From Verrucomicrobiota bacterium (GTDB taxonomy: Bacteria > Verrucomicrobiota > Verrucomicrobiia > Limisphaerales > UBA11358): a DNA stretch of 64,000 nt. The position numbers and the translations under genes are program-made. The stretch lies in contig JBEKYY010000012.1 in assembly GCA_049510395.1 (NCBI GenBank), positions 7,530-71,529 of the forward strand. Reading direction: 5' to 3'. Below the pieces are notes generated by a model. It was given only the letters and a program-made list of their open reading frames with translations, ran no database searches and was not told the origin of the DNA. This document shows, piece after piece, positions 1 through 64,000 of the stretch (positions within the stretch are counted from its first letter, which is position 1; every line of letters starts with the position of its first letter).

Positions 1-838
1 TGAACGGGAACTTCATATACGACCACGGCTCAACCGCCTCGCTGATGTAATCGAGATATTTCGACGGGGGAACCTGGTCGTGCACAATTTCGCCGCTGGC
101 GTCGCAGAAACGCAAATTGCCGTTGTACAATTCCAGCGCGCCGTCCGGCTGGACCAGCCCCATGTAGTTGGAATCGAAATTGGCGAAGGTTTCCACCTCG
201 TCGCGGTGGGCCTTGTGGTAGGTCTTGAGCAGGTCGAGCGCAAACTTCGCGTGGCCGAACGCTTCGGGCAGGCCCTTGAGGATTTCGTCGCGTTGCGCGG
301 TGGTGAGCACCTTGTTCACGCCGCCGGGCACCGTGAAATCCGCATGAATCTTCCGGCCGGCGACGAGCTTGATGAGTTCCTGGCCGAATTTGCGCAGCCG
401 CACGCCCTTGATGGCGATGTCGGGCTGCTGCCGGATGAGGCCGACGATGTTGCGGACGGCGGGGTCGGCGTCGTAGCCGAGCAGCAGGTCGGGCGCGCTG
501 AGATGGAAGAAGCTGAGCGCGTGGGACTGGATGATCTGGCCCATGTGCATCAGTTCACGGAGCATCTTTGCCGTTTGCGGAATCTCGCGGCCAACGATGG
601 CGTCGCAGGCCTTGGCGCTGGCGAGCAGGTGGCTGACCGGGCAGATGCCGCAGGTGCGCGGGGTGATTTGCGGCATCTCGGTGAAATGCCGGCCCTCGCA
701 GAACTTTTCAAAACCGCGAAATTCCACGACGTGGAAGCGCGCGTCGTCCACCTCGCCCCGGCTGTCGAGATGGATGGTGATCTTGGCGTGGCCCTCGATG
801 CGGGTCACCGGGTTGATGGTGATGGTCTTGGTTGTCAT
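1..838 (-). CDS. hoxH: [NiFe]-hydrogenase large catalytic subunit, HoxH-like; N-terminal ~279 codons only, the rest lies beyond the window start
   Basis: Absent from the ORF track because the frame stays open to the window edge. My own minus-strand translation from the ATG at 838..836 reads [25 protein letters not shown]...[37 protein letters not shown]... It carries the RIEGH and RxCGxCxxxH N-terminal Ni-ligand motifs of [NiFe] large subunits. The start lies 1 nt after the hoxY stop (840..842). Confidence 0.85.
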
Positions 839-839
839 G

Positions 840-1457
840 TCAGTCGTACCTCAAATTCTTCTCGTTCCATTGCGGCGTGCGGCCGGCCAGCAATTCCGTC
901 AGGGCATACCAGATCACGTCGGCGTCCGGCGGGCAGCCGGGGATGTGCAGGTCCACCTTCACCACCTCCTGCAGGGGCCGCGCCTTCGGGCACAGCTTTG
1001 GCACGAGGGGATCGTTGGGGATGCAACTGATGCGGTTGCTTTCGGCCTGTTCGTAGGCGCGCGCCAGGCAGTCCTTCAACGGGAACTGGTTGCGCAGGGC
1101 CGGGATGTTGCCGGTGATGGCGCAGTCGCCGAGGGCGATAAGGACCTTGCAACGGTCGCGCAGCATCCGCAGCTCGTGTTCCTGGTCGGTGTTGTTCACG
1201 CAGCCCTCGACAATGCCGACGTCCACCTGCGGCATGTCCTTCACCTTGGTGTCCACGATGGGGCTGAACAGGATGTCAATCAGCTTCGCCAGGTCCACCA
1301 GGCGTTCGTCGAGGTCGAGGAACGACATGTGGCAGCCGGAGCAGCCGCTCAGCCACATGGTGGCGACGCGCACCCGGGCAGGCGCGGGCGCGGCGGCGGG
1401 TTTCGCCGCCGGGCGGGTGGTTTTCTTCGTTACTTTTTTACCGATGGTCTTCTTCAT
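840..1457 (-). CDS. hoxY: [NiFe]-hydrogenase small subunit, HoxY-like (short, group-3 type)
   Basis: Internal ATG of ORF 840..1763(-) at 1457 (cat at 1455..1457). Sequence: MKKTIGKK...[19 protein letters not shown]...[10 protein letters not shown]...IPGCPP. The proximal-cluster Cys pattern matches short group-3 small subunits. ATGA overlap with the upstream gene's stop. The Lys/Ala/Pro-rich 33-aa N-terminal tail is unusual; an alternative start at MWLSGC is possible. Confidence 0.85.
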
Positions 1458-3277
1458 GCAAACACACTCTCCAAAATTGCCGCGTCTTCGCGCGCCTCGC
1501 TGCTGACCGGCAGCACGGGCCGCAGGGACAACTGGCGTCCTTCTAGGTTGGTGATGGTGCCGGATTTTTCGCACCAGATGGTGGCGGGCAGCACGACCGC
1601 CGCCTTGTCGGTGAGCGCCGAGCGGTAACCGGCCTGCACCACCACGCACGGGATCTCGTCCAGCAGCCCGGGCACGTATTTCTCCTCCAGCATCCCGGCG
1701 CCGCCGTCGGGCGCGTCGCTGGCGACAATGTGCAGGAACTTCAGCGGTTTGGCGTCCAGCCACGGGCCGACGTCTTCGATGGCCTCAATGCCGGCGCCCG
1801 CCAGCGCGAGGCTGTTGGTGCTCACCGGCAGGCCGATGAGTGCTGGTTCCCGGTCGCCCGGATGGTTTTCAAAAATTTTGATGAGTCGTTCCAGCACCGT
1901 CACGCCGATCGGGGTCATCGCGTTCGGGCCATAGACGATGGCCGGCCGCTGCGCGCCTTCGAGCGTCGCCGCCACCCGATCCCAGAACTGGTGTTCCAGG
2001 CCGACCACGTTGGCGGCGATGTCGGCGTACTGATCCAAGTCACTCTTGCGGGCGTGGAAGATGAGCAGCTTCGCCCCGCGTTTGCGGACCGTGGTGCGGA
2101 TGCGGGCGGCCACGACACCGTTGTCGCGGGACGGCTGGGCGCCGATGATGATGATGGCGTCCGCGTCCTCCAGTTTCCGCATGGCGTCGGCGCTGAAGGA
2201 CGGTTCGCGGCAGAGCGCCGACTCGTTGGCGGTTACGTACATGCCAACCCGGTCAATTTTGCCGGCGAGTTTCGTGATGGTCTGCGCGGTTTCGTTGGTC
2301 ACCCGCGGGGCGACGAGCAACGCCTTCTCCGTTTTTTTAGCGTCCTTGACGGCCTTGCGGATGGCGGCGATGGCGTTGTCCCAGGTGGCCGGCTTCAGTT
2401 TGCCGTCCTTGCCGCGGAGCAGCGGTTGGGTGATGCGTTCGCGCGGTTCGGCCCACGTCTCGTACCGGCCTTTCACACAAAGATGACCGCGATTGACGGA
2501 GGAATCGGGATCGCCCCAGACATTCACGATGCGGTTTTCCTTGGTGAACACCTTGAGGCCGCAGCCGAGGGGGCATTCGGTGCAGGTGGTGAGCACCTGC
2601 TGGCAACTGGCCAGCGGGCCGCGGAAGGCCGCCGCCTTGTCGAAGAACGCGCCGGTCGGGCAGTTGGCAACGCACGCGCCGCAGGACGTGCACGTCTCGG
2701 ACTCGCTGAATTTTTTGAGCATGTCCACAACCACCCGGTTGCGAATGCCGCGGTAGGCGACGTCGAGCGTGTGTACGCCTTCAATCTCGTCGCAGGTCCG
2801 CACGCAACGCATGCACAGGATGCAGCGATTGTGGTCCAGCCCGAAATACTTTGCCGTGAGGTCCACCGGCAGGGCGGGATAGAGATACTGGTAGCGGATG
2901 CCGGTGATGCCGTGGAGGTAACCCTGATGTTGCAGGCCGCAGTCACCCTTGTTGTAGGGGCACATCGGGCAGATGTGGTTGCGTTCGCTGAACAGCAGCT
3001 CCAGTGTGGCCTTGCGCAGGCCCTGCAGGCGCGGGCTGTCGGTGATGATTTTCGAGCCGTCCATGGCCGGAGTGGTGCAGGACGGCGCCACCTTGGGGCT
3101 GCCTTCGATTTCAACGATGCACAACCGGCAGCCGCCCCACGGGGTCAGCCCCTTCAGATAGCACAGCGTCGGGATGTTGATGTCATTGGCGCGGGCGATT
3201 TCCAGGATGGTTTGTCCCGGTTCGCCGGCGCAGATCTTGCCGTTGATGGTGAGGGAAATTTTTTTGGTCGCTGTCAT
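1454..3277 (-). CDS. HoxU/NuoG-like Fe-S diaphorase subunit with a truncated C-terminal molybdopterin-oxidoreductase-like domain (607 aa)
   Basis: Start [14 protein letters not shown] at 3277. Plant-type 2Fe-2S region ([15 protein letters not shown]), His-ligated cluster region ([13 protein letters not shown]), [11 protein letters not shown] and [12 protein letters not shown] 4Fe-4S motifs. These are followed by a MopB-type N-terminal cluster ([12 protein letters not shown]...HLCVKG) and ~330 further aa. Confidence 0.85.
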
Positions 3278-3291
3278 GGTTTCGCTCCGCA

Positions 3292-6200
3292 TCAATGTAA
3301 TTCTTCTCCGCTGCCGCTGGTTTTGATGTCGCAACGCAGACAGCGGAAGCATTCTGCCCTGGCCTGCCATTCGGTGAAGGTGGGTGACACCTCGATGTTG
3401 CCGCGCCGTTGTTCGGGTGCAATGAGCCGCGCCGGGTTGCGCGGCCCGCCTTGGGACGGCGGCGGGATGGTGTGGTCGTAGTCGAACTTCGGCCACAACT
3501 CCTCGAAACGATCCAGCCCGGTCAACTGCCGGTCAATCATCTTCGCGGCCTTCTTACCGGCCCCCATCGTAGTGGAGACGTTGGTGGCGCCGGTGACATA
3601 ATCGCCGCCGGCATAAATTTTCGGGTTGCTGGTCTGCAGCGTCCACGGGTCCACCTTGAGCGATCCCCACGAGGTCGTGGCCAAACCAAGGTTTTTGGTC
3701 AACTGGCCTTCGGGTTTCTCACCGATGGCCTTGATGATCGTGTCGCAGGGGACCACGTACGTGTCCTTGGTCACGACCGGGGTGCGGCGACCGCGGGCGT
3801 CGTGTTTGCCGGGCACGGTCTTGGCCACCTCCAGCCCGGTGATTTTGCCGGTCTGGCCGGTGATGACGCGCAACGGCGCGGCCATGGTGATAAGATTGAC
3901 ACCCTCTTCGAGCGCCTGTTCGGTTTCGTCGGGAATTGCCGGCATTTCCCCGCGCGACCGCCGATAGACGATCGTCACGTCAGCGCCCAGCCGTTTGGCG
4001 GTGCGCGCCGCGTCAATCGCCGAATTGCCGCCACCGATGACGGCGACCTTCGGGCCGATGGCCGGTTTTTTGCCGAACGCAGTCTCGTTGAGGAACGACA
4101 GCGAGGACAGCAGGCCTTTCGCGTCGTCGCCCGGAACCCCGAGCGCCTGTTCCTCCCAGGTGCCGAGCGCGAGGAAGACGGCGTCATTGTCCTTGGCGAG
4201 CTTGTCGAGTTGCAGCGTTTTGCCGAGTTCGGCCTTGAACTTGAACTGGAAGCCCGCACTGCGGATGAAGGCGAGTTCCTTGTCCACGATTTTCTTGGGC
4301 AGGCGGTATTCGGGCAGCGCGTAGCGGAGCAGGCCGCCGGCGTTGGGCGCCCGGTCATAGACGGTGACCTTGTGGCCGAGCAGGGCGAGGTAGAACGCCG
4401 CGCTCAAACCCGCCGGGCCGGCGCCGACCACGGCAATTTTTTTGCCGGTGGGGGACTGTTTGCGTTTGAGAATGCGCTGCAACACCCGTTTGGCGCCGCC
4501 GCTTTCATACATCACGTCGCCGATGTACCGGTGCGTTTCGCGCATGTTGACGGAGGCATCCACGCCAGCGCGCCGGCAACGGAGTTCGCACGGGCGCTGG
4601 CACACGCGGCCCGTTGTCGAGGGCAGCGGGTTGTCCATCACCACCTGTTCAAAGGCGTCGTCAATCCGGTCCTCCTTCAGCAACTGGAGGAAGCCGGGGA
4701 TGTTCATGTTCAACGGGCAGGTGTTTTCGCACGGCGAAAGTTGCAGGTTGCCGCACAGACCGGCCACGCAACGGTGTTCGCGGATGTGCTGCTCGTATTC
4801 GTGGCGGAAATATTTCAACGTCGTCAGCACCGGATTCGGCGCGGTCTGGCCGAGACCGCAGAGGCTGGCGTCGCGGACAACGGAGCACAGGTCCTCGAGC
4901 CGGTCGAGGTCGGCCAGCTCGCCTTCGCCACGGCAGATTTTCTCCAGCAGATTGAGCATCTGCTTGGTGCCGACGCGGCACGGCGGGCATTTGCCGCAGG
5001 ATTCGTCGCAGCAAAATTCGAGGAAGAACCGGGCGACGTCCACCATGCAGGAATCCTCGTCCATGATGACCATGCCGCCGGAACCCATGATGGAGCCGAG
5101 TTTCTGGAGCGTTTCGTACTCGACCGGCGTGTCGAGGTGTTGCGCGGGGATGACGCCGCCGGAAGGGCCGCCGGTCTGGACGGCCTTGAATTGTTTGCCA
5201 TCAGGGATGCCGCCGCCGATTTCGTAAATGATGTCGCGCAGCGGTGTGCCAAACGGAACTTCAACCAGGCCGGTATTCCTGATTTTGCCGGCGAGCGCGA
5301 AGACCTTGGTGCCCTTGGTCTTCTCGGTGCCGAACGTGGCATACCACGCGGCGCCTTTGCGGATGATGGGCGGTACGGCGGCCCAGGTTTCGACGTTATT
5401 GATGTTGGTGGGCTTGCCCCAAAGACCGCGCTGGGCCGGGAAGGGCGGCCGCGGCATCGGCTGGCCGCGACGGCCTTCGATGGAACGCATGAGCGCGGTT
5501 TCCTCGCCGCACACGAACGCGCCGGCGCCGATGCGGAGTTCGAGGTCGAAATCGAATCCCTTCTCAAAAAGGTTTTTGCCGAGCAGCTCATTTTTGTAGG
5601 CCTGTTCGATGGCGATCTGGAGACGTTTGATGGCGAGCGGATACTCGGCGCGGATGTAGATGAACCCGCGGTTGGCGCCCATCGCGTAACCGCCGATGGC
5701 CATGCCTTCCATGACGCGGTGGGGATCGCCTTCAAGGACGGCGCGGTTCATGAACGCGCCGGGATCGCCCTCGTCGGCGTTACAGATGATATACTTGGGC
5801 TTGTCCGGCACCCGGGCCATCAACTCCCACTTCACCCCGGTGGGGAAACCCGCGCCGCCGCGACCGCGCAGGCCGCTGGCCTTGATTTCGGCGATGACCT
5901 GTTCGGGCGTCATCCCGGTGAGGATTTTGCCAAGGGCGGCGTAGCCGTCGCGGGCGATGTATTCCTCGATTTTCTCGGCGTCAATCAGGCCGCAGTTTTC
6001 GAGGATGATCTTAGTCTGTTTGGCCAGGAACGCGAAGTCGCGCTGGGTGGTGATGACATTGTCGCCGATTTCTTCCCTCGGCAGCAGCCGTTGGCAGGGC
6101 CGGCCCTTGACAAAATGTTCTTCCACCAGTTCCGGCACGTCCAGCGCCGTGACGCGCTGATAGAAGGTGCCGTCGGGGTGGACGAGGATGACCGGGCCAA

Positions 6201-6354
6201 GGTCGCACGGCCCCATGCAGCCGGTCACGATCATCCGGACTTCCTTGTCCAGCCGATGTTTTTTCAATTCGGACGCGAGGGCGTCCTGAACGGCGTGGCA
6301 ACCTGAACTCAGGCAGCCGGCGCCGCCGCAAACCAATACGTGGGAGCGGATCAT
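3292..6354 (-). CDS. Fusion protein (1020 aa): thioredoxin-like 2Fe-2S domain + NuoF/HoxF NAD(H)/FMN core + GltD/NfnB-like NAD(P)H:FAD oxidoreductase
   Basis: Start MIRSHVLVCGGAGCLSSGC at 6354 (aa 146 of ORF 3292..6789). NuoF motifs: GLRGRGGAGFPTG, CNADEGDPGAF, ESCGKCPPCRVGT. From about aa 528: GltD-type Cys clusters (CVAGLCGNLQLSPCENTCP, GRVCQRPCELRC), two Rossmann motifs (VVGAGPAGLSAA, VIGGGNSAIDAA) and YAGGDYVTG. Confidence 0.85.
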   Translation of the reverse strand: MIRSHVLVCGGAGCLSSGCHAVQDALASELKKHRLDKEVRMIVTGCMGPCDLGPVILVHPDGTFYQRVTALDVPELVEEHFVKGRPCQRLLPREEIGDNVITTQRDFAFLAKQTKIILENCGLIDAEKIEEYIARDGYAALGKILTGMTPEQVIAEIKASGLRGRGGAGFPTGVKWELMARVPDKPKYIICNADEGDPGAFMNRAVLEGDPHRVMEGMAIGGYAMGANRGFIYIRAEYPLAIKRLQIAIEQAYKNELLGKNLFEKGFDFDLELRIGAGAFVCGEETALMRSIEGRRGQPMPRPPFPAQRGLWGKPTNINNVETWAAVPPIIRKGAAWYATFGTEKTKGTKVFALAGKIRNTGLVEVPFGTPLRDIIYEIGGGIPDGKQFKAVQTGGPSGGVIPAQHLDTPVEYETLQKLGSIMGSGGMVIMDEDSCMVDVARFFLEFCCDESCGKCPPCRVGTKQMLNLLEKICRGEGELADLDRLEDLCSVVRDASLCGLGQTAPNPVLTTLKYFRHEYEQHIREHRCVAGLCGNLQLSPCENTCPLNMNIPGFLQLLKEDRIDDAFEQVVMDNPLPSTTGRVCQRPCELRCRRAGVDASVNMRETHRYIGDVMYESGGAKRVLQRILKRKQSPTGKKIAVVGAGPAGLSAAFYLALLGHKVTVYDRAPNAGGLLRYALPEYRLPKKIVDKELAFIRSAGFQFKFKAELGKTLQLDKLAKDNDAVFLALGTWEEQALGVPGDDAKGLLSSLSFLNETAFGKKPAIGPKVAVIGGGNSAIDAARTAKRLGADVTIVYRRSRGEMPAIPDETEQALEEGVNLITMAAPLRVITGQTGKITGLEVAKTVPGKHDARGRRTPVVTKDTYVVPCDTIIKAIGEKPEGQLTKNLGLATTSWGSLKVDPWTLQTSNPKIYAGGDYVTGATNVSTTMGAGKKAAKMIDRQLTGLDRFEELWPKFDYDHTIPPPSQGGPRNPARLIAPEQRRGNIEVSPTFTEWQARAECFRCLRCDIKTSGSGEELH

Positions 6355-6359
6355 GCGGG

Positions 6360-6731
6360 TTACTCCGTCTTCTTTTGCCTGCCGACGGCAAGATTGTCCA
6401 CCTTCCGGCCCTTTTGCAGATGCTCGGCGACGATTTTTTTCGCCTTCTCGGTGTCGAGCTTGGCGTAGGTGGTCTTTTCGCCACCGGCTTCCTCGACGAG
6501 GACGACCGGCTCGATGTCTTCCAGCCCGTGCTCGCCGGTGACATGGACTTCCACGTCGTCGAGGCCGCGCTTTTCGATTTCGTCGAGCATGGTCTTCATG
6601 ACTTCGCGGGCACCGGAGGCGATGCCGCTGGTGCCCATGCTGACGACGACGCGGTATTTTTTGCCGCCTTCGCGCAGGGCGATCTGTTTTTGAGCTTTTT
6701 CCTTGAGTTGTTTCAATTGTTCCAGGTTCAT
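6360..6731 (-). CDS. Small thioredoxin-like ferredoxin-fold protein lacking all cluster cysteines
   Basis: 123-aa ORF with no Cys. VVVSMGTSGIASGA...VHVTGEHGLEDIEPVV aligns by eye to the VLVCGGAGCLSSGC...IVTGCMGPCDLGPVI domain at the N-terminus of the next gene. 4-nt overlap with the upstream gene. Confidence 0.7.
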   Translation of the reverse strand: MNLEQLKQLKEKAQKQIALREGGKKYRVVVSMGTSGIASGAREVMKTMLDEIEKRGLDDVEVHVTGEHGLEDIEPVVLVEEAGGEKTTYAKLDTEKAKKIVAEHLQKGRKVDNLAVGRQKKTE

Positions 6732-7210
6732 AAATTGACTTCTCCTTTCTTGGCCGGCTCCTGTGAGTCGAAGAAAAACCTCTGCTCATCGGAGCGGTAA
6801 TTCAATTGCACGTCCATTTTTCTGTCCGTCGCGCACAACGCCAGGATTGTTGTGTTCAGGTCGCCCAGCGGCGGGCGGTCAATGTGACTGAGCCGCATGG
6901 AGGCGGTGACCGACGTGCCCCGGCCGGGGGCGGACCGAACGTGAAAATGTCCGCCGCACATCTCGGAGGTCTGGCGCAGAAAGGCCAGGCCGAGGCCGAC
7001 GGGTTTGCGCCGTTTGTTTTTGCTGCTCCAGCGTTGCGCCAGCACGCGCTTCAGCATGGCCGCGTCCATCCCGCAACCGTCGTCCCGCACGCGCAGCACG
7101 AGCCGGTCGTGCCGGCGGCTCTCCAGGATGCTGATCTGCACTTTTTTGGCGTTGGCGGAGATCGAATTCATGGCAATGTCCAGAATGTGCTGTGACAGCT
7201 CTTCAAACAT
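6728..7210 (-). CDS. Small histidine-kinase-like ATPase (HATPase_c) protein
   Basis: 160 aa. N-box-like ILDIAMNSISA, G1/G2-like RVRDDGCGMD and GLGLAFL motifs. Embedded in the hydrogenase operon and overlaps the hoxE 3' end by 8 nt. Confidence 0.75.
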   Translation of the reverse strand: MFEELSQHILDIAMNSISANAKKVQISILESRRHDRLVLRVRDDGCGMDAAMLKRVLAQRWSSKNKRRKPVGLGLAFLRQTSEMCGGHFHVRSAPGRGTSVTASMRLSHIDRPPLGDLNTTILALCATDRKMDVQLNYRSDEQRFFFDSQEPAKKGEVNL

Positions 7211-7736
7211 ATTTTTTCAGGTCCGTCCTGCAAAGCTGCTGGATCTTGTCCGCCGTCAGCTTGCCATAGACGTCGTCGCCCACCGACATGGCCGGTGCCA
7301 GCGCGCAGGCGCCGATGCACCGGGCGGTGGACAGGCTGAACCGGCCGTCCTTGGTGGTTTCGCCCTCCTTCACGCCGAGCTGCTTTTCCATGGCGGCCAG
7401 GATCTGGTCCGAACCGCGCACGTGGCAGCCGGTGCCGCGGCAGACCATGATCTGGTGCTTGCCGCGGGGGACCAGGGTGAACAAATGGTAGAAGGTGACG
7501 ACGCCGTACACGTGTGAGAGGGGCAGCTTCAACGCGGTGGCGACGTAGCGGAGCACATCGGCGCTGAGATAACCGAACATCTGCTGCGCCGCGTGCAACA
7601 CCTGGATCAACGCTGTCGGTTCATGGTTGTAGCTTTCAATCGTGTGGTCGAGGTCCGCAAAACGCGGGTCGCCGCTCGGATGGGTGGTTTCCATGGCCGC
7701 GAGGCGCGCGGTCTCGCTGATGACTTTTGGGTTCAT
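7203..7736 (-). CDS. hoxE: NuoE/HoxE-like 2Fe-2S diaphorase subunit
   Basis: Start MNPKVISE at 7736 (aa 66 of ORF 7203..7931). NuoE Cys pattern VCRGTGCHV ... ARCIGACALAP. ATGA overlap with the upstream gene. Confidence 0.85.
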   Translation of the reverse strand: MNPKVISETARLAAMETTHPSGDPRFADLDHTIESYNHEPTALIQVLHAAQQMFGYLSADVLRYVATALKLPLSHVYGVVTFYHLFTLVPRGKHQIMVCRGTGCHVRGSDQILAAMEKQLGVKEGETTKDGRFSLSTARCIGACALAPAMSVGDDVYGKLTADKIQQLCRTDLKKYV

Positions 7737-8080
7737 CGCAATCCTGCCTCCCAAAGTTTGCCGGCCGCCTCGTAAGCCGCCAGTTTCGTGGACAACAACA
7801 CAATGCCTTCTGCGTCCGCCTCGGCCACGACTCCCGGATCGGGTTTGCGGCCGCAGACGAACAGCACCGCGCCGATGTCCTTGGTGGTGGCGCAGGAGAT
7901 GACATTGCGATGGGTCTGGATGGTGATCCACAACATGCTGTGGCTGGCGTGCGCCAGCACGTCGCTGAGCAGGTCGCTGATGTAGCAGCCCGTGAGGTCC
8001 GCCTCCGCCCGGTTGGTCAGCGGCTCGGCCTTCAACGCGGCAAGCACCGACGACAGTTTCTTCGTTTTTTCAGTTTTCAT
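7733..8080 (-). CDS. DRTGG-domain-like small protein
   Basis: 115 aa. The CYISDLLSDVLAHA...LWITIQTHRNVISCA...EGIVLLST pattern is typical of small DRTGG-domain proteins found in hydrogenase loci. The assignment is by motif memory, not HMM. Confidence 0.65.
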   Translation of the reverse strand: MKTEKTKKLSSVLAALKAEPLTNRAEADLTGCYISDLLSDVLAHASHSMLWITIQTHRNVISCATTKDIGAVLFVCGRKPDPGVVAEADAEGIVLLSTKLAAYEAAGKLWEAGLR

Positions 8081-9234
8081 ATTGGTTCTTCCGGCTCGGG
8101 CAGCGGGGCCGCCTGGCTCAACCGCACTTCGGAATGCAGGCGCGTGCCGACGCTCATCTCGGAATGGATTTCAAACTTGTCGGAACATTTCTTGATGTTG
8201 GGCAGGCCCATGCCGGCGCCGAAACCCAGTTCGCGCGCCAGCGGCCCGGCGGTGGACCAGCCCTCCTGCATGGCCAGCTCCACGTTTTCGATTCCCGGCC
8301 CGCGGTCCACGGCTTCAACGACCACTTTCCCGGGCGAAATGGCAACCGAAAGGTCCCCGCCGATGGAATGGATGATCATGTTCATCTCGGCCTCGTAGGC
8401 GATGATCGCCGCGCGCCGCTGGATGTCCGGGTCCACGCCGCGCGCCCGCAGAATCTGGCGCATGCGCTGCGAAATCTTGCCCGCGCTGTCGTAATCGCCC
8501 GACTTCACCTCCGTTTGCACGACCAGCGATTGGGCGTGTTCCGGGTCGCTCGTCTGGCTGGAGAACAACGCGGCCTCACGGGCAGCGGCTTCCTCGGCGC
8601 GTTTCTCCAGTTGCTGCATCAGGCAGGCGGTGATGTCGCCGCGGGTGATGACCCCCACGAGTTCGCCAGCGCTGTTCAACACGGGAAAACGGCCGAAGCC
8701 GTGCCGGTCGAACTCTGCCACCGCGCGCACGAGCGAAAAATGGTCGCGCAGCGTGACGATGTTCCGTGTCATCCACCGCTCCGCCGGGTCGTTGACGTGG
8801 CCCTGATCGAGGGCGTTGATGATGTCTTCGATGCTGACCAGCCCCACCGGGACGCTGTTTTGGAGGATGGGCACGCCCGAGATGCGGTGGGTCTTCATCA
8901 AATGCTGGATGGTGCGCAACGAATCATCCGGCGCACCGGTCACGGGGGGCCGGGTCATCGCGTCACGCACACGCAATTCGTAAATCAGGACCTGGGCAAC
9001 GGAAACTTTGAGCGGTTTGCCCGCGGTCACGCCGGTTTCAGTCGAGGACCCTTCAGACATGGTTACGGCGATCGTGCTGTCACCCAGCTTGATCGCCACC
9101 GCATTATGCGCCACTGCTGTGCTGGCGGTCAATTCCGGACCAGGCTCCGGAATCCGGGAACGCCTGCCGGCGGCGGCGTCCGGAAGAACAGCTGCCAGCC
9201 GGATGCCTTTGTCTTTTTGGGTGGTGGTGATCAT
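8077..9234 (-). CDS. CBS-pair domain protein fused to an anti-sigma-type serine kinase / HATPase domain
   Basis: 385 aa. Two CBS-like segments (VRDAMTRPPV...GVPIL; MTRNIVTL...RFPVLN..GELVGVITRGD). C-terminal HATPase_c_2-like region (EAEMNMIIHS...VDRGPGIENV...GFGAGMGLPNI). First gene of the operon. Confidence 0.8.
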   Translation of the reverse strand: MITTTQKDKGIRLAAVLPDAAAGRRSRIPEPGPELTASTAVAHNAVAIKLGDSTIAVTMSEGSSTETGVTAGKPLKVSVAQVLIYELRVRDAMTRPPVTGAPDDSLRTIQHLMKTHRISGVPILQNSVPVGLVSIEDIINALDQGHVNDPAERWMTRNIVTLRDHFSLVRAVAEFDRHGFGRFPVLNSAGELVGVITRGDITACLMQQLEKRAEEAAAREAALFSSQTSDPEHAQSLVVQTEVKSGDYDSAGKISQRMRQILRARGVDPDIQRRAAIIAYEAEMNMIIHSIGGDLSVAISPGKVVVEAVDRGPGIENVELAMQEGWSTAGPLARELGFGAGMGLPNIKKCSDKFEIHSEMSVGTRLHSEVRLSQAAPLPEPEEPI

Positions 9235-9569
9235 GACAATCAGGCGTATAACCGACGTCCATTAGATTTTCGTGGGGGCGGGCGCGAAAGGCTCTGCAAA
9301 AATTGGCAAACTATCACCGTGCTTTGTACGGCGAAGAATTGTTCAGCAGTTCTTTCACGCTCCACTGTCTGCGAACACCGCATTTTTTGAAATTTTGCGC
9401 CGGTTCATTTCAGTCATCCGGTGACGTTGTGATACAAAATTGATGGCGGAACCGGCATTTCATTCATCCGGGTTCCAGGGTTTGTCCCGCGCATCGCCGG
9501 CGTTTGCGCCAGCCTGCGGGCATGAGTGTTGAACGGGGTTTGGGTGTGATTATAGCAAGGCCATTTCAC

Positions 9570-9598
9570 TTGACGCACACTTGGGGTTTGCTTAATTT
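9570..9598 (+). promoter_or_regulatory. Candidate sigma70-type promoter (TTGACG-17 nt-TAATTT) in the divergent hox/araC intergenic region
   Basis: TTGACG at 9570..9575, a 17-nt spacer, TAATTT at 9593..9598. If real, the regulator probably starts downstream of the GTG at 9605. Pattern match only. Confidence 0.25.
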
Positions 9599-9604
9599 GT
9601 TGCC

Positions 9605-10669
9605 GTGCCAACAACTATTGCAAAGAGGGCCAAAGGGGTGCCAGCAACTCGGCCCCACCCCTCGGAGGGTTGTTTGATTAAACCGTGCTTCCATCAAAAC
9701 GTTCCCGGCACTGGCGCCGCGAAAAAAGTTTCTTCCGCCAGGGCCAGGGCCTCAGTCGTCATGATGGGCGGCAACAGCAGCAGCACCGGCAATAACAACC
9801 GCGCTCTGATCAAAGCCATCTCGGATTCGAAGGTTTATCAGGAGTATGAGCGCGCATTCAACGTGTTGACGGGTTTGCCGGTGTCATTGCAGCCGGTGGA
9901 AACCTGGCAGTTGCCGCATCACGGCAAGCGGAACGAAAATCCTTTTTGCGCGCTGGTGTCGCAGAAAAGCCACGCGTGCGCCGCTTGTTTGCAGATGTGG
10001 GAGCAGCTTTGCGAAAAAGCCGCCCATGAACCGAGGACGATCACCTGTCAGGCCGGACTCCTCGACACCGCCGTGCCGGTGCGGTTGGGCGACCGGCTCA
10101 TCGGTTATCTGCAAACCGGACAGCTTTTCGGCCGGAAACCGAGTCGGCGTCAGTTTGACCGGGCCGCCAAATTGGTGGCGGGATGGGGTGTGGAAGTGGA
10201 TCGGGAGGTGCTCCGGAAGGCCTACTATTCCACAAAAGTGGTGACCGCCCGACAGCACGAATCCGTCGTCAAAATGCTGATGATTTTTGCGCAGCATCTG
10301 GCGATGCTCGGCAACCAGATTTTCATCCAGCAAAAGAACGCCGAGCCGCCAATCATCAAGCGCGCCAAGGAATACATTTACGAACACCACACCGAGCAAC
10401 TTTCGCTCGCCCGGGCGGCCAGAGCCGTCAATATGAGCACATTTTACTTTTGCAAAATGTTCAAGAAGGTCACGGGCATCAATTTCACCGACTACCTTTC
10501 GCGCGTTCGCATTGAGAAGGCGAAGAATCTGTTGCTGAATCCGAACCTGCGCGTGAGCGAAATCGCGTTTGAGGTCGGGTTCCAGTCGCTCACGCATTTC
10601 AACCGGGTCTTCAAAAAGCTGCTGGGCCAGTCGCCAACGGAATACCGCGCGCAATTGCTGGCGCGGTAA
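9605..10669 (+). CDS. AraC-family transcriptional regulator with an N-terminal PocR-like sensory domain
   Basis: PocR-like Cys-rich region (FCALVSQKSHACAACLQMW...ITCQAGLLDTAVPV). C-terminal HTH_AraC (LSLARAARAVNMSTFYFCKMFKKVTG...FQSLTHFNRVFKKLLGQSPTEYR). The 5' end is uncertain (GTG at 9605, or the internal MMGGN). Confidence 0.8.
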   Translation: MPTTIAKRAKGVPATRPHPSEGCLIKPCFHQNVPGTGAAKKVSSARARASVVMMGGNSSSTGNNNRALIKAISDSKVYQEYERAFNVLTGLPVSLQPVETWQLPHHGKRNENPFCALVSQKSHACAACLQMWEQLCEKAAHEPRTITCQAGLLDTAVPVRLGDRLIGYLQTGQLFGRKPSRRQFDRAAKLVAGWGVEVDREVLRKAYYSTKVVTARQHESVVKMLMIFAQHLAMLGNQIFIQQKNAEPPIIKRAKEYIYEHHTEQLSLARAARAVNMSTFYFCKMFKKVTGINFTDYLSRVRIEKAKNLLLNPNLRVSEIAFEVGFQSLTHFNRVFKKLLGQSPTEYRAQLLAR

Positions 10670-10670
10670 A

Positions 10671-10835
10671 TGGGAGCAACTCGAGACTATTGCTGACTCC
10701 CTCGCCCCGCCCAGCGGGGAGAGGGCTGGGGCGAGGGGATTTGAATTTAAACGCCCCACCTCACCCCGCCCCTCTCCCCCAACTCCGTTGGCGGAGAGGG
10801 AGAAAATGGCGATGGTTTCTTCATCAGTTTGCTCA
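10671..10835 (-). repeat. MITE-like intergenic repeat, family M1, degenerate copy
   Basis: GGGAGCAACTCGAGAC...GACTCCCTCGCCCCGCCCAGCGGGGAGAGGGCTGGGGCGAGGGGATTT matches the reverse complement of 44165..44238. It begins 2 nt after the araC-family stop codon. Confidence 0.55.
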
Positions 10836-11024
10836 TTGCCGTAACTCGTCAGTTCCTTCCGGTCGCTCCGAATCTCCTTTCCTTTCCGGCAGTTTCTGGC
10901 AATTTGTTTTCGTGCTCCCAGCGCTGAAGTGCCGCGCCTGCAAAATTGGTAAAGTCTTCAACAAGGTTTGGTGAGCAGAGTGCCCGGGAAGGGCGGATTT
11001 TGTTTTTTTGCGCGGTCAATATTT

Positions 11025-13133
11025 ATGCTTGAGACGCTTTTATATCCCAAGGCCATCGCGGTGATCGGTGCTTCCCGCCACCCGGACAAGGTGGGTTACG
11101 CAGTGCTGGCCAATCTCATCAACAACGGCTTCAAAGGGCCGATTGTTCCGGTCAATCCTGATGCGGATGAAATTCTCGGCCTTAAATGTTACAAATCAAT
11201 CGGCGAGTACAAGGATCCCATAGACCTCAGCATCATCATGGTGGGGGCCAAATACGTGAAAGATGCCCTCCAGAGTTCGATTAAAGCGGGCGCAAAATCG
11301 GTCATTGTCATCACAGCCGGTTTTCGCGAAGTCAGCGCGGCGGGCGCGAAGGCGGAACAGGAACTCGTCGAAATCTGCCGCGCTGCCGGCGTGCGGATGG
11401 TCGGGCCGAACTGCCTCGGCGTGCTCAACACGGACCATCACATGAACGCCACGTTCGCGCCGTCCGTGCCGCCGCCCGGAAAAATTTCCGTCATCTCCCA
11501 GTCCGGCGCGCTCTGCGTGGCCATCCTCGACTGGGCGGCGGAACAGAAGCTCGGCCTCGGCAAGGTCATCAGCTTCGGCAACAAGGCGGACCTCAACGAA
11601 GTGGATTTCATCCAGACGCTCGCGGAAGACAAGGAAACCAAAGTCATCGCCGGTTATCTGGAAAGCATCAAGGAAGGCGACAAGTTCCTGCGCATTGCGG
11701 AACAGGCCGCCGGCATCAAGCCGGTCGTGATTCTGAAGGTTGGCATCACTTCGGCGGGCGCCAAAGCCGCTTCGTCCCACACCGGCAGCCTGGCCGGTGC
11801 CGACATGGCTTACGGCGCGGCATTCAAGCGTTCGGGTGTCATCCGCGCGGAAAATTTCGAGGCGCTGTTCGATTACGCCACAGCCTTTGCCATGCAGCCG
11901 CTCCCGAATGGAGAGCGCGTGGCCGTCATCACCAACGCCGGCGGCCCGGGCATCATGGCGGCGGACGCTGCGGAATCGTCGGGCTTGAAAATGGTTTCGC
12001 CCGGCAAGGAAAGCGACGCGAAACTGCGCGCTTTCATGCCGGCGGCGGGGGCGTTCGGCAACCCGATTGACGTCATCGGCGACGCCGATCCCGACCGCTA
12101 TGTGAAAGCGTTCGAAGTAATGCAGGATGACGAAACGATTGACGCCATCGTGGTCGTGGTCACACCGCAGAACATGACCAGGCCGCTGGAGCTGGCGGAG
12201 AAACTCGGCGCGGCCCACAAGGGCAAAAAGCCGATGCTGGCGGTGTTCATGGGCGGCACGGAAGTGGTGGCGGCGAAGGAAAAGTTGATGGCTTTGGGCA
12301 TTCCGAATTATACGTCGCCCGACCGCGCCGTCACCGCGCTGCGGGCGATGTGCGATTACGCGGCCTGGAAACGCCGGCCGGCGCGCATGGTCACGCGTTT
12401 CCCGGTCAATCGCCGGCGCGTGGACCGCATCATCAATGTGCAGGAGCGCAGCGGCATAACGCAGATCGGTGAAGTCGAGGCGAAGGAAATCCTGCGCGCC
12501 TACGATTTCAACATCCTCGGCGGCCAGCTGGCCCAGACCGGCGACGAGGCCGTGGAAATTGCCGAACGCATCGGCTACCCGGTCGTGTTGAAAATTTCAT
12601 CGCCCGACATCATTCACAAATCCGATTTCGGCGGTGTTCGCATCAATCTCGCCAACGCCGAGCAGGTGCGCGACGCCTTCGATTTGATGATCCTGCGCAT
12701 CCAGAAGCGCGCGCCCAACGCGCATCTCCGCGGCGCTTATGTGGAAAAAATGGGGCAGCGTGGCCGGGAAGTGATCCTGGGCATGACCCGCGACCCGCAA
12801 TTCGGGCCGATGCTGATGTTCGGTCTGGGCGGTATTTTTGTGGAAGTGATGAAGGACGTGACCTTCCACCTCGCGCCGATTACGGCGGAGGAAGCGATGC
12901 AGATGCTCAAAGGCACGCGTTCCTACGCTCTGTTGCAGGGGGCGCGCGGCCAGGCGCCGGTGGACTTGGAGGCGATTGCCGGTGCGCTGCAGCGCATCAG
13001 CCAGCTCGTCACGGATTATCCGCAGATTATGGAACTGGACATCAACCCGTTCATCGTTGGCCCGGTTGGCGTTCAAGCTTACGTGGCCGATGCGCGCATG
13101 ACCCTTTCAACCGTGGGCAAAGCACATGAGTAA
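11025..13133 (+). CDS. Acetyl-CoA synthetase (ADP-forming) / acetate--CoA ligase family protein (CoA-binding + ligase-CoA + ATP-grasp domains)
   Basis: Start MLETLLYPKAIAVIGASRHPDKVGY at 11025. Motifs: MVGPNCLGVLN, SQSGAL, SSHTGSLAG (phospho-His loop). C-terminal ATP-grasp region (YPVVLKISSPDIIHKSDFGGV). Confidence 0.85.
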   Translation: MLETLLYPKAIAVIGASRHPDKVGYAVLANLINNGFKGPIVPVNPDADEILGLKCYKSIGEYKDPIDLSIIMVGAKYVKDALQSSIKAGAKSVIVITAGFREVSAAGAKAEQELVEICRAAGVRMVGPNCLGVLNTDHHMNATFAPSVPPPGKISVISQSGALCVAILDWAAEQKLGLGKVISFGNKADLNEVDFIQTLAEDKETKVIAGYLESIKEGDKFLRIAEQAAGIKPVVILKVGITSAGAKAASSHTGSLAGADMAYGAAFKRSGVIRAENFEALFDYATAFAMQPLPNGERVAVITNAGGPGIMAADAAESSGLKMVSPGKESDAKLRAFMPAAGAFGNPIDVIGDADPDRYVKAFEVMQDDETIDAIVVVVTPQNMTRPLELAEKLGAAHKGKKPMLAVFMGGTEVVAAKEKLMALGIPNYTSPDRAVTALRAMCDYAAWKRRPARMVTRFPVNRRRVDRIINVQERSGITQIGEVEAKEILRAYDFNILGGQLAQTGDEAVEIAERIGYPVVLKISSPDIIHKSDFGGVRINLANAEQVRDAFDLMILRIQKRAPNAHLRGAYVEKMGQRGREVILGMTRDPQFGPMLMFGLGGIFVEVMKDVTFHLAPITAEEAMQMLKGTRSYALLQGARGQAPVDLEAIAGALQRISQLVTDYPQIMELDINPFIVGPVGVQAYVADARMTLSTVGKAHE

Positions 13134-15000
13134 GACCATCACCTACGATCCCAACTGGCAGGAGACTTACAAGTTGCAGGTCCTCACGGCTGCCGAGGCG
13201 GTAAAAAAAATCCGGCCCGGCCAGCGCGTGTTCATCGGCACCGGCACGGGCGAACCGCTGGAGCTGGTCAGCGCGTTGAGCAAGCGCGCCTACGAATTGC
13301 CGGACACCGAAATTGTCCATCTGCTCACTTTCGGCGACGCGCCGTACGCGCACAAGGAACTGGCGCAATACTTCCGTGTAAACAGTTTCTTCATTGCCGA
13401 GAACGTGCGCGACATCATCCAGGAAGGCCTGGGCGACTACACGCCCATCCACCTGTCGGACATTCCGCGCCTGTTTGACTCCGGCCAACTCCCGCTCGAC
13501 GTGGCCCTCATCCACGTCACGCCGCCGGATCGGTACGGCATGTGCAGTCTGGGCGTGTCGGTGGATATTGTGAAAAGCGCCACGGAAAATGCCTCGCTCG
13601 TCATCGCGCAGGTGAACCCGAACATGCCGCGGACGCATGGCAACTGCTGCATCCACGCCCATGACATTGACGTGCTGGTGCCGTCGCAGGCGGCGATCCT
13701 CGAAGTGCCGCCGGCTGAAATCACCGAGACGACCCGGCAGATCGCCGAATACATCGCCGCGCTCGTGGAAGACGGTTCCACCATCGAGTTCGGCATCGGG
13801 CGCATTCCGCAGGCGCTGCTCGGCTTCCTCAAGGACAAGAAAGACCTCGGCGTTCACACGGAGATGGTCACCGACAACATTATTGAATTGATCGAGTCGG
13901 GCGCCATCAACGGCGCGCGCAAGACGACGGACCACGGCAAAATCGTCGCCAGCTTCGCCATCGGCACGCGGCGGATTTACGATTACATTGACAACAATCC
14001 GCTCTTTTCCTTCCAGCCGACGGAGTATGTCAACGACCCGTCCGTCATCCGCCAGCAATACAAGATGGTCGCGGTCAATACCGCGCTGCAGATAGACCTT
14101 ACCGGCCAGGTATGCGCCGATTCCATCGGCTCGAAGTTTTTCTCCGGCGTTGGCGGGCAGGTGGATTTCAACCGCGGCGCCGCCAAGTCGCGCAGCGGCA
14201 AGCCCGTTATCGCGCTGCCTTCAACGGCCCGTGGCGGCACCATCTCGCGCATCGTGACGCACCTCAGCGAGGGGGCCGGTGTGGTGACGACCCGCGCGGG
14301 CGTGCATTACGTCGTGACCGAATACGGCGTGGCGTATCTGCACGGCAAAAGCATTCAGGAACGCGCCCTGGCGCTCATCAGCATCGCCCACCCGAAATTC
14401 CGCGCCGACCTGTTGCGCGACGCCATCAATGCGAAATATCTTTCCACCGAAATGGCCGACCTGGAAGGCAAGATTCTCGTCGGGCCCAAGGAACTGCGCA
14501 CCACCTATTTGCTCAATGACGGCACGCAACTCAACTTCCGCCCGATTCATCCGACCGACGAACCGCGGATGCGCGACCTGTTCTACAAACTGTCGGAGGC
14601 GACGATTTATTACCGGTTCATGAGCCATTCCAAGCGCGTGTCGCGGCAGCAGATTCAGGACTTCGTTTATATTGACCATCGCAACGACGTGACCATCGTC
14701 GGCACGCTGCCCGAGGCGTATGGCGAAGAGATCATCGCGGTGGGCAGCTATTATCTCGACCCGAAGACGAACCTGGCGGAAGTGGCATTCGTGGTGAGCG
14801 ACCAGTGGCAGAACCACGGCATCGGCACCTTCCTCTTGAAGCATTTGATGCGCATCGCCCGCCGCAACGGCATCCGCGGGTTCACCGCCGAAGTCCTTAC
14901 TGAAAACAAGCCGATGCAGGCGGTCATCAACAAATCGAACTATAAAATCCAGAGCAAGCTCACCGGCAACGTTTACAGCTACGAGATGGATTTCGAGTAA
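13126..15000 (+). CDS. Acetyl-CoA hydrolase/transferase family domain fused to a C-terminal GNAT acetyltransferase domain
   Basis: N-terminal ~430 aa resemble 4-hydroxybutyrate/acetate CoA-transferases (VFIGTGTGEP..., AQVNPNMPRTHG, EFGIGRIPQA, GGQVDF). The C-terminus carries the GNAT motif QNHGIGTFLLKHL. 8-nt overlap with the upstream ACD gene. Confidence 0.85.
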   Translation: MSKTITYDPNWQETYKLQVLTAAEAVKKIRPGQRVFIGTGTGEPLELVSALSKRAYELPDTEIVHLLTFGDAPYAHKELAQYFRVNSFFIAENVRDIIQEGLGDYTPIHLSDIPRLFDSGQLPLDVALIHVTPPDRYGMCSLGVSVDIVKSATENASLVIAQVNPNMPRTHGNCCIHAHDIDVLVPSQAAILEVPPAEITETTRQIAEYIAALVEDGSTIEFGIGRIPQALLGFLKDKKDLGVHTEMVTDNIIELIESGAINGARKTTDHGKIVASFAIGTRRIYDYIDNNPLFSFQPTEYVNDPSVIRQQYKMVAVNTALQIDLTGQVCADSIGSKFFSGVGGQVDFNRGAAKSRSGKPVIALPSTARGGTISRIVTHLSEGAGVVTTRAGVHYVVTEYGVAYLHGKSIQERALALISIAHPKFRADLLRDAINAKYLSTEMADLEGKILVGPKELRTTYLLNDGTQLNFRPIHPTDEPRMRDLFYKLSEATIYYRFMSHSKRVSRQQIQDFVYIDHRNDVTIVGTLPEAYGEEIIAVGSYYLDPKTNLAEVAFVVSDQWQNHGIGTFLLKHLMRIARRNGIRGFTAEVLTENKPMQAVINKSNYKIQSKLTGNVYSYEMDFE

Positions 15001-15010
15001 ACGGTCAGCA

Positions 15011-15119
15011 GGTAGGGCGCGTCACTTCCGCCGTCGCATGGCTATGGCGGGACAAGCCGTGCGCGCCGTCGTTCAAACACCTTCACCCAAGCGGCGGGCA
15101 GGGGACTGCCCGCCCTACC
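15011..15119 (+). repeat. Intergenic repeat family R1 (bounded by GGTAGGGCG / CGCCCTACC inverted termini)
   Basis: GGTAGGGCGCG...GCGCGCCGTCGTTCAAACACCTTCACCCAAGCGGCGGGCAGGGGACTGCCCGCCCTACC. Near-identical copy at 17313..17391. A partial copy sits at 37308..37355. Confidence 0.65.
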
Positions 15120-15325
15120 AGGATTCATTCCGGCGGAGGGCGTTTTCTTTGGGAATGATCAACTGCGGACCACGCGAACGGCAAATTCTTGAAACCGCGC
15201 GCCGGAAGATGAGCAAGTGATAGGAGTGCCGACTCAAAGTTCCGCCCGTTTGACGCAAGGGTACCGGCATTTGTTTTCCATGCCGGCCTTGACGGCCTGC
15301 CGCTGCGCAATATGCTCGATCCATT

Positions 15326-17302
15326 ATGCGCCGGGTTAAAAAACAGATTTCCGCAACCGCGTTGTCAAAAGCAAATTTCCATCCCATCAAACTTTCCCGG
15401 GCCACGCGCCTGTACCGCGGCTCTTCAGCCGTGCGATGGGGATTGGTCCTCGTTTTGCTCCTGCTGTTGTCCGGTGAATGTCCGCTTTCGGTTGCGCAGA
15501 AAACAGGCGGCGACGCGGCTCCAGCCACCGCTCCCGCCGGGGAGGATTTTGCGGTCCGGGGACTTGAAATCCACAGTTCGCGGATGTGGCGGTGGAAGTC
15601 CGTCGAAAATGCCTTTGGAGTGATGGAAAAACTCGGCATGAACACCCTGATTTTCCATGAGTCGGATTTGACCGATCAACTTGTGCTGCCACGGGCGTAT
15701 TTTTCCAGTGACCTGATGTGGCAGCGGTGGCCGGTCCGTCTGCATCTGGTGCTCGATAACAACCGGCAATACATCCGGAAAGTCGCGCGCGAAGCCAAGC
15801 GGCGGAACATCAGATTCTTCCTGGAAGTCAAAGAGATTTGGTACCCGGACGGGTTGATCGAGTTGCATCCGGAGTTGATCCGAAGCAACGGCGTGGTTTG
15901 CGCGACGGACCCGTTCTGGTGGGAGTTCGTGCGCAAAAAATACGAGGAACTCGTCGGAGACATTCCGGACATCGCCGGCGTCATCGTCAGTCCGGCGAGC
16001 CGCGAGAGCCGGGTCTCGATGGTTGCCAATCCGTGCAAATGCGAGCGGTGTCGGGCATACGATCCGAAGCTCTGGTATGAAAGCCTCTTCCGCGCCATGT
16101 ATGAACCGCTTCACGCCAAAGGCAAAATCCTGGTCGTCCGGGATTTCTCCTATCGCCGCGACCAGCAGAACATGGTGATTGATTCAACCTCCCGCGTGGC
16201 CAATGACATCGTCATCGCGCTCAAAAACACACCTCACGATTTCTACCCGACCTTCCCGAACAATCCACGGATTGGCCTGACCGGTGAGCATCCTCAATGG
16301 GTGGAATTCGACACCTGGGGGCAATTCGTGGGATCGGGCTTCTTTCCTTGCAGCCTGATCGAGGACATGCAACGCCGCCTGGATTATTGCCACCGCAACG
16401 GCGTTTCCGGAGTCTGGTTTCGCACCGACTGGGAAAACATGAATGAAGCCAGTGTTTTCAACAGCCCGAATCTGTTGAACCTGTTCGGCGGCGGCATGCT
16501 CTCCCGCAACCGCGCCCAGCCGCTGGAAAACGTCTATCGCGCCTGGCTCGAATACGGCCTGTTGGACCCGTTGATACCCGAGTCAACACAGGGCGCGCCC
16601 GTTCCGGTCAACCCCGTGCAGATGGAGCGCTTCGAAAAATTCATGCAAGCCTCGTGGAAGGTCATTGAAAAGACGCTTTTCGTGCGCGGCCACCTGTTCC
16701 ACGAGAACGGCATGTTTCCAGACTCGGTCAAGCATGCCTTCGACATGATGACCCAAATCCACGGGCGGGACGATTGGGAGCCGGGTGCGTCGAAACGTGT
16801 CGAGCCGACGGATGAGAACATTCGCGCCGTCATTGCCGAAAAGGAGCAGGCCGAAGCCGAAGTGGCGAAGCTGCCGGGCATTTTGCAGATCGAAGAATCC
16901 GGTTTGCCCCCGCAGACGAAAAAAGACCTAGGCACAATCCTCGACTTGTATCAGTGGTATGTAAAAGGATTCAAACACTGCGCGACGGCGTGCTTCCTTG
17001 CGAAAAAGGCGATGAACACCCGCGACCGCGCCGACATCGAAGCCGCGTTGCGGGCCGCCGACAATCTGGCCGCCTACCGCGCGGAAACGGCGCGACGCCT
17101 GGAAAATACATCCTACCCGCACTACGTCTATGAATTCTTCGACGTTGAGCGCCTCGACCGTCTCATCAACGACATCCGCGGGTTAGCCGCCGAAGTCCAC
17201 ATGGAGAACAAGCCGGTGCCGGCGGTCACCAACAAATCGAACTACAAAATCCAGAGCAAGCTCAACGCCAACGTTTACCGCTACGAGATGGACTTCGAGT
17301 AA
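15326..17302 (+). CDS. Secreted hypothetical protein, TIM-barrel glycoside-hydrolase-like; C-terminal 38 aa derive from a duplicated GNAT gene 3' end
   Basis: Signal-peptide-like LVLVLLLLLSGECPLSVAQ. RGLEIHSSRMW...MNTLIFHESD resembles the RG..LD..R / N..H.H..D pattern of GH20-type barrels (weak). The tail ENKPVPAVTNKSNYKIQSKLNANVYRYEMDFE copies the end of 13126..15000. Confidence 0.55.
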   Translation: MRRVKKQISATALSKANFHPIKLSRATRLYRGSSAVRWGLVLVLLLLLSGECPLSVAQKTGGDAAPATAPAGEDFAVRGLEIHSSRMWRWKSVENAFGVMEKLGMNTLIFHESDLTDQLVLPRAYFSSDLMWQRWPVRLHLVLDNNRQYIRKVAREAKRRNIRFFLEVKEIWYPDGLIELHPELIRSNGVVCATDPFWWEFVRKKYEELVGDIPDIAGVIVSPASRESRVSMVANPCKCERCRAYDPKLWYESLFRAMYEPLHAKGKILVVRDFSYRRDQQNMVIDSTSRVANDIVIALKNTPHDFYPTFPNNPRIGLTGEHPQWVEFDTWGQFVGSGFFPCSLIEDMQRRLDYCHRNGVSGVWFRTDWENMNEASVFNSPNLLNLFGGGMLSRNRAQPLENVYRAWLEYGLLDPLIPESTQGAPVPVNPVQMERFEKFMQASWKVIEKTLFVRGHLFHENGMFPDSVKHAFDMMTQIHGRDDWEPGASKRVEPTDENIRAVIAEKEQAEAEVAKLPGILQIEESGLPPQTKKDLGTILDLYQWYVKGFKHCATACFLAKKAMNTRDRADIEAALRAADNLAAYRAETARRLENTSYPHYVYEFFDVERLDRLINDIRGLAAEVHMENKPVPAVTNKSNYKIQSKLNANVYRYEMDFE

Positions 17303-17312
17303 ACTGCACATG

Positions 17313-17391
17313 GATAGGGCGCGCAGTCCCCTGCGCGCCGTCGTTCAAATACCTTCACCCAAGCGGCGGGCAGGGGACTGCCCGCCCTACC
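17313..17391 (+). repeat. Intergenic repeat family R1, second copy
   Basis: GATAGGGCGCGCAGTCCCCTGCGCGCCGTCGTTCAAATACCTTCACCCAAGCGGCGGGCAGGGGACTGCCCGCCCTACC. Its 3' 60 nt are almost identical to 15060..15119. Confidence 0.65.
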
Positions 17392-17480
17392 TTCTCACTC
17401 CTAGCCCGTGACGACGTTTTGAAACCTGAGGTTAAAGTCACGGCTCGCAAGGACGCTCGCCCTCCCAGGCGCTGTAGAGT

Positions 17481-18035
17481 ATGCTCGAGGCAAAAATCAA
17501 AATTATGAGCCTGACACCAAACGACAAACTCCAGTTCATTTTAGGCCGGCGCAGCATCCGGGTTTATGCGCCCGGCGAAGTCAGCGAGACGGCCATCACC
17601 CAATTGCTGCAGGCGGCCATGGCGGCGCCTTCGGCGGTGGCCAAAGATCCCTGGCGCTTTGTGGTTGTCCGGAAAAAGGAAACGCTGTCAACCATCGCCG
17701 CGGCCTTGCCCAACGGCGGCATGCTGGCCACGGTCCCGCTGGGCATCGTAGTCTGTGGCGACCTCGATGCGGCGCACGACCGCCAGCTCAGTTACCTGCT
17801 GCAGGATTGCTCGGCGGCCATCGAGAATCTGCTGCTGTGCGCGCATGGTCTTGGCTTGGGCACCTGCTGGCTGGGTATTCACCCGCGGGAAGACCGCATT
17901 CGCAAACTCAAGGAGATTCTTCAACTGCCAGCATCGGTCATTCCTGTGGCCGGCATTGCCATCGGCCATCCCGGTGAGGAAAAGGAGCCGCGCACCCGGT
18001 TCAACCCCGAATACGTGCATTGGGAGAAATGGTGA
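17481..18035 (+). CDS. Nitroreductase family protein
   Basis: RRSIRVY...AAMAAPSAVAKDPWRFVVV...LQDCSAAIENLLLCAHGLGLGTCWLG is typical of the FMN nitroreductase fold. Alternative start MSLTPND at 17505. Confidence 0.85.
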   Translation: MLEAKIKIMSLTPNDKLQFILGRRSIRVYAPGEVSETAITQLLQAAMAAPSAVAKDPWRFVVVRKKETLSTIAAALPNGGMLATVPLGIVVCGDLDAAHDRQLSYLLQDCSAAIENLLLCAHGLGLGTCWLGIHPREDRIRKLKEILQLPASVIPVAGIAIGHPGEEKEPRTRFNPEYVHWEKW

Positions 18036-18144
18036 ACGGTGGGCAAACCCGGGTAGGGCGGGCAGCCTGCTCGCGACCTGCTCGCGATTCATCGGAGTTA
18101 TCGGAGTCCTCTGCCCGCCGCCGGGCGAAGGCGATATAGCAGTT

Positions 18145-18300
18145 CACATTGTCATTGGCGCACAAAAGTTCACGCGGAAATCTCGCGGACACTTCGTCTG
18201 CTGGCAAAGCGCCAGAGGGCTGGCGCAGTCCAAGACGCTTCGCGTATTTCAGGAATCATCGTGTCGCGCGCAGCGTCCTGGAGTGCGGCGGCCCTCCGCC
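18145..18300 (+). repeat. Intergenic repeat family R2 (~155 nt), copy A
   Basis: CACATTGTCATTGGCGCACAAAAGTTCA...CAAAGCGCCAGAGGGCTGGCGCAGTCCAAGACGCTTCGCG...GCGTCCTGGAG. About 85% identical to the reverse complement of 43021..43183 and to 37563..37716. Confidence 0.7.
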
Positions 18301-18404
18301 GCTATTCCCAAAGGTGTATCAAATTGTGCCAATGTTAATTGGAACTGCTATGGAAGGACGGCGCGCATGGAGTGACGCGCCCTGCCTATAATTGGTATTA
18401 TGGA

Positions 18405-20258
18405 TCAGGGTGCGATTCGCACTTTGACGCGATATAACCGGGCGGCGTCGGGTGGCCGGTTCGTCTGGCTTAACTCGAGCAAGCCCGCGTTGCCGGCAAT
18501 GTCAACCTGGCCGGGCAGCGGGGTCCACGAATTTGCGACCGAGTTCGTCCAAAACTCCAGGGTGTAAAGGCGGTTGAGCGCCGATTGGAAAGACAGCACG
18601 CAATTGGCGCCGACGGCGATGGACGCGATGTGAAAATAGTCGGCGTCATCCCGCGGGTCGGTGCCCGCAAGATATTCATTCAAATTGCTGACGCCGTCGC
18701 CGTCGGAATCCAAGGCTGCGTCGTTCGGATCGTTTGGGTTGAGGTTGTGCCAGAGTTCCCACCAGTCGGGCATGCCGTCGCCGTCGCTGTCACCGAGGCC
18801 AAGCGCCGCCAGGGCATCCACGCGGCCCCAGCCGTAAGTGTTATTGGGAATTTCGGTGCCCGGAATACCTCCGCACAATTGGGGGTCGGTGCGGGGAACA
18901 GCGGTGTGTTCAATGATACGTTCGATGCCGTCCACCTGGCCTTTGAGTTCCGGGTGCGCCGAAATCAACAAGGCCACCACGCCCACGACGTGCGGTCCCG
19001 CCATGCTCGTGCCGCTCCAGCCATCGGCATAACCGTTGCCGGGCACGCTGGAACGGATGTCAACCCCGGGCGCGGAGACATCGGGTTTGAGCCGGTTGCT
19101 GCCGTCCGCCGCGACCGGGCCGCGGCTGCTGAAACTGGCGATGTTGTCGCCGCTGTCCGTGGCGCCAACGGAGAAGGAAGCGTCGTAGATGGCTGGAGAT
19201 GTAATCGTGCTGCAACCGGAGCCTTCATTGCCGGCAGAGACGACGACGACCACGCCGGCGGCACGAAGATTCTCGACGGCAGTTTGGAAGACGAGGAGGT
19301 TGGTGGTGCCTTCGGAGGCGTCAGAGTACCAGGAGTTGTTGATCACATCGGGGGCTTTGGACGGGTCAGGATTTTGTCCATTGAGATCCGTCGGCGCGAG
19401 GAACCACTGAAAACACTCCGCATAGGTGGCGGGGGTGCCCCAACCGCGTTCCATGTTGCGGCAGCCAATCCATTTGGCCCCGGGCGCCATGCCGATCTGA
19501 TTGCCCGCGCCATCGTCACCGACCATGGTACCCATGGTGTGGGTGCCGTGGGATTGGTCATCACACGGTGCCGTCAAATTGTAACCGCATGGATTGACGC
19601 CCGAGTTGTGGGGATTAAGGCCGTGAATGGCGTCGTGCCAATTATAATTGTGATTGGCGTTGGTGCCATCCCAACCCCGGTAGTGATTTATCAGGGCGGG
19701 GTGATTCCATTGGTAGCCGGTGTCCTGTCCGGCCACCACGACGCCCTGGCCGGTGTAACCCAGCGCCCACACATCGGGCGCGTGGACTTTGGAAATGTTC
19801 CACTCCACCGAGCTGGCGATTCCAGGGGCCGCGGTCGCGGGCGGAAGATCCGGGACCCGGTTCGCGGCATTCGCAACAATGCGGGCGGTGTCTGACCTTT
19901 GCGCCAGTGATTGGATGGCCGACAAATCGCCGCGCACGCAAATCATGTTTGCCACCCAGAACGGTTGATATTCCAACTTTTGTTCCTGCAGCGTTTTCAA
20001 GAGCGGCCGCTGGGTGCGTTGTGCCACTTCCGTCAGGCGTTCGAAAACATACCTGCCTTTGGCATCCTTGGTCTTCAGCGCGGCGGCGCCGCTCAAATCC
20101 GCCTGCTCGGACAGGATGACGAGGAATTCATTGGTGGCCGGCGCGCCTTGCAGCAGGCGCGGATCCACCTTGTCCTGCCAATTTTCCGGAACCCCGGCCC
20201 GGCTCGTCAAAACTGCCAGAACCAGACAGGCGCTCGTTGCGATCCATTTCATAAGCAA
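18405..20258 (-). CDS. Secreted S8 (subtilisin-family) serine peptidase with propeptide and C-terminal calcium-binding-type repeats
   Basis: Signal peptide. Catalytic triad contexts VVAGQDTGY (Asp), HGTHTMGTMVG (His), GTSMAGPHVVG (Ser). DSDGDGMPDWWE and DSDGDGVSNLNEY are thrombospondin-type-3-like repeats. Confidence 0.9.
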   Translation of the reverse strand: MLMKWIATSACLVLAVLTSRAGVPENWQDKVDPRLLQGAPATNEFLVILSEQADLSGAAALKTKDAKGRYVFERLTEVAQRTQRPLLKTLQEQKLEYQPFWVANMICVRGDLSAIQSLAQRSDTARIVANAANRVPDLPPATAAPGIASSVEWNISKVHAPDVWALGYTGQGVVVAGQDTGYQWNHPALINHYRGWDGTNANHNYNWHDAIHGLNPHNSGVNPCGYNLTAPCDDQSHGTHTMGTMVGDDGAGNQIGMAPGAKWIGCRNMERGWGTPATYAECFQWFLAPTDLNGQNPDPSKAPDVINNSWYSDASEGTTNLLVFQTAVENLRAAGVVVVVSAGNEGSGCSTITSPAIYDASFSVGATDSGDNIASFSSRGPVAADGSNRLKPDVSAPGVDIRSSVPGNGYADGWSGTSMAGPHVVGVVALLISAHPELKGQVDGIERIIEHTAVPRTDPQLCGGIPGTEIPNNTYGWGRVDALAALGLGDSDGDGMPDWWELWHNLNPNDPNDAALDSDGDGVSNLNEYLAGTDPRDDADYFHIASIAVGANCVLSFQSALNRLYTLEFWTNSVANSWTPLPGQVDIAGNAGLLELSQTNRPPDAARLYRVKVRIAP

Positions 20259-20401
20259 GATGCAATTTCCAAAGTCATATACAACTTACCCTCGATTGAT
20301 GACGCTGTCATGGAATTTGAGAATGTCACCGTTTGAAACGGGCACTCTTCAATCGTGAACCCTTGCGCAAAGCCGCGAAGGCGCGAATTTTTGCAATCGG
20401 T

Positions 20402-20692
20402 TTAATGAAGCTTTCGCCTGTGAATGCCCGGATCACGGCGACAATCCAGCACGGCTTTGACGAACACGGTTCCCGCTTCCTCGGAGTAGTAAATGGCGTA
20501 AGGAAATCGTTTCGAGAGCAGACGGTGATTGTTAAAAACTTTTCGATGGATGCCGGCATACAAATGCAAGGAATCAATGTCCGAAAAAAGCGATTCCAAG
20601 AAATAACCGCCCAAACCTTCTTGCTAGTGTTCGTAAAACCGGAAGCCGTCGGCCAAATCGTCCCGGGCCGCCGGCAGAATGACAATTTTCAT
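20402..20692 (-). pseudogene. ParE/RelE-family toxin gene interrupted by an in-frame TAG
   Basis: My own translation from the ATG at 20692: MKIVILPAARDDLADGFRFYEH*QEGLGGYFLESLFSDID...RFPYAIYYSEEAGTVFVKAVLDCRRDP. The TAG lies at 20624..20626. ATGA overlap with the antitoxin stop. The ORF track shows only the 70-aa distal part (20402..20614). Confidence 0.65.
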
Positions 20693-20913
20693 GTCAATTT
20701 GTCGCGGAGTTGTTTCTTGGCGGTTTCCCAATCCATGAACGATTGCTTGCCCGACTTGATTGCCTTTTCGCGGTCATGCAAAACATCACCATGCCACGCG
20801 GGGGATTCGACTTGCGCCTCGTTGCGGCTCAAGTCGGCCCACAACGCTTCCATCGCGCGCAATTTTTCCGCGACCGTCATCTTGTCCAATGGCAGTGTAG
20901 CTTCCATCTTCAA
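20689..20913 (-). CDS. Addiction-module antitoxin (Unstab_antitox / TIGR02574-like)
   Basis: 74 aa. The pattern MTVAEKLRAMEALWADLS...PAWHGDVLHDREKA...SFMDWETAKKQLR is typical of this antitoxin family. It sits immediately upstream of a ParE-like gene and overlaps it. Confidence 0.75.
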   Translation of the reverse strand: MKMEATLPLDKMTVAEKLRAMEALWADLSRNEAQVESPAWHGDVLHDREKAIKSGKQSFMDWETAKKQLRDKLT

Positions 20914-20956
20914 TTTAATTAAGCCGCTTTGGTGGTGAATGCAAGTGGCAAGCGTC

Positions 20957-21967
20957 TCATTCCTGATCCGTGACGATGTCGTGGAATTTCAGGATGTCGC
21001 CCTTTTCGCCCTTGAGTTCGGTTTCCTTGAACTTGATGGCGGTGCGCGGATGCTGGTTGAGCATGCCGGTCAACAGGTAGGGCAGGTCATAGCCCCACAG
21101 CAGCTTGGCGCGCATCGGCTCGATGTGGTCTTGCACGCAGCCCAGCACGGGACGAAGGTCGTATTTCGGGTTGTGGAGAAAACTGATGAGCAGTTCCATC
21201 GGACAATTGCCCGCGCCCCGGCCCAGACCGCCCATCGTGGCGTCGAGAAAATTGGCGCCCCCAACGATGCCCTCGATGGTGTTGGCGTAGGCCAGTTGAA
21301 GGTTGTTGTGCATGTGCACGCCCACCTCCTTGCCGGTAGGCTTGCAGTGCGAAAGATATTTCTTCACCAGCAGACGGATCTGCTCGCTGTAAAATGCCCC
21401 GAAACTGTCCACCAGATAAACGACCTTGGCTTCGGATTTGGCGAGCATTTCCAGCCCCTCGTCCAGTTCGCGGTCGGGGATGATTGAAGCGGCCATCAGG
21501 TTGATGGTGGTTTCGTAACCCTTGTCGTGGGCGTTCTTGACCATGTCCAGCGCGGTGGGAATCTGGCTGATGTAGGTGGCCACGCGGATCATGTCGATGA
21601 CCGAATCCTTCTTTGGCAGGATGTCCTCGTGGTAATCGCAACGTTCCGCGTCCGCCATGACCGTGAGTTTGAGGTCGGTCGGGTTGTCGCCGACGACGCG
21701 GCGCAGGTCGTCCTCCTGGCAATATTTCCAGCAGCCGTGTTCGCCCTGCTTGATGCCTTTGCGCGAGGCCTTGTAGCCGAGTTCCATGTAATCAATGCCC
21801 GCGGCGACGCACGTGTCATAGACCACCTTCACAATCTGGTCATCGAAGTGATGGTTGTTCATCAATCCGCCGTCGCGGATGGTGCAATCGAGGACTTTGA
21901 TTTCGGGGCGGAAGGAGAGCCAGCGGCCGGCGGCGGTCTCCCTGGGTTTGGCGGTTTTGGGGCTCAT
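20957..21967 (-). CDS. HMGL-like / DRE-TIM metallolyase (aldolase catalytic domain) protein
   Basis: Start MSPKTAKP at 21967. Motifs: VLDCTIRDGG (substrate/metal motif), GVHMHNNLQLAYANT, GGLGRGAGNCPME. Confidence 0.75.
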   Translation of the reverse strand: MSPKTAKPRETAAGRWLSFRPEIKVLDCTIRDGGLMNNHHFDDQIVKVVYDTCVAAGIDYMELGYKASRKGIKQGEHGCWKYCQEDDLRRVVGDNPTDLKLTVMADAERCDYHEDILPKKDSVIDMIRVATYISQIPTALDMVKNAHDKGYETTINLMAASIIPDRELDEGLEMLAKSEAKVVYLVDSFGAFYSEQIRLLVKKYLSHCKPTGKEVGVHMHNNLQLAYANTIEGIVGGANFLDATMGGLGRGAGNCPMELLISFLHNPKYDLRPVLGCVQDHIEPMRAKLLWGYDLPYLLTGMLNQHPRTAIKFKETELKGEKGDILKFHDIVTDQE

Positions 21968-22235
21968 AAGTTGGGTTTGAAAAAAGTATTCACGCCACAT
22001 TATCCAGCAAGCAGCCTGAAACACAAGGCGGGAGTGAACGCAGGCGGGCCTGTCCACCATAGCCCCGGGCGAAGGTGGATGCCCCCTGAATGCCAACTAC
22101 CTGATTTTTAGCCACGGATGAACACGGATGAACACGGATTGAAACTGCGAAAAATGCGAACCACACAAAATCCTCCTAACCCAAAAGAAAATTTTTTCAA
22201 AGCTGCCCACCACCTTATCAACACTTTGCCCGCCA

Positions 22236-23036
22236 TCAATGGCCGATGGAAGATTGGGAAGGATTTTTTGAACCCACCGCCGCATTCTTTAATTTCAGCA
22301 TTTCAGAATGTAATTGCTGCGCCAGCTCCTTGCGGCTGGTGTCAATGGATTGAATGGGGGCAAAGCGAACAAAAGCCCGGAAGGTACGCTTGCTCAACAG
22401 GTTCAGCAGGTGCGAAAAAAATGTCACGTCGCCCCAATAACAAACGTCTTTGCTCGCGTCGCCATCTTCGAGATCATACTGAATCAAGCTGATGGAAAGG
22501 GAATGAATTTGCCGCGTGGCCGGCTCGAGCAACGATGACTTGAACGGCAAGACGGTCTGGCCGTCCGAACTCGTTCCTTCGGGAAACACAACCACCAGCG
22601 CGCCGCCATCAAGCGCGGTTTGGATGGCGGCATTCACCGGCGCGACGTCCATCCGCCGTTCGCGATCAATAAACAGCGTGCCCGCCAGCCGGGCGAGCCA
22701 GCCGATGACCGGCCACGATTTGATTTCGTGCTTCGCGACAAAAACCGCGGGCGTGAGCGACGCCATCACCGGCACGTCGAGGTAGCTCAAATGATTGCTC
22801 ACGAGCAGGCCGCCGGACGGAACCGGCCCGGCGACTTGCGCTTCGAATTTGAAAATTCGCAGGATGCGGCGGGAAGCCCGTTGCAGCCACAAGGCACGCG
22901 CGGCCACCGCGGATTTTTTCGGATGGAACGCGCAGCGGATCAAAAAATCAAACAGCGCGATAATAACTTCGCCGGCAAACCAAAGCAGCCGCCCCAAAAC
23001 GCGGAATGGATGTCGGCGCAATCCTTTCATGCTCAA
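22236..23036 (-). CDS. plsC: Lysophospholipid (1-acyl-sn-glycerol-3-phosphate) acyltransferase family protein
   Basis: HX4D motif in VSNHLSYLDV, plus the FPEGTSS motif and an N-terminal hydrophobic segment. Confidence 0.8.
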   Translation of the reverse strand: MSMKGLRRHPFRVLGRLLWFAGEVIIALFDFLIRCAFHPKKSAVAARALWLQRASRRILRIFKFEAQVAGPVPSGGLLVSNHLSYLDVPVMASLTPAVFVAKHEIKSWPVIGWLARLAGTLFIDRERRMDVAPVNAAIQTALDGGALVVVFPEGTSSDGQTVLPFKSSLLEPATRQIHSLSISLIQYDLEDGDASKDVCYWGDVTFFSHLLNLLSKRTFRAFVRFAPIQSIDTSRKELAQQLHSEMLKLKNAAVGSKNPSQSSIGH

Positions 23037-23375
23037 GTTTCAAACGCGATGACGGTGGCGGTCAACCAAGAAAATGAAAGGTCACTCATTAGCGCATCAG
23101 CGTGAGCGGTCAATAGCGAAAAAGCGTCTCCTTCAAACAGTCTTTTTATTAAAAGCTGTTTTTGTCTTTGACCGGTGTGGACGGCGGGCATAACCGTTTG
23201 CACCCAAAAAAAATCAAACAATTAGCAATAATGGTTAAGACTGCGGGCTTGTTTTAATTCAATTTTTTACACGGAAGATGTGCATCGCGTGCCTTTTGAT
23301 GGCGGGCGTCACCAAAGCGGACCAGCCCCGACGTGTCGGGGTTGGGCAGCCGCCGGCAAGACGCTTCCGGCCGCA

Positions 23376-23637
23376 ATTCGCGTAAAAGGCTTCGGCCTCA
23401 CGCGACAAGGGTTGCGCCTTGATGTAAAGGCACGCTTGGGGTATTAAAAACGCAGCACCCGGAAGCAAGTGACGGTGGAACATTTTGTCGGCGGATTCGC
23501 GTAAAAGGCCTGCGGCCTCACGCGACAGGGCGCCGCCGGGCGGAATGGCCTCGCAACTGGTCACCGGTCGCGTAAAAGGGCGTAAAGCCCCGTGGGGGCC
23601 ACGCCCCTTTACGGGGCCTTCAGCCTCACGCGACGGG
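23376..23637 (+). repeat. Cluster of three hairpin repeats (CGCGTAAAAGGC-loop-GCCTCACGCGAC)
   Basis: Copies at 23376..23410, 23495..23530 and 23569..23637; the third has a nested insertion in the loop. A fourth copy lies at 27231..27257. Confidence 0.6.
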
Positions 23638-23802
23638 TCAGGACGTTCCTCTCCGAGAGGAAGGCCGGAAAGACGGACAGGATGAGATGGCCTTGAAACG
23701 CAAACATACAAAGACGCGCGGAGCAGGGGAGTTTCTCAAATTCCCCGGGGCGAATTCCATTTCTTCAATCACCGTCCGTGACAGCATCACCTCCCTTTCC
23801 GC

Positions 23803-24984
23803 ATGAGCGATCGCAAACTGGCCTTTCTGTACTCGCCCGAAATCGAAGGGTTGAGTTATCCGCCGGATTGTCCTTTCAAAACCCAGCGCGCCAGCCTCAC
23901 GCGCCAGCGCCTGAAATCGTTCGGATTGCTCGGCGGCGAGGGGTGCGTCGAGGTCGCGCCGCGCAAGGCTTCCCTGGCCGAGTTGAAAAAGTTTCACACC
24001 GACCGTTATCTGCAGGAACTGCAACGGGTCGCCGGCGGTGATTTGACCGTGGAAGGCTTTCACATGGGCATGGGTGGCCTGGACACGCCGGTGTTCAAGG
24101 ACATGTTCGAATGCGGCGCCTGGGCCTGCGGCGCGGGACTGGTCGCCGCCGACCTGTTGCTGGAGGGCAGGGCGGACATCGCTTTCAATTTGCTGGGCGG
24201 TTTTCATCACGCAATGGCGGAGCGCGCGGCGGGATTTTGTTATTTGAACGACATGGTGCTCGCCTGCATGAAACTGGCCGACGCCGGCAAGCGGGTCTTG
24301 TATCTGGACGTGGACGCGCATCACGGCGACGGAGTGCAGTCGGCTTTTTATCAACGTAAGGATGTGATGACCATCTCAATGCATGAGACCGGCAAGACGC
24401 TTTTCCCCTGGGGCGGTTTTGAAAATGAAACCGGCGAAGGGCCGGGGCTGGGTTACAACATCAATGTTCCGCTGCCGCCCGAAACCTATGACAAGGCCTT
24501 TCTGACGGCGTTCGACAGCGTCGTGGTTCCGCTGGTGGAATTTTTCCGTCCCGACGTCATGGTATTGGAACTGGGGATGGACATGCTGGCGGGCGATCCG
24601 CTGACGCATCTGCGCATGACCAACAACGTGGTGGTGGAGGTCATCGAACGGCTGTTGCGGTTCAATCATCCGATGCTGGTGGCGGGCGGCGGCGGGTATC
24701 ACGTCGAGAACACCGTGCGCGGCTGGGCCCTGGCCTGGCGGACGTGTTGCGGCGGGGATGAGGAATGTGATTTTGGCCTGGGCATGGGCGGCGTGATGCT
24801 GGCCAGCACCGAATGGGCGGGCGGCCTGCGGGACCGCACCCTGGCCGTCACCGCGGAGCAACGCCGGGCCGTTGAACCGGAGTTGCAGGCCACCATTAAA
24901 ATTATCACCAATAATGTTTTCCGGCTTCATGGCATTCAGGCCGGTTCCGGCCAGGGGGTGACAACGCCCGGCCGGGCCGGTTAA
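23803..24984 (+). CDS. acuC: Zn-dependent deacetylase of the histone deacetylase / AcuC family
   Basis: LAFLYSPE...HPF-type N-terminus, [39 protein letters not shown] and GGGGYH motifs. Confidence 0.85.
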
Positions 24985-24992
24985 AATTTTAT

Positions 24993-25185
24993 GGAATTCT
25001 TTGACAAACCATACGGTAATCGACGGATCTCCCTCTCCGCCGCGAAGCGGGGGAGAGGGTCGCCCGTCCTCCGTAGCAGTACTGCGGAGGGTGGAGGGAG
25101 GGGTGATGCTGATTTTCAAAACTCCCCTCTCCGGTCGCTTCGCGACACCCTCTCCCCGCTTGGGCGGGGCGAGGGAACAATTCCT
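24993..25185 (+). repeat. MITE-like repeat family M1, copy upstream of acs
   Basis: CTCCCTCTCCGCCGCGAAGCGGGGGAGAGGG hairpin + CGTCCTCCGTAGCAGTACTGCGGAGGGTGGAG hairpin + CCCTCTCCCCGCTTGGGCGGGGCGAGGG hairpin. Same module order as 44037..44238. It inflates ORF 25001..27202 at its 5' end. Confidence 0.55.
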
Positions 25186-25222
25186 GAAATTTAGACAACA
25201 TCAAACAACCAAGAAACCTATC

Positions 25223-27202
25223 ATGACAAATCCAACCAAGACCATTTCTACCAGTTCGCTGATGCAGGAAAACCGGACGTTCCCACCCAGCCCGGAAGTG
25301 ATCAAACGCGCCTACATCAACGCCGAGCAGTACAAAAAGATGTATGAACGCTCGATCAATGACCCGGACGGGTTCTGGCTCGAACAGGCCGCGACGCTCG
25401 ACTGGTTCAAGAAACCCACGGTGGGCCGCAAATATGTGTGGGACACCGCCGCAAAAAGAATCGAGCACACGTGGTTTGAAGACGGACAGCTCAACATCAG
25501 CGTCAACTGCCTCGACCGTCATCTCAAGACCAAGGGCAACAAACTCGCGCTCATCTGGCAGGGCGAGCCGGAAAACGATGTGGTCAAGCTCACCTATGCG
25601 CAATTGCACAAGGAAGTCTGCAAGTTCGCCAATGTGCTGAAATCGCTCGGCATCAAGAAGGGTGACCGCGTTTCGATTTATCTGCCGATGATACCCGAAC
25701 TGCCCATCGTGATGCTGGCCTGCGCGCGGCTCGGGGTGATTCATTCCGTGGTCTTCGGCGGATTCAGCGCCGAGGCGCTGGCGGGCCGCATCAACGACTC
25801 GACCTGCAAACTGCTGGTCACGTCCAACGTTTCGTTGCGCGCCGGCAAGAGCATTCCGCTGAAGAACATCGCCGACGAGGCGCTGAAGGAAACGGCCAGC
25901 ATCGAAAAGGTGGTCGTGGTCAAACGTAACGACAGCCCCTGCCACATGGTCGCCGGACGCGACGTCTGGTATCATGACCAGATGGCCAAGGCGGGCGCGG
26001 ATTGCAAGCCGGAGGTCATGAACGCCGAGGATCCGTTGTTCATGCTTTACACCTCAGGCTCCACTGGCAAACCGAAAGGCGTTGTCCACGTTACTGGCAG
26101 CTACCTGATGTTCACCAGCATCACCCATAAATACATCTTCGACGTGCATGAAGACGACATTTTCTGGTGCACCGCCGACATCGGCTGGGTCACCGGCCAC
26201 AGTTACATTGTCTATGGCCCGCTCTGCAACGGGGCGACCAGTTTGATGTTCGAAGGCGTGCCGACGTTCCCGGATGCCGGTCGTTTCTGGCACATCGTGC
26301 AGAAATTCAAAGTGACCGTTTTCTACACCGCACCAACCGCCATCCGCTCGCTCATTCGCCTCGGCGAAGAATGGCCGAATAAACACGACATGAGCACGCT
26401 GCGCCTTCTCGGCTCCGTGGGCGAACCGATCAATCCGGAGGCATGGATGTGGTATCACCGCGTCATTGGCAAGGGCCGTTGCCCAATCGTGGACACTTGG
26501 TGGCAGACCGAGACGGGCGGCATTCTCATCACGCCGCTGCCGGGGGCGCACACGCTCAAACCCGGCAGCGCCTGCCGGCCCTTCTTCGGCGTCGAACCGG
26601 TCATCCTGCGCGATGATGGCAAGGAAGTGGGACTGAACGAAGGCGGCAAGCTCTGCATCAAGAAACCCTGGCCGGGCATGATGCGCACCACGTGGGGCGA
26701 CCACCAGCGGTTCGTCGAAACCTACTTCACGATGTATCCGAACATCTATTTCACCGGCGACGGCTGCCGGATTGACGAGGACGGCGACTACTGGTTGATG
26801 GGCCGCATTGACGACGTGGTGAACGTTTCCGGCCATCGCATCGGCACGGCGGAAGTCGAGAGCGCGCTGGTCAGCCATCCGAAGGTGGCCGAGGCCGCCG
26901 TGGCGCCCATGCCGCACGACATCAAAGGACAGGGGCTTTACGCCTTTGTGACGCTCAAGGACGGTGTCAAGGACAGCGACGAACTCAAAAAGGAGCTCAT
27001 GGCGCACGTCCGTAAGGAAATCGGGCCGATTGCCGTGCCGGACAAGATTCAATTTGCGCCCGCGCTGCCGAAGACGCGTTCGGGCAAAATCATGCGCCGC
27101 ATTTTGCGCAAGATTGCCGAGAACGCCGTGGACCAGATTGGCGACACGTCCACCCTGGCCGATCCGCACGTTGTGGAAGCGCTGGTCAAAGGCAAGCAAT
27201 GA
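25223..27202 (+). CDS. acs: Acetyl-CoA synthetase (AMP-forming)
   Basis: Start MTNPTKTIS at 25223. [14 protein letters not shown]-binding motif, WWQTETGG, and the A10 motif [17 protein letters not shown] with the conserved acetylatable Lys. Confidence 0.95.
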
Positions 27203-27208
27203 AAGTTG

Positions 27209-27295
27209 TTGAGAGTTGAGGGTTGAGGGCCGCGTAAAAGGCTTTCAGCCTCACGCGGTGGAAAACATCGAACATTCAACATCCAACGTCGAACA
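27209..27295. repeat. Heptamer tandem arrays flanking a hairpin repeat
   Basis: (TTGAGRG)x3 at 27209..27229; hairpin CGCGTAAAAGGCTTTCAGCCTCACGCG at 27231..27257; (AACATCG-like)x6 at 27254..27295. Confidence 0.6.
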
Positions 27296-27335
27296 TCGAA
27301 TTTCGGCGTGGCGGGTGGTGGGTAACGGGTGACGG

Positions 27336-27429
27336 CGGAGCGCGGGTTGTCTCAACCCGCAGCACGTCCGACGCTCCCAAACCCGTGGGGCAATCCGGGC
27401 GGCTGCGGCTTGGGACAAGCCGCGCTCCG
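27336..27429. repeat. Double-hairpin inverted-repeat element, copy 1
   Basis: CGGAGCGCGGGTTGTCTCAACCCGCAG ...~40 nt... CTGCGGCTTGGGACAAGCCGCGCTCCG. Each arm is itself a 7-bp hairpin. Second copy at 38931..39039. Confidence 0.65.
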
Positions 27430-27448
27430 TTCCGAAGGAAACTAAACG

Positions 27449-27868
27449 ATGCTGCCGAACGCGTTCATAGACAAACCGAAGAAGCCCACCGCGGCGGAAT
27501 TGACCGCGGCCTTGGGACCGGCCAAAGCGCTCTGGGACCAACTGCTGACCGGGTTGGCCGACGAACACAATCTGACCGTCCAGGAGTGGAATTCTTACTC
27601 ACGCAAAGCCGGCTGGTCACTGCGGCTGAAGCTCAAAGACCGGAATATTCTGTACCTCACTCCATGCCGGGGATGCTTTTTCGTGTCTTTCGCCCTCGGC
27701 GACAAGGCGGTGGAGGCGGCGCGGCAAAGCCGCCTTCCTCCAAGCGTGATTAAAACCATCAACGAAGCCAAACGGTATGCCGAAGGGACCGGCGTCCGGA
27801 TGGAAATGAAGAAACCAAAAGACATCGAGATTGCGAAACAACTGGCCGCCATCAAGCTGGCCCATTAA
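27449..27868 (+). CDS. DUF3788-like protein
   Basis: 139 aa. KPTAAELTAALGPAKALWDQL...EWNSYSRKAGWSLRLK..RNILYLTPCRGCFFVSFALG...INEAKRYAEG matches my memory of the DUF3788 pattern. Not HMM-verified. Confidence 0.65.
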   Translation: MLPNAFIDKPKKPTAAELTAALGPAKALWDQLLTGLADEHNLTVQEWNSYSRKAGWSLRLKLKDRNILYLTPCRGCFFVSFALGDKAVEAARQSRLPPSVIKTINEAKRYAEGTGVRMEMKKPKDIEIAKQLAAIKLAH

Positions 27869-27915
27869 GCGGGCGGACAACGGACCTGAACCTTAACTTG
27901 GAAAGAACAAGACTT

Positions 27916-29196
27916 ATGACTGACACAGCGAGAATTACCAAACCGCCCACGGCGAACCGCGGCTGGCTCGTCACGTTTGCGGGCATGGGCGTCAACCTCG
28001 CCCTCGGCGTGCTCTACTCGTGGAGCGTCGTCAGCAAGGGCATTCCCAAAGAGTGGAACTGGACGGAAGCCGAAAAGTCCCTGCCCTACTCGGTGGCGTG
28101 CCTGGTGTTTTCACTGATCATGGTGCCCGCCGGTCGGATGCAGGACCGCATCGGCCCGCGCATCGTGGCAACGGTCGGCGGCGTGATGGTGGGACTGGGC
28201 ATGATCCTGGCCAGTTTCACGACTTCGCCCATCGGTTACATCCTTGGCTTCGGTCTCCTGGCCGGCGCAGGCATCGGTTGCGGCTACGCCTCGACAACAC
28301 CTCCGGCCGTGAAGTGGTTCGCTGCCGCGCGCACGGGCATGATCGCGGGCCTCGTCGTGGCGGGGTTTGGCCTGGCCAGCGTGTATGTGGCGCCACTGGC
28401 GCAAGCGTTGATCGGCTCCTACGGCGTGCCGACAACCATGCTGGCGTTGGGCATCGGTTTCCTTGTGGTGGTGGTGGGATTATCGCAACTCCTGATGCCA
28501 CCGCCCAAAGGATACATCCCGGCGGGCACGGTCCCGCCAGCACCCGGCGCGGCCGCCAAACGCAGCGATTTCACACCCGGCGAAGTGCTCAAGACATGGC
28601 AGTTCTATGTGCTGTGGTTTATGTATGTCTGCGGCGCCGGCGCGGGGCTGATGATCATTTCCAAACTGGCAAAAATCGTCGATGTCCAGGCCGGTCTGAA
28701 GCTGGGCTTCGTGCTGGTCGCGGTCCTGGCCGTGGGCAATGGCGGCGGACGCATCATCGCCGGCACCTTGTCCGACAAGATTGGGCGCAAGGCGACCCTG
28801 TTCATCTGTTTCGTCCTGCAGGCAATTCTGATCATGCTGCTGTCGCAAGCCACGACGGGCAGCGTGCTGGGAACAACGCCAGCCCTCGTGGTGCTGTCCG
28901 CCCTGATCGGCGCGAACTATGGAGCCAACCTTGCGCTGTTCCCGTCAGTCACGAAGGACTACTACGGTTTGAAAAACTTCGGCGTGAACTATGGGCTGGT
29001 CTTCACTGCGTGGGGTCTGGGCGGCTTCATGCTTTCGCTGCTCGCCGGCAAGGTCTATGACCAGACGCAGACTTTCACTTTCGCCTACTATTGTTCGGCC
29101 GTGCTCCTCGTCGCGGCAGCCGCAGTGACGTTCCTGGTCAAGCCGCCGCCGCCGAAAAGCGGCGCGGACGTGCCGGAACCGGTGCCGGCAAAATAA
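27916..29196 (+). CDS. MFS transporter, oxalate/formate antiporter (OFA)-like family
   Basis: ATG at 27916 (the ORF track starts at the TTG at 27898). About 12 hydrophobic segments. GWLVTFAGMGVNLALGVLYSWSV and the GGRIIAGTLSDKIGRK loop are typical of OFA/L-lactate-type MFS proteins. Confidence 0.8.
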   Translation: MTDTARITKPPTANRGWLVTFAGMGVNLALGVLYSWSVVSKGIPKEWNWTEAEKSLPYSVACLVFSLIMVPAGRMQDRIGPRIVATVGGVMVGLGMILASFTTSPIGYILGFGLLAGAGIGCGYASTTPPAVKWFAAARTGMIAGLVVAGFGLASVYVAPLAQALIGSYGVPTTMLALGIGFLVVVVGLSQLLMPPPKGYIPAGTVPPAPGAAAKRSDFTPGEVLKTWQFYVLWFMYVCGAGAGLMIISKLAKIVDVQAGLKLGFVLVAVLAVGNGGGRIIAGTLSDKIGRKATLFICFVLQAILIMLLSQATTGSVLGTTPALVVLSALIGANYGANLALFPSVTKDYYGLKNFGVNYGLVFTAWGLGGFMLSLLAGKVYDQTQTFTFAYYCSAVLLVAAAAVTFLVKPPPPKSGADVPEPVPAK

Positions 29197-29502
29197 ACAA
29201 CGGCATCGGATTTTTTTCATCACCGACAAAATCGCCTAGAAACATCAATTTACCAGACGGGAGGGCCGTGCTGTTGCGCGGCCAGCATGCCCGGCTCTCT
29301 GCCAAGGAGCCGTTACTGGATTCATCACGGCGGATAATCCATGCGTTGACAATAATTAAAATCTTGACTCAATCCCGCAATTTTGATTGAGTGCAAAACG
29401 GAGCGTATGTCGAGATTGGGACGACACCCGCCGCGCTGACAGCTCTACGCTCGGTGCCGTGCTGCCATGATAATGATGACAGCAATCAAATGCGGCAAAA
29501 AT

Positions 29503-31629
29503 ATGAAAGTTCAGAATTCCTTTTCGACCACCACCAACCCGAACACACTGGCCGGGCGTTTAAGAAGCGACTGTGTCGCGAGACTATTGCCGTTGTTGCT
29601 ACTCCTGGCGCTGCCCGCTGCGGTGCAAGCCCAATACGATACCATGTACACCGGGGGCTCGGTCATGATCGTCAGGTACAACGGTGCTGGCGGTAATGTG
29701 ATCATCCCCCGCACTATCGGTGGCCTGCCGGTCACCAGCATCGGAGGCGGGGCGTTCTCTGGCTGCACCAACCTGACCAGCGTCACGATCCCCAACAGCG
29801 TCACAAGAATTTTGGGCACGCCATTCTCAGGCTGCACCAGCCTGACCGCAATAACAATGGAGTCCAATGACTACTTTAGCAGTATGGATGGGGTCTTGTT
29901 CAATCGTTACAAGACCACTCTCATCGAATGTCCTGGGGGCAAAGCCGGAAGCTACACAGTCCCCGACAGCGTCACCAACATCGGGAGCTATGCGTTCTCT
30001 TACTGCACCAGCCTGACCAGCGTCACGATTGGAACCAACGTCATCAGTATCGGGAGCTGTGCGTTCTCTTGCTGCACCAGCCTGACCGCGATAACAGCAG
30101 ATGCGTCCAACCCCTTCTACAGCAGCGTGGATGGCGTCTTGTTCGACAAAAGCCAGAACACGCTTTGTGCATACCCTGGGGGCAAAGCCGGAGGCTACAC
30201 AATCCCCAGCAGCGTCACCAGCATCGAAGGCGGGGCGTTCTCAGGCTGTACCAGCCTGACCAACGTCACGATTCCCGACAGCTTTACCAGTATAGGGGAT
30301 GCCGCGTTCTATTCCTGCTACGGCCTGACCAGCGTCACGATTCCCGACAGCGTTACCAGCATCGGGTCCTCTGCGTTTTATTTCTGTACCAGCCTGACCT
30401 ATGTCATGATCCCCGACAGCGTCACTAGCATCGGGGACGATGCGTTCGAGTCCTGCATCAGCCTGACCAGCGTCATGATCGGCAACAGCGTCACTAGCAT
30501 CGGGGACTATGCGTTCTATTACTGCACCAGCCTGACCAGCGTCACGATCCCCAACAGTGTCATCAACATCGGATGGTATGCGTTCCAATCCTGTACCAGC
30601 CTGACCAACGTCACGATCCCCGACAGCGTCACCAGCATCGGGTCCGAGACGTTCTATCGCTGCACCAGCCTGACGAGCGTCACAATCCCCAACAGTGTCA
30701 CCAACATCGGGTACGACGCGTTCTTTTACTGCACCAGCCTGACAGCGATAACTTTGGATATAAACAATCCCGCCTATAGCAGCGTGGATGGCGTCTTGTT
30801 CGACAAAAGCCAGAACACGCTTTGTGCATACCCAGAGGGCAAAGCCGGTGGCTACACGATCCCCGACAGCGTCACTAGCATCGGGGGCTATGCGTTCTAT
30901 TACTGCACCAGCCTGACCAACGTCACGATCCCCGACAGCGTTACCAACATCGGGGACTATGCGTTCTCTTCCTGCACTAGCCTGATGAGCGTCACGATCC
31001 CCGACAGTGTCGCTAGCATCGGGGACCATGCGTTCTATTACTGCACCAACCTGATGAGTGTCACGATCCCCGACAGCGTCACGAGCATCGGGGGCCATGC
31101 ATTCTCTTGCTGCACCAGCCTGATGAGCGTCACGATCCCCGACAGCGTCACCAGCATCGGGGACTGGGCATTCTGGTCCTGCTCCAGCCTGACCAACATC
31201 ACGATCCCCGGCAGCGTCACCAGCATTGGAGACCAGGCGTTCTATCACTGCACCAGTCTGACCAGCGTCTATTTCCGAGGTGACGCCCCCAGCCTCGGTT
31301 CGTCTGTGTTCGACAGTGACAACAATGCGACCGTCTATTACTTGCCGGGGACTACGGGATGGGGCACGACATTTGCCGGTCTTCCGACGGTGCTGTGGAA
31401 GCCGCAGGTGCAGACCACCGATGCCAGCTTCGGCGTGAGGACCAATCAATTTGGTTTTAATATCAACTGGGCCAGTGGCCAAATTGTCGTGGTGGAAGCC
31501 TGCACGGATTTGGCCAATCCCCTCTGGTCTCCAGTGGGAACCAATACGCTGACCAGCGGCTCGTCCTATTTCAGCGATCCAGACTGGACGAATTATCCCA
31601 GCCGTTTCTACCGCCTCCGCTCGCCGTGA
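29503..31629 (+). CDS. Secreted BspA-type leucine-rich repeat (LRR_5) protein, paralogue 1
   Basis: Start MKVQNSFSTT with signal peptide LLLLLALPAAVQAQ. More than 20 repeats of the form SVTIP(D/N)SVTSIGxxAFxxCTSLT. Conserved C-terminal module ...VYYLPGTTGWGTTFAGLPTVLWKPQVQTTDASFGVRTNQFGFNI...FYRLRSP. Confidence 0.85.
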   Translation: MKVQNSFSTTTNPNTLAGRLRSDCVARLLPLLLLLALPAAVQAQYDTMYTGGSVMIVRYNGAGGNVIIPRTIGGLPVTSIGGGAFSGCTNLTSVTIPNSVTRILGTPFSGCTSLTAITMESNDYFSSMDGVLFNRYKTTLIECPGGKAGSYTVPDSVTNIGSYAFSYCTSLTSVTIGTNVISIGSCAFSCCTSLTAITADASNPFYSSVDGVLFDKSQNTLCAYPGGKAGGYTIPSSVTSIEGGAFSGCTSLTNVTIPDSFTSIGDAAFYSCYGLTSVTIPDSVTSIGSSAFYFCTSLTYVMIPDSVTSIGDDAFESCISLTSVMIGNSVTSIGDYAFYYCTSLTSVTIPNSVINIGWYAFQSCTSLTNVTIPDSVTSIGSETFYRCTSLTSVTIPNSVTNIGYDAFFYCTSLTAITLDINNPAYSSVDGVLFDKSQNTLCAYPEGKAGGYTIPDSVTSIGGYAFYYCTSLTNVTIPDSVTNIGDYAFSSCTSLMSVTIPDSVASIGDHAFYYCTNLMSVTIPDSVTSIGGHAFSCCTSLMSVTIPDSVTSIGDWAFWSCSSLTNITIPGSVTSIGDQAFYHCTSLTSVYFRGDAPSLGSSVFDSDNNATVYYLPGTTGWGTTFAGLPTVLWKPQVQTTDASFGVRTNQFGFNINWASGQIVVVEACTDLANPLWSPVGTNTLTSGSSYFSDPDWTNYPSRFYRLRSP

Positions 31630-31656
31630 GGCGCGAGCGTGCGTAATGAAAACTTT

Positions 31657-31745
31657 GGAACAGAAGCAAACTCCGATGAATCGCGAGCAGGCGAAGGGAA
31701 CGAAGGGGGTCACTTTGTTTCCTTCGTTATCTTCCGTAGAAATCC
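31657..31745 (+). repeat. Hairpin-containing repeat downstream of LRR genes, copy 1
   Basis: GGAACAGAAGCAAACTCCGATGAATCGCGAGCAGGCGAAGGGAACGAAG...CTTTGTTTCCTTCGTTATCTTCCGTAGAAATCC. About 85% identical copy at 62913..63004. Confidence 0.6.
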
Positions 31746-32211
31746 CGGTGCGTTCCGACCTTTCGTGTCATTTGTGTATTTCGTGGTTTAATTCTCTGCC
31801 GCCACTCCAGGGCTTGTAAATTTTCCCGGGGATGTTATTCCCGGGGCGTTGCCCCGGGCTATTTTCTGTCAGCCTTGCAGGCTTACAATTGGTGCGAATT
31901 CGTGCAATTCGCGTAAAGACTTTTGGGGCTAGTAGTCTGCGTGGGCGGGCATTCCCAGACCTCGGATCGAGGACGAGGACCCGCCTTCGCCCGGCTACGG
32001 CGGGCAGGCGAGGACGAGGACGAGGACGAAAATGAGTGGGGGGAAGCAACGAATGGTGCTTCTTTGGCAAAAAAGGTGAGGGTGTCCGGGCGGCGTTAAT
32101 TTAACCTGATTTAAGTGTCGTCGGTCGCCGGAGAAGCTCTTATGAGCGGACCGGCGTGATGGCCATTTTCGATGTCGCAGTGATGTTAGATTTGTTACAT
32201 TTTTCTCAAAT

Positions 32212-35200
32212 ATGAGCACAAGACCCAAACTTACCGTTGATGCCAATGAAGGCGTCGCCAACGTAGCCTACCGCCTGAACGAGGTGATGGCCATTTATCC
32301 CATCACACCGTCATCGCCGATGGCCGAGTTTTGCGATCAATGGGCGTCCGAGAACCGAAAAAACCTCTGGGGCACCATCCCCTCGATCGTGGAGTTGCAG
32401 AGCGAAGGCGGCGCGGTGGGCAGCGTGCACGGCGCGTTGCAGACCGGCTCGCTCGCCACCACGTTCACGGCGTCGCAGGGCCTGCTGCTGATGATTCCCA
32501 ACATGTTCAAAATCGCGGGTGAACTCGAGCCTGCCGTTTTCCATGTGACCGCCCGCACGCTGGCCACCCATGCGCTCTCGATTTTCGGCGATCACAGCGA
32601 CGTGATGTCGGTGCGTTCGACGGGCTGGGGCATGCTGGCGTCGGCGAGTGTGCAGGAGGCCGTGGATTTCGCGCTCATCGCACAGGCGGCCACGCTGCGC
32701 TCGCGGATTCCGTTCGTGCATTTCTTCGACGGCTTCCGCACCTCGCACGAGGTGCAGAAGATTGAGATGCTGACCGACGACGACCTGCGGGCGTTGATTG
32801 ACGACAAGTTGATTGCCGGACTTCGCGCGCGGGCGATGTCGCCGGATCGGCCGGTGCTGCGCGGCACGGCGCAAAATCCCGATGCCTTCTTCCAGGGCCG
32901 CGAGGCGTGCAACAAGTTTTACACGGCCTGCCCGCAAATCGTGCAGGACGTCATGGATCAATTCGCGAAGGTGGTGGGCCGCGCCTACAAATTGTTCGAT
33001 TACGTCGGCGCGCCGGATGCCGAGCGCGTGGTCGTGTTGATGGGTTCCGGTTGCGAGGCGGCGCATGAAACAGTGGATTATCTCGTGAAAAAGGGCGAGA
33101 AAGTCGGCGTGCTGAAAGTGCGGTTGTACCGGCCTTTTGACACGTGCAAATTCGTCGAGGCATTGCCGGCCAGCGTGAAGTCCATCGCGGTTCTGGATCG
33201 CACCAAGGAGCCGGGCGCGACGGGCGAACCGCTTTATCAGGACGCCGTCACCGCGCTGGCGGAAGGATTGATGAACGGCATCGGCAAGCTGAAGGCGATG
33301 CCGAAAGTGGTCGGCGGACGATACGGTTTGTCGTCCAAGGAATTCACACCGGCGATGGTCAAGGCGGTGTTCGACAATCTCAAGGAGAAGCAGCCGAAAA
33401 GTCATTTCACCGTGGGCATCACCGACGACGTTTCCCACACCAGCCTGCCGGTGGATGCGGAATTTTCGACCGAACCGGACAATGTGATTCGTGCGATGTT
33501 TTACGGCTTGGGCGCGGACGGCACGGTGGGCGCGAACAAGAATTCCATCAAGATCATCGGCGAAGGCACGGAAAATTTTGCGCAGGGCTACTTCGTCTAT
33601 GATTCCAAGAAATCCGGCAGCATGACGGTGTCGCACCTGCGTTTCGGGCCGGAGCCGATCCGCTCCACCTATCTCGTCAGCCGCGCGAATTTCGTGGCGT
33701 GCCATCTGCCGACGTTCCTGGAGAAATTCGACATGGTGAAGCCGCTGATTCCCGGCGGCACGTTCCTGCTCAACACGCCCTATTCGAAGGACGAAATCTG
33801 GGCCAAGCTGCCGACGCCGTTGCAGGAGCAGCTCATCGCCAAGAAAGCAAAGTTTTTCGTGATTGACGCGACGAAGGTGGCGCGCGACAGCGGCATGGGC
33901 GGACGCATCAACACCATCATGCAGGTTTGTTTCTTCGCGTTGTCCGGTGTGCTCCCCCGCGACAAGGCCATCGAGTCTATCAAGTATTCCATCAAGAAGA
34001 CCTACGGCAAAAAAGGCGAGGAAGTCGTGGCCATGAACCTCAAGGCGGTGGACAACACGCTGGAGCATTTGCACGAAGTGCCGGTGACCAGCCGCGTGAA
34101 CGGCAGCGGCGGGTTGTTGCCGCCGGTCACGCCCAACGCGCCGCAATTCGTGAAGGACGTCCTGGGCCGGCTCACCGCCGGCGAGGGCGACGACCTGCCC
34201 GTGAGCGCGTTTCCGGTGGACGGCACGTTCCCGACCGGCACGGCGCAATACGAGAAGCGCAACCTCGCGCTGGACATTCCGGTTTGGGACGAGAAGGTTT
34301 GCATCCAATGCCTGAAGTGCGTGGCGATTTGTCCGCACGCGACGATCCGGGCGAAAGTTTATGAACTGGCGGCGCTCAAAGGCGCGCCGGCAACGTTCAA
34401 GAGCGTGGACTCCCGAGTCCCCGACTTCAAAGGGTTGAAATTCACGCTGCAAATCGCCGCCGAGGATTGCACCGGCTGCGCGCTGTGCGTGGATGTTTGC
34501 CCCGCGCGCAACAAGGCCGAGGCCAAGCTCAAGGCCATCAACATGCGTCCGCAGGCGCCGTTGCGCACGCAGGAACGGGACAACTGGAATTTCTTCATCG
34601 CCTTGCCCGAGTTCGACCGGCGCAAACTCAAGGTCACGCAGCTCCGCCAGCAACAATTCATGCGGCCGTTGTTCGAGTTCAGCGGCGCGTGCGCGGGCTG
34701 CGGCGAGACGCCCTACATCAAGATGCTCACACAGCTTTTCGGCGACCGCGCCATCATCGGCAACGCCACCGGCTGCTCCTCGATTTACGGCGGCAACCTA
34801 CCGACCACACCTTACGCCATGGACAAATCCGGCCGCGGCCCGACGTGGAACAATTCGCTCTTCGAGGATGCCGCCGAGTTCGGCCTCGGCTTCCGCGTTT
34901 CGCTTGACAAGCAAAAGGAATTCGCAGTGGAACTGGTGAAGAAACTCGCGCCGCAACTGGGCGACGACCTCGTGAGCGGCATCGTCAACGCCGTTCAGAC
35001 TGATGAAACCGGGATTTACGAACAGCGCGAGCGCGTGGCCGCCTTGAAGCAGAAGCTGGCCAGGCTGGACGCTCCCGAGGCGAAACTGCTGCTGCCCCTC
35101 GCCGACACGCTCGTCAAAAAGAGCGTGTGGATTCTGGGCGGCGACGGCTGGGCCTACGACATCGGCTACGGCGGCCTGGACCACGTGCTGGCGAGCGGGC

Positions 35201-35832
35201 GCGACGTGAACGTGCTCGTGCTTGACACCGAGGTGTATTCCAACACCGGCGGACAGATGTCCAAGAGCACGCCGCGCGGCGCGGTGGCCAAGTTTGCCGC
35301 CGGCGGCAAACCGATGTGCAAGAAAGACCTCGGCCTGATCGCGATGACCTACGGCAATATTTACGTGGCCAGCGTCGCAATGGGCGCGAAGGACGAGCAG
35401 GCGCTGCGCGCGTTTGTGGAGGCGGAATCGTATCCCGGCCCGTCGCTCATCATCGCTTACAGCCATTGCATTGCGCACGGCATCGCGGTGGACATGGGCG
35501 TGGGCGCGCGCCAGCAGAAGCTCGCGGTGGAATCCGGCCAGTGGCTGTTGTATCGCTTTGACCCGAGACGGGCCGCAGCGGGCGAGAATCCGCTTCAGTT
35601 GGATTCACAGGCGGCGAAAACCAAACTGCAGGATTATTTGCTCTCGGAAAACCGTTTCAAGATGCTGACGAAGAGCAAACCCGAAGAGGCGAAAAAGCTC
35701 TTCGCCCAGGCCCAGGTGGATGCCGACCACCGTTGGAAATTCTATCATTTTCTGGCGGAACGCGACACCAAGGCCGGCAGTGACCAGCCCGCGTCGCCCC
35801 AGGCCGCGGCCACGGCGGACCAACAACCATGA
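32212..35832 (+). CDS. nifJ: Pyruvate:ferredoxin (flavodoxin) oxidoreductase, single-polypeptide type
   Basis: 1206 aa. N-terminus DANEGVANVAYRLNEVMAIYPITPSSPMAE, ferredoxin domain CIQCLKCVAICPHA / CTGCALCVDVCP, and TPP domain GGDGWAYDIGYGGLDHV. Confidence 0.95.
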   Translation: MSTRPKLTVDANEGVANVAYRLNEVMAIYPITPSSPMAEFCDQWASENRKNLWGTIPSIVELQSEGGAVGSVHGALQTGSLATTFTASQGLLLMIPNMFKIAGELEPAVFHVTARTLATHALSIFGDHSDVMSVRSTGWGMLASASVQEAVDFALIAQAATLRSRIPFVHFFDGFRTSHEVQKIEMLTDDDLRALIDDKLIAGLRARAMSPDRPVLRGTAQNPDAFFQGREACNKFYTACPQIVQDVMDQFAKVVGRAYKLFDYVGAPDAERVVVLMGSGCEAAHETVDYLVKKGEKVGVLKVRLYRPFDTCKFVEALPASVKSIAVLDRTKEPGATGEPLYQDAVTALAEGLMNGIGKLKAMPKVVGGRYGLSSKEFTPAMVKAVFDNLKEKQPKSHFTVGITDDVSHTSLPVDAEFSTEPDNVIRAMFYGLGADGTVGANKNSIKIIGEGTENFAQGYFVYDSKKSGSMTVSHLRFGPEPIRSTYLVSRANFVACHLPTFLEKFDMVKPLIPGGTFLLNTPYSKDEIWAKLPTPLQEQLIAKKAKFFVIDATKVARDSGMGGRINTIMQVCFFALSGVLPRDKAIESIKYSIKKTYGKKGEEVVAMNLKAVDNTLEHLHEVPVTSRVNGSGGLLPPVTPNAPQFVKDVLGRLTAGEGDDLPVSAFPVDGTFPTGTAQYEKRNLALDIPVWDEKVCIQCLKCVAICPHATIRAKVYELAALKGAPATFKSVDSRVPDFKGLKFTLQIAAEDCTGCALCVDVCPARNKAEAKLKAINMRPQAPLRTQERDNWNFFIALPEFDRRKLKVTQLRQQQFMRPLFEFSGACAGCGETPYIKMLTQLFGDRAIIGNATGCSSIYGGNLPTTPYAMDKSGRGPTWNNSLFEDAAEFGLGFRVSLDKQKEFAVELVKKLAPQLGDDLVSGIVNAVQTDETGIYEQRERVAALKQKLARLDAPEAKLLLPLADTLVKKSVWILGGDGWAYDIGYGGLDHVLASGRDVNVLVLDTEVYSNTGGQMSKSTPRGAVAKFAAGGKPMCKKDLGLIAMTYGNIYVASVAMGAKDEQALRAFVEAESYPGPSLIIAYSHCIAHGIAVDMGVGARQQKLAVESGQWLLYRFDPRRAAAGENPLQLDSQAAKTKLQDYLLSENRFKMLTKSKPEEAKKLFAQAQVDADHRWKFYHFLAERDTKAGSDQPASPQAAATADQQP

Positions 35833-35835
35833 ACC

Positions 35836-35866
35836 ATTGATGATTGATGATTGATGATTGATGATT
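35836..35866. repeat. Heptamer tandem array (ATTGATG)x4, 5' flank of the four-helix-bundle gene
   Basis: Four perfect ATTGATG units at 35836..35863 plus a partial unit. It starts 4 nt after the nifJ stop. Confidence 0.8.
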
Positions 35867-35894
35867 TTTTCACCAGGCCAACGCCGGAGCAAAT

Positions 35895-36251
35895 ATGAGC
35901 CCAATCGAACTGAAAGAAAGGACCATTCAATTCGCCGTCCGGGTCCTCAAATTTGCTGACGCTCTTCCGAATAAACCGTCGGGAAGAACGATTGCTGGTC
36001 AGGTGGCGCGCAGCGGCTGCTCGGTGGCGTCGAATTATCGCGCCGCACTTCGCGGGAAATCGCACGCGGACTTCATCAACAAAATTACCATTGTTCTGGA
36101 AGAAGCTGACGAAACGGATTTTTGGATTGAAATTGCGAAACGAGCGGCACTGGTTTCTTCGAAGCGAGTTGGGAATTTGCAGGCGGAAGCCGTTGAGTTG
36201 ATTAAAATATTCAGCGCCACACGACGGACGGCCCGCAATCATAAATCGTAA
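35895..36251 (+). CDS. Four-helix-bundle protein (23S rRNA intervening-sequence protein / Avd-like family)
   Basis: 118 aa. ERTIQFAVRVLKFADALP...IAGQVARSGCSVASNYRAA.R..S.ADFINKITIVLEEADETDFWIE is the characteristic family pattern. Confidence 0.85.
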   Translation: MSPIELKERTIQFAVRVLKFADALPNKPSGRTIAGQVARSGCSVASNYRAALRGKSHADFINKITIVLEEADETDFWIEIAKRAALVSSKRVGNLQAEAVELIKIFSATRRTARNHKS

Positions 36252-36268
36252 ATCTTAAATCATAAATA
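36234..36268. repeat. Heptamer tandem array (NNAAATC)x5, 3' flank of the four-helix-bundle gene
   Basis: CGCAATC ATAAATC GTAAATC TTAAATC ATAAATA. It overlaps the last codons and the stop of 35895..36251 and ends 1 nt before the next gene's ATG. Confidence 0.7.
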
Positions 36269-36269
36269 T

Positions 36270-37271
36270 ATGCCTATGGACCTGACCACGACTTATCTCG
36301 GTTTGAAACTGCGCACGCCGCTGGTGCCGTCGGCCTCGCCGCTATCGGATGAAATTGACAACATCAAATGCATGGAAGACGCCGGCGCGTCGGCGGTGGT
36401 GCTTTATTCCCTGTTCGAGGAGCAACTGCGCCAGGAGCGCCTGGAGTTGCACCATCACATGGAACACGGCACGTTCAGCTTCCCGGAAGCGCTGACTTAT
36501 TTCCCGGAGCCGGAGGAATATCACCTCGGTCCGGAGGAATATCTCAAACACATTGCCAACGCGAAAAAGTCGGTGAAAATCCCCATCATCGCGAGTTTGA
36601 ACGGCTCGTCGCCCGGCGGCTGGACGCAATATGCCAGGCTGGTTCAACAGGCGGGCGCCGATGCGCTGGAGTTGAACATCTATTACATCCCCACCAACAT
36701 GAACCTGCCCGCCGGGGAGATCGAGCAGACCTATTTTGACATCCTTAAAGCCGTGAAGTCGGAGGTCACGATTCCGGTGGCGGTGAAGCTCAGCCCGTTC
36801 TTCACCAACTTTGCCAACATGGCCAAGCGGCTGAACGAGGCCGGGGCGGATGGGCTGGTGCTGTTCAACCGGTTTTATCAGCCGGACATTGATTTGGACA
36901 CGCTGGAAGTGAAACCCAACATTTTGTTGAGCACGCCCATGGCCATGCGCGTTCCATTGCGCTGGATTGCCATCCTTTACGGTCATCTCAAATGCAGTCT
37001 GGCGGCCACCAGCGGCATCCATCGCGCGCCCGACGTTTTGAAAATGCTCATGGCCGGGGCGGATGTGACGATGCTCTGCTCCACGCTCATCCGGCACGGC
37101 GTCGGGCACATCAAAGTCATCGAGAGCGAACTCGTCGCGTGGATGGAAGAACATGAATACGAATCCGTCACGCAACTCAAGGGCAGCCTGAGCCAGAAAA
37201 ATTGCCCGGCGCCCAGCGCCTTCGAGCGCGCGCAATACATGCGGGCCATCTCAAAATATTCCTTGCCGTAA
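36270..37271 (+). CDS. Dihydroorotate dehydrogenase-like (PyrD-fold, FMN TIM-barrel) protein
   Basis: 333 aa. TTYLGLKLRTPLVPSASPLS, the IIASLNG pattern, ALELNIY, VAVKLSPF and LVLFNRF are typical of the class-1 DHOD fold. It belongs to the DHOD-like clade often found next to PFOR genes. Confidence 0.8.
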   Translation: MPMDLTTTYLGLKLRTPLVPSASPLSDEIDNIKCMEDAGASAVVLYSLFEEQLRQERLELHHHMEHGTFSFPEALTYFPEPEEYHLGPEEYLKHIANAKKSVKIPIIASLNGSSPGGWTQYARLVQQAGADALELNIYYIPTNMNLPAGEIEQTYFDILKAVKSEVTIPVAVKLSPFFTNFANMAKRLNEAGADGLVLFNRFYQPDIDLDTLEVKPNILLSTPMAMRVPLRWIAILYGHLKCSLAATSGIHRAPDVLKMLMAGADVTMLCSTLIRHGVGHIKVIESELVAWMEEHEYESVTQLKGSLSQKNCPAPSAFERAQYMRAISKYSLP

Positions 37272-37562
37272 CGGATTTTCTCAACGCCAAGACGCCAAGC
37301 CCTAAAAGGTAGGGCGCGTCACTCCGTGCGCGCCGCATTCGTTGCCGCGAAAGGGACAAAGTTCAACCACAGATCCCGCAGTGCAGGACCGATTGGAGCG
37401 CCGATTTCCAAATCGGCACGGCCCGCCCCCTTTTTGATCCGCAGATTCCGCAGAGGAACGCAGATTTCTTAACGCAGAGGTGCGGAGAACGCAGAGGCAC
37501 GCAAAGAAGCCATGCGATGCCAAAGCGGCTTTCGTCTTCGCCTATAGCAGTTCATGTGGAAA

Positions 37563-37716
37563 CCTCGCGGATGCTTCGTCTGCTCGCCAAGCGCCAGCGG
37601 GGTGATGCAGTCCAAGACGCATCGCGTATTTCAGGAATGATTATACCGCGCACAGCGTCTTGGAGAGTCCACCCTCCGCAGTACTGCTACGGAGGACGGG
37701 CGGCGGCCCTCCGCCG
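37563..37716 (+). repeat. Intergenic repeat family R2, copy C, with an appended CCTCCGCAGTACTGCTACGGAGG hairpin
   Basis: ...GCGCCAGCGGGGTGATGCAGTCCAAGACGCATCGCGTATTTCAGGAATGATTATACCGCGCACAGCGTCTTGGAGAGTCCACCCTCCGCAGTACTGCTACGGAGGACGGG... Confidence 0.65.
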
Positions 37717-37897
37717 CTTTTCTCAGAGCAGATTATCGCGTGGTCAGCGTCTTTCGCAGTTGGAAAATCTGCGTCCATCGGCGAAATCTGCGGATGAAGT
37801 TTGGGCTCTCGCAGAGCTTCGCCCGCTGATTCGAGGACGAGAACGATCCGCCTTCGTCAAGACTACGGCGGACAGGGGACGAGGACGAAGCGGGTTT

Positions 37898-38833
37898 TTA
37901 GAACACTTCAGCCTTGAGACCGGACACGTGACGCACGGTGTGCGCGATGTGGGAAAGCGTTTTCAACGGCAGATGTCCGCACTCCGCGTGAAACATCGGC
38001 CGCGTGGCGGAGTAAATCTGCACGAGGGGAATGTTCGCACCCGCCGCCTTCAATTCCTTGAGCCGATGCGCGTATTCCTCGATTTCCTTGGACGGCGGCT
38101 CTTCGCCGTTGATGGCCGGGAACAGGCTTTGGATGATCACCGGGCGCTGGCGGGCCACCAGCAGGATGTTGGATAGCACTTTCTCCAGCGGCACGTCCGA
38201 CCGGTCCACCCGGTTGAAAAACGCCTGCGTGCCGCCGTCGAGCTTCGCCCAGATTTCGTCGGACTTCGTGAAATGTTTCAACCCCTGCTGTACCTGGGGC
38301 CGGTCCAGCCCGGTGGCATTCGTAATCAGCACGATTTTGAAGAACGGAAATTCGCCCAGCGCCCGGATGTGCACGATGGACTCGACGGCCTCGGCAAAAT
38401 TCGGCGCGAGGGTCGGTTCGCCGTCGCCGCTCAAGGCCACGTGACGCAGCGTGAACAATTCCTCCGGCAGCGCGGAACACCACGGACGTTCGTGCAATTT
38501 TCCCGCCAGCACGAACGCGAGCGTTTTGTGAAGCTCGGCGGCCATCGCGTCCAAGTCCAGCCTCGTCTCGCGCGGCGGGGTCCGGCGGTCCACCTCGCAA
38601 TAGAGACAGTTAAAATTGCACAGCTTGTCCGGGTTCATGTTCACGCCCAGCGACAAACCGTGGGCGCGTGCCGAAATCACCGCATACACAAAGCGGTTGT
38701 TGAGAAAATCGCGCGGGCAGCCGAAGGCCGTCTCCGGAATCGCAAGGCGTTCTTTCCCGTTCCCGTTGAATGATCCGGCGGCGGTCGAGTTCAAGTGTTT
38801 TTGACTGGCTGCTTCCACAATTCTCACCGGCAC
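37898..38833 (-). CDS. Radical SAM protein (small, COG0731/Tyw1-related-like)
   Basis: CxxxCxxC in GVNMNPDKLCNFNCLYCEV and the GDGEPTL SAM-binding motif. Function unassigned. Confidence 0.8.
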   Translation of the reverse strand: MPVRIVEAASQKHLNSTAAGSFNGNGKERLAIPETAFGCPRDFLNNRFVYAVISARAHGLSLGVNMNPDKLCNFNCLYCEVDRRTPPRETRLDLDAMAAELHKTLAFVLAGKLHERPWCSALPEELFTLRHVALSGDGEPTLAPNFAEAVESIVHIRALGEFPFFKIVLITNATGLDRPQVQQGLKHFTKSDEIWAKLDGGTQAFFNRVDRSDVPLEKVLSNILLVARQRPVIIQSLFPAINGEEPPSKEIEEYAHRLKELKAAGANIPLVQIYSATRPMFHAECGHLPLKTLSHIAHTVRHVSGLKAEVF

Positions 38834-38930
38834 GTTAAACCGGCGGCGGAACCGTCACTACACGGCTCTTGGCAAAATGCCCACATTCCTTGCCCCGGGG
38901 GTTGTGAAGGAGGTCGTGTTGCCGAAATCC

Positions 38931-39039
38931 CGGAGCGCGGGTTGTCTCAACCCGCAGCCGGTGGCAGGGGGTGGTGGCCGTGCGAATTTTTGTTATTTCG
39001 TGTTCCCGGCTGCTGCGGCTTGAGACAAGCCGCGCTCCG
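38931..39039. repeat. Double-hairpin inverted-repeat element, copy 2
   Basis: CGGAGCGCGGGTTGTCTCAACCCGCAG ...55 nt... CTGCGGCTTGAGACAAGCCGCGCTCCG. The arms are identical or near-identical to 27336..27429. Confidence 0.65.
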
Positions 39040-39144
39040 TTTTAGTGTCCGTTCTTTTGAGCGACACGTCCGGGGGAATGTGCCGGGTGAAGAATTCCCG
39101 GCATTCATGCGGGAATTCCAAGTCAATCCACGTTTTGTCCGCGA

Positions 39145-39909
39145 CTAGCGGCGCGGCTTGCCGTTACGCATGGAATCCAGCGCCGCGAGGGTGCGCTGGT
39201 AAATTTCCTCCGGCGTGCCCTCGGCCTCGATGGTCACCAGCAGACCGCGTTGCTGGTAGAAGTCGGTCAGCGGTTTGGTGTTCTTTTCGTAAACCTCCAT
39301 GCGCACGCGGACGGCTTCAGGCCGGTCGTCCTCGCGCTGCTGAAGTTTTGTCCCGCAATGATCGCAAACGCCTTCCACGCGCGGCGGCAGCGCGGTCACG
39401 TGGAAAACCACCTTGCATTTCGGGCAGGTGCGCCGGCCGCTCAGGCGCGCGACAACTTTTTCGATGGGCAAATCGTAATTCAACACGGCATCGAGCGGGA
39501 TTTGCTCCTGTGCCAGGATTTTGGCGAAGGCCTCCGCCTGCGCAACCGTGCGCGGAAATCCATCGAGCAAAAACCCGCCGGGGCAACGGAGGCAGGTGAT
39601 GCGCTCGCGGACGAGGTCGAGCACGGTCTGGTCGGGGACCAGATCGCCGCGTTTCATGTAGCCGAGCGCGGCTTCCAGCGCCGGGCTGCGCTCGTGGGCG
39701 GCCAGGCTTTTGGCCGCGCGGAAGATGTCGCCGGTGGACAGGTGGCAGGTGCCCAGCCGTTCGCAGAGCAATTCGGCCTGGGTTCCCTTGCCCACGCCCG
39801 GCGCACCGAGGAGCACCAGACGAAAAACACGCGCTGGCAGCGGCGGGAGAATTTCGCACTTGGCCGCGCCGCCCTGGATCCAGGCCACTCGAATAAGTTG
39901 TGTACTCAT
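39145..39909 (-). CDS. adk: Adenylate kinase (long lid with Zn-finger Cys4)
   Basis: LVLLGAPGVGKGTQ P-loop, the GFLLDGFPRT motif, lid CPKCKVVF...CDHCGTKLQQREDD. The 27-aa N-terminal extension may reflect a mis-called start. Confidence 0.85.
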   Translation of the reverse strand: MSTQLIRVAWIQGGAAKCEILPPLPARVFRLVLLGAPGVGKGTQAELLCERLGTCHLSTGDIFRAAKSLAAHERSPALEAALGYMKRGDLVPDQTVLDLVRERITCLRCPGGFLLDGFPRTVAQAEAFAKILAQEQIPLDAVLNYDLPIEKVVARLSGRRTCPKCKVVFHVTALPPRVEGVCDHCGTKLQQREDDRPEAVRVRMEVYEKNTKPLTDFYQQRGLLVTIEAEGTPEEIYQRTLAALDSMRNGKPRR

Positions 39910-40287
39910 ATCATTTCCATGAAAAATTTAATTCCGACACACACAACGTGTTGTGAAGACGATGCTGATTCAAGGGATATTTAAATCCAAGCCAATAAAT
40001 ACACTGTCTTTGCCAAAAATGGATGAAAGAAGGTTGGGAAATGGCTTCGATGGGGAAATCCGGCCGTCAAATCGGGGAGCTGCGGCGGCGCGCCGCGTGG
40101 CAAAATTTGATGCAATAAAGCCAAACTTTGCTTTTCAGCAGGGTGGCGAGTCGGGTATACCATTGCCCGTGCAAGTCGTCGCCGCCTGTCTCCGACAGGC
40201 TTCCGCAAAGTTGCAATTGGTTTCAGATGGGCCCCGCTCCCACGGAGCGCGGGCGGCTGCGATTTCCAAATTGAAAGAAATTTTACT

Positions 40288-42378
40288 ATGAAAAATTACG
40301 CTCCAGCAGACATCCGTAACTTCGCCGTCGTCGGTCACGCCTCGTCCGGCAAGACGATGCTCTGCGAGGCGATGCTCGCGTGCGGCGGCGTCATCAACCG
40401 CATGGGCCGCATTGCCGACGGTTCCACCGTGTCTGATTATCACGTCAGCGAAAAGAACCGGCAGATTTCCGTCTCGGCGTCGCTGCTGCACACGGAGTGG
40501 GCGGGAAAGAAGCTCAACATCATTGACACCCCGGGTTATCTCGACTTCATCAGTGAAGGACTGGGCGCGTTGCGCGTCGGCGATTTCGCGCTGGTGGTGA
40601 TTCATGCGCAACACGGTGTCGGCGTCGGCACCGACCGGGTGTGGGATTACGCGACCCGCTACGGCATCCCGAAAATGATCGTGGTAAACGCGGTGGACAA
40701 GGAGAACGTGGATTTCGACGCGGTGGTGCGCCAGGTGCAGGAGCGGTTTAGCCGGCACGTTTTTCCGTTGAGCGTGCCGATGAATCCCGGCCCCGGCTTC
40801 AACCGGGTGCTGGACGTGTTGCGCAATGAAATTGTGACCTACGCGACTGATTCCAGCGGCAAATACAAGGAAGAGCCGGCCACCGGCGAATGGGAGGCGA
40901 AGGTCAAGGAATTACACCGCCAATTGATCGAACACATCGCCGAGTCCGACGACGAGTTGATGAACAAGTTTTTCGAGCAGGGCAGTCTTTCGGAGGAGGA
41001 ATTTCGCGCCGGCATCCACGCGGCGGTGCAAAAGGAACAGTTGATTCCGCTGTTTTGCACTTCGGCGGAAAACAACATCGGCGTCGCGCGCCTGATGGAT
41101 TTCATCGCCAAATACGGCTCATCACCCGTGGACCGCAAGAAGGTGAAGGCCGTCAACGCCAACGACGCGGAGGTGGAGGTCGGCTTGGATGATTCTGAAC
41201 CGGTGCTTTATATTTTCAAGACGATGTCCGAGGCGCATTTTGGCGAACTGTCGTTCTTCCGTGTCTATTCGGGATCGGTCTCCACCGGCATGGACCTGTA
41301 CAACAGCGACCGCAAAACCAACGAACGCATCGGGCAGATTTACCTGCTCAACGGCCAGAACCGCGAGGCGGTCAACACCCTCGGCCCCGGGGACATTGCT
41401 GCGGCCGTCAAACTCAAGGACACGCACACCGGCAACACGCTGTGCCACGCCAAGAAGGCCGTGCGGTTGCCGAAAGTCGTTTATCCCAAGCCCAACATCC
41501 ACGCGTCACTGGTCGCCAAGGTGAAGGGCGAGGAGGACAAAATCGCCTCCGGCCTCGCCGCGTTGCACAATGAAGACCCCACGTTCATTTACGTCGTTGA
41601 CGCGGAACTGCATCAGACCATCATTTCCGCCCAGGGCGAACTGCATCTGGAAGTCGTGGCCGACCGCCTCCGCCGCCGGCACAACGTCCATGTGGAACTG
41701 GGCGAACCGCGCGTGCGTTACCGCGAAACAATCCGGGGCAGGGGCGACTCAAAATATCGCCACAAAAAGCAGACCGGCGGCGCGGGACAATTCGCCGAGG
41801 TCTGGATGCGCATCGAACCCAAGCCGCGTGACTCGGGCGTCGAATTCACCAATTCGCTGGTTGGCCAGAACGTGGACCGCGTGTTCGTGCCGTCGGTCGA
41901 GAAGGGTGTCAATCAAGCCTGCAACGAAGGTATCATCGCCGGCTGCCGCGTCACGGACGTGAAGATTGATTTTTACGACGGCAAGATGCACCCGGTGGAT
42001 TCCAAGGACATCGCGTTCCAGATCGCCGGTTATTTTGCATTCAAGGAGTCGTTCCAGGCCGCCAAGCCGTGCCTGCTGGAGCCGATCAACAACGTCGAGA
42101 TTCAGATCCCGGAGGATTGCATGGGCAAGGTGATGGGCGACCTTTCCAGCCGGCGCGGCCGGATTCAGGGCATTGAGGCCGACGGCGGTTTCCAGGTGAT
42201 CAAGGCGCAGGTTCCGGTGAAGGATCTTTATCACTATTCCAGCATTCTTCGTTCGCTGACCGGCGGGCGCGGCGTGCATACGGAGGATTTCAGCCACTAC
42301 GAAGAAATGCCCCGCGACGCTGCGGAAAAGGTGATTGAAGAAGCGAAGAAAAGAAAAGCCGCCGCCGAATCGCATTAA
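40288..42378 (+). CDS. Elongation factor G paralogue (EF-G2-like)
   Basis: 696 aa. G1 GHASSGKT, G3 DTPG, and EF-G domains II-V recognisable (e.g. GELHLEVV, RETI, GGAGQFA). The G4 motif reads NAVD instead of NKxD. Confidence 0.9.
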   Translation: MKNYAPADIRNFAVVGHASSGKTMLCEAMLACGGVINRMGRIADGSTVSDYHVSEKNRQISVSASLLHTEWAGKKLNIIDTPGYLDFISEGLGALRVGDFALVVIHAQHGVGVGTDRVWDYATRYGIPKMIVVNAVDKENVDFDAVVRQVQERFSRHVFPLSVPMNPGPGFNRVLDVLRNEIVTYATDSSGKYKEEPATGEWEAKVKELHRQLIEHIAESDDELMNKFFEQGSLSEEEFRAGIHAAVQKEQLIPLFCTSAENNIGVARLMDFIAKYGSSPVDRKKVKAVNANDAEVEVGLDDSEPVLYIFKTMSEAHFGELSFFRVYSGSVSTGMDLYNSDRKTNERIGQIYLLNGQNREAVNTLGPGDIAAAVKLKDTHTGNTLCHAKKAVRLPKVVYPKPNIHASLVAKVKGEEDKIASGLAALHNEDPTFIYVVDAELHQTIISAQGELHLEVVADRLRRRHNVHVELGEPRVRYRETIRGRGDSKYRHKKQTGGAGQFAEVWMRIEPKPRDSGVEFTNSLVGQNVDRVFVPSVEKGVNQACNEGIIAGCRVTDVKIDFYDGKMHPVDSKDIAFQIAGYFAFKESFQAAKPCLLEPINNVEIQIPEDCMGKVMGDLSSRRGRIQGIEADGGFQVIKAQVPVKDLYHYSSILRSLTGGRGVHTEDFSHYEEMPRDAAEKVIEEAKKRKAAAESH

Positions 42379-42423
42379 AGCGACCAACCGGCGGCGCCGG
42401 CCAAAGCCGGCAAGACCTGACGC

Positions 42424-42675
42424 TTATTGCACCGCGACCGTGGCGCGGCTGACTGCGGAATAGAGGGCGTCCTTGAGTTTGGCGCGTTTGAACTTCAGTT
42501 CATCAATCTCCTGGTCGGTGGCGAACTCAATTTCCTCCTCAATCCGGCAGACGGCGTCATCCAAATGGTGGTATTCCTCAAACATCTGGCGGAATTTATT
42601 GTCGCTCAGGCGCAGGTGCCGGACGGTTTCGCGATGTTCGGGGAATTCACTCAGGAAGGGATGATGTATGTCCAT
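42424..42675 (-). CDS. DUF465 (YdcH-like) small protein
   Basis: 83 aa. HHPFLSEFPEH...LRLSDNKFRQMFEEYHHLDDAVCRIE...ELKFKRAKLKDAL fits the DUF465 pattern. Confidence 0.7.
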   Translation of the reverse strand: MDIHHPFLSEFPEHRETVRHLRLSDNKFRQMFEEYHHLDDAVCRIEEEIEFATDQEIDELKFKRAKLKDALYSAVSRATVAVQ

Positions 42676-43020
42676 AGACTCTTAAGTTTCAAGTTTGACA
42701 GTTTACTCACCACTGCGTTTGAACTTAGACAATAAATTTTTTCTGTCAAGCGCCTTGCGGCAGAATGGCCGATTTTTTACGCGAGCTGGCTTAAATCACA
42801 GGTCATGGCGCCGGCCGCCGGATACGAGCAAGGTGGCAGATGCAAATGATGCGTTTTTGTTGGTAAAATGGATGGCGGATGCCGCCATCTGGCCCGTCCC
42901 GGTGGTTCTTCGGCTGAAAGCCGGCACCGCTTTGGAAGCCCGGTCCGCAGTCGAAAAGCGGCGGCGGGCCGCCGCCCGTCCTCTCCATCCTCCGTAGCAG
43001 GGCTACTGCGGAGGACGGGC

Positions 43021-43183
43021 GTAGCAGTACTGCGGAGGGTGGACACTCCAAGACGCCGTGCGCGATACGATGATTCCTGAGAAACGCGAAGCGTCTTGGA
43101 GTGCGCCAGCCCTCTGGCGCTTTGCAAGAAAACGAATGTCCGCGAGATTCCTGAATGAACTTTTGTGCGCCAATGACAATGTG
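43021..43183 (-). repeat. Intergenic repeat family R2, copy B (inverted orientation)
   Basis: The reverse complement reads CACATTGTCATTGGCGCACAAAAGTTCATTCAGGAATCTCGCGG...CTCCAAGACGCTTCGCG...GCGTCTTGGAGTGTCCACCCTCCGCAGTACTGCTAC. Internal 11-bp inverted repeat CTCCAAGACGC/GCGTCTTGGAG. Confidence 0.7.
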
Positions 43184-43239
43184 CCCGCGCCACTTTCTTT
43201 TTCTTTTCCCCAAGCGGCCAGACTGAAATCGCGCCGGGT

Positions 43240-43947
43240 TCACCGCGCCGCGTCATGCGGCAGGGCGAACACCAGAAAGTATTCCCGCGGCAGAAAAGTG
43301 AAACGTTCCACCAACCGAAAGCCGGCCGCCTGAAGTTCCGTCACAACCTGCTCTTCCGGGAGACGATATTTTTTGGGCGGTCCCGGCGCGTCGGCGTCCG
43401 GACGGTATTCCAGGATGGCAACGCGCCCGTTTGCCTTGAGTGCCCGGCGCAACCGCTCCAGGTAAACCGCGCGATCGCTGATTTCCTTGTAAACGCTCGA
43501 GAAAAAGGCCAGGTCGCACGAACCGTCCGGCAGCCGGGGGTCATCGAACTCGCCGCGGATCACCGTCACGTTGGTCAGGGCGCGCTGCTCCACCCGTTGG
43601 GTCAGCTTGCGGATCATCACGGGTTGCACGTCGGTGGCGTAAACGTGGCCGTTGGTCCCGACGCGCCGGGAGAACTTCTCTGTGAAGTAGCCCCCGCCCG
43701 CGCCAATGTCCGCCACGACCTGTCCTGGGGACACCTCCAGCGCATCGAGCACCTGCTCCGGCATCTGCCATTGGTCCCGCTTCGGTGATTCCAGATAGAA
43801 AAGGTAGAAGGGATTGAAAACGTTGTGCCCGTGATAATCGGTCATGGTCGGACCGCAGGAAACCATCAGCCACGGCAGCAACAACACCAGCCAGGGCAGA
43901 ACGGAGGGGCTGCGGAGTTTCATAACGATTGTCTTGCCAGGCTGCAT
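43240..43947 (-). CDS. Class I SAM-dependent methyltransferase with N-terminal signal/lipoprotein-like peptide
   Basis: Motif I VVADIGAGGGYFT. N-terminus LPWLVLLLPWLMVSCGP suggests export. Alternative start MKLRSP at 43923. Confidence 0.8.
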   Translation of the reverse strand: MQPGKTIVMKLRSPSVLPWLVLLLPWLMVSCGPTMTDYHGHNVFNPFYLFYLESPKRDQWQMPEQVLDALEVSPGQVVADIGAGGGYFTEKFSRRVGTNGHVYATDVQPVMIRKLTQRVEQRALTNVTVIRGEFDDPRLPDGSCDLAFFSSVYKEISDRAVYLERLRRALKANGRVAILEYRPDADAPGPPKKYRLPEEQVVTELQAAGFRLVERFTFLPREYFLVFALPHDAAR

Positions 43948-44036
43948 AATTTCAAAACGTTACAATTTCCATGGGGTCGCAGTGTAAGCCGCGCCGGGCG
44001 GTAAGGCCAGTTTCTTGTTTCCCTTGAGCCGCAATT

Positions 44037-44238
44037 GGGCGCAACTTGACACCACCGCCATTTTTTCTCCCTCTCCTCCTCCCGCCCTGCGGGAAGGAGA
44101 GGGGCGCCCGTCCTCCGTAGCAGTACTGCGGAGGGTGGAGGGTGAGGAGGCCGATTATTCAAGCTCAAATCCCCTCGCCCCAGCCCTCTCCCCGCTCGAG
44201 CGGGGAGAGGGAGTCGGCAGCAGTGTCAAGTTGCGCCC
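44037..44238 (+). mobile_element. MITE-like element (family M1), 202 nt, perfect 16-bp terminal inverted repeats
   Basis: GGGCGCAACTTGACAC at 44037..44052 and its exact reverse complement GTGTCAAGTTGCGCCC at 44223..44238. The interior carries three hairpin modules shared with 24993..25185 and 10671..10835. No coding capacity. Confidence 0.6.
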
Positions 44239-44357
44239 GCCGCAATTCGTTCATTCCCCCTTTGGGTGTTCTGCGTCTTTGCGCGGGGCCTTCCGTTTGT
44301 TTCGCTTTCTTTTCTTTTCCATCAACGCCTGTGCCGCATAATGGAGCCGCCAACTTT

Positions 44358-45551
44358 ATGACGAAAGTTCCACTCTCAGAGCTAACGGATCGGATGAAAC
44401 GTTTCCGGGCGCGGATGGATGCGGAGCACCCGAATTGGGAACTGGCCGCGTTTTTTGGCCGGGTCAATCAATACTATTTCACCGGCACGATGCAGGACGG
44501 GTTGCTGCTGGTCCCCCGCGACGGCGAACCGGTCTTCTGGGTGCGCCGAAGTTTCGAGCGGGCCGGCGCCGAATCGCTCTTTCCCGACATCCGCCCCATG
44601 AAAAGTTTCCGCGATGCCGTACCGGCGGTGCCGCCGGTTGCGGCACGGCAGGCCATCCATCTCGAAACCGAGCTGGTTCCGCTCGCGTTGGTCCAACGTT
44701 TTCGAAAACATTTCGCCTGCAAAGAGGTGGCGTCGCTCGATGCGACAATCGCCCGGGTGCGCGCGGTCAAAAGCCCGTACGAACTGGCCATCATGGAACG
44801 GTGTGGCGCAATCCACCAACGCATCATGGAAGAAAACGTGCCGGCGATGCTGCGCGAGGGAATGAACGAGGCGGAGTTTGCCTGTGAACTTTATTCGCTC
44901 CTCGTGCGCGAGGGGCATCAGGGCACCATACGCTTCGGCATGTTCAACGTGGACGTCGCCGTGGCGCAACTGGGCTTCGGGGAGAATTCAATTTATCCCA
45001 CCAGCTTCGACGGGCCGGGCGGATGTGTGGGCATTGGTCCCGCCGCGCCGGTGCTGGGCAGTCGCGACCGCAAGCTCCAAAAGGGCGACCTTGTATTCGT
45101 GGATGTTGGCTGCGCCATGGACGGCTATCACACCGACAAGACGATGGTCTATATGTTTGGCCGGCCGCTGCCGGATGGGGTGATTGCGGTCCACCGGCGT
45201 TGCGTGGAACTCGAGCGCCGGCTGGCATCGTTGCTGAAACCCGGGGCGATACCGTCAGCGATTTATGCCGATGTCATGGGAAGTCTCGACCCGGAATTTC
45301 TGAAGAATTTCATGGGCTTTGGCAATCGTCGGGCGAATTTTCTCGGCCATGGGGTGGGATTGCAGATTGATGAACCGCCGGTGATTGCCGAAGGTTTTGA
45401 CGAACCGCTGGCCGGAGGCATGGTGCTGGCACTCGAACCGAAGAAGGGCGTGCCGGGCGTGGGAATGGTGGGGACGGAAAACACGTATCTGGTCACGCCC
45501 GAAGGCGGCCGGAGTCTCACCGGCAGCCACCCCGGCCTGCTCTTGGTTTGA
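44358..45551 (+). CDS. M24-family Xaa-Pro aminopeptidase/dipeptidase
   Basis: ATG at 44358 (MTKVPLSELTDRMKRF); the upstream part of ORF 44142.. runs through the MITE. Creatinase-like N-terminal domain, then metal-ligand contexts VFVDVGCAMDGYHTD, GHGVGLQIDE and LALEP. Confidence 0.85.
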   Translation: MTKVPLSELTDRMKRFRARMDAEHPNWELAAFFGRVNQYYFTGTMQDGLLLVPRDGEPVFWVRRSFERAGAESLFPDIRPMKSFRDAVPAVPPVAARQAIHLETELVPLALVQRFRKHFACKEVASLDATIARVRAVKSPYELAIMERCGAIHQRIMEENVPAMLREGMNEAEFACELYSLLVREGHQGTIRFGMFNVDVAVAQLGFGENSIYPTSFDGPGGCVGIGPAAPVLGSRDRKLQKGDLVFVDVGCAMDGYHTDKTMVYMFGRPLPDGVIAVHRRCVELERRLASLLKPGAIPSAIYADVMGSLDPEFLKNFMGFGNRRANFLGHGVGLQIDEPPVIAEGFDEPLAGGMVLALEPKKGVPGVGMVGTENTYLVTPEGGRSLTGSHPGLLLV

Positions 45552-45717
45552 AAAGCTGCTCGATATCAGGCAGCTACTCGAAACACGCCGACTTGTCCCG
45601 CCGTAGTCCCGCTTTGCGGGACGAAGGTGGAAGTCACCGTGCCGTCGCGGGATGATTGGGAAAAGGATTGGGAGGAAAAATCCCACAACAGAGTCCCATC
45701 GAAGCAACCACCCGGCC

Positions 45718-47058
45718 TTACGGCTTGTCGTTATGAATTACAATCTGTTCGGCCATACGAGAAACCAGTGGAAGATATTTCCAAATCTTTATGTCATTAG
45801 CTCTCGTGGGTAAAATGACTCGACTTTCCCGCTTTTCACGTGCATGAACTAGGCAATTTCGGATCTTTGTAACTTGGTCGATAAGTTTTGGTGTCCACAT
45901 TTCACACCAGCCTTCTTCGGTTAAGTCAGATGAGATTAATTTCGGAACTACAAATCCTCCCTCAAAGGTTAAATCAGCGCAAAAAAACTTTTTATTTTGT
46001 TCGATGTCCTTCCATAAGATTTTTGGCTCGCAAAATTCCTCAATTACTCTGCGAATGCGTCCCTCTTCATTTTGAGCCGCATCGGTGAGCACTGAAAGTA
46101 GTTCACTGACACGTTCATCCGCACAATTAATGAACGAAGGGGAACGCAATAATCGTGTCAGGGAACTTTTAGTTTTGGCATCAATAAAATAAAACCCCGC
46201 ATATTCAAAAACTTGGTAGTAATATATAAATGCAAATCTTGGTTCGCTTGATCGGGCAACTTCAATCAGTCGTAACAATATATTGTCTGTAGGTTTAAAA
46301 GAAAGCTCCGCCGGAAAACATCCTTCCACATAACGCAACGGCTCTACGGCTCTTTCTTTTATATCTTCTGTCGGGCGTACTACAATAATTGGAGATTTCC
46401 TATCGTAGTACCTCATAAGCAGATTTAGATGTGTCGAAAATAATTCCCAGTCAATTTCCTTCAACGGGACAGAAGATTTAACAAAAAAGCAACGTGGGAC
46501 ACGCTTTTGGAAAAATTCTTTTACCTGGTCCGGCAATTCTTTAATTCGTTGGCAATCTCGAAAGGCGACTAGTTGCGGAACTGTTTGTTCCAAACCACTT
46601 GGCAATCGACGATAGTATTTAGAAATCAAAAAAAGTTGTTTGGATGGTTCACGAAAGACACATTCAAAAGCAACTCCTTGGAAATGAAATTTAAAGGCCC
46701 TGTCAACATATCCAGACTCTCTTTCGTTTTTGGGGTCTAAAAACGCAAAAATAAATTCTGCCTCGTTTTTGTCGAGATGCATCAGTGCGTCAAAACGAGG
46801 GTTTATCAGAAGGTGCTGAAGCTGTTCAATAGCAGCTGTATCGTTTAATGGAATTGAAATCTGGCCGTCTTCTTGTCCCCACGGTTGATTAATAATAAGT
46901 TTATCATCTTCCTTTGAAATTTTGACGTGAGGATTGTTTGAGGAAAACTTTTTAACACCTGAAGGATATGAGGAATCGCTTTCCATAATTGTTTCATAAT
47001 TTGAATCGAAATATGATGTGTTGCCAAGCAAATTTCGCCAGCAACAGCCCATTTGCAC
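45718..47058 (-). CDS. Hypothetical 446-aa protein with a C-terminal HEPN-like domain (Rx4H motif RNCLVH)
   Basis: AT-rich gene (about 40% GC by spot count versus more than 60% in the flanks). RNCLVH is encoded at 45844..45861, in the C-terminal helical region ...FAFIYYYQVFEYAG...KIRNCLVHAREKRE. No recognisable N-terminal domain. It lies 48 nt downstream of the methylase gene on the same strand. Confidence 0.6.
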   Translation of the reverse strand: MQMGCCWRNLLGNTSYFDSNYETIMESDSSYPSGVKKFSSNNPHVKISKEDDKLIINQPWGQEDGQISIPLNDTAAIEQLQHLLINPRFDALMHLDKNEAEFIFAFLDPKNERESGYVDRAFKFHFQGVAFECVFREPSKQLFLISKYYRRLPSGLEQTVPQLVAFRDCQRIKELPDQVKEFFQKRVPRCFFVKSSVPLKEIDWELFSTHLNLLMRYYDRKSPIIVVRPTEDIKERAVEPLRYVEGCFPAELSFKPTDNILLRLIEVARSSEPRFAFIYYYQVFEYAGFYFIDAKTKSSLTRLLRSPSFINCADERVSELLSVLTDAAQNEEGRIRRVIEEFCEPKILWKDIEQNKKFFCADLTFEGGFVVPKLISSDLTEEGWCEMWTPKLIDQVTKIRNCLVHAREKRESRVILPTRANDIKIWKYLPLVSRMAEQIVIHNDKP

Positions 47059-47106
47059 ACGTTGTGCTTCCTCGCAATGAGAACTGAATCCAAAAGGCCG
47101 ACGAAG

Positions 47107-48099
47107 TCATTCCAGCCTCCGCTTGGATCTGCTATGTTCAGCGCCTCCTCCTCGCTGTATTTTCGGCGAGCCTGTATGATATAAAGTGGGTTCTTCGCGG
47201 AAAATTCCTCCATCTTCAACCCAAGCTAAGTCTCTCCCAATTAGAAGCTCGTTCATCTCAGCATGATGGGTGTTTTTCATCGCTACCGGCTTCGTCGCAA
47301 AACCATGTCGCTTCGCAAGGGCGCAAACCTCCTCGGCGTTGTCGTAGGTCAATAGAAAGTCGCCACGGAGTTTTTCGCAAAGTGAGAACAAACGTTCGTG
47401 GTCAACTTCGCAATGCGTGTAAAGTCGTGACCCGGCGCTTTTGCCGCCAGCCGTGTAAGGAGGATCAATGAAGAACACAGCGTCCGGTTCGTTCTGAAAA
47501 CGTGCGAGTTCTTCAAAAGCGTCGCTGTGTTTGAATTCGATTCGGTGTGCAATGTACCCGATGTCCGTTATTCGCTTGGCGATGGTTTGTGGATACCAGC
47601 GGGAGACAATGCCCTTCCCGTTTTCACCATGCTTGAGGACACCAGCCCCTTCAGCTAGGATTCCGCCGTGCGCTGTCCGGTTTTTCAAGACTGTTTGGAA
47701 AGCAAGCTCGCGCTGGCTTCTTGGCGTCTTTGCAAATTCTGCTTTGGCTGATTCGATGGTGAGATCAAAAGAAAGGATGCGCTTTGCAAGCCACTCTGCA
47801 TCACCGCCGAGAATCGTTTTCCAGACGGACGCAATCTGCTGATCGAGTTCCACCATGACAACTCGGTCGGCCAGTTGCTCGAAAGCGGCGGTCAAGCTGA
47901 TGATTCCCCCACCAGCAAATGGTTCAACTAGAACCGCTGGCTGTCTGGGCAGACTCATCATCCAACGACGGAAAAGCGGCACGAGCCATGTCTTCCCGCC
48001 CGGATAGCGAAATGGGCTACGCTGAGGAACAGAAGCAACGTTTACTGGCTTCTCGCGTTCCTCAGTTTCAAATTCTGGCAGCAAAAAAGTCTGTGACAT
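47107..48099 (-). CDS. DNA adenine methyltransferase, Dam-like (D12 class, m6A)
   Basis: FRYPGGK near the N-terminus, EPFAGGG (SAM motif) and the catalytic FFIDPPY motif. The last ~35 aa look non-conserved, so the 3' end may be extended. Confidence 0.85.
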   Translation of the reverse strand: MSQTFLLPEFETEEREKPVNVASVPQRSPFRYPGGKTWLVPLFRRWMMSLPRQPAVLVEPFAGGGIISLTAAFEQLADRVVMVELDQQIASVWKTILGGDAEWLAKRILSFDLTIESAKAEFAKTPRSQRELAFQTVLKNRTAHGGILAEGAGVLKHGENGKGIVSRWYPQTIAKRITDIGYIAHRIEFKHSDAFEELARFQNEPDAVFFIDPPYTAGGKSAGSRLYTHCEVDHERLFSLCEKLRGDFLLTYDNAEEVCALAKRHGFATKPVAMKNTHHAEMNELLIGRDLAWVEDGGIFREEPTLYHTGSPKIQRGGGAEHSRSKRRLE

Positions 48100-48102
48100 A
48101 AC

Positions 48103-48987
48103 TCATTTGCCAAAAGGATTTTCAAGCGTCCGATTTATCGGCGGCGTTTCCAGTTTCTCATCAACCTTCGTCTGAAGCTGGCGCAAGAAATCTTCCATCT
48201 TGCCGGGGCGCGATTTCGTAATCTGGTTGAGAGCAGGTTCAAACCGGGTATAAACAGTCCGCTCGCGGAACATCTCGTAATGCACGCCGGCAGTTGTTGG
48301 CGGCTTCAAATCGTAAATCAGCCAAGCGATGTCAGCTTTCTCTTTCGGAACTTCAGGCAGTTTTGGAAGTGTATTAAAAAATCCTGTATTGAGAGCAACG
48401 GCGGTCTTCTTGCCCCATGCGTTGATGATACCGCCTTTGAAGATCAACTGCGGGGCTAGACGCTTACGGGAAGATGACAGGTAATCTGGCCGCGGATAAT
48501 TTTCTTCAGTCGTCCAATCCATGCTAGCGTTTTTCGCGGGAGCTTCCATGTAATGCTCAAACGGATTCCGCACGTTCCCGGAAATGTAAACGGCCTGCAC
48601 TTCCAGCGCGCCAAAATCATAAACCTTGCCCGTCTTGTCGTAAGCACAGAGGACGATGTCAATGTTGCCAGCTGAGCCGCCGTCGCCGTCTTTCAAGCGG
48701 ACTTCCGTAAGTGTTGTCCATGTCGCACTGGCTGGGAAAAAGAAATCCGCCGCGTCGTCCGCAATCATCCAGCCTTGCCGGAAGCGAATCGGGCAAGTGA
48801 TGACGACTTCGTTTTCCTGGAACACGCTGCAAACCCCAAGTGGGTCTTGCGCTTTGTCTTTCGTACAGTTCGGAACCTTGTTGTTGAACGGGCAAAGACG
48901 CTTTGTTCGATGGCGGTTCGCTCCAGCACTCATGTCGCTAACCGGAAACCCGAAAACTTCTGCAAGCGGATGAAGAATCTTTGCCAT
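48103..48987 (-). CDS. Putative type II restriction endonuclease, NotI-family-like
   Basis: N-terminal Cys4 pattern (CPF...C...GVC...CPIRF) preceded by AEVFGFPV, a central ALEVQAVYISG motif and LSSSRKRLAPQLIFKGG. These resemble the NotI Fe-Cys4 / catalytic layout as I recall it. The stop lies 3 nt before the methylase start. Confidence 0.55.
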   Translation of the reverse strand: MAKILHPLAEVFGFPVSDMSAGANRHRTKRLCPFNNKVPNCTKDKAQDPLGVCSVFQENEVVITCPIRFRQGWMIADDAADFFFPASATWTTLTEVRLKDGDGGSAGNIDIVLCAYDKTGKVYDFGALEVQAVYISGNVRNPFEHYMEAPAKNASMDWTTEENYPRPDYLSSSRKRLAPQLIFKGGIINAWGKKTAVALNTGFFNTLPKLPEVPKEKADIAWLIYDLKPPTTAGVHYEMFRERTVYTRFEPALNQITKSRPGKMEDFLRQLQTKVDEKLETPPINRTLENPFGK

Positions 48988-49402
48988 GCGGCGAGTGTGT
49001 GGCGAAATTCCAGCGGCGTCAATTCTCGCCTGTGGTAGGACAGCGGTTGGTTAAAACAACTCCCTCTCCACCGGCGCGGGGGCAGACCCGCCTTCGTTAC
49101 CTTCGGCGCGGCAAATGAGGTCGGGATGCTCGTTGCGGACGTTGTTCACTTCACGGCTGACGGGATAACCGAGTTTTAAGGCGGTTCTCTAGCAATCACG
49201 TTCGCAACAGAGAGCACACTTTTGGATGTGAACAACTTGTTCTAGACAGGAAATGAGGTCGGCGTAGAGTGGTAATAAATCAGAAGGCCGGCATCGCAGA
49301 CCCGGTGGGCCTCAGTTTTCAGCGTTCGTTTGGCTGCGTTCGCACGCTTTTGTTAAGTCACTTAAAATCAATTCAAAAACATCAAAAACTCAGGAGCACA
49401 CC

Positions 49403-50065
49403 ATGAAAAAATACCTCTCAATATCAATCGCAAGCATTTTGGCCTTAAGCGCCCCCGGTATCGCCAAGGCACAGTTTTCCATTACCGCCACCATTGGTGG
49501 CGTTCCCACTGTGAGCGGCGCTTCGTTAGAGAATTTTGACGAACCGACGCCGTCCATTCTGACACTTTCCGGTCCCGCCTATCTTGTCACGGGAACGGTC
49601 ACGCCCGAGTTCAACTGCGCCCAGCCCTACTTCTCCGGTTCGACAGCAGCTTTTTTTGGCGAATCCCCGACCTATGGCCCAGATGACAGCCAATACGTCG
49701 CCGTCTGTTTTGACGGTTCGGCGACACTCAGCTTTTCAACCCCACAGCTTTATTTTGGACTCCTTTGGGGTTCAGTTGATACAGCCAACACCCTTACTTT
49801 CTACGACAGTGCGAATAACGTCATTGGTAGCGTTTCTGGGTACGACATTCCAATATACTATGGCGACAGCGGCCCGAGTGGTACCTTTTATGTCAACATT
49901 ACTTCCACGACCCCATTTTCGAGTGTTGTCGTCAGCACTCCGGCTGCAAATGCATTCGAGTTCGATGATGTTGCTTACGCACAGGTAGTTCCAGAACCCG
50001 CCAGCCTGTCATTGCTGGCCGTCGGCATGTTTGGGATAACTCTCTTGCGTCGGCATCAGCGTTAA
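49403..50065 (+). CDS. PEP-CTERM sorting-domain protein
   Basis: Signal peptide (ILALSAPGIAKAQ) and C-terminal VPEPASLSLLAVGMFGITLLRRHQR (PEP motif + TM helix + Arg-rich tail). Confidence 0.85.
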   Translation: MKKYLSISIASILALSAPGIAKAQFSITATIGGVPTVSGASLENFDEPTPSILTLSGPAYLVTGTVTPEFNCAQPYFSGSTAAFFGESPTYGPDDSQYVAVCFDGSATLSFSTPQLYFGLLWGSVDTANTLTFYDSANNVIGSVSGYDIPIYYGDSGPSGTFYVNITSTTPFSSVVVSTPAANAFEFDDVAYAQVVPEPASLSLLAVGMFGITLLRRHQR

Positions 50066-50285
50066 TCCATTAAGGCATCCCGAAGTAAATTAAGAAGCAA
50101 AACTCCACCGGCCATAAAACCGGCAGGGTTTTTCATTTCAGCAGCCGGAACAATTGATTTGAGCCGCACCCAATGGTTTTTTCATTGGAGGGGAGAATTT
50201 TTGGCAAAGGCTGATTTTGTCAGAATTCTGACAGAAGAAAATGGATATAATAACATGGACGCCCCTCAAAACCCTTGATTTTAAA

Positions 50286-50360
50286 TGGAGCCTGCTGTCA
50301 GGATTGAACTGATGACCCACGGTTTACAAAACCGTTGCTCTACCGCTGAGCCAAGCTGGC
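50286..50360 (-). tRNA. tRNA-Thr (anticodon UGU), 75 nt with encoded CCA
   Basis: Reverse complement: GCCAGCT TG GCTC AGCGGTA GAGC A ACGGT TTTGTAA ACCGT GGGTC ATCAG TTCAATC CTGAC AGCAGGC T CCA. A cloverleaf is recognisable. Two mismatches, A4:A69 in the acceptor stem and A49:C65 in the T stem. Folded by hand only. Confidence 0.75.
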
Positions 50361-50405
50361 GTCTCCACAGCCAACATCTTTGCTTTGCCCGGGTTTCCGG
50401 TTGGA

Positions 50406-52745
50406 CTAAAGAGATTGCGTACCCGTGCTGAAAGGTTTGATGACCGCCGCACCATGGGTTCCGCGCGGGCAGGTGACGATGGCCAGCACGGGTTTGCTGG
50501 CCGCCTCAACCGGTGGAAACCCCAGCGCCAACGCCAGATCCAGCAGCGGCTGCGCTCCCTCCAAACATCCCGCAACCGGCGCCGTCCGCACCACGCGCCC
50601 CGGCCACGCCGGATGCAACTGTTCCAGCAGGGATTGCGGCCCGTGAAAACAGACCGTGCCAACATGATCGCGCCCAAGGCCAGCCTGCCTGAGCGCGTCC
50701 TCAACGGCCTCTTCCAGCCCCCGCTCACCGGCGGCGCACGCGAAGCCGCAAATTTCAGCCAGAAGCTTCGCACCGCGCCGGCCGGCATGCCGCGCCGTTT
50801 CAAGCATCAGCACGACCGCGCCTTCGCCGGGCGGAATTGCATTTTCGCCGGAGAGCAAACCCGCTGAAAAGCTGTCCGCGAGAATGCGGTCCGAAAGTTC
50901 ATCCACCGCGCCGCACAGGATGGCCCCGGTGTGGCCGCAACGCAGCGCGGCCAGGGCCGGCCCCAAACCGAGCAACCCCCCGCCCGGCCCGGGACTCAAG
51001 GTCAGGTTGTGGCCCGACAGCATGAGCGCGCGGCACACATTGCCCGCCACGGAACCGGGGACGATGTAGGGGAATGCCGTCAGTTGTGTCACCTGGCGGT
51101 TGTTCGACAGGAACGAAGTCAGATACTCCGACTCCGCCCACGACGGCCCGGCGGACAGATTCAGGAACAAACCCAGCTTCGCCAGTGCGGACGGCCTCTC
51201 GGAAAATCCCGCTTCCCGGATTGCCAGACGCGCCGCCACCGTGGCCCAACGGCTCGAACGGTCCATGTGCCGGAGGTCCAGTCGGCGGTCAAATGTTTCA
51301 ATTCCTTTCTCATCCACCATCCCTGCAAGGAGAGGTGGAAGTCCGGGAATGGAAACGGTATGCACGACCGATTTACCGTTTCGCTGTTCGCGATCCAAAG
51401 CCTCCACGCCAATGCCCGCTGCGGAAACGACTCCGCACGCCGTGATGAAAATGGGTTCGCTTTCGTCACTGGTAGGGACGCGCTGCCGCGCGTCCTGGTC
51501 CCGCAAAGCGGGATCGGCCCTACCATGATCGGGATTCGACGACACCGCGAGCACCATACTCGCGTTATGTCCGCCAAATGCCGAGTTGTTGCTGAGGAAA
51601 ACTTGCGGCGACGGCCAGGTCCGTCCGACCTCCGGCACGCAGTCCAGCGCGCAGCCTTCGCGCGGCCCGGTAAAGTTGGCGGTGGGCGGCAGGACGCCCG
51701 ACTTCGCGCACACGATGCCGGCGATGGCTTCCACCGCCCCGGCCGCGCCCAGACAGTGGCCGACCATGCTCTTGGTGGAACTGATGGGCGTGCGTTCCGC
51801 CTGTGCGCCGAACACTTTGCGGACGGCTTTGGCCTCGGCCTTGTCGTTGGACTCGGTGCCTGTGCCGTGGGCGTTGATGTAAGAGATTTGTTCCGGCGAA
51901 AGTCCGGCATCGGCGAGCGCGCGTTGCATGGCCGTTGCCAGGCCACGTCCCCCCGGTTCGGGCGCGGAGCAATGAAACGCATCGTTGCTCATGCCCGAGC
52001 CGAGAATTTCAGCGCAGACAATCGCCCCGCGCTGGTGCGCGCCGGCAAGCGATTCCAGAAACACAAACGCCGCCGCCTCGCCCAGGTTCAATCCAAACGG
52101 CTTTGAAAACGGAGCGCACTTGCCTTCACTCGTCGCTTTGAGGCCCTCGAAACCGGCGAGCGTGCTGGTGGAAAAGGCGTCGGAACCGCCGGCCAGCGCC
52201 GCATCGAGCATCCCACACCGAATCAGGTCGGCCGCCAGCGCCATTGCCGCCGTGCTGGCGGAACAGGCGGTTACCACTGTTGTGGACAAACCTTGCACAC
52301 CAAGTTCGCGGGCCAGCACTCGCGCGCCGGTGTAATACCGCTTGGCCAGCAACTCCTCTTCAGTCAACCGCGGGTCGCCGCGGATGATCCGCTCGTAGTG
52401 AGATTCGATGAGCAGCATCGGCCCGGAACACGTCGCGAAGATAAGCCCCAGCCGCCGGCCAAAATTTTCCGGGCACACGACGGCGGCCGCCAGCGCCTCG
52501 CGCGCTGCCACCATTGCCATCTGAATGTGCCGGTCGAACCCGGCCAGTTCCGGCAGCGGTTCCAGCGCAGCGGCGGCGGTCCCGGTCAGCAGTCCGGCAT
52601 AGCGGGATTTGAAATGCGCCGCCCGGGGGTCGGTGATGGGCGACAAACAACAGACGCCCGCCGTGATGTTCCGCTGGAACTCGACGACGTTGGCGCCCGC
52701 GCCGGACAGCACGCCCAACCCCGTGATGACAACGCGGTGGCTCAT
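50406..52745 (-). CDS. Fused ketosynthase + chain-length-factor-like (degenerate KS) protein
   Basis: Start MSHRVVITGLG at 52745. KS half has an intact triad (TACSAS, NAHGTGTESND, MVGHCLG). The second KS-fold half lacks the active-site Cys (LSPGPGGG). Confidence 0.8.
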   Translation of the reverse strand: MSHRVVITGLGVLSGAGANVVEFQRNITAGVCCLSPITDPRAAHFKSRYAGLLTGTAAAALEPLPELAGFDRHIQMAMVAAREALAAAVVCPENFGRRLGLIFATCSGPMLLIESHYERIIRGDPRLTEEELLAKRYYTGARVLARELGVQGLSTTVVTACSASTAAMALAADLIRCGMLDAALAGGSDAFSTSTLAGFEGLKATSEGKCAPFSKPFGLNLGEAAAFVFLESLAGAHQRGAIVCAEILGSGMSNDAFHCSAPEPGGRGLATAMQRALADAGLSPEQISYINAHGTGTESNDKAEAKAVRKVFGAQAERTPISSTKSMVGHCLGAAGAVEAIAGIVCAKSGVLPPTANFTGPREGCALDCVPEVGRTWPSPQVFLSNNSAFGGHNASMVLAVSSNPDHGRADPALRDQDARQRVPTSDESEPIFITACGVVSAAGIGVEALDREQRNGKSVVHTVSIPGLPPLLAGMVDEKGIETFDRRLDLRHMDRSSRWATVAARLAIREAGFSERPSALAKLGLFLNLSAGPSWAESEYLTSFLSNNRQVTQLTAFPYIVPGSVAGNVCRALMLSGHNLTLSPGPGGGLLGLGPALAALRCGHTGAILCGAVDELSDRILADSFSAGLLSGENAIPPGEGAVVLMLETARHAGRRGAKLLAEICGFACAAGERGLEEAVEDALRQAGLGRDHVGTVCFHGPQSLLEQLHPAWPGRVVRTAPVAGCLEGAQPLLDLALALGFPPVEAASKPVLAIVTCPRGTHGAAVIKPFSTGTQSL

Positions 52746-52752
52746 GCTGGCG

Positions 52753-55700
52753 TTATGGCTGCCACCCTTTTCGCAGCGCCACGGCGAAGTTGTAGCCAAC
52801 GTCACTGCTGGCGAGCGCGAGGATGTATTCCGGCGTCCCGCATCCTTCCCGCTGGTCCAGCTCGCTGACGCCCGTGCGTTGCGGCCACAGTTTGCCGCCG
52901 GTTGCCAGCGCTTCCAGCGCGGCGGCCAGACTCACCAGAATGGAGGCCGACTCAATGTAGCCGGTGTTGAATGTGGTCGTTACCAGCGGCAACTTTTTGA
53001 AATCCGGGCCAAACAATTCTTCGCACACCGTGATTACCTTGAGGTCCTGGCGATTGCCCTGCGGCGCCCAGACGATGAGTCCGATTTGCGATGGCGTCAC
53101 TCCGGCGCGGGTGAGTGCGAGTTGCGCGGCGTGTTTCAAACCTGCCGGGCCGTTGTTCGGCGCGGTGAATCCCTCCGCGTCCATGCTCATGCCGTAACCG
53201 AGCACTTCCGCCAGCACGGCGGCGCCGCGCCCCAGCGCATTCGTGGCGGTTTCCAGCACCAGCGTGGCCGCGCCTTCGCCGAGCGCTTTCTGTTTTTCCC
53301 GGTCAAGCCGCAGGCGGTAATCCGACTCTTCCGCGCCCGCGTAGAGGAAGCCAATGCCGTCGTAGTTGTAAAACGTCTGCGCGTACACCTCGTCCGCCGC
53401 CCCTGCCAGGATGGCGCGGGCGCGTTTCCCGGCCAGCGCATCGAACGCATAGGCCAGACTTTGCAACCCGGCGTGCGGCCCGGCGGAGAGCGAGGCATTG
53501 ACGCCTTTGAGATAAAGCGCGTTGGACACCCAGCCAGCAGTCGAGTTCGCCACGATGTTGGAAAAACTGGTGACGTTGGCCTGAAACGAATCGCTGCTGA
53601 ACACGCTGTCCATGTGGCCCATTTCCGACGGGCCATTGCACACGCCCATGACCACTCCGATTTCCCCGGCATGGCCCGGCGAAACTTTCAACGCGGCGTG
53701 CTTCAGGGCCAGCCGGCTGGCAGCCACGGCAAACCGGCTGATGTGGTTCAAGCCCGCAAAATCAATCCGGCGGTCCACCTCGGCGGCTTTGAAGGACGCG
53801 ACTTGTCCCACCAATCGCGCGCGTTCGGCCCGCAGCGGGAAGGCGGCCACGGGTGTCAGCCCCACGGCATGGTTGCGAAGCTGCGCCAGCGTTTTCTGGA
53901 TGCCCAACCCCAGCGACGTGACCGCGCCGACGCCGGTGATGACCACGCGTTCGTTGATTTCCTTGCGCGCGGGTACGGGCGAATCCCACCTGGTCACAAC
54001 CACCGCGGCGTTGTTGCCGCCGAAAGCGTAGTTCGCTGAAATGAAGGCGTCGTATTTTTTGGGGCGCGCTTCGTTCGGCACGAAGTCGAGCGCGCAACCG
54101 GGACGCGGCCCGCTGAAGTTGAGCGTGGGCGGAATGAAACCGGCGTTCATCGCCAGCAATTGCGCGGTGGCTTCCAGGATGCCGGTCACGCCCATGCAAT
54201 GGCCGAAAAATGATTTGGTCGAAACTGCCGGCAGCGGATGTCCGTCCATGAACGCCGCCATGCCGCGCGCTTCGGCTTTGTCGTTGGCCTCGGTGCCGGA
54301 ACCGTGCGCGTTGATGCAGCCGAGGTCGCTGATTGAAAGTCCGGAATCCTCCAGCGCAGCGCGCAAGGTGCGTTGCGCCCCCGAACCGCGCGGGTCAGGC
54401 GTGGTGGGATGATAGGCGTCGGACGTGGTCGCATGACCGGCGAGACGGCCGAGACAGCGCGCGTGGCGAAGAATCGCCTTCTCCATGTCCTCGACCACCC
54501 AGAAGCACGCGCCTTCGCCGACGTTCATGCCGTAGGGCGTGGAGAACGGCGCCATGCGGCCGGGCGCAGTGGCCTTGAGCGCGTCGAAACCGGACATGTT
54601 GGCCACGCAAAGAACATCCGCTCCGCCCACCAGCACGGTGTCGTAATAGCCGCGGTTGATGAGCGTTTGCGCCAGTCCCAGCGCGACAGTGGTGGAGGAA
54701 CACGCGGTGGTGATGACCCACGTTTCGCCGCCGAACTTCAGCGCGCTGGCCAGCGCCTTGCCAAAACCGTAAAGCTGCGCCTGCAAGTTCATGCGCTCGT
54801 CGAAGGCGCGCGAACTGCGGCCGTGTTTCCAGGCGTATTCGGCTTCGGCGGAACAAAGCCCGCCGTTGCAGGTGCCAAGCACCAGCGCGATGTCGCGGCG
54901 GATTTCTTTTCCGTCCCGTTGCAGTCCGGCGTCGCGCAGCGCCCGGCGCGCGGCGGCGATGGCGTAGCGCAGGTAAAGGTCTTCGTATTCCTCGTTCTCG
55001 GCATCGGTGAGCCAGTCGCGCAGGTTGAGATGCTTCGCTTCGCCTCCCAGGTTGGAACGGAAATGGCGCGCGTCGAATCGCGTGATGGGCCGGATGCCAT
55101 GCCGGCCGTTGCGCAACGCCTCCGTCACCGTGGACGCGTCGTTCCCGATGGGGCTGATGAGGCCAAGGCCCGTCACGACCGCTTGCTGGCGCACGCCCTG
55201 GCGTTGGAGCGGCTTGCCGACCACTTGCGCGCCATCCTTCCAGGTCGCGGGTTCGAGGTGCGCGGCGTGCTGCGTTTTCTGCGCGCGAAAGAATTCGCGC
55301 CAGAGCCGGATAAATTCTTCGCGCAGCCGCTCCGGGGTGAAATTCATGGGGCGCGCGACCACATGAGCGCCGTTGTAATGCGACCATTGATGGTCGAAGA
55401 TGCGGCCCTGCCGTTTCATGCGGTCCCAGTGGACGGAGCCGGGATACGGCGTGAAAATGAAGAACTCCGCCGTGCGAATGCCGGCCTCCGCATACAACGC
55501 CAACACCCGGTCCACGACATCCGGTTCATCCCAGTCCCGGCCGATGCCGCAGGAACCGAAAAACCGGATGCCGCGGTCTTCCAGATTCCGGACGAGGTCC
55601 TTGAGCATCTGCCGCTCGCGGGCTTCGCCTTTGATGGCGCGGATGGAAACCGGGTCCACGTTCATCGTGCAGTAGAAATTCCGCACGCCGGCGCGGGTCG

Positions 55701-56595
55701 CCAGATCGAGAAAGCCGGTCTCGGTGTTCAACGCCATCGTGGAGGAGACGAAATACTTTTTGCCCAGCGGCTCCACCGCGCGGAACAGGGCGCGGGCATA
55801 GTCGTTGATTTTCCGCTGCGGAAAGAAAAGCGTGTCGTCGGCCAGATACACGTTCTCGTGTTTGAGCGAGCGCAGTTCCTCGACGACGCGTTCGATGGGC
55901 CGGAAGCGGATGCGCCCGCCCATTTGCGCCGGGAGCGAACACATGCCGCAGGTGTAGGAACAGCCCCGCGTCAGTTGCACGAGGTCTTCGTCCCAGTCGT
56001 AGAAATCGTTCGTGTAAAAAATCTCGCGCCTGGGAATCGGCTGCGCGGCCAGGTCGGCGGAACTGCCGCCCTGGTAAACCGGTTTCAAAGTGCCGGCTCG
56101 GGCGTCCGCAAGAATCCGCCGCCAGGTGGCCTCGCCTTCGCCAACGTTCACCGAGTCTGCATGTTTAAGACATTCCTCCACCATGAACGAGGGGAACAGC
56201 CCGCCCATGACGACCTTTTTGCCGCGGGCGCGAAAACCGTCGGCAATTTCAAACGCGCGGGTGGCCTGGGGTGTGAAGCAGTTGATGGCGACCAGGTCCG
56301 TTGGGGCGTCGAAGTTGAGTGTCTGCCCGCTGTTGTCATCCACCAGTTCGATTTCAACCTCCGGCGGCGTCAACGAGGCAAGGATGGGGATGCCCAGCGA
56401 AGGCGGGGTGGTGAAGTTGCCCAGGAAATAGTCCACCAGCCCCTGGTCCAGCTCCGGCAGGCCAGTGAGAAACTTTTCAAACCGGGGATAAACAAATGTG
56501 ACTTTCAATTGGGCTCTGCCGGACCACCCGAGCGCGACGAGCGGGGTAACAGTACCGTTCGGACAAAACTGGACAAGAAATTTCTCTTTCACCAC
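52753..56595 (-). CDS. Fusion of B12-binding-type radical SAM domain + ketosynthase + chain-length-factor-like domain (~1250-1280 aa)
   Basis: VAINCF...VVMGG...NVGEGE (B12-binding-like). CSYTCGMC encoded at 55939..55962 (CxxxCxxC). KS triad TACSS / NAHGSGTEAND / FFGHCMG. The C-terminal KS-fold lacks Cys/His (SAGPHAG, WAPQGN). Possible alternative TTG start at 56508 (LKVTFVYP). Confidence 0.8.
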   Translation of the reverse strand: MVKEKFLVQFCPNGTVTPLVALGWSGRAQLKVTFVYPRFEKFLTGLPELDQGLVDYFLGNFTTPPSLGIPILASLTPPEVEIELVDDNSGQTLNFDAPTDLVAINCFTPQATRAFEIADGFRARGKKVVMGGLFPSFMVEECLKHADSVNVGEGEATWRRILADARAGTLKPVYQGGSSADLAAQPIPRREIFYTNDFYDWDEDLVQLTRGCSYTCGMCSLPAQMGGRIRFRPIERVVEELRSLKHENVYLADDTLFFPQRKINDYARALFRAVEPLGKKYFVSSTMALNTETGFLDLATRAGVRNFYCTMNVDPVSIRAIKGEARERQMLKDLVRNLEDRGIRFFGSCGIGRDWDEPDVVDRVLALYAEAGIRTAEFFIFTPYPGSVHWDRMKRQGRIFDHQWSHYNGAHVVARPMNFTPERLREEFIRLWREFFRAQKTQHAAHLEPATWKDGAQVVGKPLQRQGVRQQAVVTGLGLISPIGNDASTVTEALRNGRHGIRPITRFDARHFRSNLGGEAKHLNLRDWLTDAENEEYEDLYLRYAIAAARRALRDAGLQRDGKEIRRDIALVLGTCNGGLCSAEAEYAWKHGRSSRAFDERMNLQAQLYGFGKALASALKFGGETWVITTACSSTTVALGLAQTLINRGYYDTVLVGGADVLCVANMSGFDALKATAPGRMAPFSTPYGMNVGEGACFWVVEDMEKAILRHARCLGRLAGHATTSDAYHPTTPDPRGSGAQRTLRAALEDSGLSISDLGCINAHGSGTEANDKAEARGMAAFMDGHPLPAVSTKSFFGHCMGVTGILEATAQLLAMNAGFIPPTLNFSGPRPGCALDFVPNEARPKKYDAFISANYAFGGNNAAVVVTRWDSPVPARKEINERVVITGVGAVTSLGLGIQKTLAQLRNHAVGLTPVAAFPLRAERARLVGQVASFKAAEVDRRIDFAGLNHISRFAVAASRLALKHAALKVSPGHAGEIGVVMGVCNGPSEMGHMDSVFSSDSFQANVTSFSNIVANSTAGWVSNALYLKGVNASLSAGPHAGLQSLAYAFDALAGKRARAILAGAADEVYAQTFYNYDGIGFLYAGAEESDYRLRLDREKQKALGEGAATLVLETATNALGRGAAVLAEVLGYGMSMDAEGFTAPNNGPAGLKHAAQLALTRAGVTPSQIGLIVWAPQGNRQDLKVITVCEELFGPDFKKLPLVTTTFNTGYIESASILVSLAAALEALATGGKLWPQRTGVSELDQREGCGTPEYILALASSDVGYNFAVALRKGWQP

Positions 56596-56836
56596 GGCTT
56601 CGCTTCCTCAACCCATCGCGTGCGCCGCGACGATTTGTTTCACCGGCGTTCCGTCACATCAATTAGTCATCCAAATAGCAATAACTATGGATTGACAGTC
56701 TTCATAATTTGTGAGTGAATGCAATTGTTGTGAAAAGTTCGCAGAAAACTGGCCGACGCTGCGGCACAGAAGGAGCGTCGTCGTCAAAAAGCAATTTCCT
56801 GTCAGTAATGGGGCACTGTTCAGAAAAGGCAAAAAT

Positions 56837-58525
56837 ATGAAAACTCAGGATGCCTTTGCGACCACAAGCGGCTCGAACACGATGGCCAGTCGTTTAATGG
56901 CTGCCTGCGTCGCGAGACTGCTGCCGCTGCTGCTGTTGGTGTTGCCCGCCGCGGTGCAAGCCCAAGACTACACTTGGACGACCAATGGCGATAACACGAT
57001 CACCATCACGGGTTACACCGGTTCCGGCGGTGATGTGACCATCCCGGACACGATCACTGGCCTGCCGGTTACCAGCATCGGGAATCACGCGTTCATCTGC
57101 TCCCCCCTGACCAGCGTCATGATCGGCACCAACGTTACCAGCATCGGAGTCTCGGCGTTCCTTGGCTCCGGCCTGACCAGCGTCACGATAGGCAACAGCG
57201 TCACCAGCATCGGGGAGGGGGCGTTCGAAGCCTGCACCAGCCTAACCAGCGTTACGATCCCCAACAGTGTCACCAACATCGGGTACGATGCGTTCTATTC
57301 CTGTACCAGCCTGACCAGCGTCGCGATAGGCAACAGCGTCACCAGCATCGGAGTATGGGTGTTCTATTCCTGCACCAGCCTGACCAACGTCACGATCCCC
57401 AACAGCGTCACCAGCATCGGATACGAGGCGTTCTCTGGCTGCACTAGCCTGACCAGCGTCACGATCCCCAACAGCGTCACCGGCATCGGGCCTGGGGCGT
57501 TCCAAAACTGCACCAGCCTGACCAGTATCACGATCCCCAACAGCGTCACCAGCATCGGATACGAGGCGTTCTCTGGCTGCACCAGCCTGACCGGCGTTAC
57601 GATCCCCGACAGCGTTACCAGCATCGAGGACTATGCGTTCGCTGGCTGCGCTAGCCTAACCAACGTCATCATCCCCGACAGCGTCACAAGCATCGGGGAC
57701 TATGCCTTCGCTAGCTGCACCGGCCTGACCAACGCCATGATAGGCAACAGTGTCGCCAACCTCGGGAGATATGCGTTCTCTTCCTGCACCAGCCTGACTA
57801 GCGTCACGATTCCCAACAGCGTCACCAACATCGGGAACTATGCGTTCACTAGCTGCACTGGCCTGACCAACGCCATGATAGGCAACAGTGTCACCAGCAT
57901 CGGGGATTATGCGTTCAATGACTGCGGTAGCCTGACCAGCGTCACAATTGGCAACAGTGTCACCAGCATTGGGGAGTGGGCGTTCTCTTGGTGCACCAAC
58001 CTGAGCAGCGTGACGATCCCCGACAGCGTCACCAGCATCGGGTTTGTTGCGTTCTTTTGCTGCACTAACCTGACTAGCGTCACGATTGGCAACGGCGTCA
58101 CCTACATTGGGGGCGGAGCATTTCAATACTGCATCAGCCTGACAGGAGTCTATTTCCAAGGCAATGCCCCCAACCTTGATTCTAGGTTGCGCGTCTTCGG
58201 CGGTGACAACAGTACAACTATCTATTACTTGCCGGGGACCACGGGCTGGGTCTCGACCTTTGGCGATTGTCCGACCGCGCTATGGTTCCTTCCGTACCCG
58301 CTGATTCTAAACTACGAACCAAGTTTTGGGGTGCGGACGAATCGGTTCGGTTTCATTATTTCTTGGGCAACTAACATCTCCGTCGTGGTGGACGCCTGCA
58401 CAAACCTGACCAATACCGGCTGGTCTCCGGTGCAAACCAACACCCTCACCGGCGGCTGGTGTTATTTCAGCGATCCGGATTGGACGAATTATCCCGGTCG
58501 TTTCTACCGCCTCCGTTCGCCGTGA
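56837..58525 (+). CDS. Secreted BspA-type LRR protein, paralogue 2
   Basis: ATG at 56837 (MKTQDAFATTSGSNTMASRL... signal peptide ...AVQAQ). N-cap NTITITGYTGSGGDVTIPDTITGLPVTSIG, about 18 LRR_5 repeats and a C-terminal module ending FYRLRSP. Confidence 0.85.
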   Translation: MKTQDAFATTSGSNTMASRLMAACVARLLPLLLLVLPAAVQAQDYTWTTNGDNTITITGYTGSGGDVTIPDTITGLPVTSIGNHAFICSPLTSVMIGTNVTSIGVSAFLGSGLTSVTIGNSVTSIGEGAFEACTSLTSVTIPNSVTNIGYDAFYSCTSLTSVAIGNSVTSIGVWVFYSCTSLTNVTIPNSVTSIGYEAFSGCTSLTSVTIPNSVTGIGPGAFQNCTSLTSITIPNSVTSIGYEAFSGCTSLTGVTIPDSVTSIEDYAFAGCASLTNVIIPDSVTSIGDYAFASCTGLTNAMIGNSVANLGRYAFSSCTSLTSVTIPNSVTNIGNYAFTSCTGLTNAMIGNSVTSIGDYAFNDCGSLTSVTIGNSVTSIGEWAFSWCTNLSSVTIPDSVTSIGFVAFFCCTNLTSVTIGNGVTYIGGGAFQYCISLTGVYFQGNAPNLDSRLRVFGGDNSTTIYYLPGTTGWVSTFGDCPTALWFLPYPLILNYEPSFGVRTNRFGFIISWATNISVVVDACTNLTNTGWSPVQTNTLTGGWCYFSDPDWTNYPGRFYRLRSP

Positions 58526-58576
58526 GAGGCGGGAGCGGCAGCTGATTTGAAGATGAAAATTTAATCAGACAACAAT

Positions 58577-61500
58577 ATGAAAATTCAGGATTCCTTTGCG
58601 ACCACAAGCCGCCCGAACACGATGGCCGGGGGTTTAAAAACCGCCTGCGCCGCGAGACTGCTGCCGCTGCTGTTGATGGCGTTGCCTACAGCGGTGCAAG
58701 CCCAAGACTACACTTACACGACCAATGGCGACAACACGATCACCATTACGGGATACACCGGTTCCGGCGGGGCGGTGACCATCCCGGATACGATTTCTGG
58801 CCTGCCAGTCACCAGAATCGGAAGCTCCGCGTTCTATCAGTGCTTCAGCCTGAGAAGCATCACGATTGGCAACAGCGTCACCAGCATCGGAAACTCTGCG
58901 TTCTATCAGTGCATCGGCCTGAAGATCGTCACCATCTCCAACAACGTCACCAGCATCGGGCACAATGCGTTCTATTTCTGCAACAACCTGACCAACGTCA
59001 CAATCGGCAGCAGTGTCACCAACATCGATTACAGTGCGTTCGCTAGCTGCTATAAACTGTCCCGCATCACGATTCCCAACAGCGTCACCAGCATCGGGCA
59101 TGATGTTTTCTCCACCTGCACCAACCTGATCAGCGTCACGATTGGCAACGGCGTCACCAGCATCGGGGACTATGCGTTCTATGACTGCACCAAGCTGCCC
59201 AGCGTTACGATCCCCAACAGCGTCACCAACATCGGGATCTATGTGTTCTCTGGCTGCGCCAGCCTGTACAGCGTTGTGATTGGCACCAACGTCACCAGCA
59301 TCGGGAGCTATGAGTTCTACAACTGCGCCAGCCTGAACAACATCACCATCCCCAACAGCGTCACCAGCATCGGGAGCTATGCGTTCTCTGGTTGCACCAG
59401 CCTGATGGGAGTCTATTTCCAGGGCAATGCCCCCGGCGTTGATTCGACTTTGTTCTCCGGAGACAACAATGAGACCGTCTATTACCTGCCGGAAACCACC
59501 GGCTGGGTATCGCCGTTCGGCGGTTGTCCGAGGGTGCTCTTGTCATACACTTTCACGACCAATAACGGCGCAATCACCATTACCGGATACATTGGTTCCG
59601 GCGGTGCGTTGACCATCCCTGGCACGATCAACAGCCTGCCGGTCACCGGCATCGGGGACTGGGCTTTCGCAGAGTGCTGGGGCCTGACCAGCGTCACCAT
59701 CCCCAACGGCGTCACCAACATCGGATACGGTGCGTTTGAGAATTGCTCTGACCTGACCGGCATCACGATCCCCAACAGCGTCACCAGCATCGAGGACTGG
59801 GCTTTCGCGGAGTGCTGGGACCTGACCAGCGTCACGATCCCCAACAGCGTCACCAGCATGGGGGACTTTACGTTCTATGACTGCGCCAGCCTGACCAGTG
59901 TCATGCTCCCCAACGGCGTCACCAACATCGGGGTCTTGGCGTTCTATGACTGCACCAGTCTGACCAGCGTCACGATCCCCAACAGCGTCACCAGCATCGG
60001 GGACCAGGCGTTCTATTACTGTATCAGCCTGACCGGAGTCTATTTCCAAGGTAACGCCACCACCGCCCTCGGTTGGGAAGCGTTCGCCGATGACAACAAC
60101 GCCACCGTCTATTATTTGCCGGGGACCACGGGCTGGGGCTCGACTTTTGGCGGTCTTCCGGTCGCGCCCTTGCCATACACTTACACGATCAACAATGGCA
60201 CGATCACCATCACGAAATACACCGGTCCCGGTGGTGCGGTGACCTTCCCAGACAGGATCAATGGCCTGCCGGTCACCAGCATCGGGTATATGGCGTTCCA
60301 TTATTGCACCAACCTGACCAGCGTCACCATCCCCAACAGTGTCACCAGCATCGGGAGTTTGGCGTTCGATTCCTGCACCAAACTGGCCAGCGTCACGATA
60401 GGCAACAGCGTCACCAGCATCGGGAGCTCTGCGTTCTTTAACTGTAGCAGCCTGACCAGCGTCACCATCCCCAACAGCGTCACCAGCATCAATGAGGGGG
60501 TATTCTCTGACTGCACGAGCCTGACCAATGTCACGATTCCCAACAGTATCACCAGCATCGGGGACTTTGCGTTCTCCGACTGCACCAGCCTGACCAGCGT
60601 GACGATTCCTGCCAGCGTCACCAACATCGAGGGATCGGCGTTCGATGCCTGCTACGGCCTGACGGCAATCAATGTGAATACGCTCAATTCCGTTTATAGC
60701 AGTGTGAATGGGGTTTTATTCGACAAGAGCCAGACAACGCTTATCCAGTGTCCGGAGGGCAAAGCCGGCAGCTACACGATTCCCAACGGCGTCACCAGCA
60801 TTGGGGACTTTGCGTTCTATGACTGCATCAGCCTGACCAGCGTCACGATCCCCAGCAGTGTTACCAACCTAGGGAGCTATGCGTTCTCTGGCTGCACCAG
60901 CTTGATCGGAGTCCATTTCAATGGGAACGCCCCCAACGTTGATTCGTCTGTGTTCTTTGGTGATAATAATGCAACCGTTTATTACCTGCCGGGGACCACG
61001 GGCTGGGGCTCGACCTTTGGCGGTCGTCCGGCGGTGCTCCTGCCATACACTTACACGATCAACAACGGAACGATCACCATCACGGGTTACACCGGCTCCG
61101 GTGGTGCAGTGGCCATCCCGGACACGATCGATGGCCTGCCGGTCATCAGCATCGGGGACTCGGCTTTTTCTGGTAAATCCAGCGTGACCAGCGTGACGAT
61201 TCCCAACAGCGTCACCAACATCGGAAACAGCACGTTCCAATCCTGCTCCAACCTGACCAGCGTTACGATTCCCAATAGCGTTACTAATATCGGAAGTTCT
61301 GCGTTCCGATCCTGCACCAGCTTGACCAATGTCACAATCGGCGACAGCGTCACCAGCATCGGAAGTTATGCGTTCTGGAGCTGCACCAAACTGGCCAGCG
61401 TGACGATCCCCAACAGTGTAACCAGCATCGGGGACCATGCGTTCGATTCCTGCCGCAGCCTGACCAATGTCACAATCGGCAGCGGCGTCACCAGCATCGG

Positions 61501-62725
61501 AAGTTCTGCGTTCCAAATCTGTAGCAGCCTGACCGGGATAACGGTGGATACAAATAATTCAGCCTATTCCAGTTTGGCTGGAGTCTTGTTCAACCAGAGC
61601 CAGACAACACTCATCCAATATCCGGAGGGCAAAGTCGGTAGTTACGCGATCCCCAACAGCGTCACCAGCATCGGGGGCTATGCGTTCTATTTTTGTGGAG
61701 GACTGACCAACGTCACGATCCCCGACAGCGTCACCACCATCGGCAACTCTGCGTTCGCTGTCTGCAGCCTGAGCAGCGTCACGATCCCCAACAGCGTCAC
61801 CAGCATCGGGTCCTATGCGTTTGCTGGCTGCAGCCTGATCAATGTCACGATCCCCGACAGCGTCATTAGCATCGGGTACAGCACATTCGAAAACTGCTAC
61901 AGCCTGACCAGCGTCACGATAGGCACCAACGTCACCAGCATCGGGGACTTTGCGTTTTATGACTGCACCGGCCTGTTAGCGATAACGGTGGATGCACTCA
62001 ATCCCGCCTATTGCAGTGTGACTGGGGTCTTGTTCAACAAGAGCCGAACTACACTCATCCAATATCCTGCGGGCAAAGGCGGCAGCTACACAGTCCCCGA
62101 CAGCGTCACCAGCATCGGGCTCAATGCGTTCTATTACTGCACTAACCTGACCAGCATCACGATTCCCAACAGTGTCACCAGCATCGGAGACTTTGCGTTC
62201 TATTACTGCACCAACCTGACCAGTATTACGATCCCCAACAGCGTCATTAGCATCGGGTACAGCACATTCGAAAACTGCTACAGCCTGACCAGCGTCACGA
62301 TAGGCAGCAGCGTCACCAGCATCGGGAGCTATGCGTTCGAATCCTGTACCAACCTGAGGGGAGCCTATTTCCAGGGCAATGCCCCTGGCATTGGTTCGTA
62401 TATATTCTACTTTGACAACAATGCGACCGTCTATTACCTGCCGGGTACCACGGGCTGGGGTTCGACCTTTGGCGGTCTTCCAACGGTGCTGTGGAACCCG
62501 CAGGTGCAGACCGGCGATGCCAGCTTCGGCGTGCGGACGAATCGGTTTGGCTTCAATATCGCTGGGAGCAGCAACCTGGTCATCGTGGTGGATGCCTGCA
62601 CGAATCTGGCCAATCCCATCTGGTCTCCGGTGGGAACCAACACGCTCACCAGCAGCTCATCCTATTTCAGTGATCCGCAATGGACAAATTATCCCGGCCG
62701 TTTCTACCGCCTCCGTTCGCCGTGA
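58577..62725 (+). CDS. Secreted BspA-type LRR protein, paralogue 3 (1382 aa, four concatenated modules)
   Basis: Same signal peptide and N-cap as paralogues 1 and 2. The junction motif VYYLPGTTGWGSTFGG..P...YTYTINNGTITITGYTGSGG recurs at about 59.47, 60.10 and 60.97 kb. There is a single terminal FYRLRSP module. Confidence 0.85.
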   Translation: MKIQDSFATTSRPNTMAGGLKTACAARLLPLLLMALPTAVQAQDYTYTTNGDNTITITGYTGSGGAVTIPDTISGLPVTRIGSSAFYQCFSLRSITIGNSVTSIGNSAFYQCIGLKIVTISNNVTSIGHNAFYFCNNLTNVTIGSSVTNIDYSAFASCYKLSRITIPNSVTSIGHDVFSTCTNLISVTIGNGVTSIGDYAFYDCTKLPSVTIPNSVTNIGIYVFSGCASLYSVVIGTNVTSIGSYEFYNCASLNNITIPNSVTSIGSYAFSGCTSLMGVYFQGNAPGVDSTLFSGDNNETVYYLPETTGWVSPFGGCPRVLLSYTFTTNNGAITITGYIGSGGALTIPGTINSLPVTGIGDWAFAECWGLTSVTIPNGVTNIGYGAFENCSDLTGITIPNSVTSIEDWAFAECWDLTSVTIPNSVTSMGDFTFYDCASLTSVMLPNGVTNIGVLAFYDCTSLTSVTIPNSVTSIGDQAFYYCISLTGVYFQGNATTALGWEAFADDNNATVYYLPGTTGWGSTFGGLPVAPLPYTYTINNGTITITKYTGPGGAVTFPDRINGLPVTSIGYMAFHYCTNLTSVTIPNSVTSIGSLAFDSCTKLASVTIGNSVTSIGSSAFFNCSSLTSVTIPNSVTSINEGVFSDCTSLTNVTIPNSITSIGDFAFSDCTSLTSVTIPASVTNIEGSAFDACYGLTAINVNTLNSVYSSVNGVLFDKSQTTLIQCPEGKAGSYTIPNGVTSIGDFAFYDCISLTSVTIPSSVTNLGSYAFSGCTSLIGVHFNGNAPNVDSSVFFGDNNATVYYLPGTTGWGSTFGGRPAVLLPYTYTINNGTITITGYTGSGGAVAIPDTIDGLPVISIGDSAFSGKSSVTSVTIPNSVTNIGNSTFQSCSNLTSVTIPNSVTNIGSSAFRSCTSLTNVTIGDSVTSIGSYAFWSCTKLASVTIPNSVTSIGDHAFDSCRSLTNVTIGSGVTSIGSSAFQICSSLTGITVDTNNSAYSSLAGVLFNQSQTTLIQYPEGKVGSYAIPNSVTSIGGYAFYFCGGLTNVTIPDSVTTIGNSAFAVCSLSSVTIPNSVTSIGSYAFAGCSLINVTIPDSVISIGYSTFENCYSLTSVTIGTNVTSIGDFAFYDCTGLLAITVDALNPAYCSVTGVLFNKSRTTLIQYPAGKGGSYTVPDSVTSIGLNAFYYCTNLTSITIPNSVTSIGDFAFYYCTNLTSITIPNSVISIGYSTFENCYSLTSVTIGSSVTSIGSYAFESCTNLRGAYFQGNAPGIGSYIFYFDNNATVYYLPGTTGWGSTFGGLPTVLWNPQVQTGDASFGVRTNRFGFNIAGSSNLVIVVDACTNLANPIWSPVGTNTLTSSSSYFSDPQWTNYPGRFYRLRSP

Positions 62726-62912
62726 CGTGGGAATGCGGATTGGGCGTGGTGAATTTGGAGTGCGGCGACATGTCGCCGCTTCGAAAGCGCGGACATGTCC
62801 GCGCACTCCAAAATGACTCAGAAGAAATCTGTGTAATCGGCGTAATCTGCGGATTCAGGGCCTCACGCCGCTGGTGAACACCATGAAGCAAGAAGTGCGG
62901 GACAAAAATCCT

Positions 62913-63004
62913 GAAACAGAAGCAAACTCCGATAAATCGCGAGCAGGCGAAGAGAACAAAGTTATTCTCCGCTTTGTTTCCTTCGTTATCTTCTGTAGAA
63001 ATCC
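62913..63004 (+). repeat. Hairpin-containing repeat downstream of LRR genes, copy 2
   Basis: GAAACAGAAGCAAACTCCGATAAATCGCGAGCAGGCGAAGAGAACAAAG...CTTTGTTTCCTTCGTTATCTTCTGTAGAAATCC. Matches 31657..31745. Confidence 0.6.
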
Positions 63005-63283
63005 GTACCCATCCGCGGTTTATTTGATGCCTTGGCTTTTCTGAAACTCAAGAGAGGTTCTTGATTCAATGCCGTGCGGCTCGATGCCTGCTTGCGCAAA
63101 TTTTGCGCGCGGCACAACCGGATGAGCAGTAATTGCGCGGCGGTAATTTTCGTTTCCCTTGAAAAAAGTGCGTTTTCCCGCATGGCACATTCCTTGCGTT
63201 GATTGATTCGCGTCCATGGGACAGCACGCGTGTGTCGTCCGCGATAAAGCAAAATAACCATTCAACCACGAGAGGAAAATTCG

Positions 63284-63829
63284 ATGAAAGCAACAAATCT
63301 GTTAACCATTTGCGGAGTGGCTGCTGCTCTGATGTTAAGTGCAGGCAATGTTTCCGCCCAAAATGATACTACCGGTGGCGGCGGCGGTGGTGGTGGCCGG
63401 GGCGGCCGCAACTTCGATCCGGCGCAAATGCAGCAACGCATGATGGATAACATCAAGGAGCAGCTCGGCTATACCAACGACACCGAATGGAATGCCGTTC
63501 AACCACTGTTTCAAAAAGTGATGGACGCGCGCCGTGATGTCGGGTTTGGCGGCGGCATGGGCCGGATGTTCCGCAATCGCAACAACAGCGACCAGGCCGG
63601 TGCCAACAATCGCCGCAATTTTGGCCCGCAACCCAGCCCGGAAGCCGAAGCCTTGCAGAAGGCCATTGATGACAATGCGCCCAAGGCGCAAATAAAAGCC
63701 GCGCTGGCAAAATATCAGGCATCACAAAAAACCAAGCGTGCCAAGCTTACCGAGGCCCAGGAAAACCTCCGCAAGGTGCTTAATACAAAACAGGAAGCCC
63801 AGGCCACCCTGCTCGGATTGCTCGAATAA
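63284..63829 (+). CDS. Secreted Gly-rich / helical hypothetical protein (Spy/CpxP-like, LTxxQ-type suspected)
   Basis: Signal peptide (CGVAAALMLSAGNVSAQ), a G8 run, then helical segments with KLTEAQ. The family assignment is weak. Confidence 0.55.
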   Translation: MKATNLLTICGVAAALMLSAGNVSAQNDTTGGGGGGGGRGGRNFDPAQMQQRMMDNIKEQLGYTNDTEWNAVQPLFQKVMDARRDVGFGGGMGRMFRNRNNSDQAGANNRRNFGPQPSPEAEALQKAIDDNAPKAQIKAALAKYQASQKTKRAKLTEAQENLRKVLNTKQEAQATLLGLLE

Positions 63830-63919
63830 CCAGTACAAAAGTGGTAGGGACGGCTCGCCGAGCCGTCCGTGACCCCGCTCGAATAACCAATCGAAAAGAG
63901 AAGCTGACGTCCGAATAAT

Positions 63920-64000
63920 ATGGCTGAAACTCCCGTCCAAGACACTTCGTTGAAACAGTTGCTGGACCGCATGGTCGCGGCCCGGCAACTGTCTGCCCCT
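63920..64000 (+). CDS. 5' end of an unassigned ORF running off the window
   Basis: ATG at 63920, MAETPVQDTSLKQLLDRMVAARQLSAP... Only 27 codons are visible. Confidence 0.3.
   Translation, partial: MAETPVQDTSLKQLLDRMVAARQLSAP

Follow-up and report, generated by a model that had tools for sequence, protein, structure and literature searches.

Gene organization of the operon

The window (the whole 64-kb stretch of DNA analyzed here, from a peat Verrucomicrobiota bacterium) carries nine tightly packed genes on its minus strand between bp 1 and 9234 (Table 1). Neighboring genes overlap by 4, 4, 8, 4, 1 (or a 14-nt gap, depending on the hydA start) and 4 nt, or are separated by gaps of 5 and 1 nt; gene order, strand and junctions are as the original prediction gave them.

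Table 1. Genes of the operon and parts of the fused HydB subunit, in order of transcription
Feature	Position (bp)	Strand	Size	Basis
CBS-pair + HATPase_c_2 (anti-sigma-kinase-like) protein, first gene of the cluster	8077..9234	-	385 aa	Pfam CBS E 1.3e-24; HATPase_c_2 at cut-off
DRTGG-like small protein	7733..8080	-	115 aa	weak Pfam DRTGG, E 0.0035, below cut-off
hydC (BfuC/NuoE-like)	7203..7736	-	177 aa	Pfam 2Fe-2S_thioredx E 2.7e-53
Stand-alone HATPase_c protein	6728..7210	-	160 aa	Pfam HATPase_c E 2.4e-17
Cys-less paralogue of HydB N-terminal thioredoxin-like domain	6360..6731	-	123 aa	tblastn 33-36% identity to HydB N-terminal region
hydB-nfnL fusion	3292..6354	-	1020 aa	Pfam, PDB matches
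Fusion: thioredoxin-like N-terminal domain, B5 [2Fe-2S] site Cys9, 14, 46, 50	6070..6354	-	aa 1-95	Pfam, Cys positions
Fusion: NuoF-type FMN/NAD(H) core, SLBB, B1, Zn/B2 site	4744..6069	-	aa 96-537	7t2r_B alignment
Fusion: NfnA/StnC-type NfnL-like module	3292..4743	-	aa 538-1020	PDB + Foldseek matches
hydA (BfuA, NuoG-like)	1454..3292 (alternative start 3277)	-	612 aa	Pfam, PDB, NCBIfam
hydS, [NiFe] small subunit	840..1457	-	205 aa	Pfam Oxidored_q6 E 1.5e-30
hydL, [NiFe] large subunit, cut by the window edge	1..838	-	first 279 codons	PDB match

The CBS/HATPase_c_2 protein that opens the cluster probably has a regulatory role; its gene is co-conserved with hydrogenase genes at loci L001-L020 and at many HydABC loci. 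The orthologue of the DRTGG-like gene at locus L083 is called DRTGG, and the synteny of this gene is kept in relatives, while the stand-alone HATPase_c gene occupies a position shared with HydABC operons from other phyla. The 123-aa protein encoded just upstream of the fusion has no cysteine in its translation and finds no match in Pfam and NCBIfam scans. Neither gltB nor a pyrK/nfnS partner gene is present in the operon or in syntenic loci. A PFOR is encoded elsewhere in the same window (32212..35832).

Subunits other than HydB

Among the five core subunits, all but HydC (A, B, S and L) find their best match in the Acetomicrobium mobile NiFe-HydABCSL enzyme (PDB 7T2R), with E values of 5e-102 for HydA (7t2r_A), 4e-54 for HydS (7t2r_E) and 7e-100 for HydL (7t2r_D). 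The seven best PDB matches of HydC are all Bfu-family C subunits, the top one being T. kivui HydC (E 6e-45), the equivalent subunit of a bifurcating FeFe-HydABC. These matches identify the operon as that of a multimeric [NiFe] hydrogenase that is cytoplasmic and belongs to the BfuABC family; its closest solved relative is the A. mobile enzyme.

HydC keeps the mobile C1 domain, with its [2Fe-2S] cysteines Cys99, 104, 140 and 144. HydA contains Pfam domains Fer2_4, NADH-G_4Fe-4S_3, 4Fe-4S dicluster, Molybdop_Fe4S4 and a partial Molybdopterin domain; together with the cysteine motifs these give an A1 [2Fe-2S] site, a His-ligated A2, an A3/A4 dicluster, A5 (in Molybdop_Fe4S4) and a cofactor-less MopB remnant. 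The NCBIfam NuoG model matches along its full length (E 2e-88), and no NfnL-like module was found in it by Pfam and PDB comparison. An extended NuoG-like subunit had been proposed as an unusual feature of this locus; HydA is indeed long and its MopB domain is truncated, but it is no peculiarity, being the normal BfuA/HydA of a NiFe-HydABCSL-type enzyme.

HydS carries ligands for one [4Fe-4S] cluster (Cys39, 42, 112 and 175) behind an N-terminal extension of ~30 aa of low-complexity Lys/Ala/Pro sequence. The N-terminal Ni-Fe ligand motif is present in the 279 codons of hydL that lie in the window. Its orthologue at locus L003, which is 96% identical, is 477 aa long and contains the C-terminal DPCLSCATH motif; a 147-aa ORF without a Pfam match lies directly after it and is, from its position and sequence, taken to be the maturation endopeptidase.

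The fused HydB subunit

The Pfam map of the 1020-aa protein agrees with the three-part structure first proposed for it, and consists of 2Fe-2S_thioredx (aa 4-79), Complex1_51K (aa 157-328, E 1.5e-46), SLBB (aa 352-401), NADH_4Fe-4S (aa 439-523, E 1.9e-34), Fer4_20 (aa 527-618, E 5e-16) and Pyr_redox_2 (aa 639-927, E 3e-36); the Pfam matches of the operon proteins indicate homology far above chance. The reading frame runs without a break and is collinear with that of relatives sharing 91-96% identity. A sequencing error does not account for the fusion: 111 full-length fused proteins (the present one included) keep every ligand, with the variation specified below. An AlphaFold2 model (pLDDT 88.9, pTM 0.87) has pLDDT values of 85-90 at the junction and about 90 at the C-terminal Cys motif, which fit a rigid, packed module, and both halves of the fusion are confirmed by Foldseek.

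Residues 2-536 align without a gap with residues 4-538 of 7t2r_B (E 3.8e-239), and the resemblance of the N-terminus to HydB/BfuB noted earlier is borne out by this alignment and by the thioredoxin-like domain. The roles of the core ligands were assigned from solved enzymes (PMC8880783, PMC12018979). At the B5 site Cys46 and Cys50 are invariant among the 111 fused proteins, 98 of which also have Cys9 and Cys14; the FMN/NAD(H) core contains the motif GLRGRGGAGFP, and the B1 [4Fe-4S] ligands Cys453, 456, 459 and 499 are invariant. The Zn/B2 site comprises Cys436, His523, Cys529 and Cys534, all four invariant and aligned with A. mobile HydB C438, H525, C531 and C536, plus Cys474, a position that is Cys or Thr across the fused proteins, as has likewise been reported for the family. 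The histidine of this site is reported to be a conserved BfuB residue that non-bifurcating homologues lack. The A200/M202 pair is also retained. The fused HydB thus retains the complete Bfu bifurcating core, namely B5, the FMN/NAD(H) site, B1 and the His/Cys3 Zn (B2) site.

An NfnL-like module in place of the ferredoxin-like domain

In solved Bfu enzymes, the C-terminal ferredoxin-like domain of HydB, whose two CX2CX2CX3CP motifs hold the [4Fe-4S] clusters B3 and B4, receives the low-potential electron of C1 and passes it on to ferredoxin, and published structures have ferredoxin bound at this C1-fed domain. In the fused protein Pfam detects no Fer4 dicluster domain, and a motif scan finds no CX2CX2CX3C past aa 537; an NfnA/StnC-type module begins eight residues past the last cysteine of the His/Cys3 site. 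The module thus replaces the B3/B4 domain and is not merely added to it.

The module aligns with residues 102-567 of C. saccharolyticus NfnA (9bov_A; E 4.9e-102), the C-terminal RCLxC included, and it also matches StnC (8oh5_C), T. sibiricus NfnA (9n5u_A) and P. furiosus NfnI-L (5jca_L; E 3e-85); the Foldseek superposition on the last gives an rmsd of 1.5 A over 424 columns. Its layout is permuted as in NfnA/StnC, with the RCLxC motif at the extreme C-terminus. Putative ligands of the distal [4Fe-4S] cluster are Cys542, 593, 1005 and 1008, and those of the proximal [4Fe-4S] cluster should be Cys546, 585 and 589 plus His608. An FAD Rossmann motif (GAGPAG, aa 644-649) and an NADPH motif (GGGNSA...YRR, aa 774-799) follow. 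All seven cysteines and the YRR motif are invariant in the 111 fused proteins. Position 608 is Lys in 59 and His in 52 of them; it aligns with Lys170, the non-Cys ligand of the A7 cluster in NfnA/StnC.

The original prediction had placed a GltD/NfnB-like module, complete with its FAD and NADPH motifs, at nt 3520..4773 (aa 528-945), and Pfam, PDB and Foldseek comparisons all confirm that the C-terminal half is of this kind; what it had missed is that the module takes the place of the HydB B3/B4 domain and is of the permuted NfnA/StnC type. Its idea of two nicotinamide sites gains support as well.

Distribution of the fused subunit

The fused subunit is found with NiFe, FeFe and Hox-type partners, and at least four types of operon encode the module as a covalent part of their hydrogenase flavoprotein; locus L082, for example, is a Hox-type cluster with a short HoxU that carries the same fused subunit. 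Two close Verrucomicrobiota relatives (L029 and L030) have canonical ferredoxin domain motifs at the same junction, and another relative (L027) has kept the operon with neither ferredoxin domain nor module. In a neighbor-joining tree of the N-terminal half, the ferredoxin-domain-type and tail-less variants nest within the fused Verrucomicrobiota clade, so the two C-terminal cassettes look interchangeable. A literature search found no published description or biochemical characterization of the fusion. The predicted variant with an NADPH module in the place of the ferredoxin domain is widespread and apparently undescribed.

Possible electron flow

In the proposed mechanism, HydS and HydL would activate H2, and the HydA Fe-S clusters would wire electrons to HydB and HydC. 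The distal cluster of the module would stand in for B3, and the low-potential branch would run from C1 to the distal [4Fe-4S], the proximal [4Fe-4S], FAD and NADP(H). On the sequence features above we lean toward NADP(H) as the end of this branch; the enzyme would therefore link H2/H+ to both nicotinamide couples, NAD(H) through the FMN and NADP(H) through the FAD. For a fermenter living in peat at low H2, confurcation would be the likely direction: NADH + NADPH + 2 H+ -> 2 H2 + NAD+ + NADP+. The potentials of NADH and NADPH are about -280 and about -380 mV, with a mean of about -330 mV, which should permit H2 evolution to roughly 150 Pa; with NADH as the sole donor the limit would be about 3 Pa. 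One objection to this mechanism is that NAD+ and NADP+ have equal standard potentials, so that the driving force of the coupling would rest on cellular ratios only. The PFOR in the window implies that the organism makes reduced ferredoxin needing a sink, which favors some ferredoxin reactivity, and since the distal [4Fe-4S] of the homologous NfnSL subunit is the ferredoxin site, the module could still dock ferredoxin.

The stronger statement, that hydrogenases of the fused class work without ferredoxin and either confurcate NADH and NADPH or use H2 to reduce NAD+ and NADP+ together, is a real possibility that we put forward tentatively. This would add a new type of reaction to the Bfu mechanism, one in which the gated low-potential branch ends at NADP(H) and not at ferredoxin, and low-H2 fermenters could use it to discharge both of their pyridine-nucleotide pools as H2. 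In an extreme version, the NfnL-type FAD may be a second bifurcating flavin within the same polypeptide; StnC, which is closer to the module than NfnSL, is reported to have lost FAD bifurcation.

It is also conceivable, if rather doubtful, that ferredoxin-dependent bifurcation is kept, with ferredoxin docking at the distal [4Fe-4S] of the module and NADP(H) as an additional entry or exit. One complex would then be both a hydrogenase and an Nfn-type transhydrogenase, balancing the ferredoxin, NADH, NADPH and H2 pools. In NfnL, a homologue of the module, the clusters lead to ferredoxin; the PFOR would supply reduced ferredoxin; and a bifunctional complex, a formate dehydrogenase/hydrogenase, is already known among Bfu enzymes. 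Moreover, the distal cluster would lie at the place of B3 beside HydC, where ferredoxin binds in T. sibiricus NfnABC. However, the ferredoxin-like domain, which is half of the mapped ferredoxin site, is missing, and in its closest relatives, StnC/NfnA, the module does not bind ferredoxin and acts solely as the entry for NADPH.

Loss of B3/B4 resembles the state of non-bifurcating NuoF-type subunits, and the bare operon of L027 and the Hox-type cluster L082 could likewise be accommodated by a non-bifurcating NAD(P)H-linked hydrogenase in which the FMN reacts with NADH and the FAD with NADPH, each independently of the other, giving broader cofactor use without energetic coupling. This seems improbable, as the B5 domain, the His/Cys3 site, A200/M202 and the C1-bearing HydC are all retained and invariant, and Schut et al. 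find such Bfu-specific features lacking in non-bifurcating homologues. A service to some other acceptor, either sulfur/polysulfide (SudA/NsoC-type) or a partner enzyme supplied as GltB is by GltD, would suit a GltD-like module, since such modules work with many partners and the StnC homologue NsoC is described as an NADPH-dependent sulfur oxidoreductase; but the lack of gltB and pyrK/nfnS partner genes in the operon and syntenic loci, the invariant NADPH-type YRR motif, and the covalent attachment to the hydrogenase flavoprotein in all those operon types make it very improbable indeed.

Comparison with known systems

The A. mobile NiFe-HydABCSL enzyme (NiFe-Bfu, a type 3 Bfu enzyme; PDB 7T2R/7T30) shares the subunit set A, B, C, S and L. 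Its HydB core is collinear with the present one and about 68% identical, and B1, B5, the His/Cys3 site, the HydA A1-A5 motifs and a single-cluster small subunit are common to both. It differs in that its HydB ends in the ferredoxin-reducing B3/B4 domain, where the present HydB has an NfnL-like FAD/NADPH module of ~480 aa; HydA is 612 aa here and 692 aa in A. mobile, with the match stopping at about aa 412, and the CBS, DRTGG, HATPase and Cys-less thioredoxin-like genes are extras of the present operon.

Soluble NAD+-reducing [NiFe] hydrogenases of the HoxEFUYH type (group 3d; H. thermoluteolus 5XF9) are likewise soluble and NuoEFG-linked, and NCBIfam detects HoxE-like and HoxU-like segments in the operon. 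However, their HoxU has only about 240 aa and their HoxF is without the B2-B5 sites, whereas the NuoG-like subunit here has 612 aa with a MopB remnant and HydB has the Bfu-specific sites. The Hydrogenophilus enzyme 5XF9 is no more than the second-best PDB match for L and S, and the full-length large-subunit orthologue at L003 does not match Pfam HoxH (PF27537), as the genuine Hox-type loci L082, L084 and L085 do. A group 3d identity was rejected on these grounds, and the label "Hox-type" originally given to the operon is imprecise. Identity with glutamate synthase GltD was also rejected, as there is no gltB in the cluster and NCBIfam GltD-type models score below their cut-offs.

The large subunit of NfnSL (NfnAB/NfnI, PDB 5JCA) aligns with the C-terminal half of the fusion and shares two [4Fe-4S] clusters, FAD, the NADPH motif and the conserved Arg of PEYRLPK. 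Its non-Cys ligand is Glu, where the fused class has His or Lys, and the cluster motif is permuted here; the absence of its NfnS partner (PyrK-like FAD/[2Fe-2S]) from the operon and syntenic loci led us to reject an NfnSL identity. An analogous evolutionary move is seen in ANME-1 HdrA paralogues (PMC9012536), in which an NfnB-like NADPH module interrupts the ferredoxin domain of a bifurcating flavoprotein and NADPH is the proposed carrier; there the host enzyme is unrelated (HdrA, with FAD-based bifurcation) and the module is an insertion, not a C-terminal replacement.

The same kind of NfnL-like module occurs in the Nfn-Bfu/Stn transhydrogenases (C. saccharolyticus NfnABC 9BOV, S. ovata StnABC 8OH5 and T. 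sibiricus NfnABC 9N5U), in the same permuted layout (PCxxxCP first, RCLxC behind the FAD domains), together with a BfuBC core and with a non-Cys ligand at the Lys170 position, which is Lys in those enzymes and His608 in the present clade. There, however, the module is an insertion within BfuA that passes mid-potential electrons on to B1-FMN-C1, and BfuB retains B3/B4 and reduces ferredoxin. In the present enzyme HydA has no module and BfuB lacks B3/B4, and an Nfn-Bfu/Stn identity was accordingly rejected: the module sits on the C-terminus of BfuB, and the NiFe hydrogenase subunits, which those complexes lack, provide a third site.

Hydrogenase gene cluster

Nine minus-strand genes, with short overlaps or gaps between them (see the table), occupy the opening 9.2 kb of the window, and the gene order and tight junctions originally predicted for this region are thus borne out. 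Synteny extends over all nine genes in Verrucomicrobiota/Limisphaerales MAGs from peat and bog samples of the SPRUCE and Stordalen type, which are also the closest to the window (94–96%). Pattern scans of positions 1..10000 for promoters and terminators gave counts at the chance level overall; the only terminator-like site on the operon strand lies inside hydL (minus 197..182).

Genes of the hydrogenase cluster and their positions in the window
Gene or product	Position	Strand
CBS+HATPase	8077..9234	-
DRTGG-like	7733..8080	-
hydC	7203..7736	-
HATPase_c	6728..7210	-
Cys-less 123-aa protein	6360..6731	-
1020-aa flavoprotein (HydB)	3292..6354	-
NuoG-like protein (HydA), 612 aa	1454..3292	-
[NiFe] small subunit (HydS)	840..1457	-
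[NiFe] large subunit (hydL), first 279 codons	838..1	-

Several of the smaller genes are recurrent companions of such enzymes. [quoted passage not shown] The genes for the CBS+HATPase_c_2, DRTGG and stand-alone HATPase_c proteins (6728..9234, minus strand) likewise accompany hydrogenase operons of the bifurcating BfuABC (Bfu) family across phyla. In one relative's locus, L080, the second gene upstream of hydC (L080:4312-6093) encodes a HATPase domain joined to a protein resembling sensory-type [FeFe] hydrogenases, which suggests that these accessory genes form a redox- or nucleotide-sensing regulatory module.

The operon neighbors (9605..15000, plus strand; 25001..27202; 32212..35832, plus strand) look like a fermentative pyruvate/acetate module. 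They encode an AraC-type regulator with a PocR sensor, transcribed divergently from the operon, an ADP-forming and an AMP-forming acetyl-CoA synthetase, a protein that combines an acetyl-CoA hydrolase/transferase with a GNAT domain, and a PFOR of 1206 aa. In the related locus L003, the genes for the AraC regulator and the acetyl-CoA synthetase come after hydL and share its orientation; the neighborhood is therefore conserved but rearranged. Elsewhere in the window a NotI-family restriction endonuclease adjoins a D12-class N6-adenine DNA methyltransferase (47107..48987, minus strand), likely a type II restriction-modification system, and the plus strand encodes three large leucine-rich-repeat proteins of the BspA type, with lengths of 720, 604 and 1382 aa (29467..31629, 56711..58525 and 58577..62725).

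Assignment to the Bfu family

The best solved relative of four of the five core subunits is the Acetomicrobium mobile NiFe-HydABCSL (PDB 7T2R). Residues 2–536 of HydB align without gaps to 7T2R residues 4–538 (E 3.8e-239, about 68% identity), and HydA, HydL and HydS match the same complex with E values of 5e-102, 7e-100 and 4e-54, respectively. For HydC, each of the top seven matches is the C subunit of a Bfu-family complex, and most of these complexes have been shown to bifurcate. The Hydrogenophilus Hox enzyme (5XF9) is only the second-best match for HydL and HydS, and the full-length L003 ortholog of the large subunit, which is 96% identical over the portion present in the window and carries the motif DPCLSCATH, has no match to Pfam HoxH; genuine Hox-type loci do match it. 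These observations rule out a strict Hox classification, so the "Hox-type" label of the original prediction was a near miss that named the wrong family, and the "extended NuoG-like subunit" it singled out is simply the usual BfuA/HydA subunit of type 3 Bfu enzymes and carries the motifs for clusters A1–A5. The Bfu core of the enzyme is intact. Residues A202 and M204 of A. mobile correspond to A200 and M202 of the window HydB; F182, said to be Bfu-specific, was set aside as a marker because its location in the PDB numbering is ambiguous.

Two smaller points concern the catalytic subunits. The 147-aa ORF that follows the L003 large-subunit gene had no Pfam match and is taken, from its position, to be a maturation endopeptidase. 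The first 33 residues of HydS form a low-complexity Lys/Ala/Pro-rich extension that is unaligned in relatives and in 7t2r_E, and a later start codon, such as the GTG at 1373, may be the real one.

An NfnL-like module in place of the ferredoxin-reducing domain

In all solved Bfu enzymes, including A. mobile HydB, a ferredoxin-like domain with two [4Fe-4S] clusters, B3 and B4, lies C-terminal to the core. It accepts the low-potential electron delivered by BfuC's mobile C1 cluster and passes it to ferredoxin, which has been observed bound between this domain and BfuC (PMC8880783, PMC12018979). The alignment of the window HydB ends just past Cys534, which completes the His/Cys3 ligand set of the Zn (B2) site, and neither a Fer4 domain nor a CX2CX2CX3C motif was found downstream of it. 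From residue 540 the protein instead matches the NfnL-like module located inside BfuA of the Nfn-Bfu/Stn transhydrogenases (C. saccharolyticus NfnA residues 102–567, E 4.9e-102; also T. sibiricus NfnA and S. ovata StnC), and the match extends to the extreme C-terminus, where RCLRC (Cys1005 and Cys1008) is aligned with RCLEC of NfnA. The module also matches the P. furiosus NfnI large subunit (E 3e-85). It begins eight residues past the last Zn-site Cys; in the related locus L029, the B3/B4 domain has its first Cys about 12 residues after it.

The Pfam domains of the 1020-aa protein are 2Fe-2S_thioredx, Complex1_51K, SLBB, NADH_4Fe-4S, Fer4_20 and Pyr_redox_2. An AlphaFold2 monomer model (pLDDT 88.9, pTM 0.87) gave Foldseek matches to the P. 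furiosus NfnI large subunit (rmsd 1.5 Å) and, for the N-terminal half, to BfuB chains with TM-scores of 0.84–0.96 (normalized to the target); Foldseek found no solved chain spanning both halves. It is nearly certain that the protein consists of a Bfu core in which the B3/B4 domain is absent and an NfnA-type module stands in its place.

By alignment, the distal [4Fe-4S] cluster of the module would be held by Cys542, 593, 1005 and 1008, and the proximal one by Cys546, 585 and 589 with His608. Position 608 is aligned with Lys170 of NfnA/StnC, which serves cluster A7 as a non-Cys ligand and is important for function; NfnL has Glu at the equivalent position. An NfnL-type CX2CX6CX3C reading, with Cys529 and Cys534 as distal-cluster ligands, was set aside since in every BfuB protein the residues aligned with them are Zn/B2 ligands, and we infer that the invariant C-terminal RCLRC provides the two missing ligands, as in NfnA/StnC. 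The module also has an FAD motif (GAGPAG) and an NADPH-type motif (GGGNSA...YRR). The original prediction was therefore right about the domain map, the GltD/NfnB-like nature of the C-terminal half and, at the motif level, the presence of two nicotinamide sites (the NuoF core and the NADPH-type motif with FAD); besides the family, what it missed is that the module replaces the ferredoxin domain.

Distribution of the fused protein

A search of 5.8 billion proteins found more than 110 full-length fused proteins (about 1000–1060 aa, 51–91% identity) from Verrucomicrobiota, Acidobacteriota, Bacillota, Chloroflexota, WS2 and other groups, usually annotated only as "NuoF". When representatives at 50% identity were searched exhaustively, the best 150 matches included about a dozen separate full-length fused clusters. 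In an alignment of the window protein with 110 homologs, the His/Cys3 ligands of the Zn (B2) site and the cluster ligands of the module are invariant in all 111 apart from position 608, which is Lys in 59 and His in 52; the Cys474 position is Cys or Thr, as has been reported for its equivalent in Bfu enzymes. The 110 homologs with the same architecture and ligands rule out a sequencing or assembly error that joined two genes, and frameshifted copies occur only in some MAGs (L020, L023 and L038). Matches of 3356 nt, which had suggested an insertion of about 300 nt, are explained by the upstream 123-aa paralog having been joined to the HydB match.

Catalytic partners and probable exchange of the C-terminal domain

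The fused subunit accompanies NiFe HydA-S-L in Verrucomicrobiota, Armatimonadetes (L035) and locus L084, and [FeFe] HydA in Ca. Fermentithermobacillus (L080/L081) and locus L083. In the latter (L083:4284-11880), genes for CBS-HATPase, DRTGG, HydC, HATPase, a 123-aa protein and a fused HydB 60% identical to that of the window follow in the window's order, and the next gene encodes [FeFe] HydA, not NiFe HydA-S-L. A fused subunit also lies in a cluster that is genuinely Hox-type and has a short HoxU (L082:7461-13897), so the NADPH module has been fused to non-Bfu NuoF-type subunits too. Two loci (L085:4860-15125 and L034:8863-18613) have two tandem NuoE/NuoF-like pairs upstream of HydA-HydS-HydL. 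One pair is the fused BfuB-NfnL with its BfuC, and the NuoF-like protein of the other is plain and lacks the C-terminal domain; a single hydrogenase may here be served by two flavoprotein modules.

The C-terminus varies even among close relatives. HydB of two Verrucomicrobiota NiFe-HydABCSL loci (L029:5153-7030 and L030:10001-11880) is 75–77% identical to the fused protein in its N-terminal half and ends in a canonical B3/B4 domain at the same junction. In a Verrucomicrobiota MAG (L027:10328-11972) the N-terminal half is 83% identical, and the protein ends a few residues past the Zn-site CX4C, with neither ferredoxin-like domain nor NfnL module; HydA starts about 30–55 nt after it, and this may be a natural tail-less variant, a deletion or a pseudogene. 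All three variants nest within the fused clade in a neighbor-joining tree of the N-terminal half, a crude tree that is midpoint-rooted and without support values. Two close relatives have discordant identities to the window protein in the two halves (96 and 76% in the N- and C-terminal halves of P0003, 81 and 87% in P0005), suggesting recombination between core and module within Verrucomicrobiota. Together, the variable C-termini, the nesting in the tree and the discordant identities suggest that C-terminal cassettes have been exchanged at one fixed junction.

Possible low-potential partner

If the distal cluster of the module occupies the B3 position, the gated low-potential branch would extend to the FAD and then to NADP(H), with the predicted net reaction 2 H2 + NAD+ + NADP+ <-> NADH + NADPH + 2 H+. 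We lean slightly toward NADP(H) as the low-potential partner. In NfnSL, ferredoxin reacts at the distal cluster, and the main rival reading, which we consider less likely, is that it still does so in the module, with NADP(H) as a fourth substrate. The window encodes PFOR, ADP-forming acetyl-CoA synthetase and other enzymes of acetate metabolism, so reduced ferredoxin is produced, which keeps this reading in play. The Arg discussed for NfnB/StnC is conserved alike in the window module, NfnB and StnC, and so does not discriminate for or against possible bifurcation by the FAD of the module itself.

The physiological potential commonly quoted for NADPH is about -380 mV. For NADH a physiological value of about -280 mV is given in PMC9304861. 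The pair would have a mean of about -330 mV, which should allow H2 evolution up to roughly 150 Pa, a range that would suit a peat fermenter; NADH alone would allow up to about 3 Pa, near the low end of the 2–40 Pa reported for a non-bifurcating HydAB, and NADH with ferredoxin up to about 0.1 bar. Replacement of ferredoxin by NADP(H) would widen the set of reactions that the Bfu mechanism can drive, and would amount to a natural cassette-swap experiment on gating of the low-potential branch, since relatives with 75–77% identical N-terminal halves carry the ferredoxin-type domain. It would also change what is inferred about H2 metabolism from peat and sediment metagenomes, because such genes are now annotated merely as NuoF.

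Comparison with known Bfu enzymes

The fused class is not unique to the window genome and is, to our knowledge, uncharacterized: full-text literature searches and papers on Bfu, Stn, Nfn and HydB yielded no description of a BfuB-NfnL fusion and no biochemical characterization of one, although absence from the literature searched is not proof. By its current definition the Bfu family has an "absolutely conserved" BfuBC core, for which NAD(H) and ferredoxin are the constant reaction partners, and its BfuBC cofactors were concluded to be conserved in all members (Schut et al.). That census picked BfuB by an InterPro architecture requiring a ferredoxin-type 4Fe-4S domain and excluded metagenomes; the fused class has no such domain and would have escaped it. 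The class runs counter to this invariant and gives experiments a direct point of attack. An NADPH flavin module stands where the ferredoxin-reducing domain would be, and all other bifurcation-specific features are kept; the variant spans several phyla and occurs with NiFe, FeFe and Hox-type partners.

Follow-up and report, generated by a model that had tools for sequence, protein, structure and literature searches.

Three co-directional genes, R, M, and gene 3, occupy the minus strand between positions 45718 and 48987 of the window, the whole 64-kb stretch of DNA that was analyzed. They are as tightly packed as the initial annotation had described: the R stop is followed after 3 nt by the start of M, and the M stop after 48 nt by GTG 47058, the start of the longest form of gene 3. 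The genes and the features around them are as follows:

48103..48987, minus strand: R, 294 aa (ORF list)
47107..48099, minus strand: M, 330 aa (ORF list)
45718..47058, minus strand: gene 3 in its longest form, 446 aa, start GTG 47058 (ORF list)
45669..45685, minus strand: terminator-like hairpin 33 nt past the gene 3 stop, weak, from the consensus scan only
about 45.56 to 50.28 kb: low-GC stretch bordered by tRNA-Thr(TGT)
50286..50360, minus strand: tRNA-Thr(TGT), found by ARAGORN and Rfam (56.4 bits), 3′ end toward the islet

The GC content of gene 3 is 0.396, compared to 0.521 for M, 0.514 for R, and 0.59 to 0.65 for host genes (host, ∼0.6), in agreement with an earlier spot count of about 40% that placed the gene under both the R-M pair and the host. 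At third codon positions, the value is 0.338 for gene 3 versus 0.52 to 0.57 for R-M, so that gene 3 falls below the pair by 12 GC points and ∼20 GC3 points, a gap that argues for separate acquisition. The sole GC trough of the 64-kb window lies at 46 to 50 kb. No att-like repeat of the tRNA-Thr gene was found at the far border of the islet, and the other repeats seen there look accidental. When the flanking M24 peptidase was used as an anchor, no strain variant with an empty site was found; the cassette was present in 20/20 contigs. The stretch is best read as a small islet of horizontally acquired DNA adjoining a tRNA-Thr gene.

The promoter and terminator scans yielded counts at or below the shuffle expectation, and only the hairpin past gene 3 is suggestive in its position. 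No terminator was predicted by the consensus scan between M and gene 3. Given this and their shared direction, gene 3 and the R-M genes may be co-transcribed, with some local functional interplay. The Rfam scan, with the tRNA as its sole match, revealed no RNA antitoxin or riboswitch.

The restriction endonuclease and methylase genes

R matches the Pfam NotI model PF12183 (E value of 1.3e-59; 201.9 bits, cutoff of 22) and is 61% identical to an annotated NotI-family restriction endonuclease on a Thermus brockianus plasmid. The Cys4 pattern and E.Q motif, from which R had originally been called NotI-like, are both upheld when R is aligned with four annotated enzymes of the NotI family: all of these sequences keep C32, C41, C53, C65, D110, and E129-x-Q131. 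A phmmer search of PDB sequences does not reach NotI itself, which is too distant from R. R thus shares with NotI-family Type II systems the Pfam signature, the Cys4 cluster, the D...ExQ motif, and an adjoining methylase, and its sequence is that of a NotI-family Type II restriction endonuclease whose cleavage and specificity are predicted.

M had been assigned to the D12 class of m6A methylases, an assignment that holds: it matches MethyltransfD12 (PF02086; E value of 1.7e-10; 41.5 bits, cutoff of 22) and carries FRYPGGK, motif I (VEPFAGGG) at residue 57, and then motif IV (DPPY) at residue 212. M scores 40.5 against the NCBIfam Dam subfamily, under the cutoff of 114.85, and is therefore Dam class but not a Dam ortholog. 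The best PADLOC match was PD-Lambda-5_B (8.6e-41), with MTase_II at 9.8e-26, and M is 57% identical to the methylase adjoining the Thermus NotI-family endonuclease. By its motifs, M is a D12-class (Dam-like, alpha-type) N6-adenine DNA methyltransferase. An adenine methylase as partner implies an A in the recognition site; because M is predicted to be adenine specific, the site of this R-M pair should contain an A and should not be NotI's own GCGGCCGC.

Plasmids of Thermus, Achromobacter, and Aeromonas, unrelated to one another, each carry R followed by M as a unit of two genes, with no HEPN gene beside the pair on any of the three. The R-then-M order with a DNA adenine methylase, as found here, thus recurs on plasmids among NotI-family systems, and true orthologs of M pair with NotI-family endonucleases. 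Judged from sequence, R and M are an ordinary, conventional Type II restriction-modification system, in which the endonuclease, of the NotI family and PD-(D/E)xK type and bearing a Cys4 metal cluster, would cut sites that lack methylation, and the methylase, a Dam-class m6A enzyme, would shield host DNA from R.

Gene 3 and its two domains

The third gene had been annotated as encoding 446 aa. The open reading frame stands, whereas homologs and gene calls favor a different start. Three starts are available: GTG 47058 (446 aa), ATG 47052 (444 aa), and ATG 46986 (422 aa). The last is backed by the lengths of the homologs (420 to 435 aa) and by most independent gene calls, including 422-aa calls for gene 3 in other assemblies, and is the likely start; the gap between M and gene 3 would therefore be 120 nt. 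An SD-like GAGGAAG lies 8 nt upstream of GTG 47058, and the longer form is possible. In the 422-aa numbering, the features of gene 3 are as follows:

45718..46986, minus strand: gene 3, 422 aa, two-domain member of an unnamed family with fixed architecture
46402..46986, minus strand: N-terminal alpha/beta domain, residues 1 to about 195 (AF2, conservation)
45721..46311, minus strand: C-terminal all-helical HEPN-like domain, residues 226 to 422 (AF2, PADLOC, Pfam)
46204..46206, minus strand: codon of E261, an invariant acidic residue in predicted HEPN helix 2 (YYQxxEY)
45844..45861, minus strand: RNCLVH (R-N-x3-H; R376, N377, H381), from the translation

In total, 82 homologs were recovered at an E value of ≤5e-37, and a profile of the N-terminal domain alone retrieved 452 representative clusters, nearly all of them 405 to 440 aa long; by this conservation, gene 3 is a real gene. 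The family keeps a fixed two-domain architecture across about 450 clusters and many phyla, and the AlphaFold2 (AF2) model of gene 3 likewise has two domains (pLDDT of 91.3). Family members were AT shifted relative to their flanks in 23/24 loci, by a mean of −10.5 GC points. Neither Pfam nor NCBIfam matched the protein encoded in the window, and searches of PDB sequences with phmmer and a profile hmmsearch gave chance matches only. Relatives were not found in phages or plasmids by tblastn or in IMG/VR viral contigs by a pattern scan. The best reading of gene 3 is a mobile, self-contained single-gene module.

The initial annotation had proposed a HEPN-like domain in the C-terminal part, with RNCLVH at nt 45844..45861. 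The motif is encoded exactly there, and both the topology and the conservation of the motif back the domain. R-N-x3-H and E261 do not vary among 71 close and 40 distant members (111 sequences in all, down to 24% identity), and R376-N377-x3-H381 agrees with the HEPN Rx4-6H motif, which has a polar residue after the R. In the model of the domain (pLDDT of 90.2), helix H1 is followed by H2 with E261, an insert of ∼90 residues, H3 ending in RNxxxH, a loop, and H4; in domain numbering, these are H10-20, H24-40 (E36 is E261), insert 41-131, H132-156 up to RNCLVH, and H170-193. This arrangement agrees with the HEPN topology as defined in PMC3710099, on the basis of secondary structure and its order and not of a superposition.

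Among defense models, PADLOC matched the C-terminal domain to DzbB (4e-8 to 1.5e-7) and, over the motif, to CARF_HEPN (1.6e-3). The best Pfam relative was MauJ (9e-6), and HEPN_RiboL-PSP, HEPN_Apea, and Ribonuc_2-5A gave subthreshold matches when Pfam was searched with consensus sequences and 75 members; four different HEPN models match the motif helix, all below the gathering threshold. The structural search that had been suggested as a check returned no significant HEPN match: Foldseek of the domain and of the full model against PDB gave nothing at an E value of <1, the best HEPN entry being HepT (7ae6; E value of 2.9), and the full model against BFVD gave nothing at <0.1. One relative is named “RiboL-PSP-HEPN domain-containing” in UniProt. 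Taken from motif and model, the C-terminal domain fits the canonical HEPN topology and is a probable RNase.

The N-terminal part had been described as unrecognizable and has remained so in every search: the domain is new, with no match in Pfam, NCBIfam, or PADLOC and no structural relative of the full model found by Foldseek in PDB or BFVD. N18, H70, E77, R96, C109, N188, and D195 are polar residues conserved across the family. A PD-(D/E)xK nuclease was ruled out for this domain, since no ExK follows D66...E77 and no restriction endonuclease fold was matched. A sensor or regulatory role is predicted for it.

Neighborhoods of gene 3 homologs

The neighborhoods of homologs were sampled at 20 genome loci (about 10 phyla) and the four loci of the closest relatives, with ∼5 kb around each. 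The R or M of the window, or any other DNA methylase or restriction endonuclease, occurred near homologs in 0/20 genome loci and 0/4 closest-relative loci, among them loci encoding proteins 52 to 61% identical to gene 3. The 20 genome loci have no neighbor in common. The ten co-directional genes adjoining homologs encode an amidase, MscS, ComEC, NadC, GyrA, and similar proteins, and a minority of the loci contain TIR, Shedu-like SduA, MkoA (Mokosh), or integrase genes. A defense role for gene 3 is plausible because of this minority with defense or mobile genes; the defense-island argument is weak because most of the neighborhoods are housekeeping.

The R-M genes were seen beside gene 3 in one organism or population only, and gene 3 and R-M are consequently read as neighbors, not as one coupled system. 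The initial annotation had interpreted the architecture as an R-M-coupled second-line defense module and had staked this beforehand on the co-occurrence of orthologs with R-M. That proposal finds no support here: linkage was 0/24, the R-M pair is self-sufficient on plasmids, and the composition of gene 3 differs sharply. PADLOC, also suggested at that stage, supplied matches to DzbB and CARF_HEPN for the gene 3 C-terminal domain and to PD-Lambda-5_B for M. Being next to R-M genes in a single genome is no evidence of coupling, and the adjacency appears here as coincidental co-location in an islet.

Candidate functions and alternative readings

We favor, with a probability of about 0.6, an islet at tRNA-Thr that combines a standard Type II R-M system with an independent mobile HEPN effector, probably an abortive-infection RNase resembling ApeA. 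The two modules, R-M and gene 3, would lie head to tail by chance. We infer for gene 3 an RNase activity, dimerization, a sensor role of the N-terminal domain, and a function in defense or abortive infection. Its HEPN domain would be a metal-independent RNase in which R376, N377, and H381, together with E261, form a composite active site on dimerization. The alpha/beta N-terminal domain, with its conserved polar patch, would hold the nuclease off until an infection-linked cue is sensed. Once activated, gene 3 would cut tRNA or mRNA of the host or the phage and thereby arrest growth, in the manner of abortive infection and of ApeA, a HEPN system consisting of one protein.

ApeA models of PADLOC gave no match to gene 3, whose PADLOC matches were confined to DzbB and CARF_HEPN, and ApeA_NTD1 was absent from 75 members and from the N-domain consensus; PADLOC-DB v2 includes an ApeA model. 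HEPN_Apea reached E values of 0.0066 to 0.08 in two relatives only. ApeA itself is a single protein of ∼580 aa without partner genes, mostly helical, with N, Mid, and HEPN domains (Gao et al. 2020). It causes abortive infection via tRNA anticodon cleavage, which sets in when a ligand occupies a pocket that lies between its HEPN and N-terminal domains, a pocket that pointed to deoxydinucleotides as the trigger (bioRxiv 10.64898/2026.01.26.701840). Compared by description, gene 3 resembles ApeA in being a lone protein whose C-terminal HEPN domain has its core helices separated by inserts and whose N-terminal region has no recognizable homologs, but it has 422 aa and an alpha/beta N-terminal domain in place of ∼580 aa and three mostly helical domains. 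Given these differences and the missing ApeA and ApeA_NTD1 matches, gene 3 was rejected as a member of ApeA; by analogy, ApeA offers the best guide to a possible mechanism of gene 3. One homolog carries the UniProt automatic name “ApeA N-terminal domain-containing.”

DzbB of Dazbog is the sole significant match of gene 3 in a defense database. The C-terminal domain aligns to positions 188 to 329 of 341, the C-terminal 40% of the model, while the N-terminal half of DzbB is unlike the gene 3 N-terminal domain. Dazbog, an abortive-infection system, responds to DNA methylation (10.1101/2022.08.27.505566) and requires DzbA (DUF262) beside DzbB (Millman et al. 2022). A DUF262/DzbA gene is absent from the cassette, and none recurs near the homologs; without DzbA and with a partial DzbB match, gene 3 was rejected as Dazbog. 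No publication on a biochemical role of DzbB was found.

A more specific proposal, which we put forward tentatively and at somewhat less than even odds, is that gene 3 is an undescribed single-gene antiphage system, in which a novel alpha/beta sensor fold with a conserved polar pocket would perceive an infection-derived ligand or nucleic acid and switch on a DzbB/MauJ-like HEPN RNase. As a lone AT-rich gene, it would spread into housekeeping regions in at least ten phyla, and it would have landed behind an R-M operon once, where it may be co-transcribed. If confirmed, a new family of ∼450 clusters from multiple phyla, which carries no Pfam, NCBIfam, or PADLOC annotation, would join the single-protein HEPN immune effectors, the new N-terminal domain could reveal another infection trigger, as the ApeA pocket did, and DzbB could be assigned, with some probability, as an effector of the HEPN-type RNase kind.

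The three genes could instead form one R-M plus abortive-infection unit in the style of PrrC-EcoprrI or PD-lambda-5, with the HEPN protein restrained by the R-M proteins or the methylation state and firing when a phage disables restriction. The tight co-directional packing and the lack of a terminator-like site between M and gene 3 would suit such a unit, as would the kinship of the C-terminal domain to DzbB, whose system, Dazbog, responds to DNA methylation. Linkage of HEPN genes to R-M is known from at least 16 clades and, as with PrrC-EcoprrI, takes the form of conserved neighborhoods or fusions (Anantharaman et al. 2013, PMC3710099). PrrC with EcoprrI resembles the present locus in placing a HEPN RNase gene beside R-M genes, but PrrC has an ABC-ATPase N-terminal domain, and a PrrC-type guard was rejected for gene 3 on the absence of conserved R-M linkage (0/24 loci). 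PD-lambda-5, a two-gene prophage system described as compacted “RM+Abi” (Vassallo et al. 2022, PMC9519451) and classed as HEPN containing (10.1101/2024.10.26.620412), supplies the best PADLOC match of M through its methylase model; PD-Lambda-5_A matched neither R nor gene 3 at an E value of ≤1, so that with B present and A missing, the cassette was rejected as PD-lambda-5. The missing PD-Lambda-5_A and DUF262/DzbA partners, the autonomy of the pair on plasmids, the very different compositions, and the lack of R-M genes even near homologs 52 to 61% identical make a single unit quite unlikely.

A further alternative to the favored pairing of an R-M system with an ApeA-like effector is an inert or non-RNase C-terminal domain, MauJ-like or binding a ligand or nucleotide as in some HEPN relatives, with the N-domain polar residues as the real active site. 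The best Pfam relative is indeed MauJ and not a named HEPN family, Foldseek yielded no significant HEPN match, and H70, E77, R96, C109, N188, and D195 are kept family-wide; the weak CARF_HEPN, HEPN_Apea, RiboL-PSP, and KEN matches nevertheless all fall on the motif helix, and we consider this reading very improbable. Unlikely to a lesser degree is a mobile selfish toxin or stress-responsive RNase (growth arrest, addiction, or niche RNA processing) without phage defense, adjacent to R-M through a shared integration hotspot. It would account for the mostly housekeeping neighborhoods with a defense-like minority, for the absence of relatives from phage, plasmid, and viral collections, and for the probable frameshifts in two gene 3 copies (loci L010 and L020), which suggest the frequent decay expected of costly genes. 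A lone gene without an antitoxin-sized partner is, however, hard to keep as an addiction module, and TIR, Shedu, Mokosh, or integrase neighbors are present at some loci. The AT shift and patchy distribution across phyla resemble those of known defense genes, and the fixed fusion of a conserved N-terminal domain to the nuclease suggests that activation is regulated as it is in ApeA.

Layout and composition of the islet

The low-GC islet holds three minus-strand genes, encoding a NotI-family endonuclease (R), a D12/Dam-class methylase (M), and a third protein with a HEPN-like C-terminal domain (gene 3). All three ORFs and their spacings were as described in the initial annotation.

Features of the islet and its border (coordinates in the window)
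45718..47058, minus strand, gene 3 ORF in its long form (446 aa from GTG)
45844..45861, minus strand, RNCLVH motif encoded within gene 3
47107..48099, minus strand, M ORF (330 aa)
48103..48987, minus strand, R ORF (294 aa)
49403-50065, plus strand, PEP-CTERM protein gene between tRNA-Thr and R (GC 0.52)
50286..50360, minus strand, tRNA-Thr(TGT), adjacent to the low-GC stretch, which its 3′ end faces

By ORF coordinates, the R stop lies 3 nt from the M start, and the M stop lies 48 nt from GTG 47058, which has an SD-like GAGGAAG 8 nt upstream. The homologues of gene 3 (n = 82) are 420 to 435 aa long, and their alignment begins at Met25 of the 446-aa ORF. Independent gene calls on contigs of the same population mostly give 422 aa and sometimes 444 aa. 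Because of the homologue lengths and alignment, together with most of these gene calls, ATG 46986 is the preferred and most likely start, with the longer form kept as an alternative; the M-gene 3 gap would then be 120 nt. The N terminus of the 422-aa form (MESDSS), to which residue numbers below refer, shares its ME start with the three closest homologues.

GC and GC3 divide the genes of the window into three composition classes: host genes (GC, 0.59 to 0.65; GC3, 0.72 to 0.79), R, M, and the adjoining PEP-CTERM gene (GC, ∼0.52; GC3, 0.52 to 0.57), and gene 3 (GC, 0.396; GC3, 0.338). These values bear out the earlier impression that gene 3 is more AT-rich than both the R-M pair and the genome. 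The sole GC trough of the 64-kb window spans 46 to 50 kb. Since its intermediate GC equals that of R and M, the PEP-CTERM gene may belong to the same acquired islet. A search for an att-like repeat of tRNA-Thr at the far islet border found none.

Beside the tRNA lie two very large minus-strand genes (50406-52805, 799 aa; 52753-56595, 1280 aa) with duplicated ketoacyl-synthase domains, an unusual lipid or polyketide-type locus; the 1280-aa gene has additional weak N-terminal matches to B12-binding and radical-SAM domains. On the other side, a SAM-dependent methyltransferase gene (43240-43947) sits between M24 peptidase and DUF465 genes. It is missing from a strain variant (L030, JGI metagenome) that keeps the R-M-HEPN cassette.

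The restriction-modification pair

R matches Pfam NotI with an E value of 1.3e-59, and its four Cys, D110, and E129-x-Q131 are invariant in an alignment with four annotated NotI-family enzymes, in agreement with the Cys4 and E.Q pattern read initially. The D12-class assignment of M likewise held, with a match to Pfam MethyltransfD12 and the motifs FRYPGGK, VEPFAGGG, and DPPY. On a Thermus brockianus plasmid, an REase 61% identical to R is directly followed by a DNA adenine methylase 57% identical to M and then by an integrase; the REase-then-adenine-methylase order also occurs on Achromobacter pEST4011 and a 4-kb Aeromonas plasmid. Because the same pair is found on plasmids, R and M are, as judged from sequence, predicted to be a known, self-sufficient Type II module of the NotI-family/Dam class.

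Likely HEPN assignment of the gene 3 C-domain

In the AlphaFold2 model of gene 3 (71 sequences in the alignment; pLDDT 91.3, pTM 0.79), residues 1 to ∼195 form an alpha/beta N-domain, which a linker of low confidence joins to an all-helical C-domain. Modelled separately (pLDDT 90.2), the C-domain has helices at 10-20 and 24-40 (C-domain numbering), a ∼90-residue helical and hairpin insert, a long helix at 132-156 ending in R151-N-x3-H156, a loop, and a final helix at 170-193. In HEPN domains as defined in PMC3710099, helices 2 and 3 are separated by an insert, helix 3 ends in an Rx4-6H motif whose R precedes a polar residue, and helix 2 carries a conserved acidic residue. The modelled topology corresponds to this definition of Anantharaman et al. 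(PMC3710099), the acidic residue in predicted helix 2 being E261, within YYQxxEY. None of E261, R376, N377, and H381 varies among 71 close and 40 distant members, at identities down to 24%.

PADLOC DzbB, the only significant defense-database relative of gene 3, matches the C-domain (1.5e-7 to 4e-8; model positions 188-329 of 341), and CARF_HEPN matches over the motif helix (1.6e-3), where Pfam HEPN_RiboL-PSP, HEPN_Apea, and Ribonuc_2-5A give sub-threshold matches. Profile searches of PDB sequences gave no match, and Foldseek, a check proposed at the outset, returned nothing significant for the gene 3 models (HepT 7ae6 at E 2.9). From topology, invariant residues, and the DzbB and CARF_HEPN matches, the C-domain is likely (about 0.85) a HEPN domain, as initially proposed from RNCLVH. 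A non-catalytic MauJ-like helical domain is possible, with lower probability: Pfam MauJ is matched by 11/40 distant members, with a best E value of 9e-6, below the cutoff. MauJ (PF17419, "methylamine utilization protein") is also the Pfam family nearest to the C-domain of gene 3 itself (45721-46311), and a genuine match would mean that MauJ, too, may be a HEPN-type domain.

The N-domain, which had resembled nothing on first reading, has no match in Pfam, NCBIfam, PADLOC, PDB, or BFVD; its polar residues N18, H70, E77, R96, C109, N188, and D195 are kept family-wide.

The best analogue for a gene 3 mechanism would be ApeA, a single protein with an N-terminal region of unknown homology and a C-terminal HEPN domain with insertions, which cuts tRNA anticodon loops once a ligand occupies the pocket between the two domains (10.64898/2026.01.26.701840). 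In the tests applied, gene 3 did not classify as an ApeA: it differs in size and N-domain fold class, and ApeA models gave no match. UniProt automatically names two homologues (P0062 and P0260) "ApeA N-terminal domain-containing" and "RiboL-PSP-HEPN domain-containing"; a Pfam search did not recover these domains, reflecting either differing model versions or borderline matches. DzbB belongs to Dazbog, a two-gene abortive-infection system (10.1101/2022.08.27.505566) whose DUF262 partner is absent here.

The gene 3 family and its relation to the R-M pair

An N-domain-only profile retrieved 452 representative clusters (50% identity) at E ≤ 1e-3 and 384 at ≤ 1e-10. Among the full-length members listed, nearly all are 405 to 440 aa, and this near-uniform length suggests that the two-domain architecture is fixed, not modular. 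The sole listed member with an extra domain (P0158, 586 aa) carries 175 additional N-terminal residues, which match nothing in Pfam. Four apparently C-domain-only relatives (P0241, P0244, P0252, and P0260; 229 to 260 aa) begin inside the conserved N-domain tail ...NFxMxYYDxxSP... and resemble truncated gene calls or copies in decay, not a distinct architecture; they carry RNALSHG[RK]DQ as their motif, versus RNCLVHAREKR. Two further homologues (L010:10001-11235 and L020:1214-2439) align in two pieces in different frames and are therefore probably frameshifted or decaying.

The 20 genome loci analyzed span Verrucomicrobiota, Desulfobacterota, Chloroflexota, Planctomycetota, Spirochaetota, Bacteroidota, Acidobacteriota, Pseudomonadota, and others. 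With four closest-relative loci included, the homologue is more AT-rich than its flanks in 23/24 loci (mean, −10.5 GC points), independent of host GC (0.32 to 0.68). This family-wide shift is a signature of either horizontal mobility or selected AT-richness. Searches of phage, plasmid, and IMG/VR collections gave no copies.

Relatives of R or M occurred at 0/20 genome loci, and no neighbor family was common to different loci. The co-directional immediate neighbors (n = 10) were amidase, MscS, ComEC, DUF4349, NadC, nitroreductase, racemase, GyrA, DUF433/MerR, and glyoxalase. All 227 neighbor ORFs were screened for motifs, and the candidates and largest neighbors were then checked against Pfam; this revealed neither a DNA methylase nor a restriction component. 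Among 108 neighbors scanned in bulk with Pfam and PADLOC, no theme recurred; there were only sporadic matches to SduA (two members), MkoA, and kinase-type models, plus two integrases. The closest relatives (52 to 61% identity) adjoin PDZ and PEGA proteins, a DNA-alkylation repair gene, or a TIR protein and integrase. Linkage to other defense genes, the second part of the initial annotation's refuting test, is weak but not zero (SduA, MkoA, TIR). Gene 3 could, with lower probability, be a non-defense toxin or stress RNase.

The initial annotation had suggested that the three genes may form one R-M-coupled defense module. Three findings speak against a conserved module of this kind: no other locus shows the linkage, the R-M pair stands on its own elsewhere, and gene 3 is far from R and M in composition. 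As regards R-M, this is the outcome that the initial annotation had named as refuting its proposal. Coupling in this one lineage, resembling PrrC/EcoprrI or PD-lambda-5, is possible: all three genes point the same way, the interval from M to gene 3 has no predicted terminator, and HEPN-R-M linkage is a known theme (PMC3710099). PD-lambda-5, whose methylase is the top PADLOC match of M (8.6e-41), joins such a methylase with a HEPN-bearing partner (PMC9519451; 10.1101/2024.10.26.620412). Comparative support for coupling is, however, absent across the homologue loci. A small islet composed of two independent, adjacent modules would fit the data: a standard NotI-family/Dam-class Type II R-M system and a mobile single-gene HEPN protein.

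Follow-up and report, generated by a model that had tools for sequence, protein, structure and literature searches.

The gene pair and the reality of the fusion

What pathway would require a radical SAM (rSAM) enzyme joined covalently to a ketosynthase (KS) and a chain length factor (CLF)? Two adjacent genes raise this question in the window, the whole 64-kb stretch of DNA analyzed here. The pair is probably the condensing-enzyme core of a conserved, ACP-dependent pathway resembling type II FAS/PKS systems, the partner genes having been split off in this genome. The features of the two genes are:

52753..56508, minus strand: gene 1, rSAM-KS1-CLF1 tri-domain protein (1251 aa, TTG start at 56508)
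55264..56508, minus strand: class-B-type radical SAM domain, residues 1-415 (profile matches, AF2 and Foldseek)
55939..55962, minus strand: CxxxCxxC [4Fe-4S]/SAM motif CSYTCGMC, C183/C187/C190 (read in the sequence)
55189..55263, minus strand: flexible linker between rSAM and KS1, residues 416-440 (pLDDT below 50)
53899..55188, minus strand: KS1, active FabF-like ketosynthase (Cys603, His735, Lys765, His770)
52756..53898, minus strand: CLF1, KS fold without the catalytic triad (alignments and AF2 model)
50406..52745, minus strand: gene 2, KS2-CLF2 didomain protein (779 aa, ATG start at 52745)
51516..52745, minus strand: KS2 (Cys161, His293, Lys325, His330)
50409..51440, minus strand: CLF2, triad-less KS fold (alignment)

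The mechanical ORF of gene 1 (52753..56595, minus strand), taken as its extent in the initial annotation, reaches a GTG at 56595 and would encode 1280 aa. The first residues of the homologues, VKVTFVYP, are here encoded from the TTG at 56508, so that the product is likely 1251 aa long and the span was corrected. Judged from the sequence, the rSAM-KS-CLF fusion is a genuine single gene, and the suspicion that separate genes had been joined by an assembly or frameshift error was not borne out. Full-length homologues of about 1251 aa number more than 120 and share 62-96% identity, none of the three cysteines of the CxxxCxxC motif varies among 121 fused homologues or among 103 diverse representatives of the family, dN/dS is 0.08 (against locus L007), and frameshifts and stops are absent across the 6.1 kb of the gene pair. 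The fused state is found in 44 of 48 scored loci. The other four all come from Myxococcota or 'Deltaproteobacteria' MAGs, where rSAM and KS-CLF are still adjacent; in the Myxococcota relatives the two separate genes are split at the linker position.

Gene 2 starts 7 nt past the stop of gene 1. Alignments agreed with the initial annotation that both genes combine an active KS with a degenerate, triad-less one and that gene 2 is a paralogous KS-CLF didomain. KS1 aligns to Bacillus subtilis FabF (4ls5) with 229 bits, and the catalytic residues of KS1 and KS2 are intact and invariant in the relatives. In CLF1 the Cys is replaced by Gly and the two His by Trp and Tyr, and the domain has invariant motifs of its own (HM, NSTAGW, GPHAG, DE, WAPQGN and FNTGY). 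KS1 and KS2 are 35% identical and CLF1 and CLF2 32%, which is consistent with duplication of the didomain as one unit. The initial annotation had noted that gene 2 repeats the design. KS2-CLF2 is optional, being present in 29 of the 49 informative loci described below, so that this repeat does not define the family.

The radical SAM domain

The rSAM domain comprises an N-terminal Rossmann-like subdomain of the B12-binding type and a radical SAM barrel; the motif CSYTCGMC lies exactly where it had first been placed. In the HMM check of this domain, the Pfam models B12-binding and Radical_SAM gave 27.9 and 28.5 bits, each slightly under its gathering cut-off. Despite these scores, the radical SAM assignment is secured at the level of profiles and models, because NCBIfam class-B rSAM profiles match gene 1, 1007 representative clusters match the domain at E<1e-30, and the AF2 model (pLDDT 92.4) has Foldseek matches to AprD4 (top, TM 0.75), MgmA, TsrM, CysS and OxsB.

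AprD4 is a cobalamin-independent diol dehydratase. With this enzyme as the closest structure and B12-binding below threshold, the domain may be something other than a methylase. One possible though unlikely reading is a cobalamin-independent, AprD4-like dehydratase, isomerase or cyclase that would act on hydroxy- or enoyl-ACP and give carbocyclic or rearranged chains. Polyene or enoyl intermediates would be expected from a ketoreductase (KR) and dehydratase (DH) with no enoyl reductase (ER), the composition of the cluster is analogous to anammox Cluster I, and a hypothesis of elongation-coupled cyclisation has been set out in a 2026 review. However, G102 and G103, which form the GG motif of the Rossmann subdomain, do not vary within the family; the cobalamin enzymes among the structural matches (TsrM, CysS, OxsB and MgmA) also score strongly, and the ladderane-type rSAM model TIGR04072, with a cut-off of 360 bits, gives no more than 53. 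It also counts against this reading that we know of no carbocyclic lipids from the host phyla.

A related fusion joins a 40%-identical rSAM to a CrtI-type desaturase, beside an ACP and a lipid acyltransferase. KS or ACP genes were not found adjoining distant stand-alone rSAM relatives (41-46% identity); thus, inference at the family level is confined to the close clade.

Orthologous loci and their partner genes

Relatives were found in 191 species genomes, and each of the best 80 loci comes from a MAG. The hosts belong to Verrucomicrobiota, Fibrobacterota/Chitinivibrionales, Victivallales, Kiritimatiellae, Omnitrophota, Planctomycetota, Rokubacteria and Myxococcota, and are uncultured and mostly anaerobic. 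Neighbors were counted in the 49 informative loci whose downstream sequence extends for 3 kb or more. In 42 of them a dedicated ACP comes immediately after the module, accompanied in 41 by a GcvT-like protein. There are also a FabG-like KR (38/49), a FabD-like acyltransferase (AT, 30/49), a thioesterase (22/49), a FabZ-like DH (19/49), an FMN_red-SCP2 protein (15/49) and a PlsC-like acyltransferase (13/49). The DH matches ApeI-like and ApeP-like Pfam families, and no dedicated ER was detected among the cluster partners of the orthologous loci. The GcvT-like protein, a near-constant partner, has no role within the mechanism proposed below.

A Fibrobacterota subclade (L055, L059, L063, L066 and L086) carries the module inside an aryl-polyene/flexirubin-like cluster, with a TAL-like lyase, an AMP-ligase, GT2 plus Lip_A_acyltrans, a LolA2_flexi-like protein, an MMPL/HpnN-like exporter, a PRK09185-type KS and FabG2 as neighbors. 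Here alone do orthologues lie within a characterized type of cluster, an outcome that the initial annotation had said would count against a new system; elsewhere they do not.

A broken or split cluster in the window

The surroundings of the pair, and the end of gene 2, contain the following features:

50286..50360, minus strand: tRNA-Thr(TGT), 45 nt downstream of gene 2
50406..50740, minus strand: divergent 3' end of gene 2, likely recombination/synteny breakpoint (blastn and dS)
56711..58525, plus strand: divergent BspA-type LRR gene

The two flanking genes were as first described, and so was the lack of ACP, AT, KR and DH nearby: tblastn detected no ACP, GcvT-like protein, thioesterase, KR, AT, DH or FMN_red in the whole 64-kb window. 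The PlsC-like query gave a weak partial match (23% over 109 aa, 22539..22862), which was not counted as a partner. The tRNA-Thr, adjoined by a low-GC island with a restriction-modification (R-M) system, occupies the slot of the ACP and GcvT-like gene in orthologous loci. Blastn similarity to L007 ends at position 50738. Most of gene 2 is 89-95% identical with dS of 0.1-0.3; over its last 170-180 codons, identity falls to 51-62% and dS rises to about 1.2. As read from these comparisons, the arrangement is a broken or split version of the cluster, with the break inside the 3' end of gene 2. A rearrangement at this point, by the tRNA-Thr and the low-GC island, would have parted the ACP, GcvT-like, thioesterase, KR and AT genes from the pair, and these presumably sit elsewhere in the source genome.

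The initial annotation had called the pair self-contained and presumed that it uses the housekeeping ACP. In that case it would borrow the ACP, FabD, FabG and FabZ of FAS II and make a radical-modified fatty acid alone, which would fit the missing partners in the window, the seven of 49 loci likewise without a downstream ACP (L006, L024 and L027 among them) and two intact ORFs under purifying selection. This is rather improbable, and both claims were abandoned, given the dedicated ACP of most loci, usually with KR and AT. That ACP is divergent (41 bits on the acyl-carrier model, cut-off 70) and often translationally coupled to the GcvT-like gene, and the cluster is complete in the nearest relative, whose gene 1 product is 96% identical. 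In addition, a breakpoint inside gene 2 points to rearrangement and not to a designed minimal operon.

It is quite improbable that the pair is a decaying, non-functional remnant of a cluster broken by recombination or island insertion. Synteny with L004 and L007 is lost on both sides, the R-M island lies beside the tRNA-Thr, and gene 2 has a raised dN/dS (0.31 vs 0.08 in gene 1) besides its very divergent 3' end. However, that segment still has a dN/dS of about 0.25, the CLF2 C-terminus is fast-evolving throughout the family, split arrangements recur in other lineages, and the uninterrupted frames, the constraint on gene 1 and the intact catalytic residues all argue against decay. Function in the source genome is suggested by intact ORFs and purifying selection, not by a complete pathway. 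There is a negligible chance that errors of assembly or annotation produced the fusion, or that the two genes are simply FabF paralogues serving housekeeping fatty-acid synthesis: gene 1 passes the NCBIfam subfamily PRK07314 (FabF; 404.8 vs 387) and JGI annotates homologues as 3-oxoacyl-ACP synthase II, but the equivalog FabF model is missed (424.6 vs 493.75), a triad-less KS fold makes up half of each protein, the reading frame is continuous with a linker of conserved length in the alignment of fused homologues, and the same 1251-aa architecture recurs in hundreds of separate assemblies that span eight or more phyla, so that homologue listing, alignment and distribution together rule this out.

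Comparison with known systems

The initial annotation could place the fusion in no characterized pathway, and our literature search found neither a characterized rSAM-KS fusion nor a characterized homologue. Among known systems, the nearest analogues are the "ladderane" Cluster I of anammox bacteria, the type II PKSs for aryl polyenes and the KS-CLF didomain of PfaC.

Anammox Cluster I, described as putative ladderane lipid genes, contains amxACP, amxFabZ, amxFabF2 and amxFabFmut, a phytoene-desaturase homologue and a B12-radical SAM. "Ladderane" BGCs have been reported as expressed, with function unknown, in the same non-anammox phyla. As in Cluster I, the present system combines a class-B radical SAM, a FabF-derived KS, a triad-less KS partner as CLF, a dedicated ACP and a FabZ-type DH. 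Chain C of 9s5h ranks second among the PDB sequence matches of CLF1 (96 bits), and chain B is matched by KS1 (214 bits); we take this structure to be the amxFabF heterodimer. However, rSAM, KS and CLF are here one polypeptide, the rSAM is not a ladderane-type orthologue by its TIGR04072 score, and KS1 is no nearer to 9s5h_B than to housekeeping FabF. Unlike Cluster I, the core cluster of the relatives yielded no desaturase homologue and nearly always includes the GcvT-like protein, and its hosts lie outside the anammox bacteria.

Aryl polyene and flexirubin clusters encode ApeO/ApeC KS-CLF, ApeR, ApeQ, ApeI/P, ApeD, ApeJ, ApeL and ApeM, with FlxA as TAL. Our system shares with them a highly reducing type II PKS character (KS/CLF, KR, FabZ-like DH, thioesterase and no ER), LPLAT/PlsC-type acyltransferases, and MMPL and LolA-like export proteins. 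To our knowledge, and as far as our literature search reached, canonical clusters of this kind lack both a radical SAM domain and a GcvT-like protein, and they encode KS and CLF as two proteins. TAL and AMP-ligase genes were absent within 10 kb in the Verrucomicrobial relatives of the window. The rSAM-bearing Fibrobacterota variant is itself without a characterized example.

PfaC (6riw) is the best whole-model match of the KS1-CLF1 model (TMq 0.81 over 930 columns) and likewise has KS and CLF fused in one chain as a pseudo-heterodimer. However, sequence identity is only 16%, and the match to the PfaA model reaches 56 bits where 1010 are required. PUFA synthases, moreover, belong to the type I-like megasynthases; their tandem ACPs, paired FabA-type DHs and ER are all absent here.

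For the radical step, ladderanes and jawsamycin are the only ketoacyl lipids for which the 2026 review mentions a proposed rSAM modification. Jaw5, the jawsamycin cyclopropanase working with the iterative PKS Jaw4, and CysS, a class-B methylase of a pantetheinylated substrate, set a precedent for radical SAM enzymes that act repeatedly on a thioester-bound chain as it is elongated. CysS is also among our structural matches. Unlike the present domain, Jaw5 is HemN-like and not class B, and Jaw5 and CysS are both stand-alone proteins; covalent fusion of such enzymes to a ketosynthase was not found described in the literature.

Proposed pathway

For all members we infer the chemistry throughout. 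KS1 and KS2 would each add malonyl units to an acyl chain on the dedicated ACP, as suggested by their intact Cys-His-His(+Lys) sites and by the FabD-like AT of relatives. The catalytically dead CLF1 and CLF2 are predicted to pair with the fused KS as intramolecular pseudo-heterodimers and to shape the acyl tunnel (KS1-CLF1 AF2 model, pTM 0.94, PfaC-like). Beta-keto groups would be processed by the FabG-like KR and FabZ-like DH and, since there is no dedicated ER, intermediates are probably of the hydroxy-, enoyl- or polyene-type. The chain may be released by the thioesterase or transferred by a PlsC-like or LpxL-like acyltransferase, and in some lineages MMPL and LolA-like proteins may export the acyl product to the envelope, as the neighbors in relatives suggest.

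The product would be a lipid or pigment, and the matching phyla and gene content indicate that genome mining probably labels such clusters "ladderane-like". On its flexible linker to KS1, the rSAM domain would generate a 5'-deoxyadenosyl radical and, during synthesis of the chain on KS or ACP, modify one of its unactivated carbons, most likely by cobalamin-dependent C-methylation and alternatively by radical C-C bond formation (cyclisation). If the domain is instead AprD4-like, the pathway would follow a ladderane-like logic, in which rings are formed as the chain grows.

Organization and conservation of the gene pair

Two long open reading frames occupy positions 50406-56595 on the minus strand, and all motifs quoted for them in the initial annotation are present in their translations. 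The pair and its flanks are organized as follows:

52753..56508, minus strand: gene 1, radical SAM (rSAM) domain fused to a ketosynthase (KS1) and a triad-less KS-fold partner (CLF1), 1251 aa from a TTG at 56508; a GTG at 56595 would open a longer ORF
ATG at 52745, 7 nt past the TAA of gene 1, minus strand: gene 2, KS2-CLF2 didomain, 779 aa
45 nt downstream of gene 2, same strand: tRNA-Thr(TGT)
Upstream of gene 1, divergent: BspA-type LRR gene

All homologues open with (M/V)K(V/I)TFVYPRFEKF, which corresponds to the TTG at 56508 in gene 1, so the likely product has 1251 aa. Promoter and terminator scans around the operon gave results at chance level. Three large BspA-type LRR_5 proteins are encoded in the window (29467-31629, 720 aa; 56711-58525, 604 aa; 58577-62725, 1382 aa), and two of these genes lie directly upstream of the operon in divergent orientation.

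Over 120 proteins, each around 1251 aa long, align with 97-98% of gene 1 at 62-96% identity; the few named ones come from Verrucomicrobiota, Chitinivibrionales or Fibrobacter. The conserved length and the unbroken conservation through the linker in 121 sequences rule out an assembly or frameshift artefact, and the fusion proposed initially is real. It could initially be placed in no characterised pathway, which agrees with our full-text literature searches, where no radical SAM-ketosynthase fusion was found. Gene 1 is under purifying selection, with a dN/dS of 0.08 against L007, the locus from the closest species genome (93% nucleotide identity). Of 48 loci scored, 44 have the rSAM and KS parts in one gene, and the other 4, which are Myxococcota-type, have them as separate, adjacent genes; to be fused in most loci and adjacent when split is a classic signature of functionally coupled partners. 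The neighbours in one unfused Myxococcota locus (L085) had no informative Pfam matches.

A scan of one genome per GTDB species detected relatives in 191 species. The 80 best loci all belong to metagenome-assembled genomes, from Verrucomicrobiota, Rokubacteria, Fibrobacterota/Chitinivibrionales, Victivallales, Kiritimatiellae, Omnitrophota, Planctomycetales and Myxococcota/'Deltaproteobacteria', and many were sampled in bog, fen, peat, sediment or digesters.

Radical SAM domain

Pfam profiles for B12-binding (27.9 bits, GA 32.1) and Radical_SAM (28.5 bits, GA 29.5) match the N-terminus of gene 1 below threshold, and NCBIfam gives weak matches to the class-B radical SAM families TIGR04013, TIGR04072, HpnR and HpnJ. 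Despite these scores the assignment is solid, being corroborated by several approaches. First, the cysteines of the CxxxCxxC [4Fe-4S] motif (C183, C187 and C190; nt 55939..55962) are invariant in the 121 fused homologues and among 103 diverse family representatives, in which the GG motif of the Rossmann-like part is also invariant. Second, an exhaustive search with the 436-aa N-terminal domain retrieved 1007 representative clusters at E<1e-30, the majority of them stand-alone proteins of about 430-450 aa. Finally, the AlphaFold2 model of residues 1-440 has a pLDDT of 92.4, the only disordered part being the linker at 416-440, and over its full length (415 residues) Foldseek matched AprD4 (TM 0.75), MgmA, TsrM, CysS and OxsB. 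The predicted model contains the partial TIM barrel with CxxxCxxC motif of the radical SAM superfamily, preceded by the N-terminal Rossmann-like domain of the class B fold. A sequence search of the PDB returned marginal matches only, and it was the structure-based search that was informative.

TsrM, CysS and MgmA, the MCR glutamine methylase, are all methylases, and the substrate of CysS is pantetheine-bound. From these matches, cobalamin-dependent C-methylation would be the default chemistry for the fold of gene 1. The top match, AprD4, has the class-B fold, is non-methylating and works without cobalamin; C-C bond formation or cyclisation may be the chemistry instead of methylation. None of the 103 family representatives attained any cut-off of the curated rSAM models. 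Orthology to TIGR04072, TIGR04013, HpnR, HpnJ, BchE or AprD4 was rejected, since the window protein and 102 relatives are all far under the cut-offs; for the ladderane-type lipid model TIGR04072, gene 1 scores 52.8 bits against 360. Two distant stand-alone rSAM relatives (P0124 and P0126) have no linked KS or ACP genes, and a third (P0135) lies on a 1.4 kb contig; none of the three contexts is informative for function.

Ketosynthase and CLF domains

Strong N- and C-terminal ketoacyl-synthase domains were found by Pfam in both gene products. Alignment to Bacillus subtilis FabF places Cys603, His735, Lys765 and His770 of KS1, and Cys161, His293, Lys325 and His330 are present in KS2. Both triads (C603/H735/H770 and C161/H293/H330) are intact and invariant. 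CLF1 has lost its triad, with Gly in place of Cys and Trp and Tyr in place of the two His; CLF2 is also triad-less, and is shorter and more degenerate. Both are thus KS-fold partners without a triad, whose pairing with the KS is predicted from the model. The AlphaFold2 model of KS1-CLF1 (pLDDT 90.9, pTM 0.94) finds its best PDB match, over the whole model, in the fused KS-CLF didomain of PfaC (6riw, TMq 0.81), while single FabF chains each cover just one half. KS1-CLF1 is therefore predicted to form a PfaC-like KS-CLF pseudo-heterodimer.

Gene 2 aligns collinearly with the KS1-CLF1 portion of gene 1, with 35% identity between KS1 and KS2 and 32% between CLF1 and CLF2, which indicates that the didomain was duplicated as a unit. 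Gene 1 (424.6 bits) and gene 2 (380.3 bits) are below the cut-off of the housekeeping FabF equivalog TIGR03150 (493.75 bits); both contain didomains and neither is in a fab operon context. The label "3-oxoacyl-ACP synthase II" on these 1250-aa proteins is a misleading annotation.

Partner genes in related loci

In Fibrobacter, Chitinivibrionales and the nearest relative of the window protein (P0001, 96% amino acid identity), the gene pair is followed by an ACP, a GcvT-like protein (GCV_T), a YbgC-type thioesterase (TE), a FabG-like ketoreductase (KR) and a FabD-type malonyl transferase (AT). The GcvT-like gene often overlaps the stop codon of the ACP gene. Genes on the opposite strand often encode a flavodoxin-like FMN_red-SCP2 fusion, a FabZ-like (ApeI-like/ApeP-like) dehydratase (DH) and a PlsC-like acyltransferase. 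The frequency of these neighbours was as follows:

Neighbour census in 49 non-redundant loci having at least 3 kb of downstream sequence
ACP: 42/49
ACP and GcvT-like: 41/49
KR: 38/49
AT: 30/49
KS2-CLF2: 29/49
TE: 22/49
DH: 19/49
FMN_red-SCP2: 15/49
PlsC-like: 13/49

These counts define a constant core of rSAM-KS-CLF, ACP, GcvT-like protein and KR, in which the second KS-CLF gene is optional. The initial view of a self-contained pair presumably using the housekeeping ACP is not supported, given a dedicated ACP in most loci. The GcvT-like protein, a near-obligate partner, may point to one-carbon chemistry linked to folate, or else to the ACP arm being used in an H-protein-like way.

When all ORFs of the loci were clustered de novo, an MMPL/HpnN-like exporter appeared in 10 loci. 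In Verrucomicrobial loci (L023, 17641-19398; also L004, L009, L012, L033 and L042) the FabD-like gene is followed by a fusion of about 586 aa, composed of a GNAT/FeeM-like N-acyltransferase and a PLP enzyme of the class I/II (HisC/CobD-like) aminotransferase type, which suggests coupling of the acyl product to an amino compound. A second, stand-alone class-B rSAM paralogue is present upstream of the fused gene in L009, L013, L015, L040, L051, L052, L053, L057 and L069, and L051 has a third; some lineages, by implication, carry out several radical steps.

Probable separation of the pair from its partners in the window

Searches of the 64-kb window by tblastn, with ACP, GcvT, TE, KR, AT, DH, PlsC and FMN_red queries from three phyla, detected no partner gene. 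A weak PlsC-like match at 22539..22862 was rejected because it is a different acyltransferase. Nucleotide similarity to L007 spans gene 1 and most of gene 2 and ends at position 50738. The last 170-180 codons of gene 2 have 51-62% amino acid identity (dS about 1.2), against 89-95% (dS 0.1-0.3) for most of the gene, and both flanks of the pair differ from those in the relative. Most simply, a recombination event at or close to the 3' end of gene 2 would have split the pair from ACP-GcvT-TE-KR-AT. Within the window, the pair stands as an orphaned piece of a larger system. The same arrangement occurs in 7 other loci; it is thus recurrent, and probably tolerated with partners encoded in trans.

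Downstream of gene 2, adjoining the tRNA-Thr gene, the stretch 45700-50100 has a low GC content (46-52%, against about 59% elsewhere) and has the look of an island gained by horizontal transfer at a tRNA gene. It contains:

45718..47058, minus strand: 446-aa ORF with no Pfam match
47107..48099, minus strand: D12-class adenine methyltransferase
48103..48987, minus strand: NotI-family restriction endonuclease
49403..50065, plus strand: PEP-CTERM protein

Two families of GC-rich palindromic intergenic repeats of about 100-170 nt, REP/MITE-like, were also found in the window:

42953-43113, 37608-37733 and 18216-18345: copies of one family
44140-44238 and 10671-10805: copies of the other family

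In L007, a repeat copy is inserted between genes 1 and 2 (13815-13981) and another lies in frame in the KS2-CLF2 linker (15282-15380), gene 2 having 825 aa there versus 779 aa here.

Genes for anaerobe-type energy metabolism are present in the window (1454-6789, 10968-15000, 25001-27202 and 32212-35832). They encode a NuoF-like/GltD-like fusion (1165 aa), a molybdopterin/NuoG-like protein, an ADP-forming acetyl-CoA synthetase, an acetyl-CoA hydrolase/transferase-GNAT fusion, an acetyl-CoA synthetase and a pyruvate:ferredoxin oxidoreductase. These genes are consistent with an anaerobic host from the Verrucomicrobiota, where rSAM chemistry, being sensitive to oxygen, could plausibly operate.

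Comparison with known systems

Ladderane biosynthesis is still unsolved, in part for want of genetic access to anammox bacteria. A 2026 review states that rSAM modification of ketoacyl (fatty-acid/polyketide-type) lipids has been proposed for ladderanes and jawsamycin only. The proposed ladderane genes, anammox Cluster I, encode a B12-radical SAM enzyme and two FabF proteins, which recent work showed to pair as a KS/CLF-like heterodimer, together with a dedicated ACP, FabZ and a desaturase homologue. A Cys-to-Gly change common to CLF1 and amxFabFmut was considered and dropped, since the paper gives Val or Thr at that position and the phmmer register is uncertain. Cluster I is the closest functional analogue, by likeness in composition and not by orthology. 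Orthology is contradicted by the wide miss of TIGR04072 and by KS1, which is no nearer to 9s5h_B, which we take to be amxFabF2, than to ordinary FabF. The pairing of rSAM and desaturase in Cluster I is echoed by P0130 (931 aa; L087, 594-3389; L088, 2828-5623), in which a related class-B rSAM domain (40% identity) is joined to a domain of the CrtI/phytoene-desaturase family. In L088 its gene has an ACP, a lipid-A-type acyltransferase and another desaturase homologue as neighbours, and in L087 a class I/II aminotransferase; the ACP and acyltransferase context indicates that related systems use the same building blocks in other combinations. BGCs labelled 'ladderane' have been reported by genome-mining surveys in Desulfobacterota, Fibrobacterota, Myxococcota, Verrucomicrobiota, Planctomycetota and Omnitrophota; their function is unknown and they are expressed in situ. 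From the matching phyla and gene content, we infer that these are probably rSAM-KS-CLF clusters.

Aryl-polyene/flexirubin clusters have most accessory genes in common with the rSAM-KS-CLF clusters; to our knowledge they contain neither an rSAM nor a GcvT-like protein, and none was found for them in the literature searched. In a Fibrobacterota subclade (L055, L059, L063, L066 and L086) a full set of this type lies immediately upstream of the rSAM-KS-CLF/ACP/GcvT-like/KR module (L063, 439-9918). It includes an AMP-ligase, GT2 and Lip_A_acyltrans, a TAL-like aromatic ammonia-lyase, a LolA2_flexi-like protein, an MMPL exporter, a PRK09185-type stand-alone KS (385 bits, cut-off 407) and FabG2 (TIGR01831, over the cut-off). 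Aryl-polyene/flexirubin clusters are marked by aryl starter machinery (TAL or chorismatase with an adenylating enzyme) alongside KS/CLF, KR, DH, LolA-like, MMPL and LPLAT genes. The five loci have this make-up; the Verrucomicrobial relatives showed none of the starter machinery inside 10 kb.

The neighbours of rSAM-KS-CLF are discrete type II proteins, whereas PUFA synthases are megasynthases with PfaA-type KS-AT-ACPn-KR, FabA-type DH pairs and a PfaD ER, and the PfaA model TIGR02813 scores only 56 bits against a cut-off of 1010. Aromatic type II PKSs such as that for actinorhodin do not fit, as CLF1 has Gly at the Cys/Gln position and scores only 57.5 bits against the act CLF (1tqy_B) versus 97 against FabF, and no cyclase gene was found in 81 clustered loci. 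The flavoaffinin (yellow affinity substance) BGC of cellulolytic clostridia was rejected as a match for the Fibrobacterota clusters, being a type I PKS with no rSAM.

Proposed mechanism and significance

The system is best filed as a type II KS/CLF of the aryl-polyene/ladderane-cluster type with a fused class-B rSAM domain. A class-B rSAM, an active KS and a CLF in one polypeptide, beside a dedicated ACP and a GcvT-like protein across at least 8 phyla, argue strongly, by Rosetta-stone logic, for a coupling of radical chemistry to chain elongation. The clusters are compact (7-11 genes) and suit heterologous expression, and in the abundant uncultured anaerobes of peat and sediment they are a candidate origin of envelope lipids or pigments as yet unknown. 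Elongation would be dedicated, malonyl-ACP-dependent and iterative, with KR and DH and no dedicated ER, following the highly reducing type II PKS logic of aryl polyenes. The rSAM domain, on a flexible tether beside the KS, would modify an unactivated carbon of the KS- or ACP-bound chain during assembly. TE or acyltransferases may hand over the product to envelope lipids, and in some lineages MMPL and LolA-like export proteins may deliver it. A 1210-aa HpnN/MMPL-type RND lipid exporter fused to a related class-B rSAM domain (P0228, 34% identity) is another hint that this rSAM family acts on membrane lipids.

A bolder proposal, which we consider improbable, is that the tethered rSAM forms C-C bonds by radical chemistry, or alkylates carbon iteratively, on an enoyl/polyene chain held and elongated by KS1/CLF1. 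The envelope lipids of widespread uncultured anaerobes in peat, sediments and digesters would then be carbocyclic or heavily branched. If so, this single polypeptide, which would both elongate the chain and modify it by radical chemistry, would be the first tractable model of ladderane-type biosynthesis and could supply orphan sedimentary lipid biomarkers, with the folate-linked GcvT-like partner adding or removing one-carbon units.
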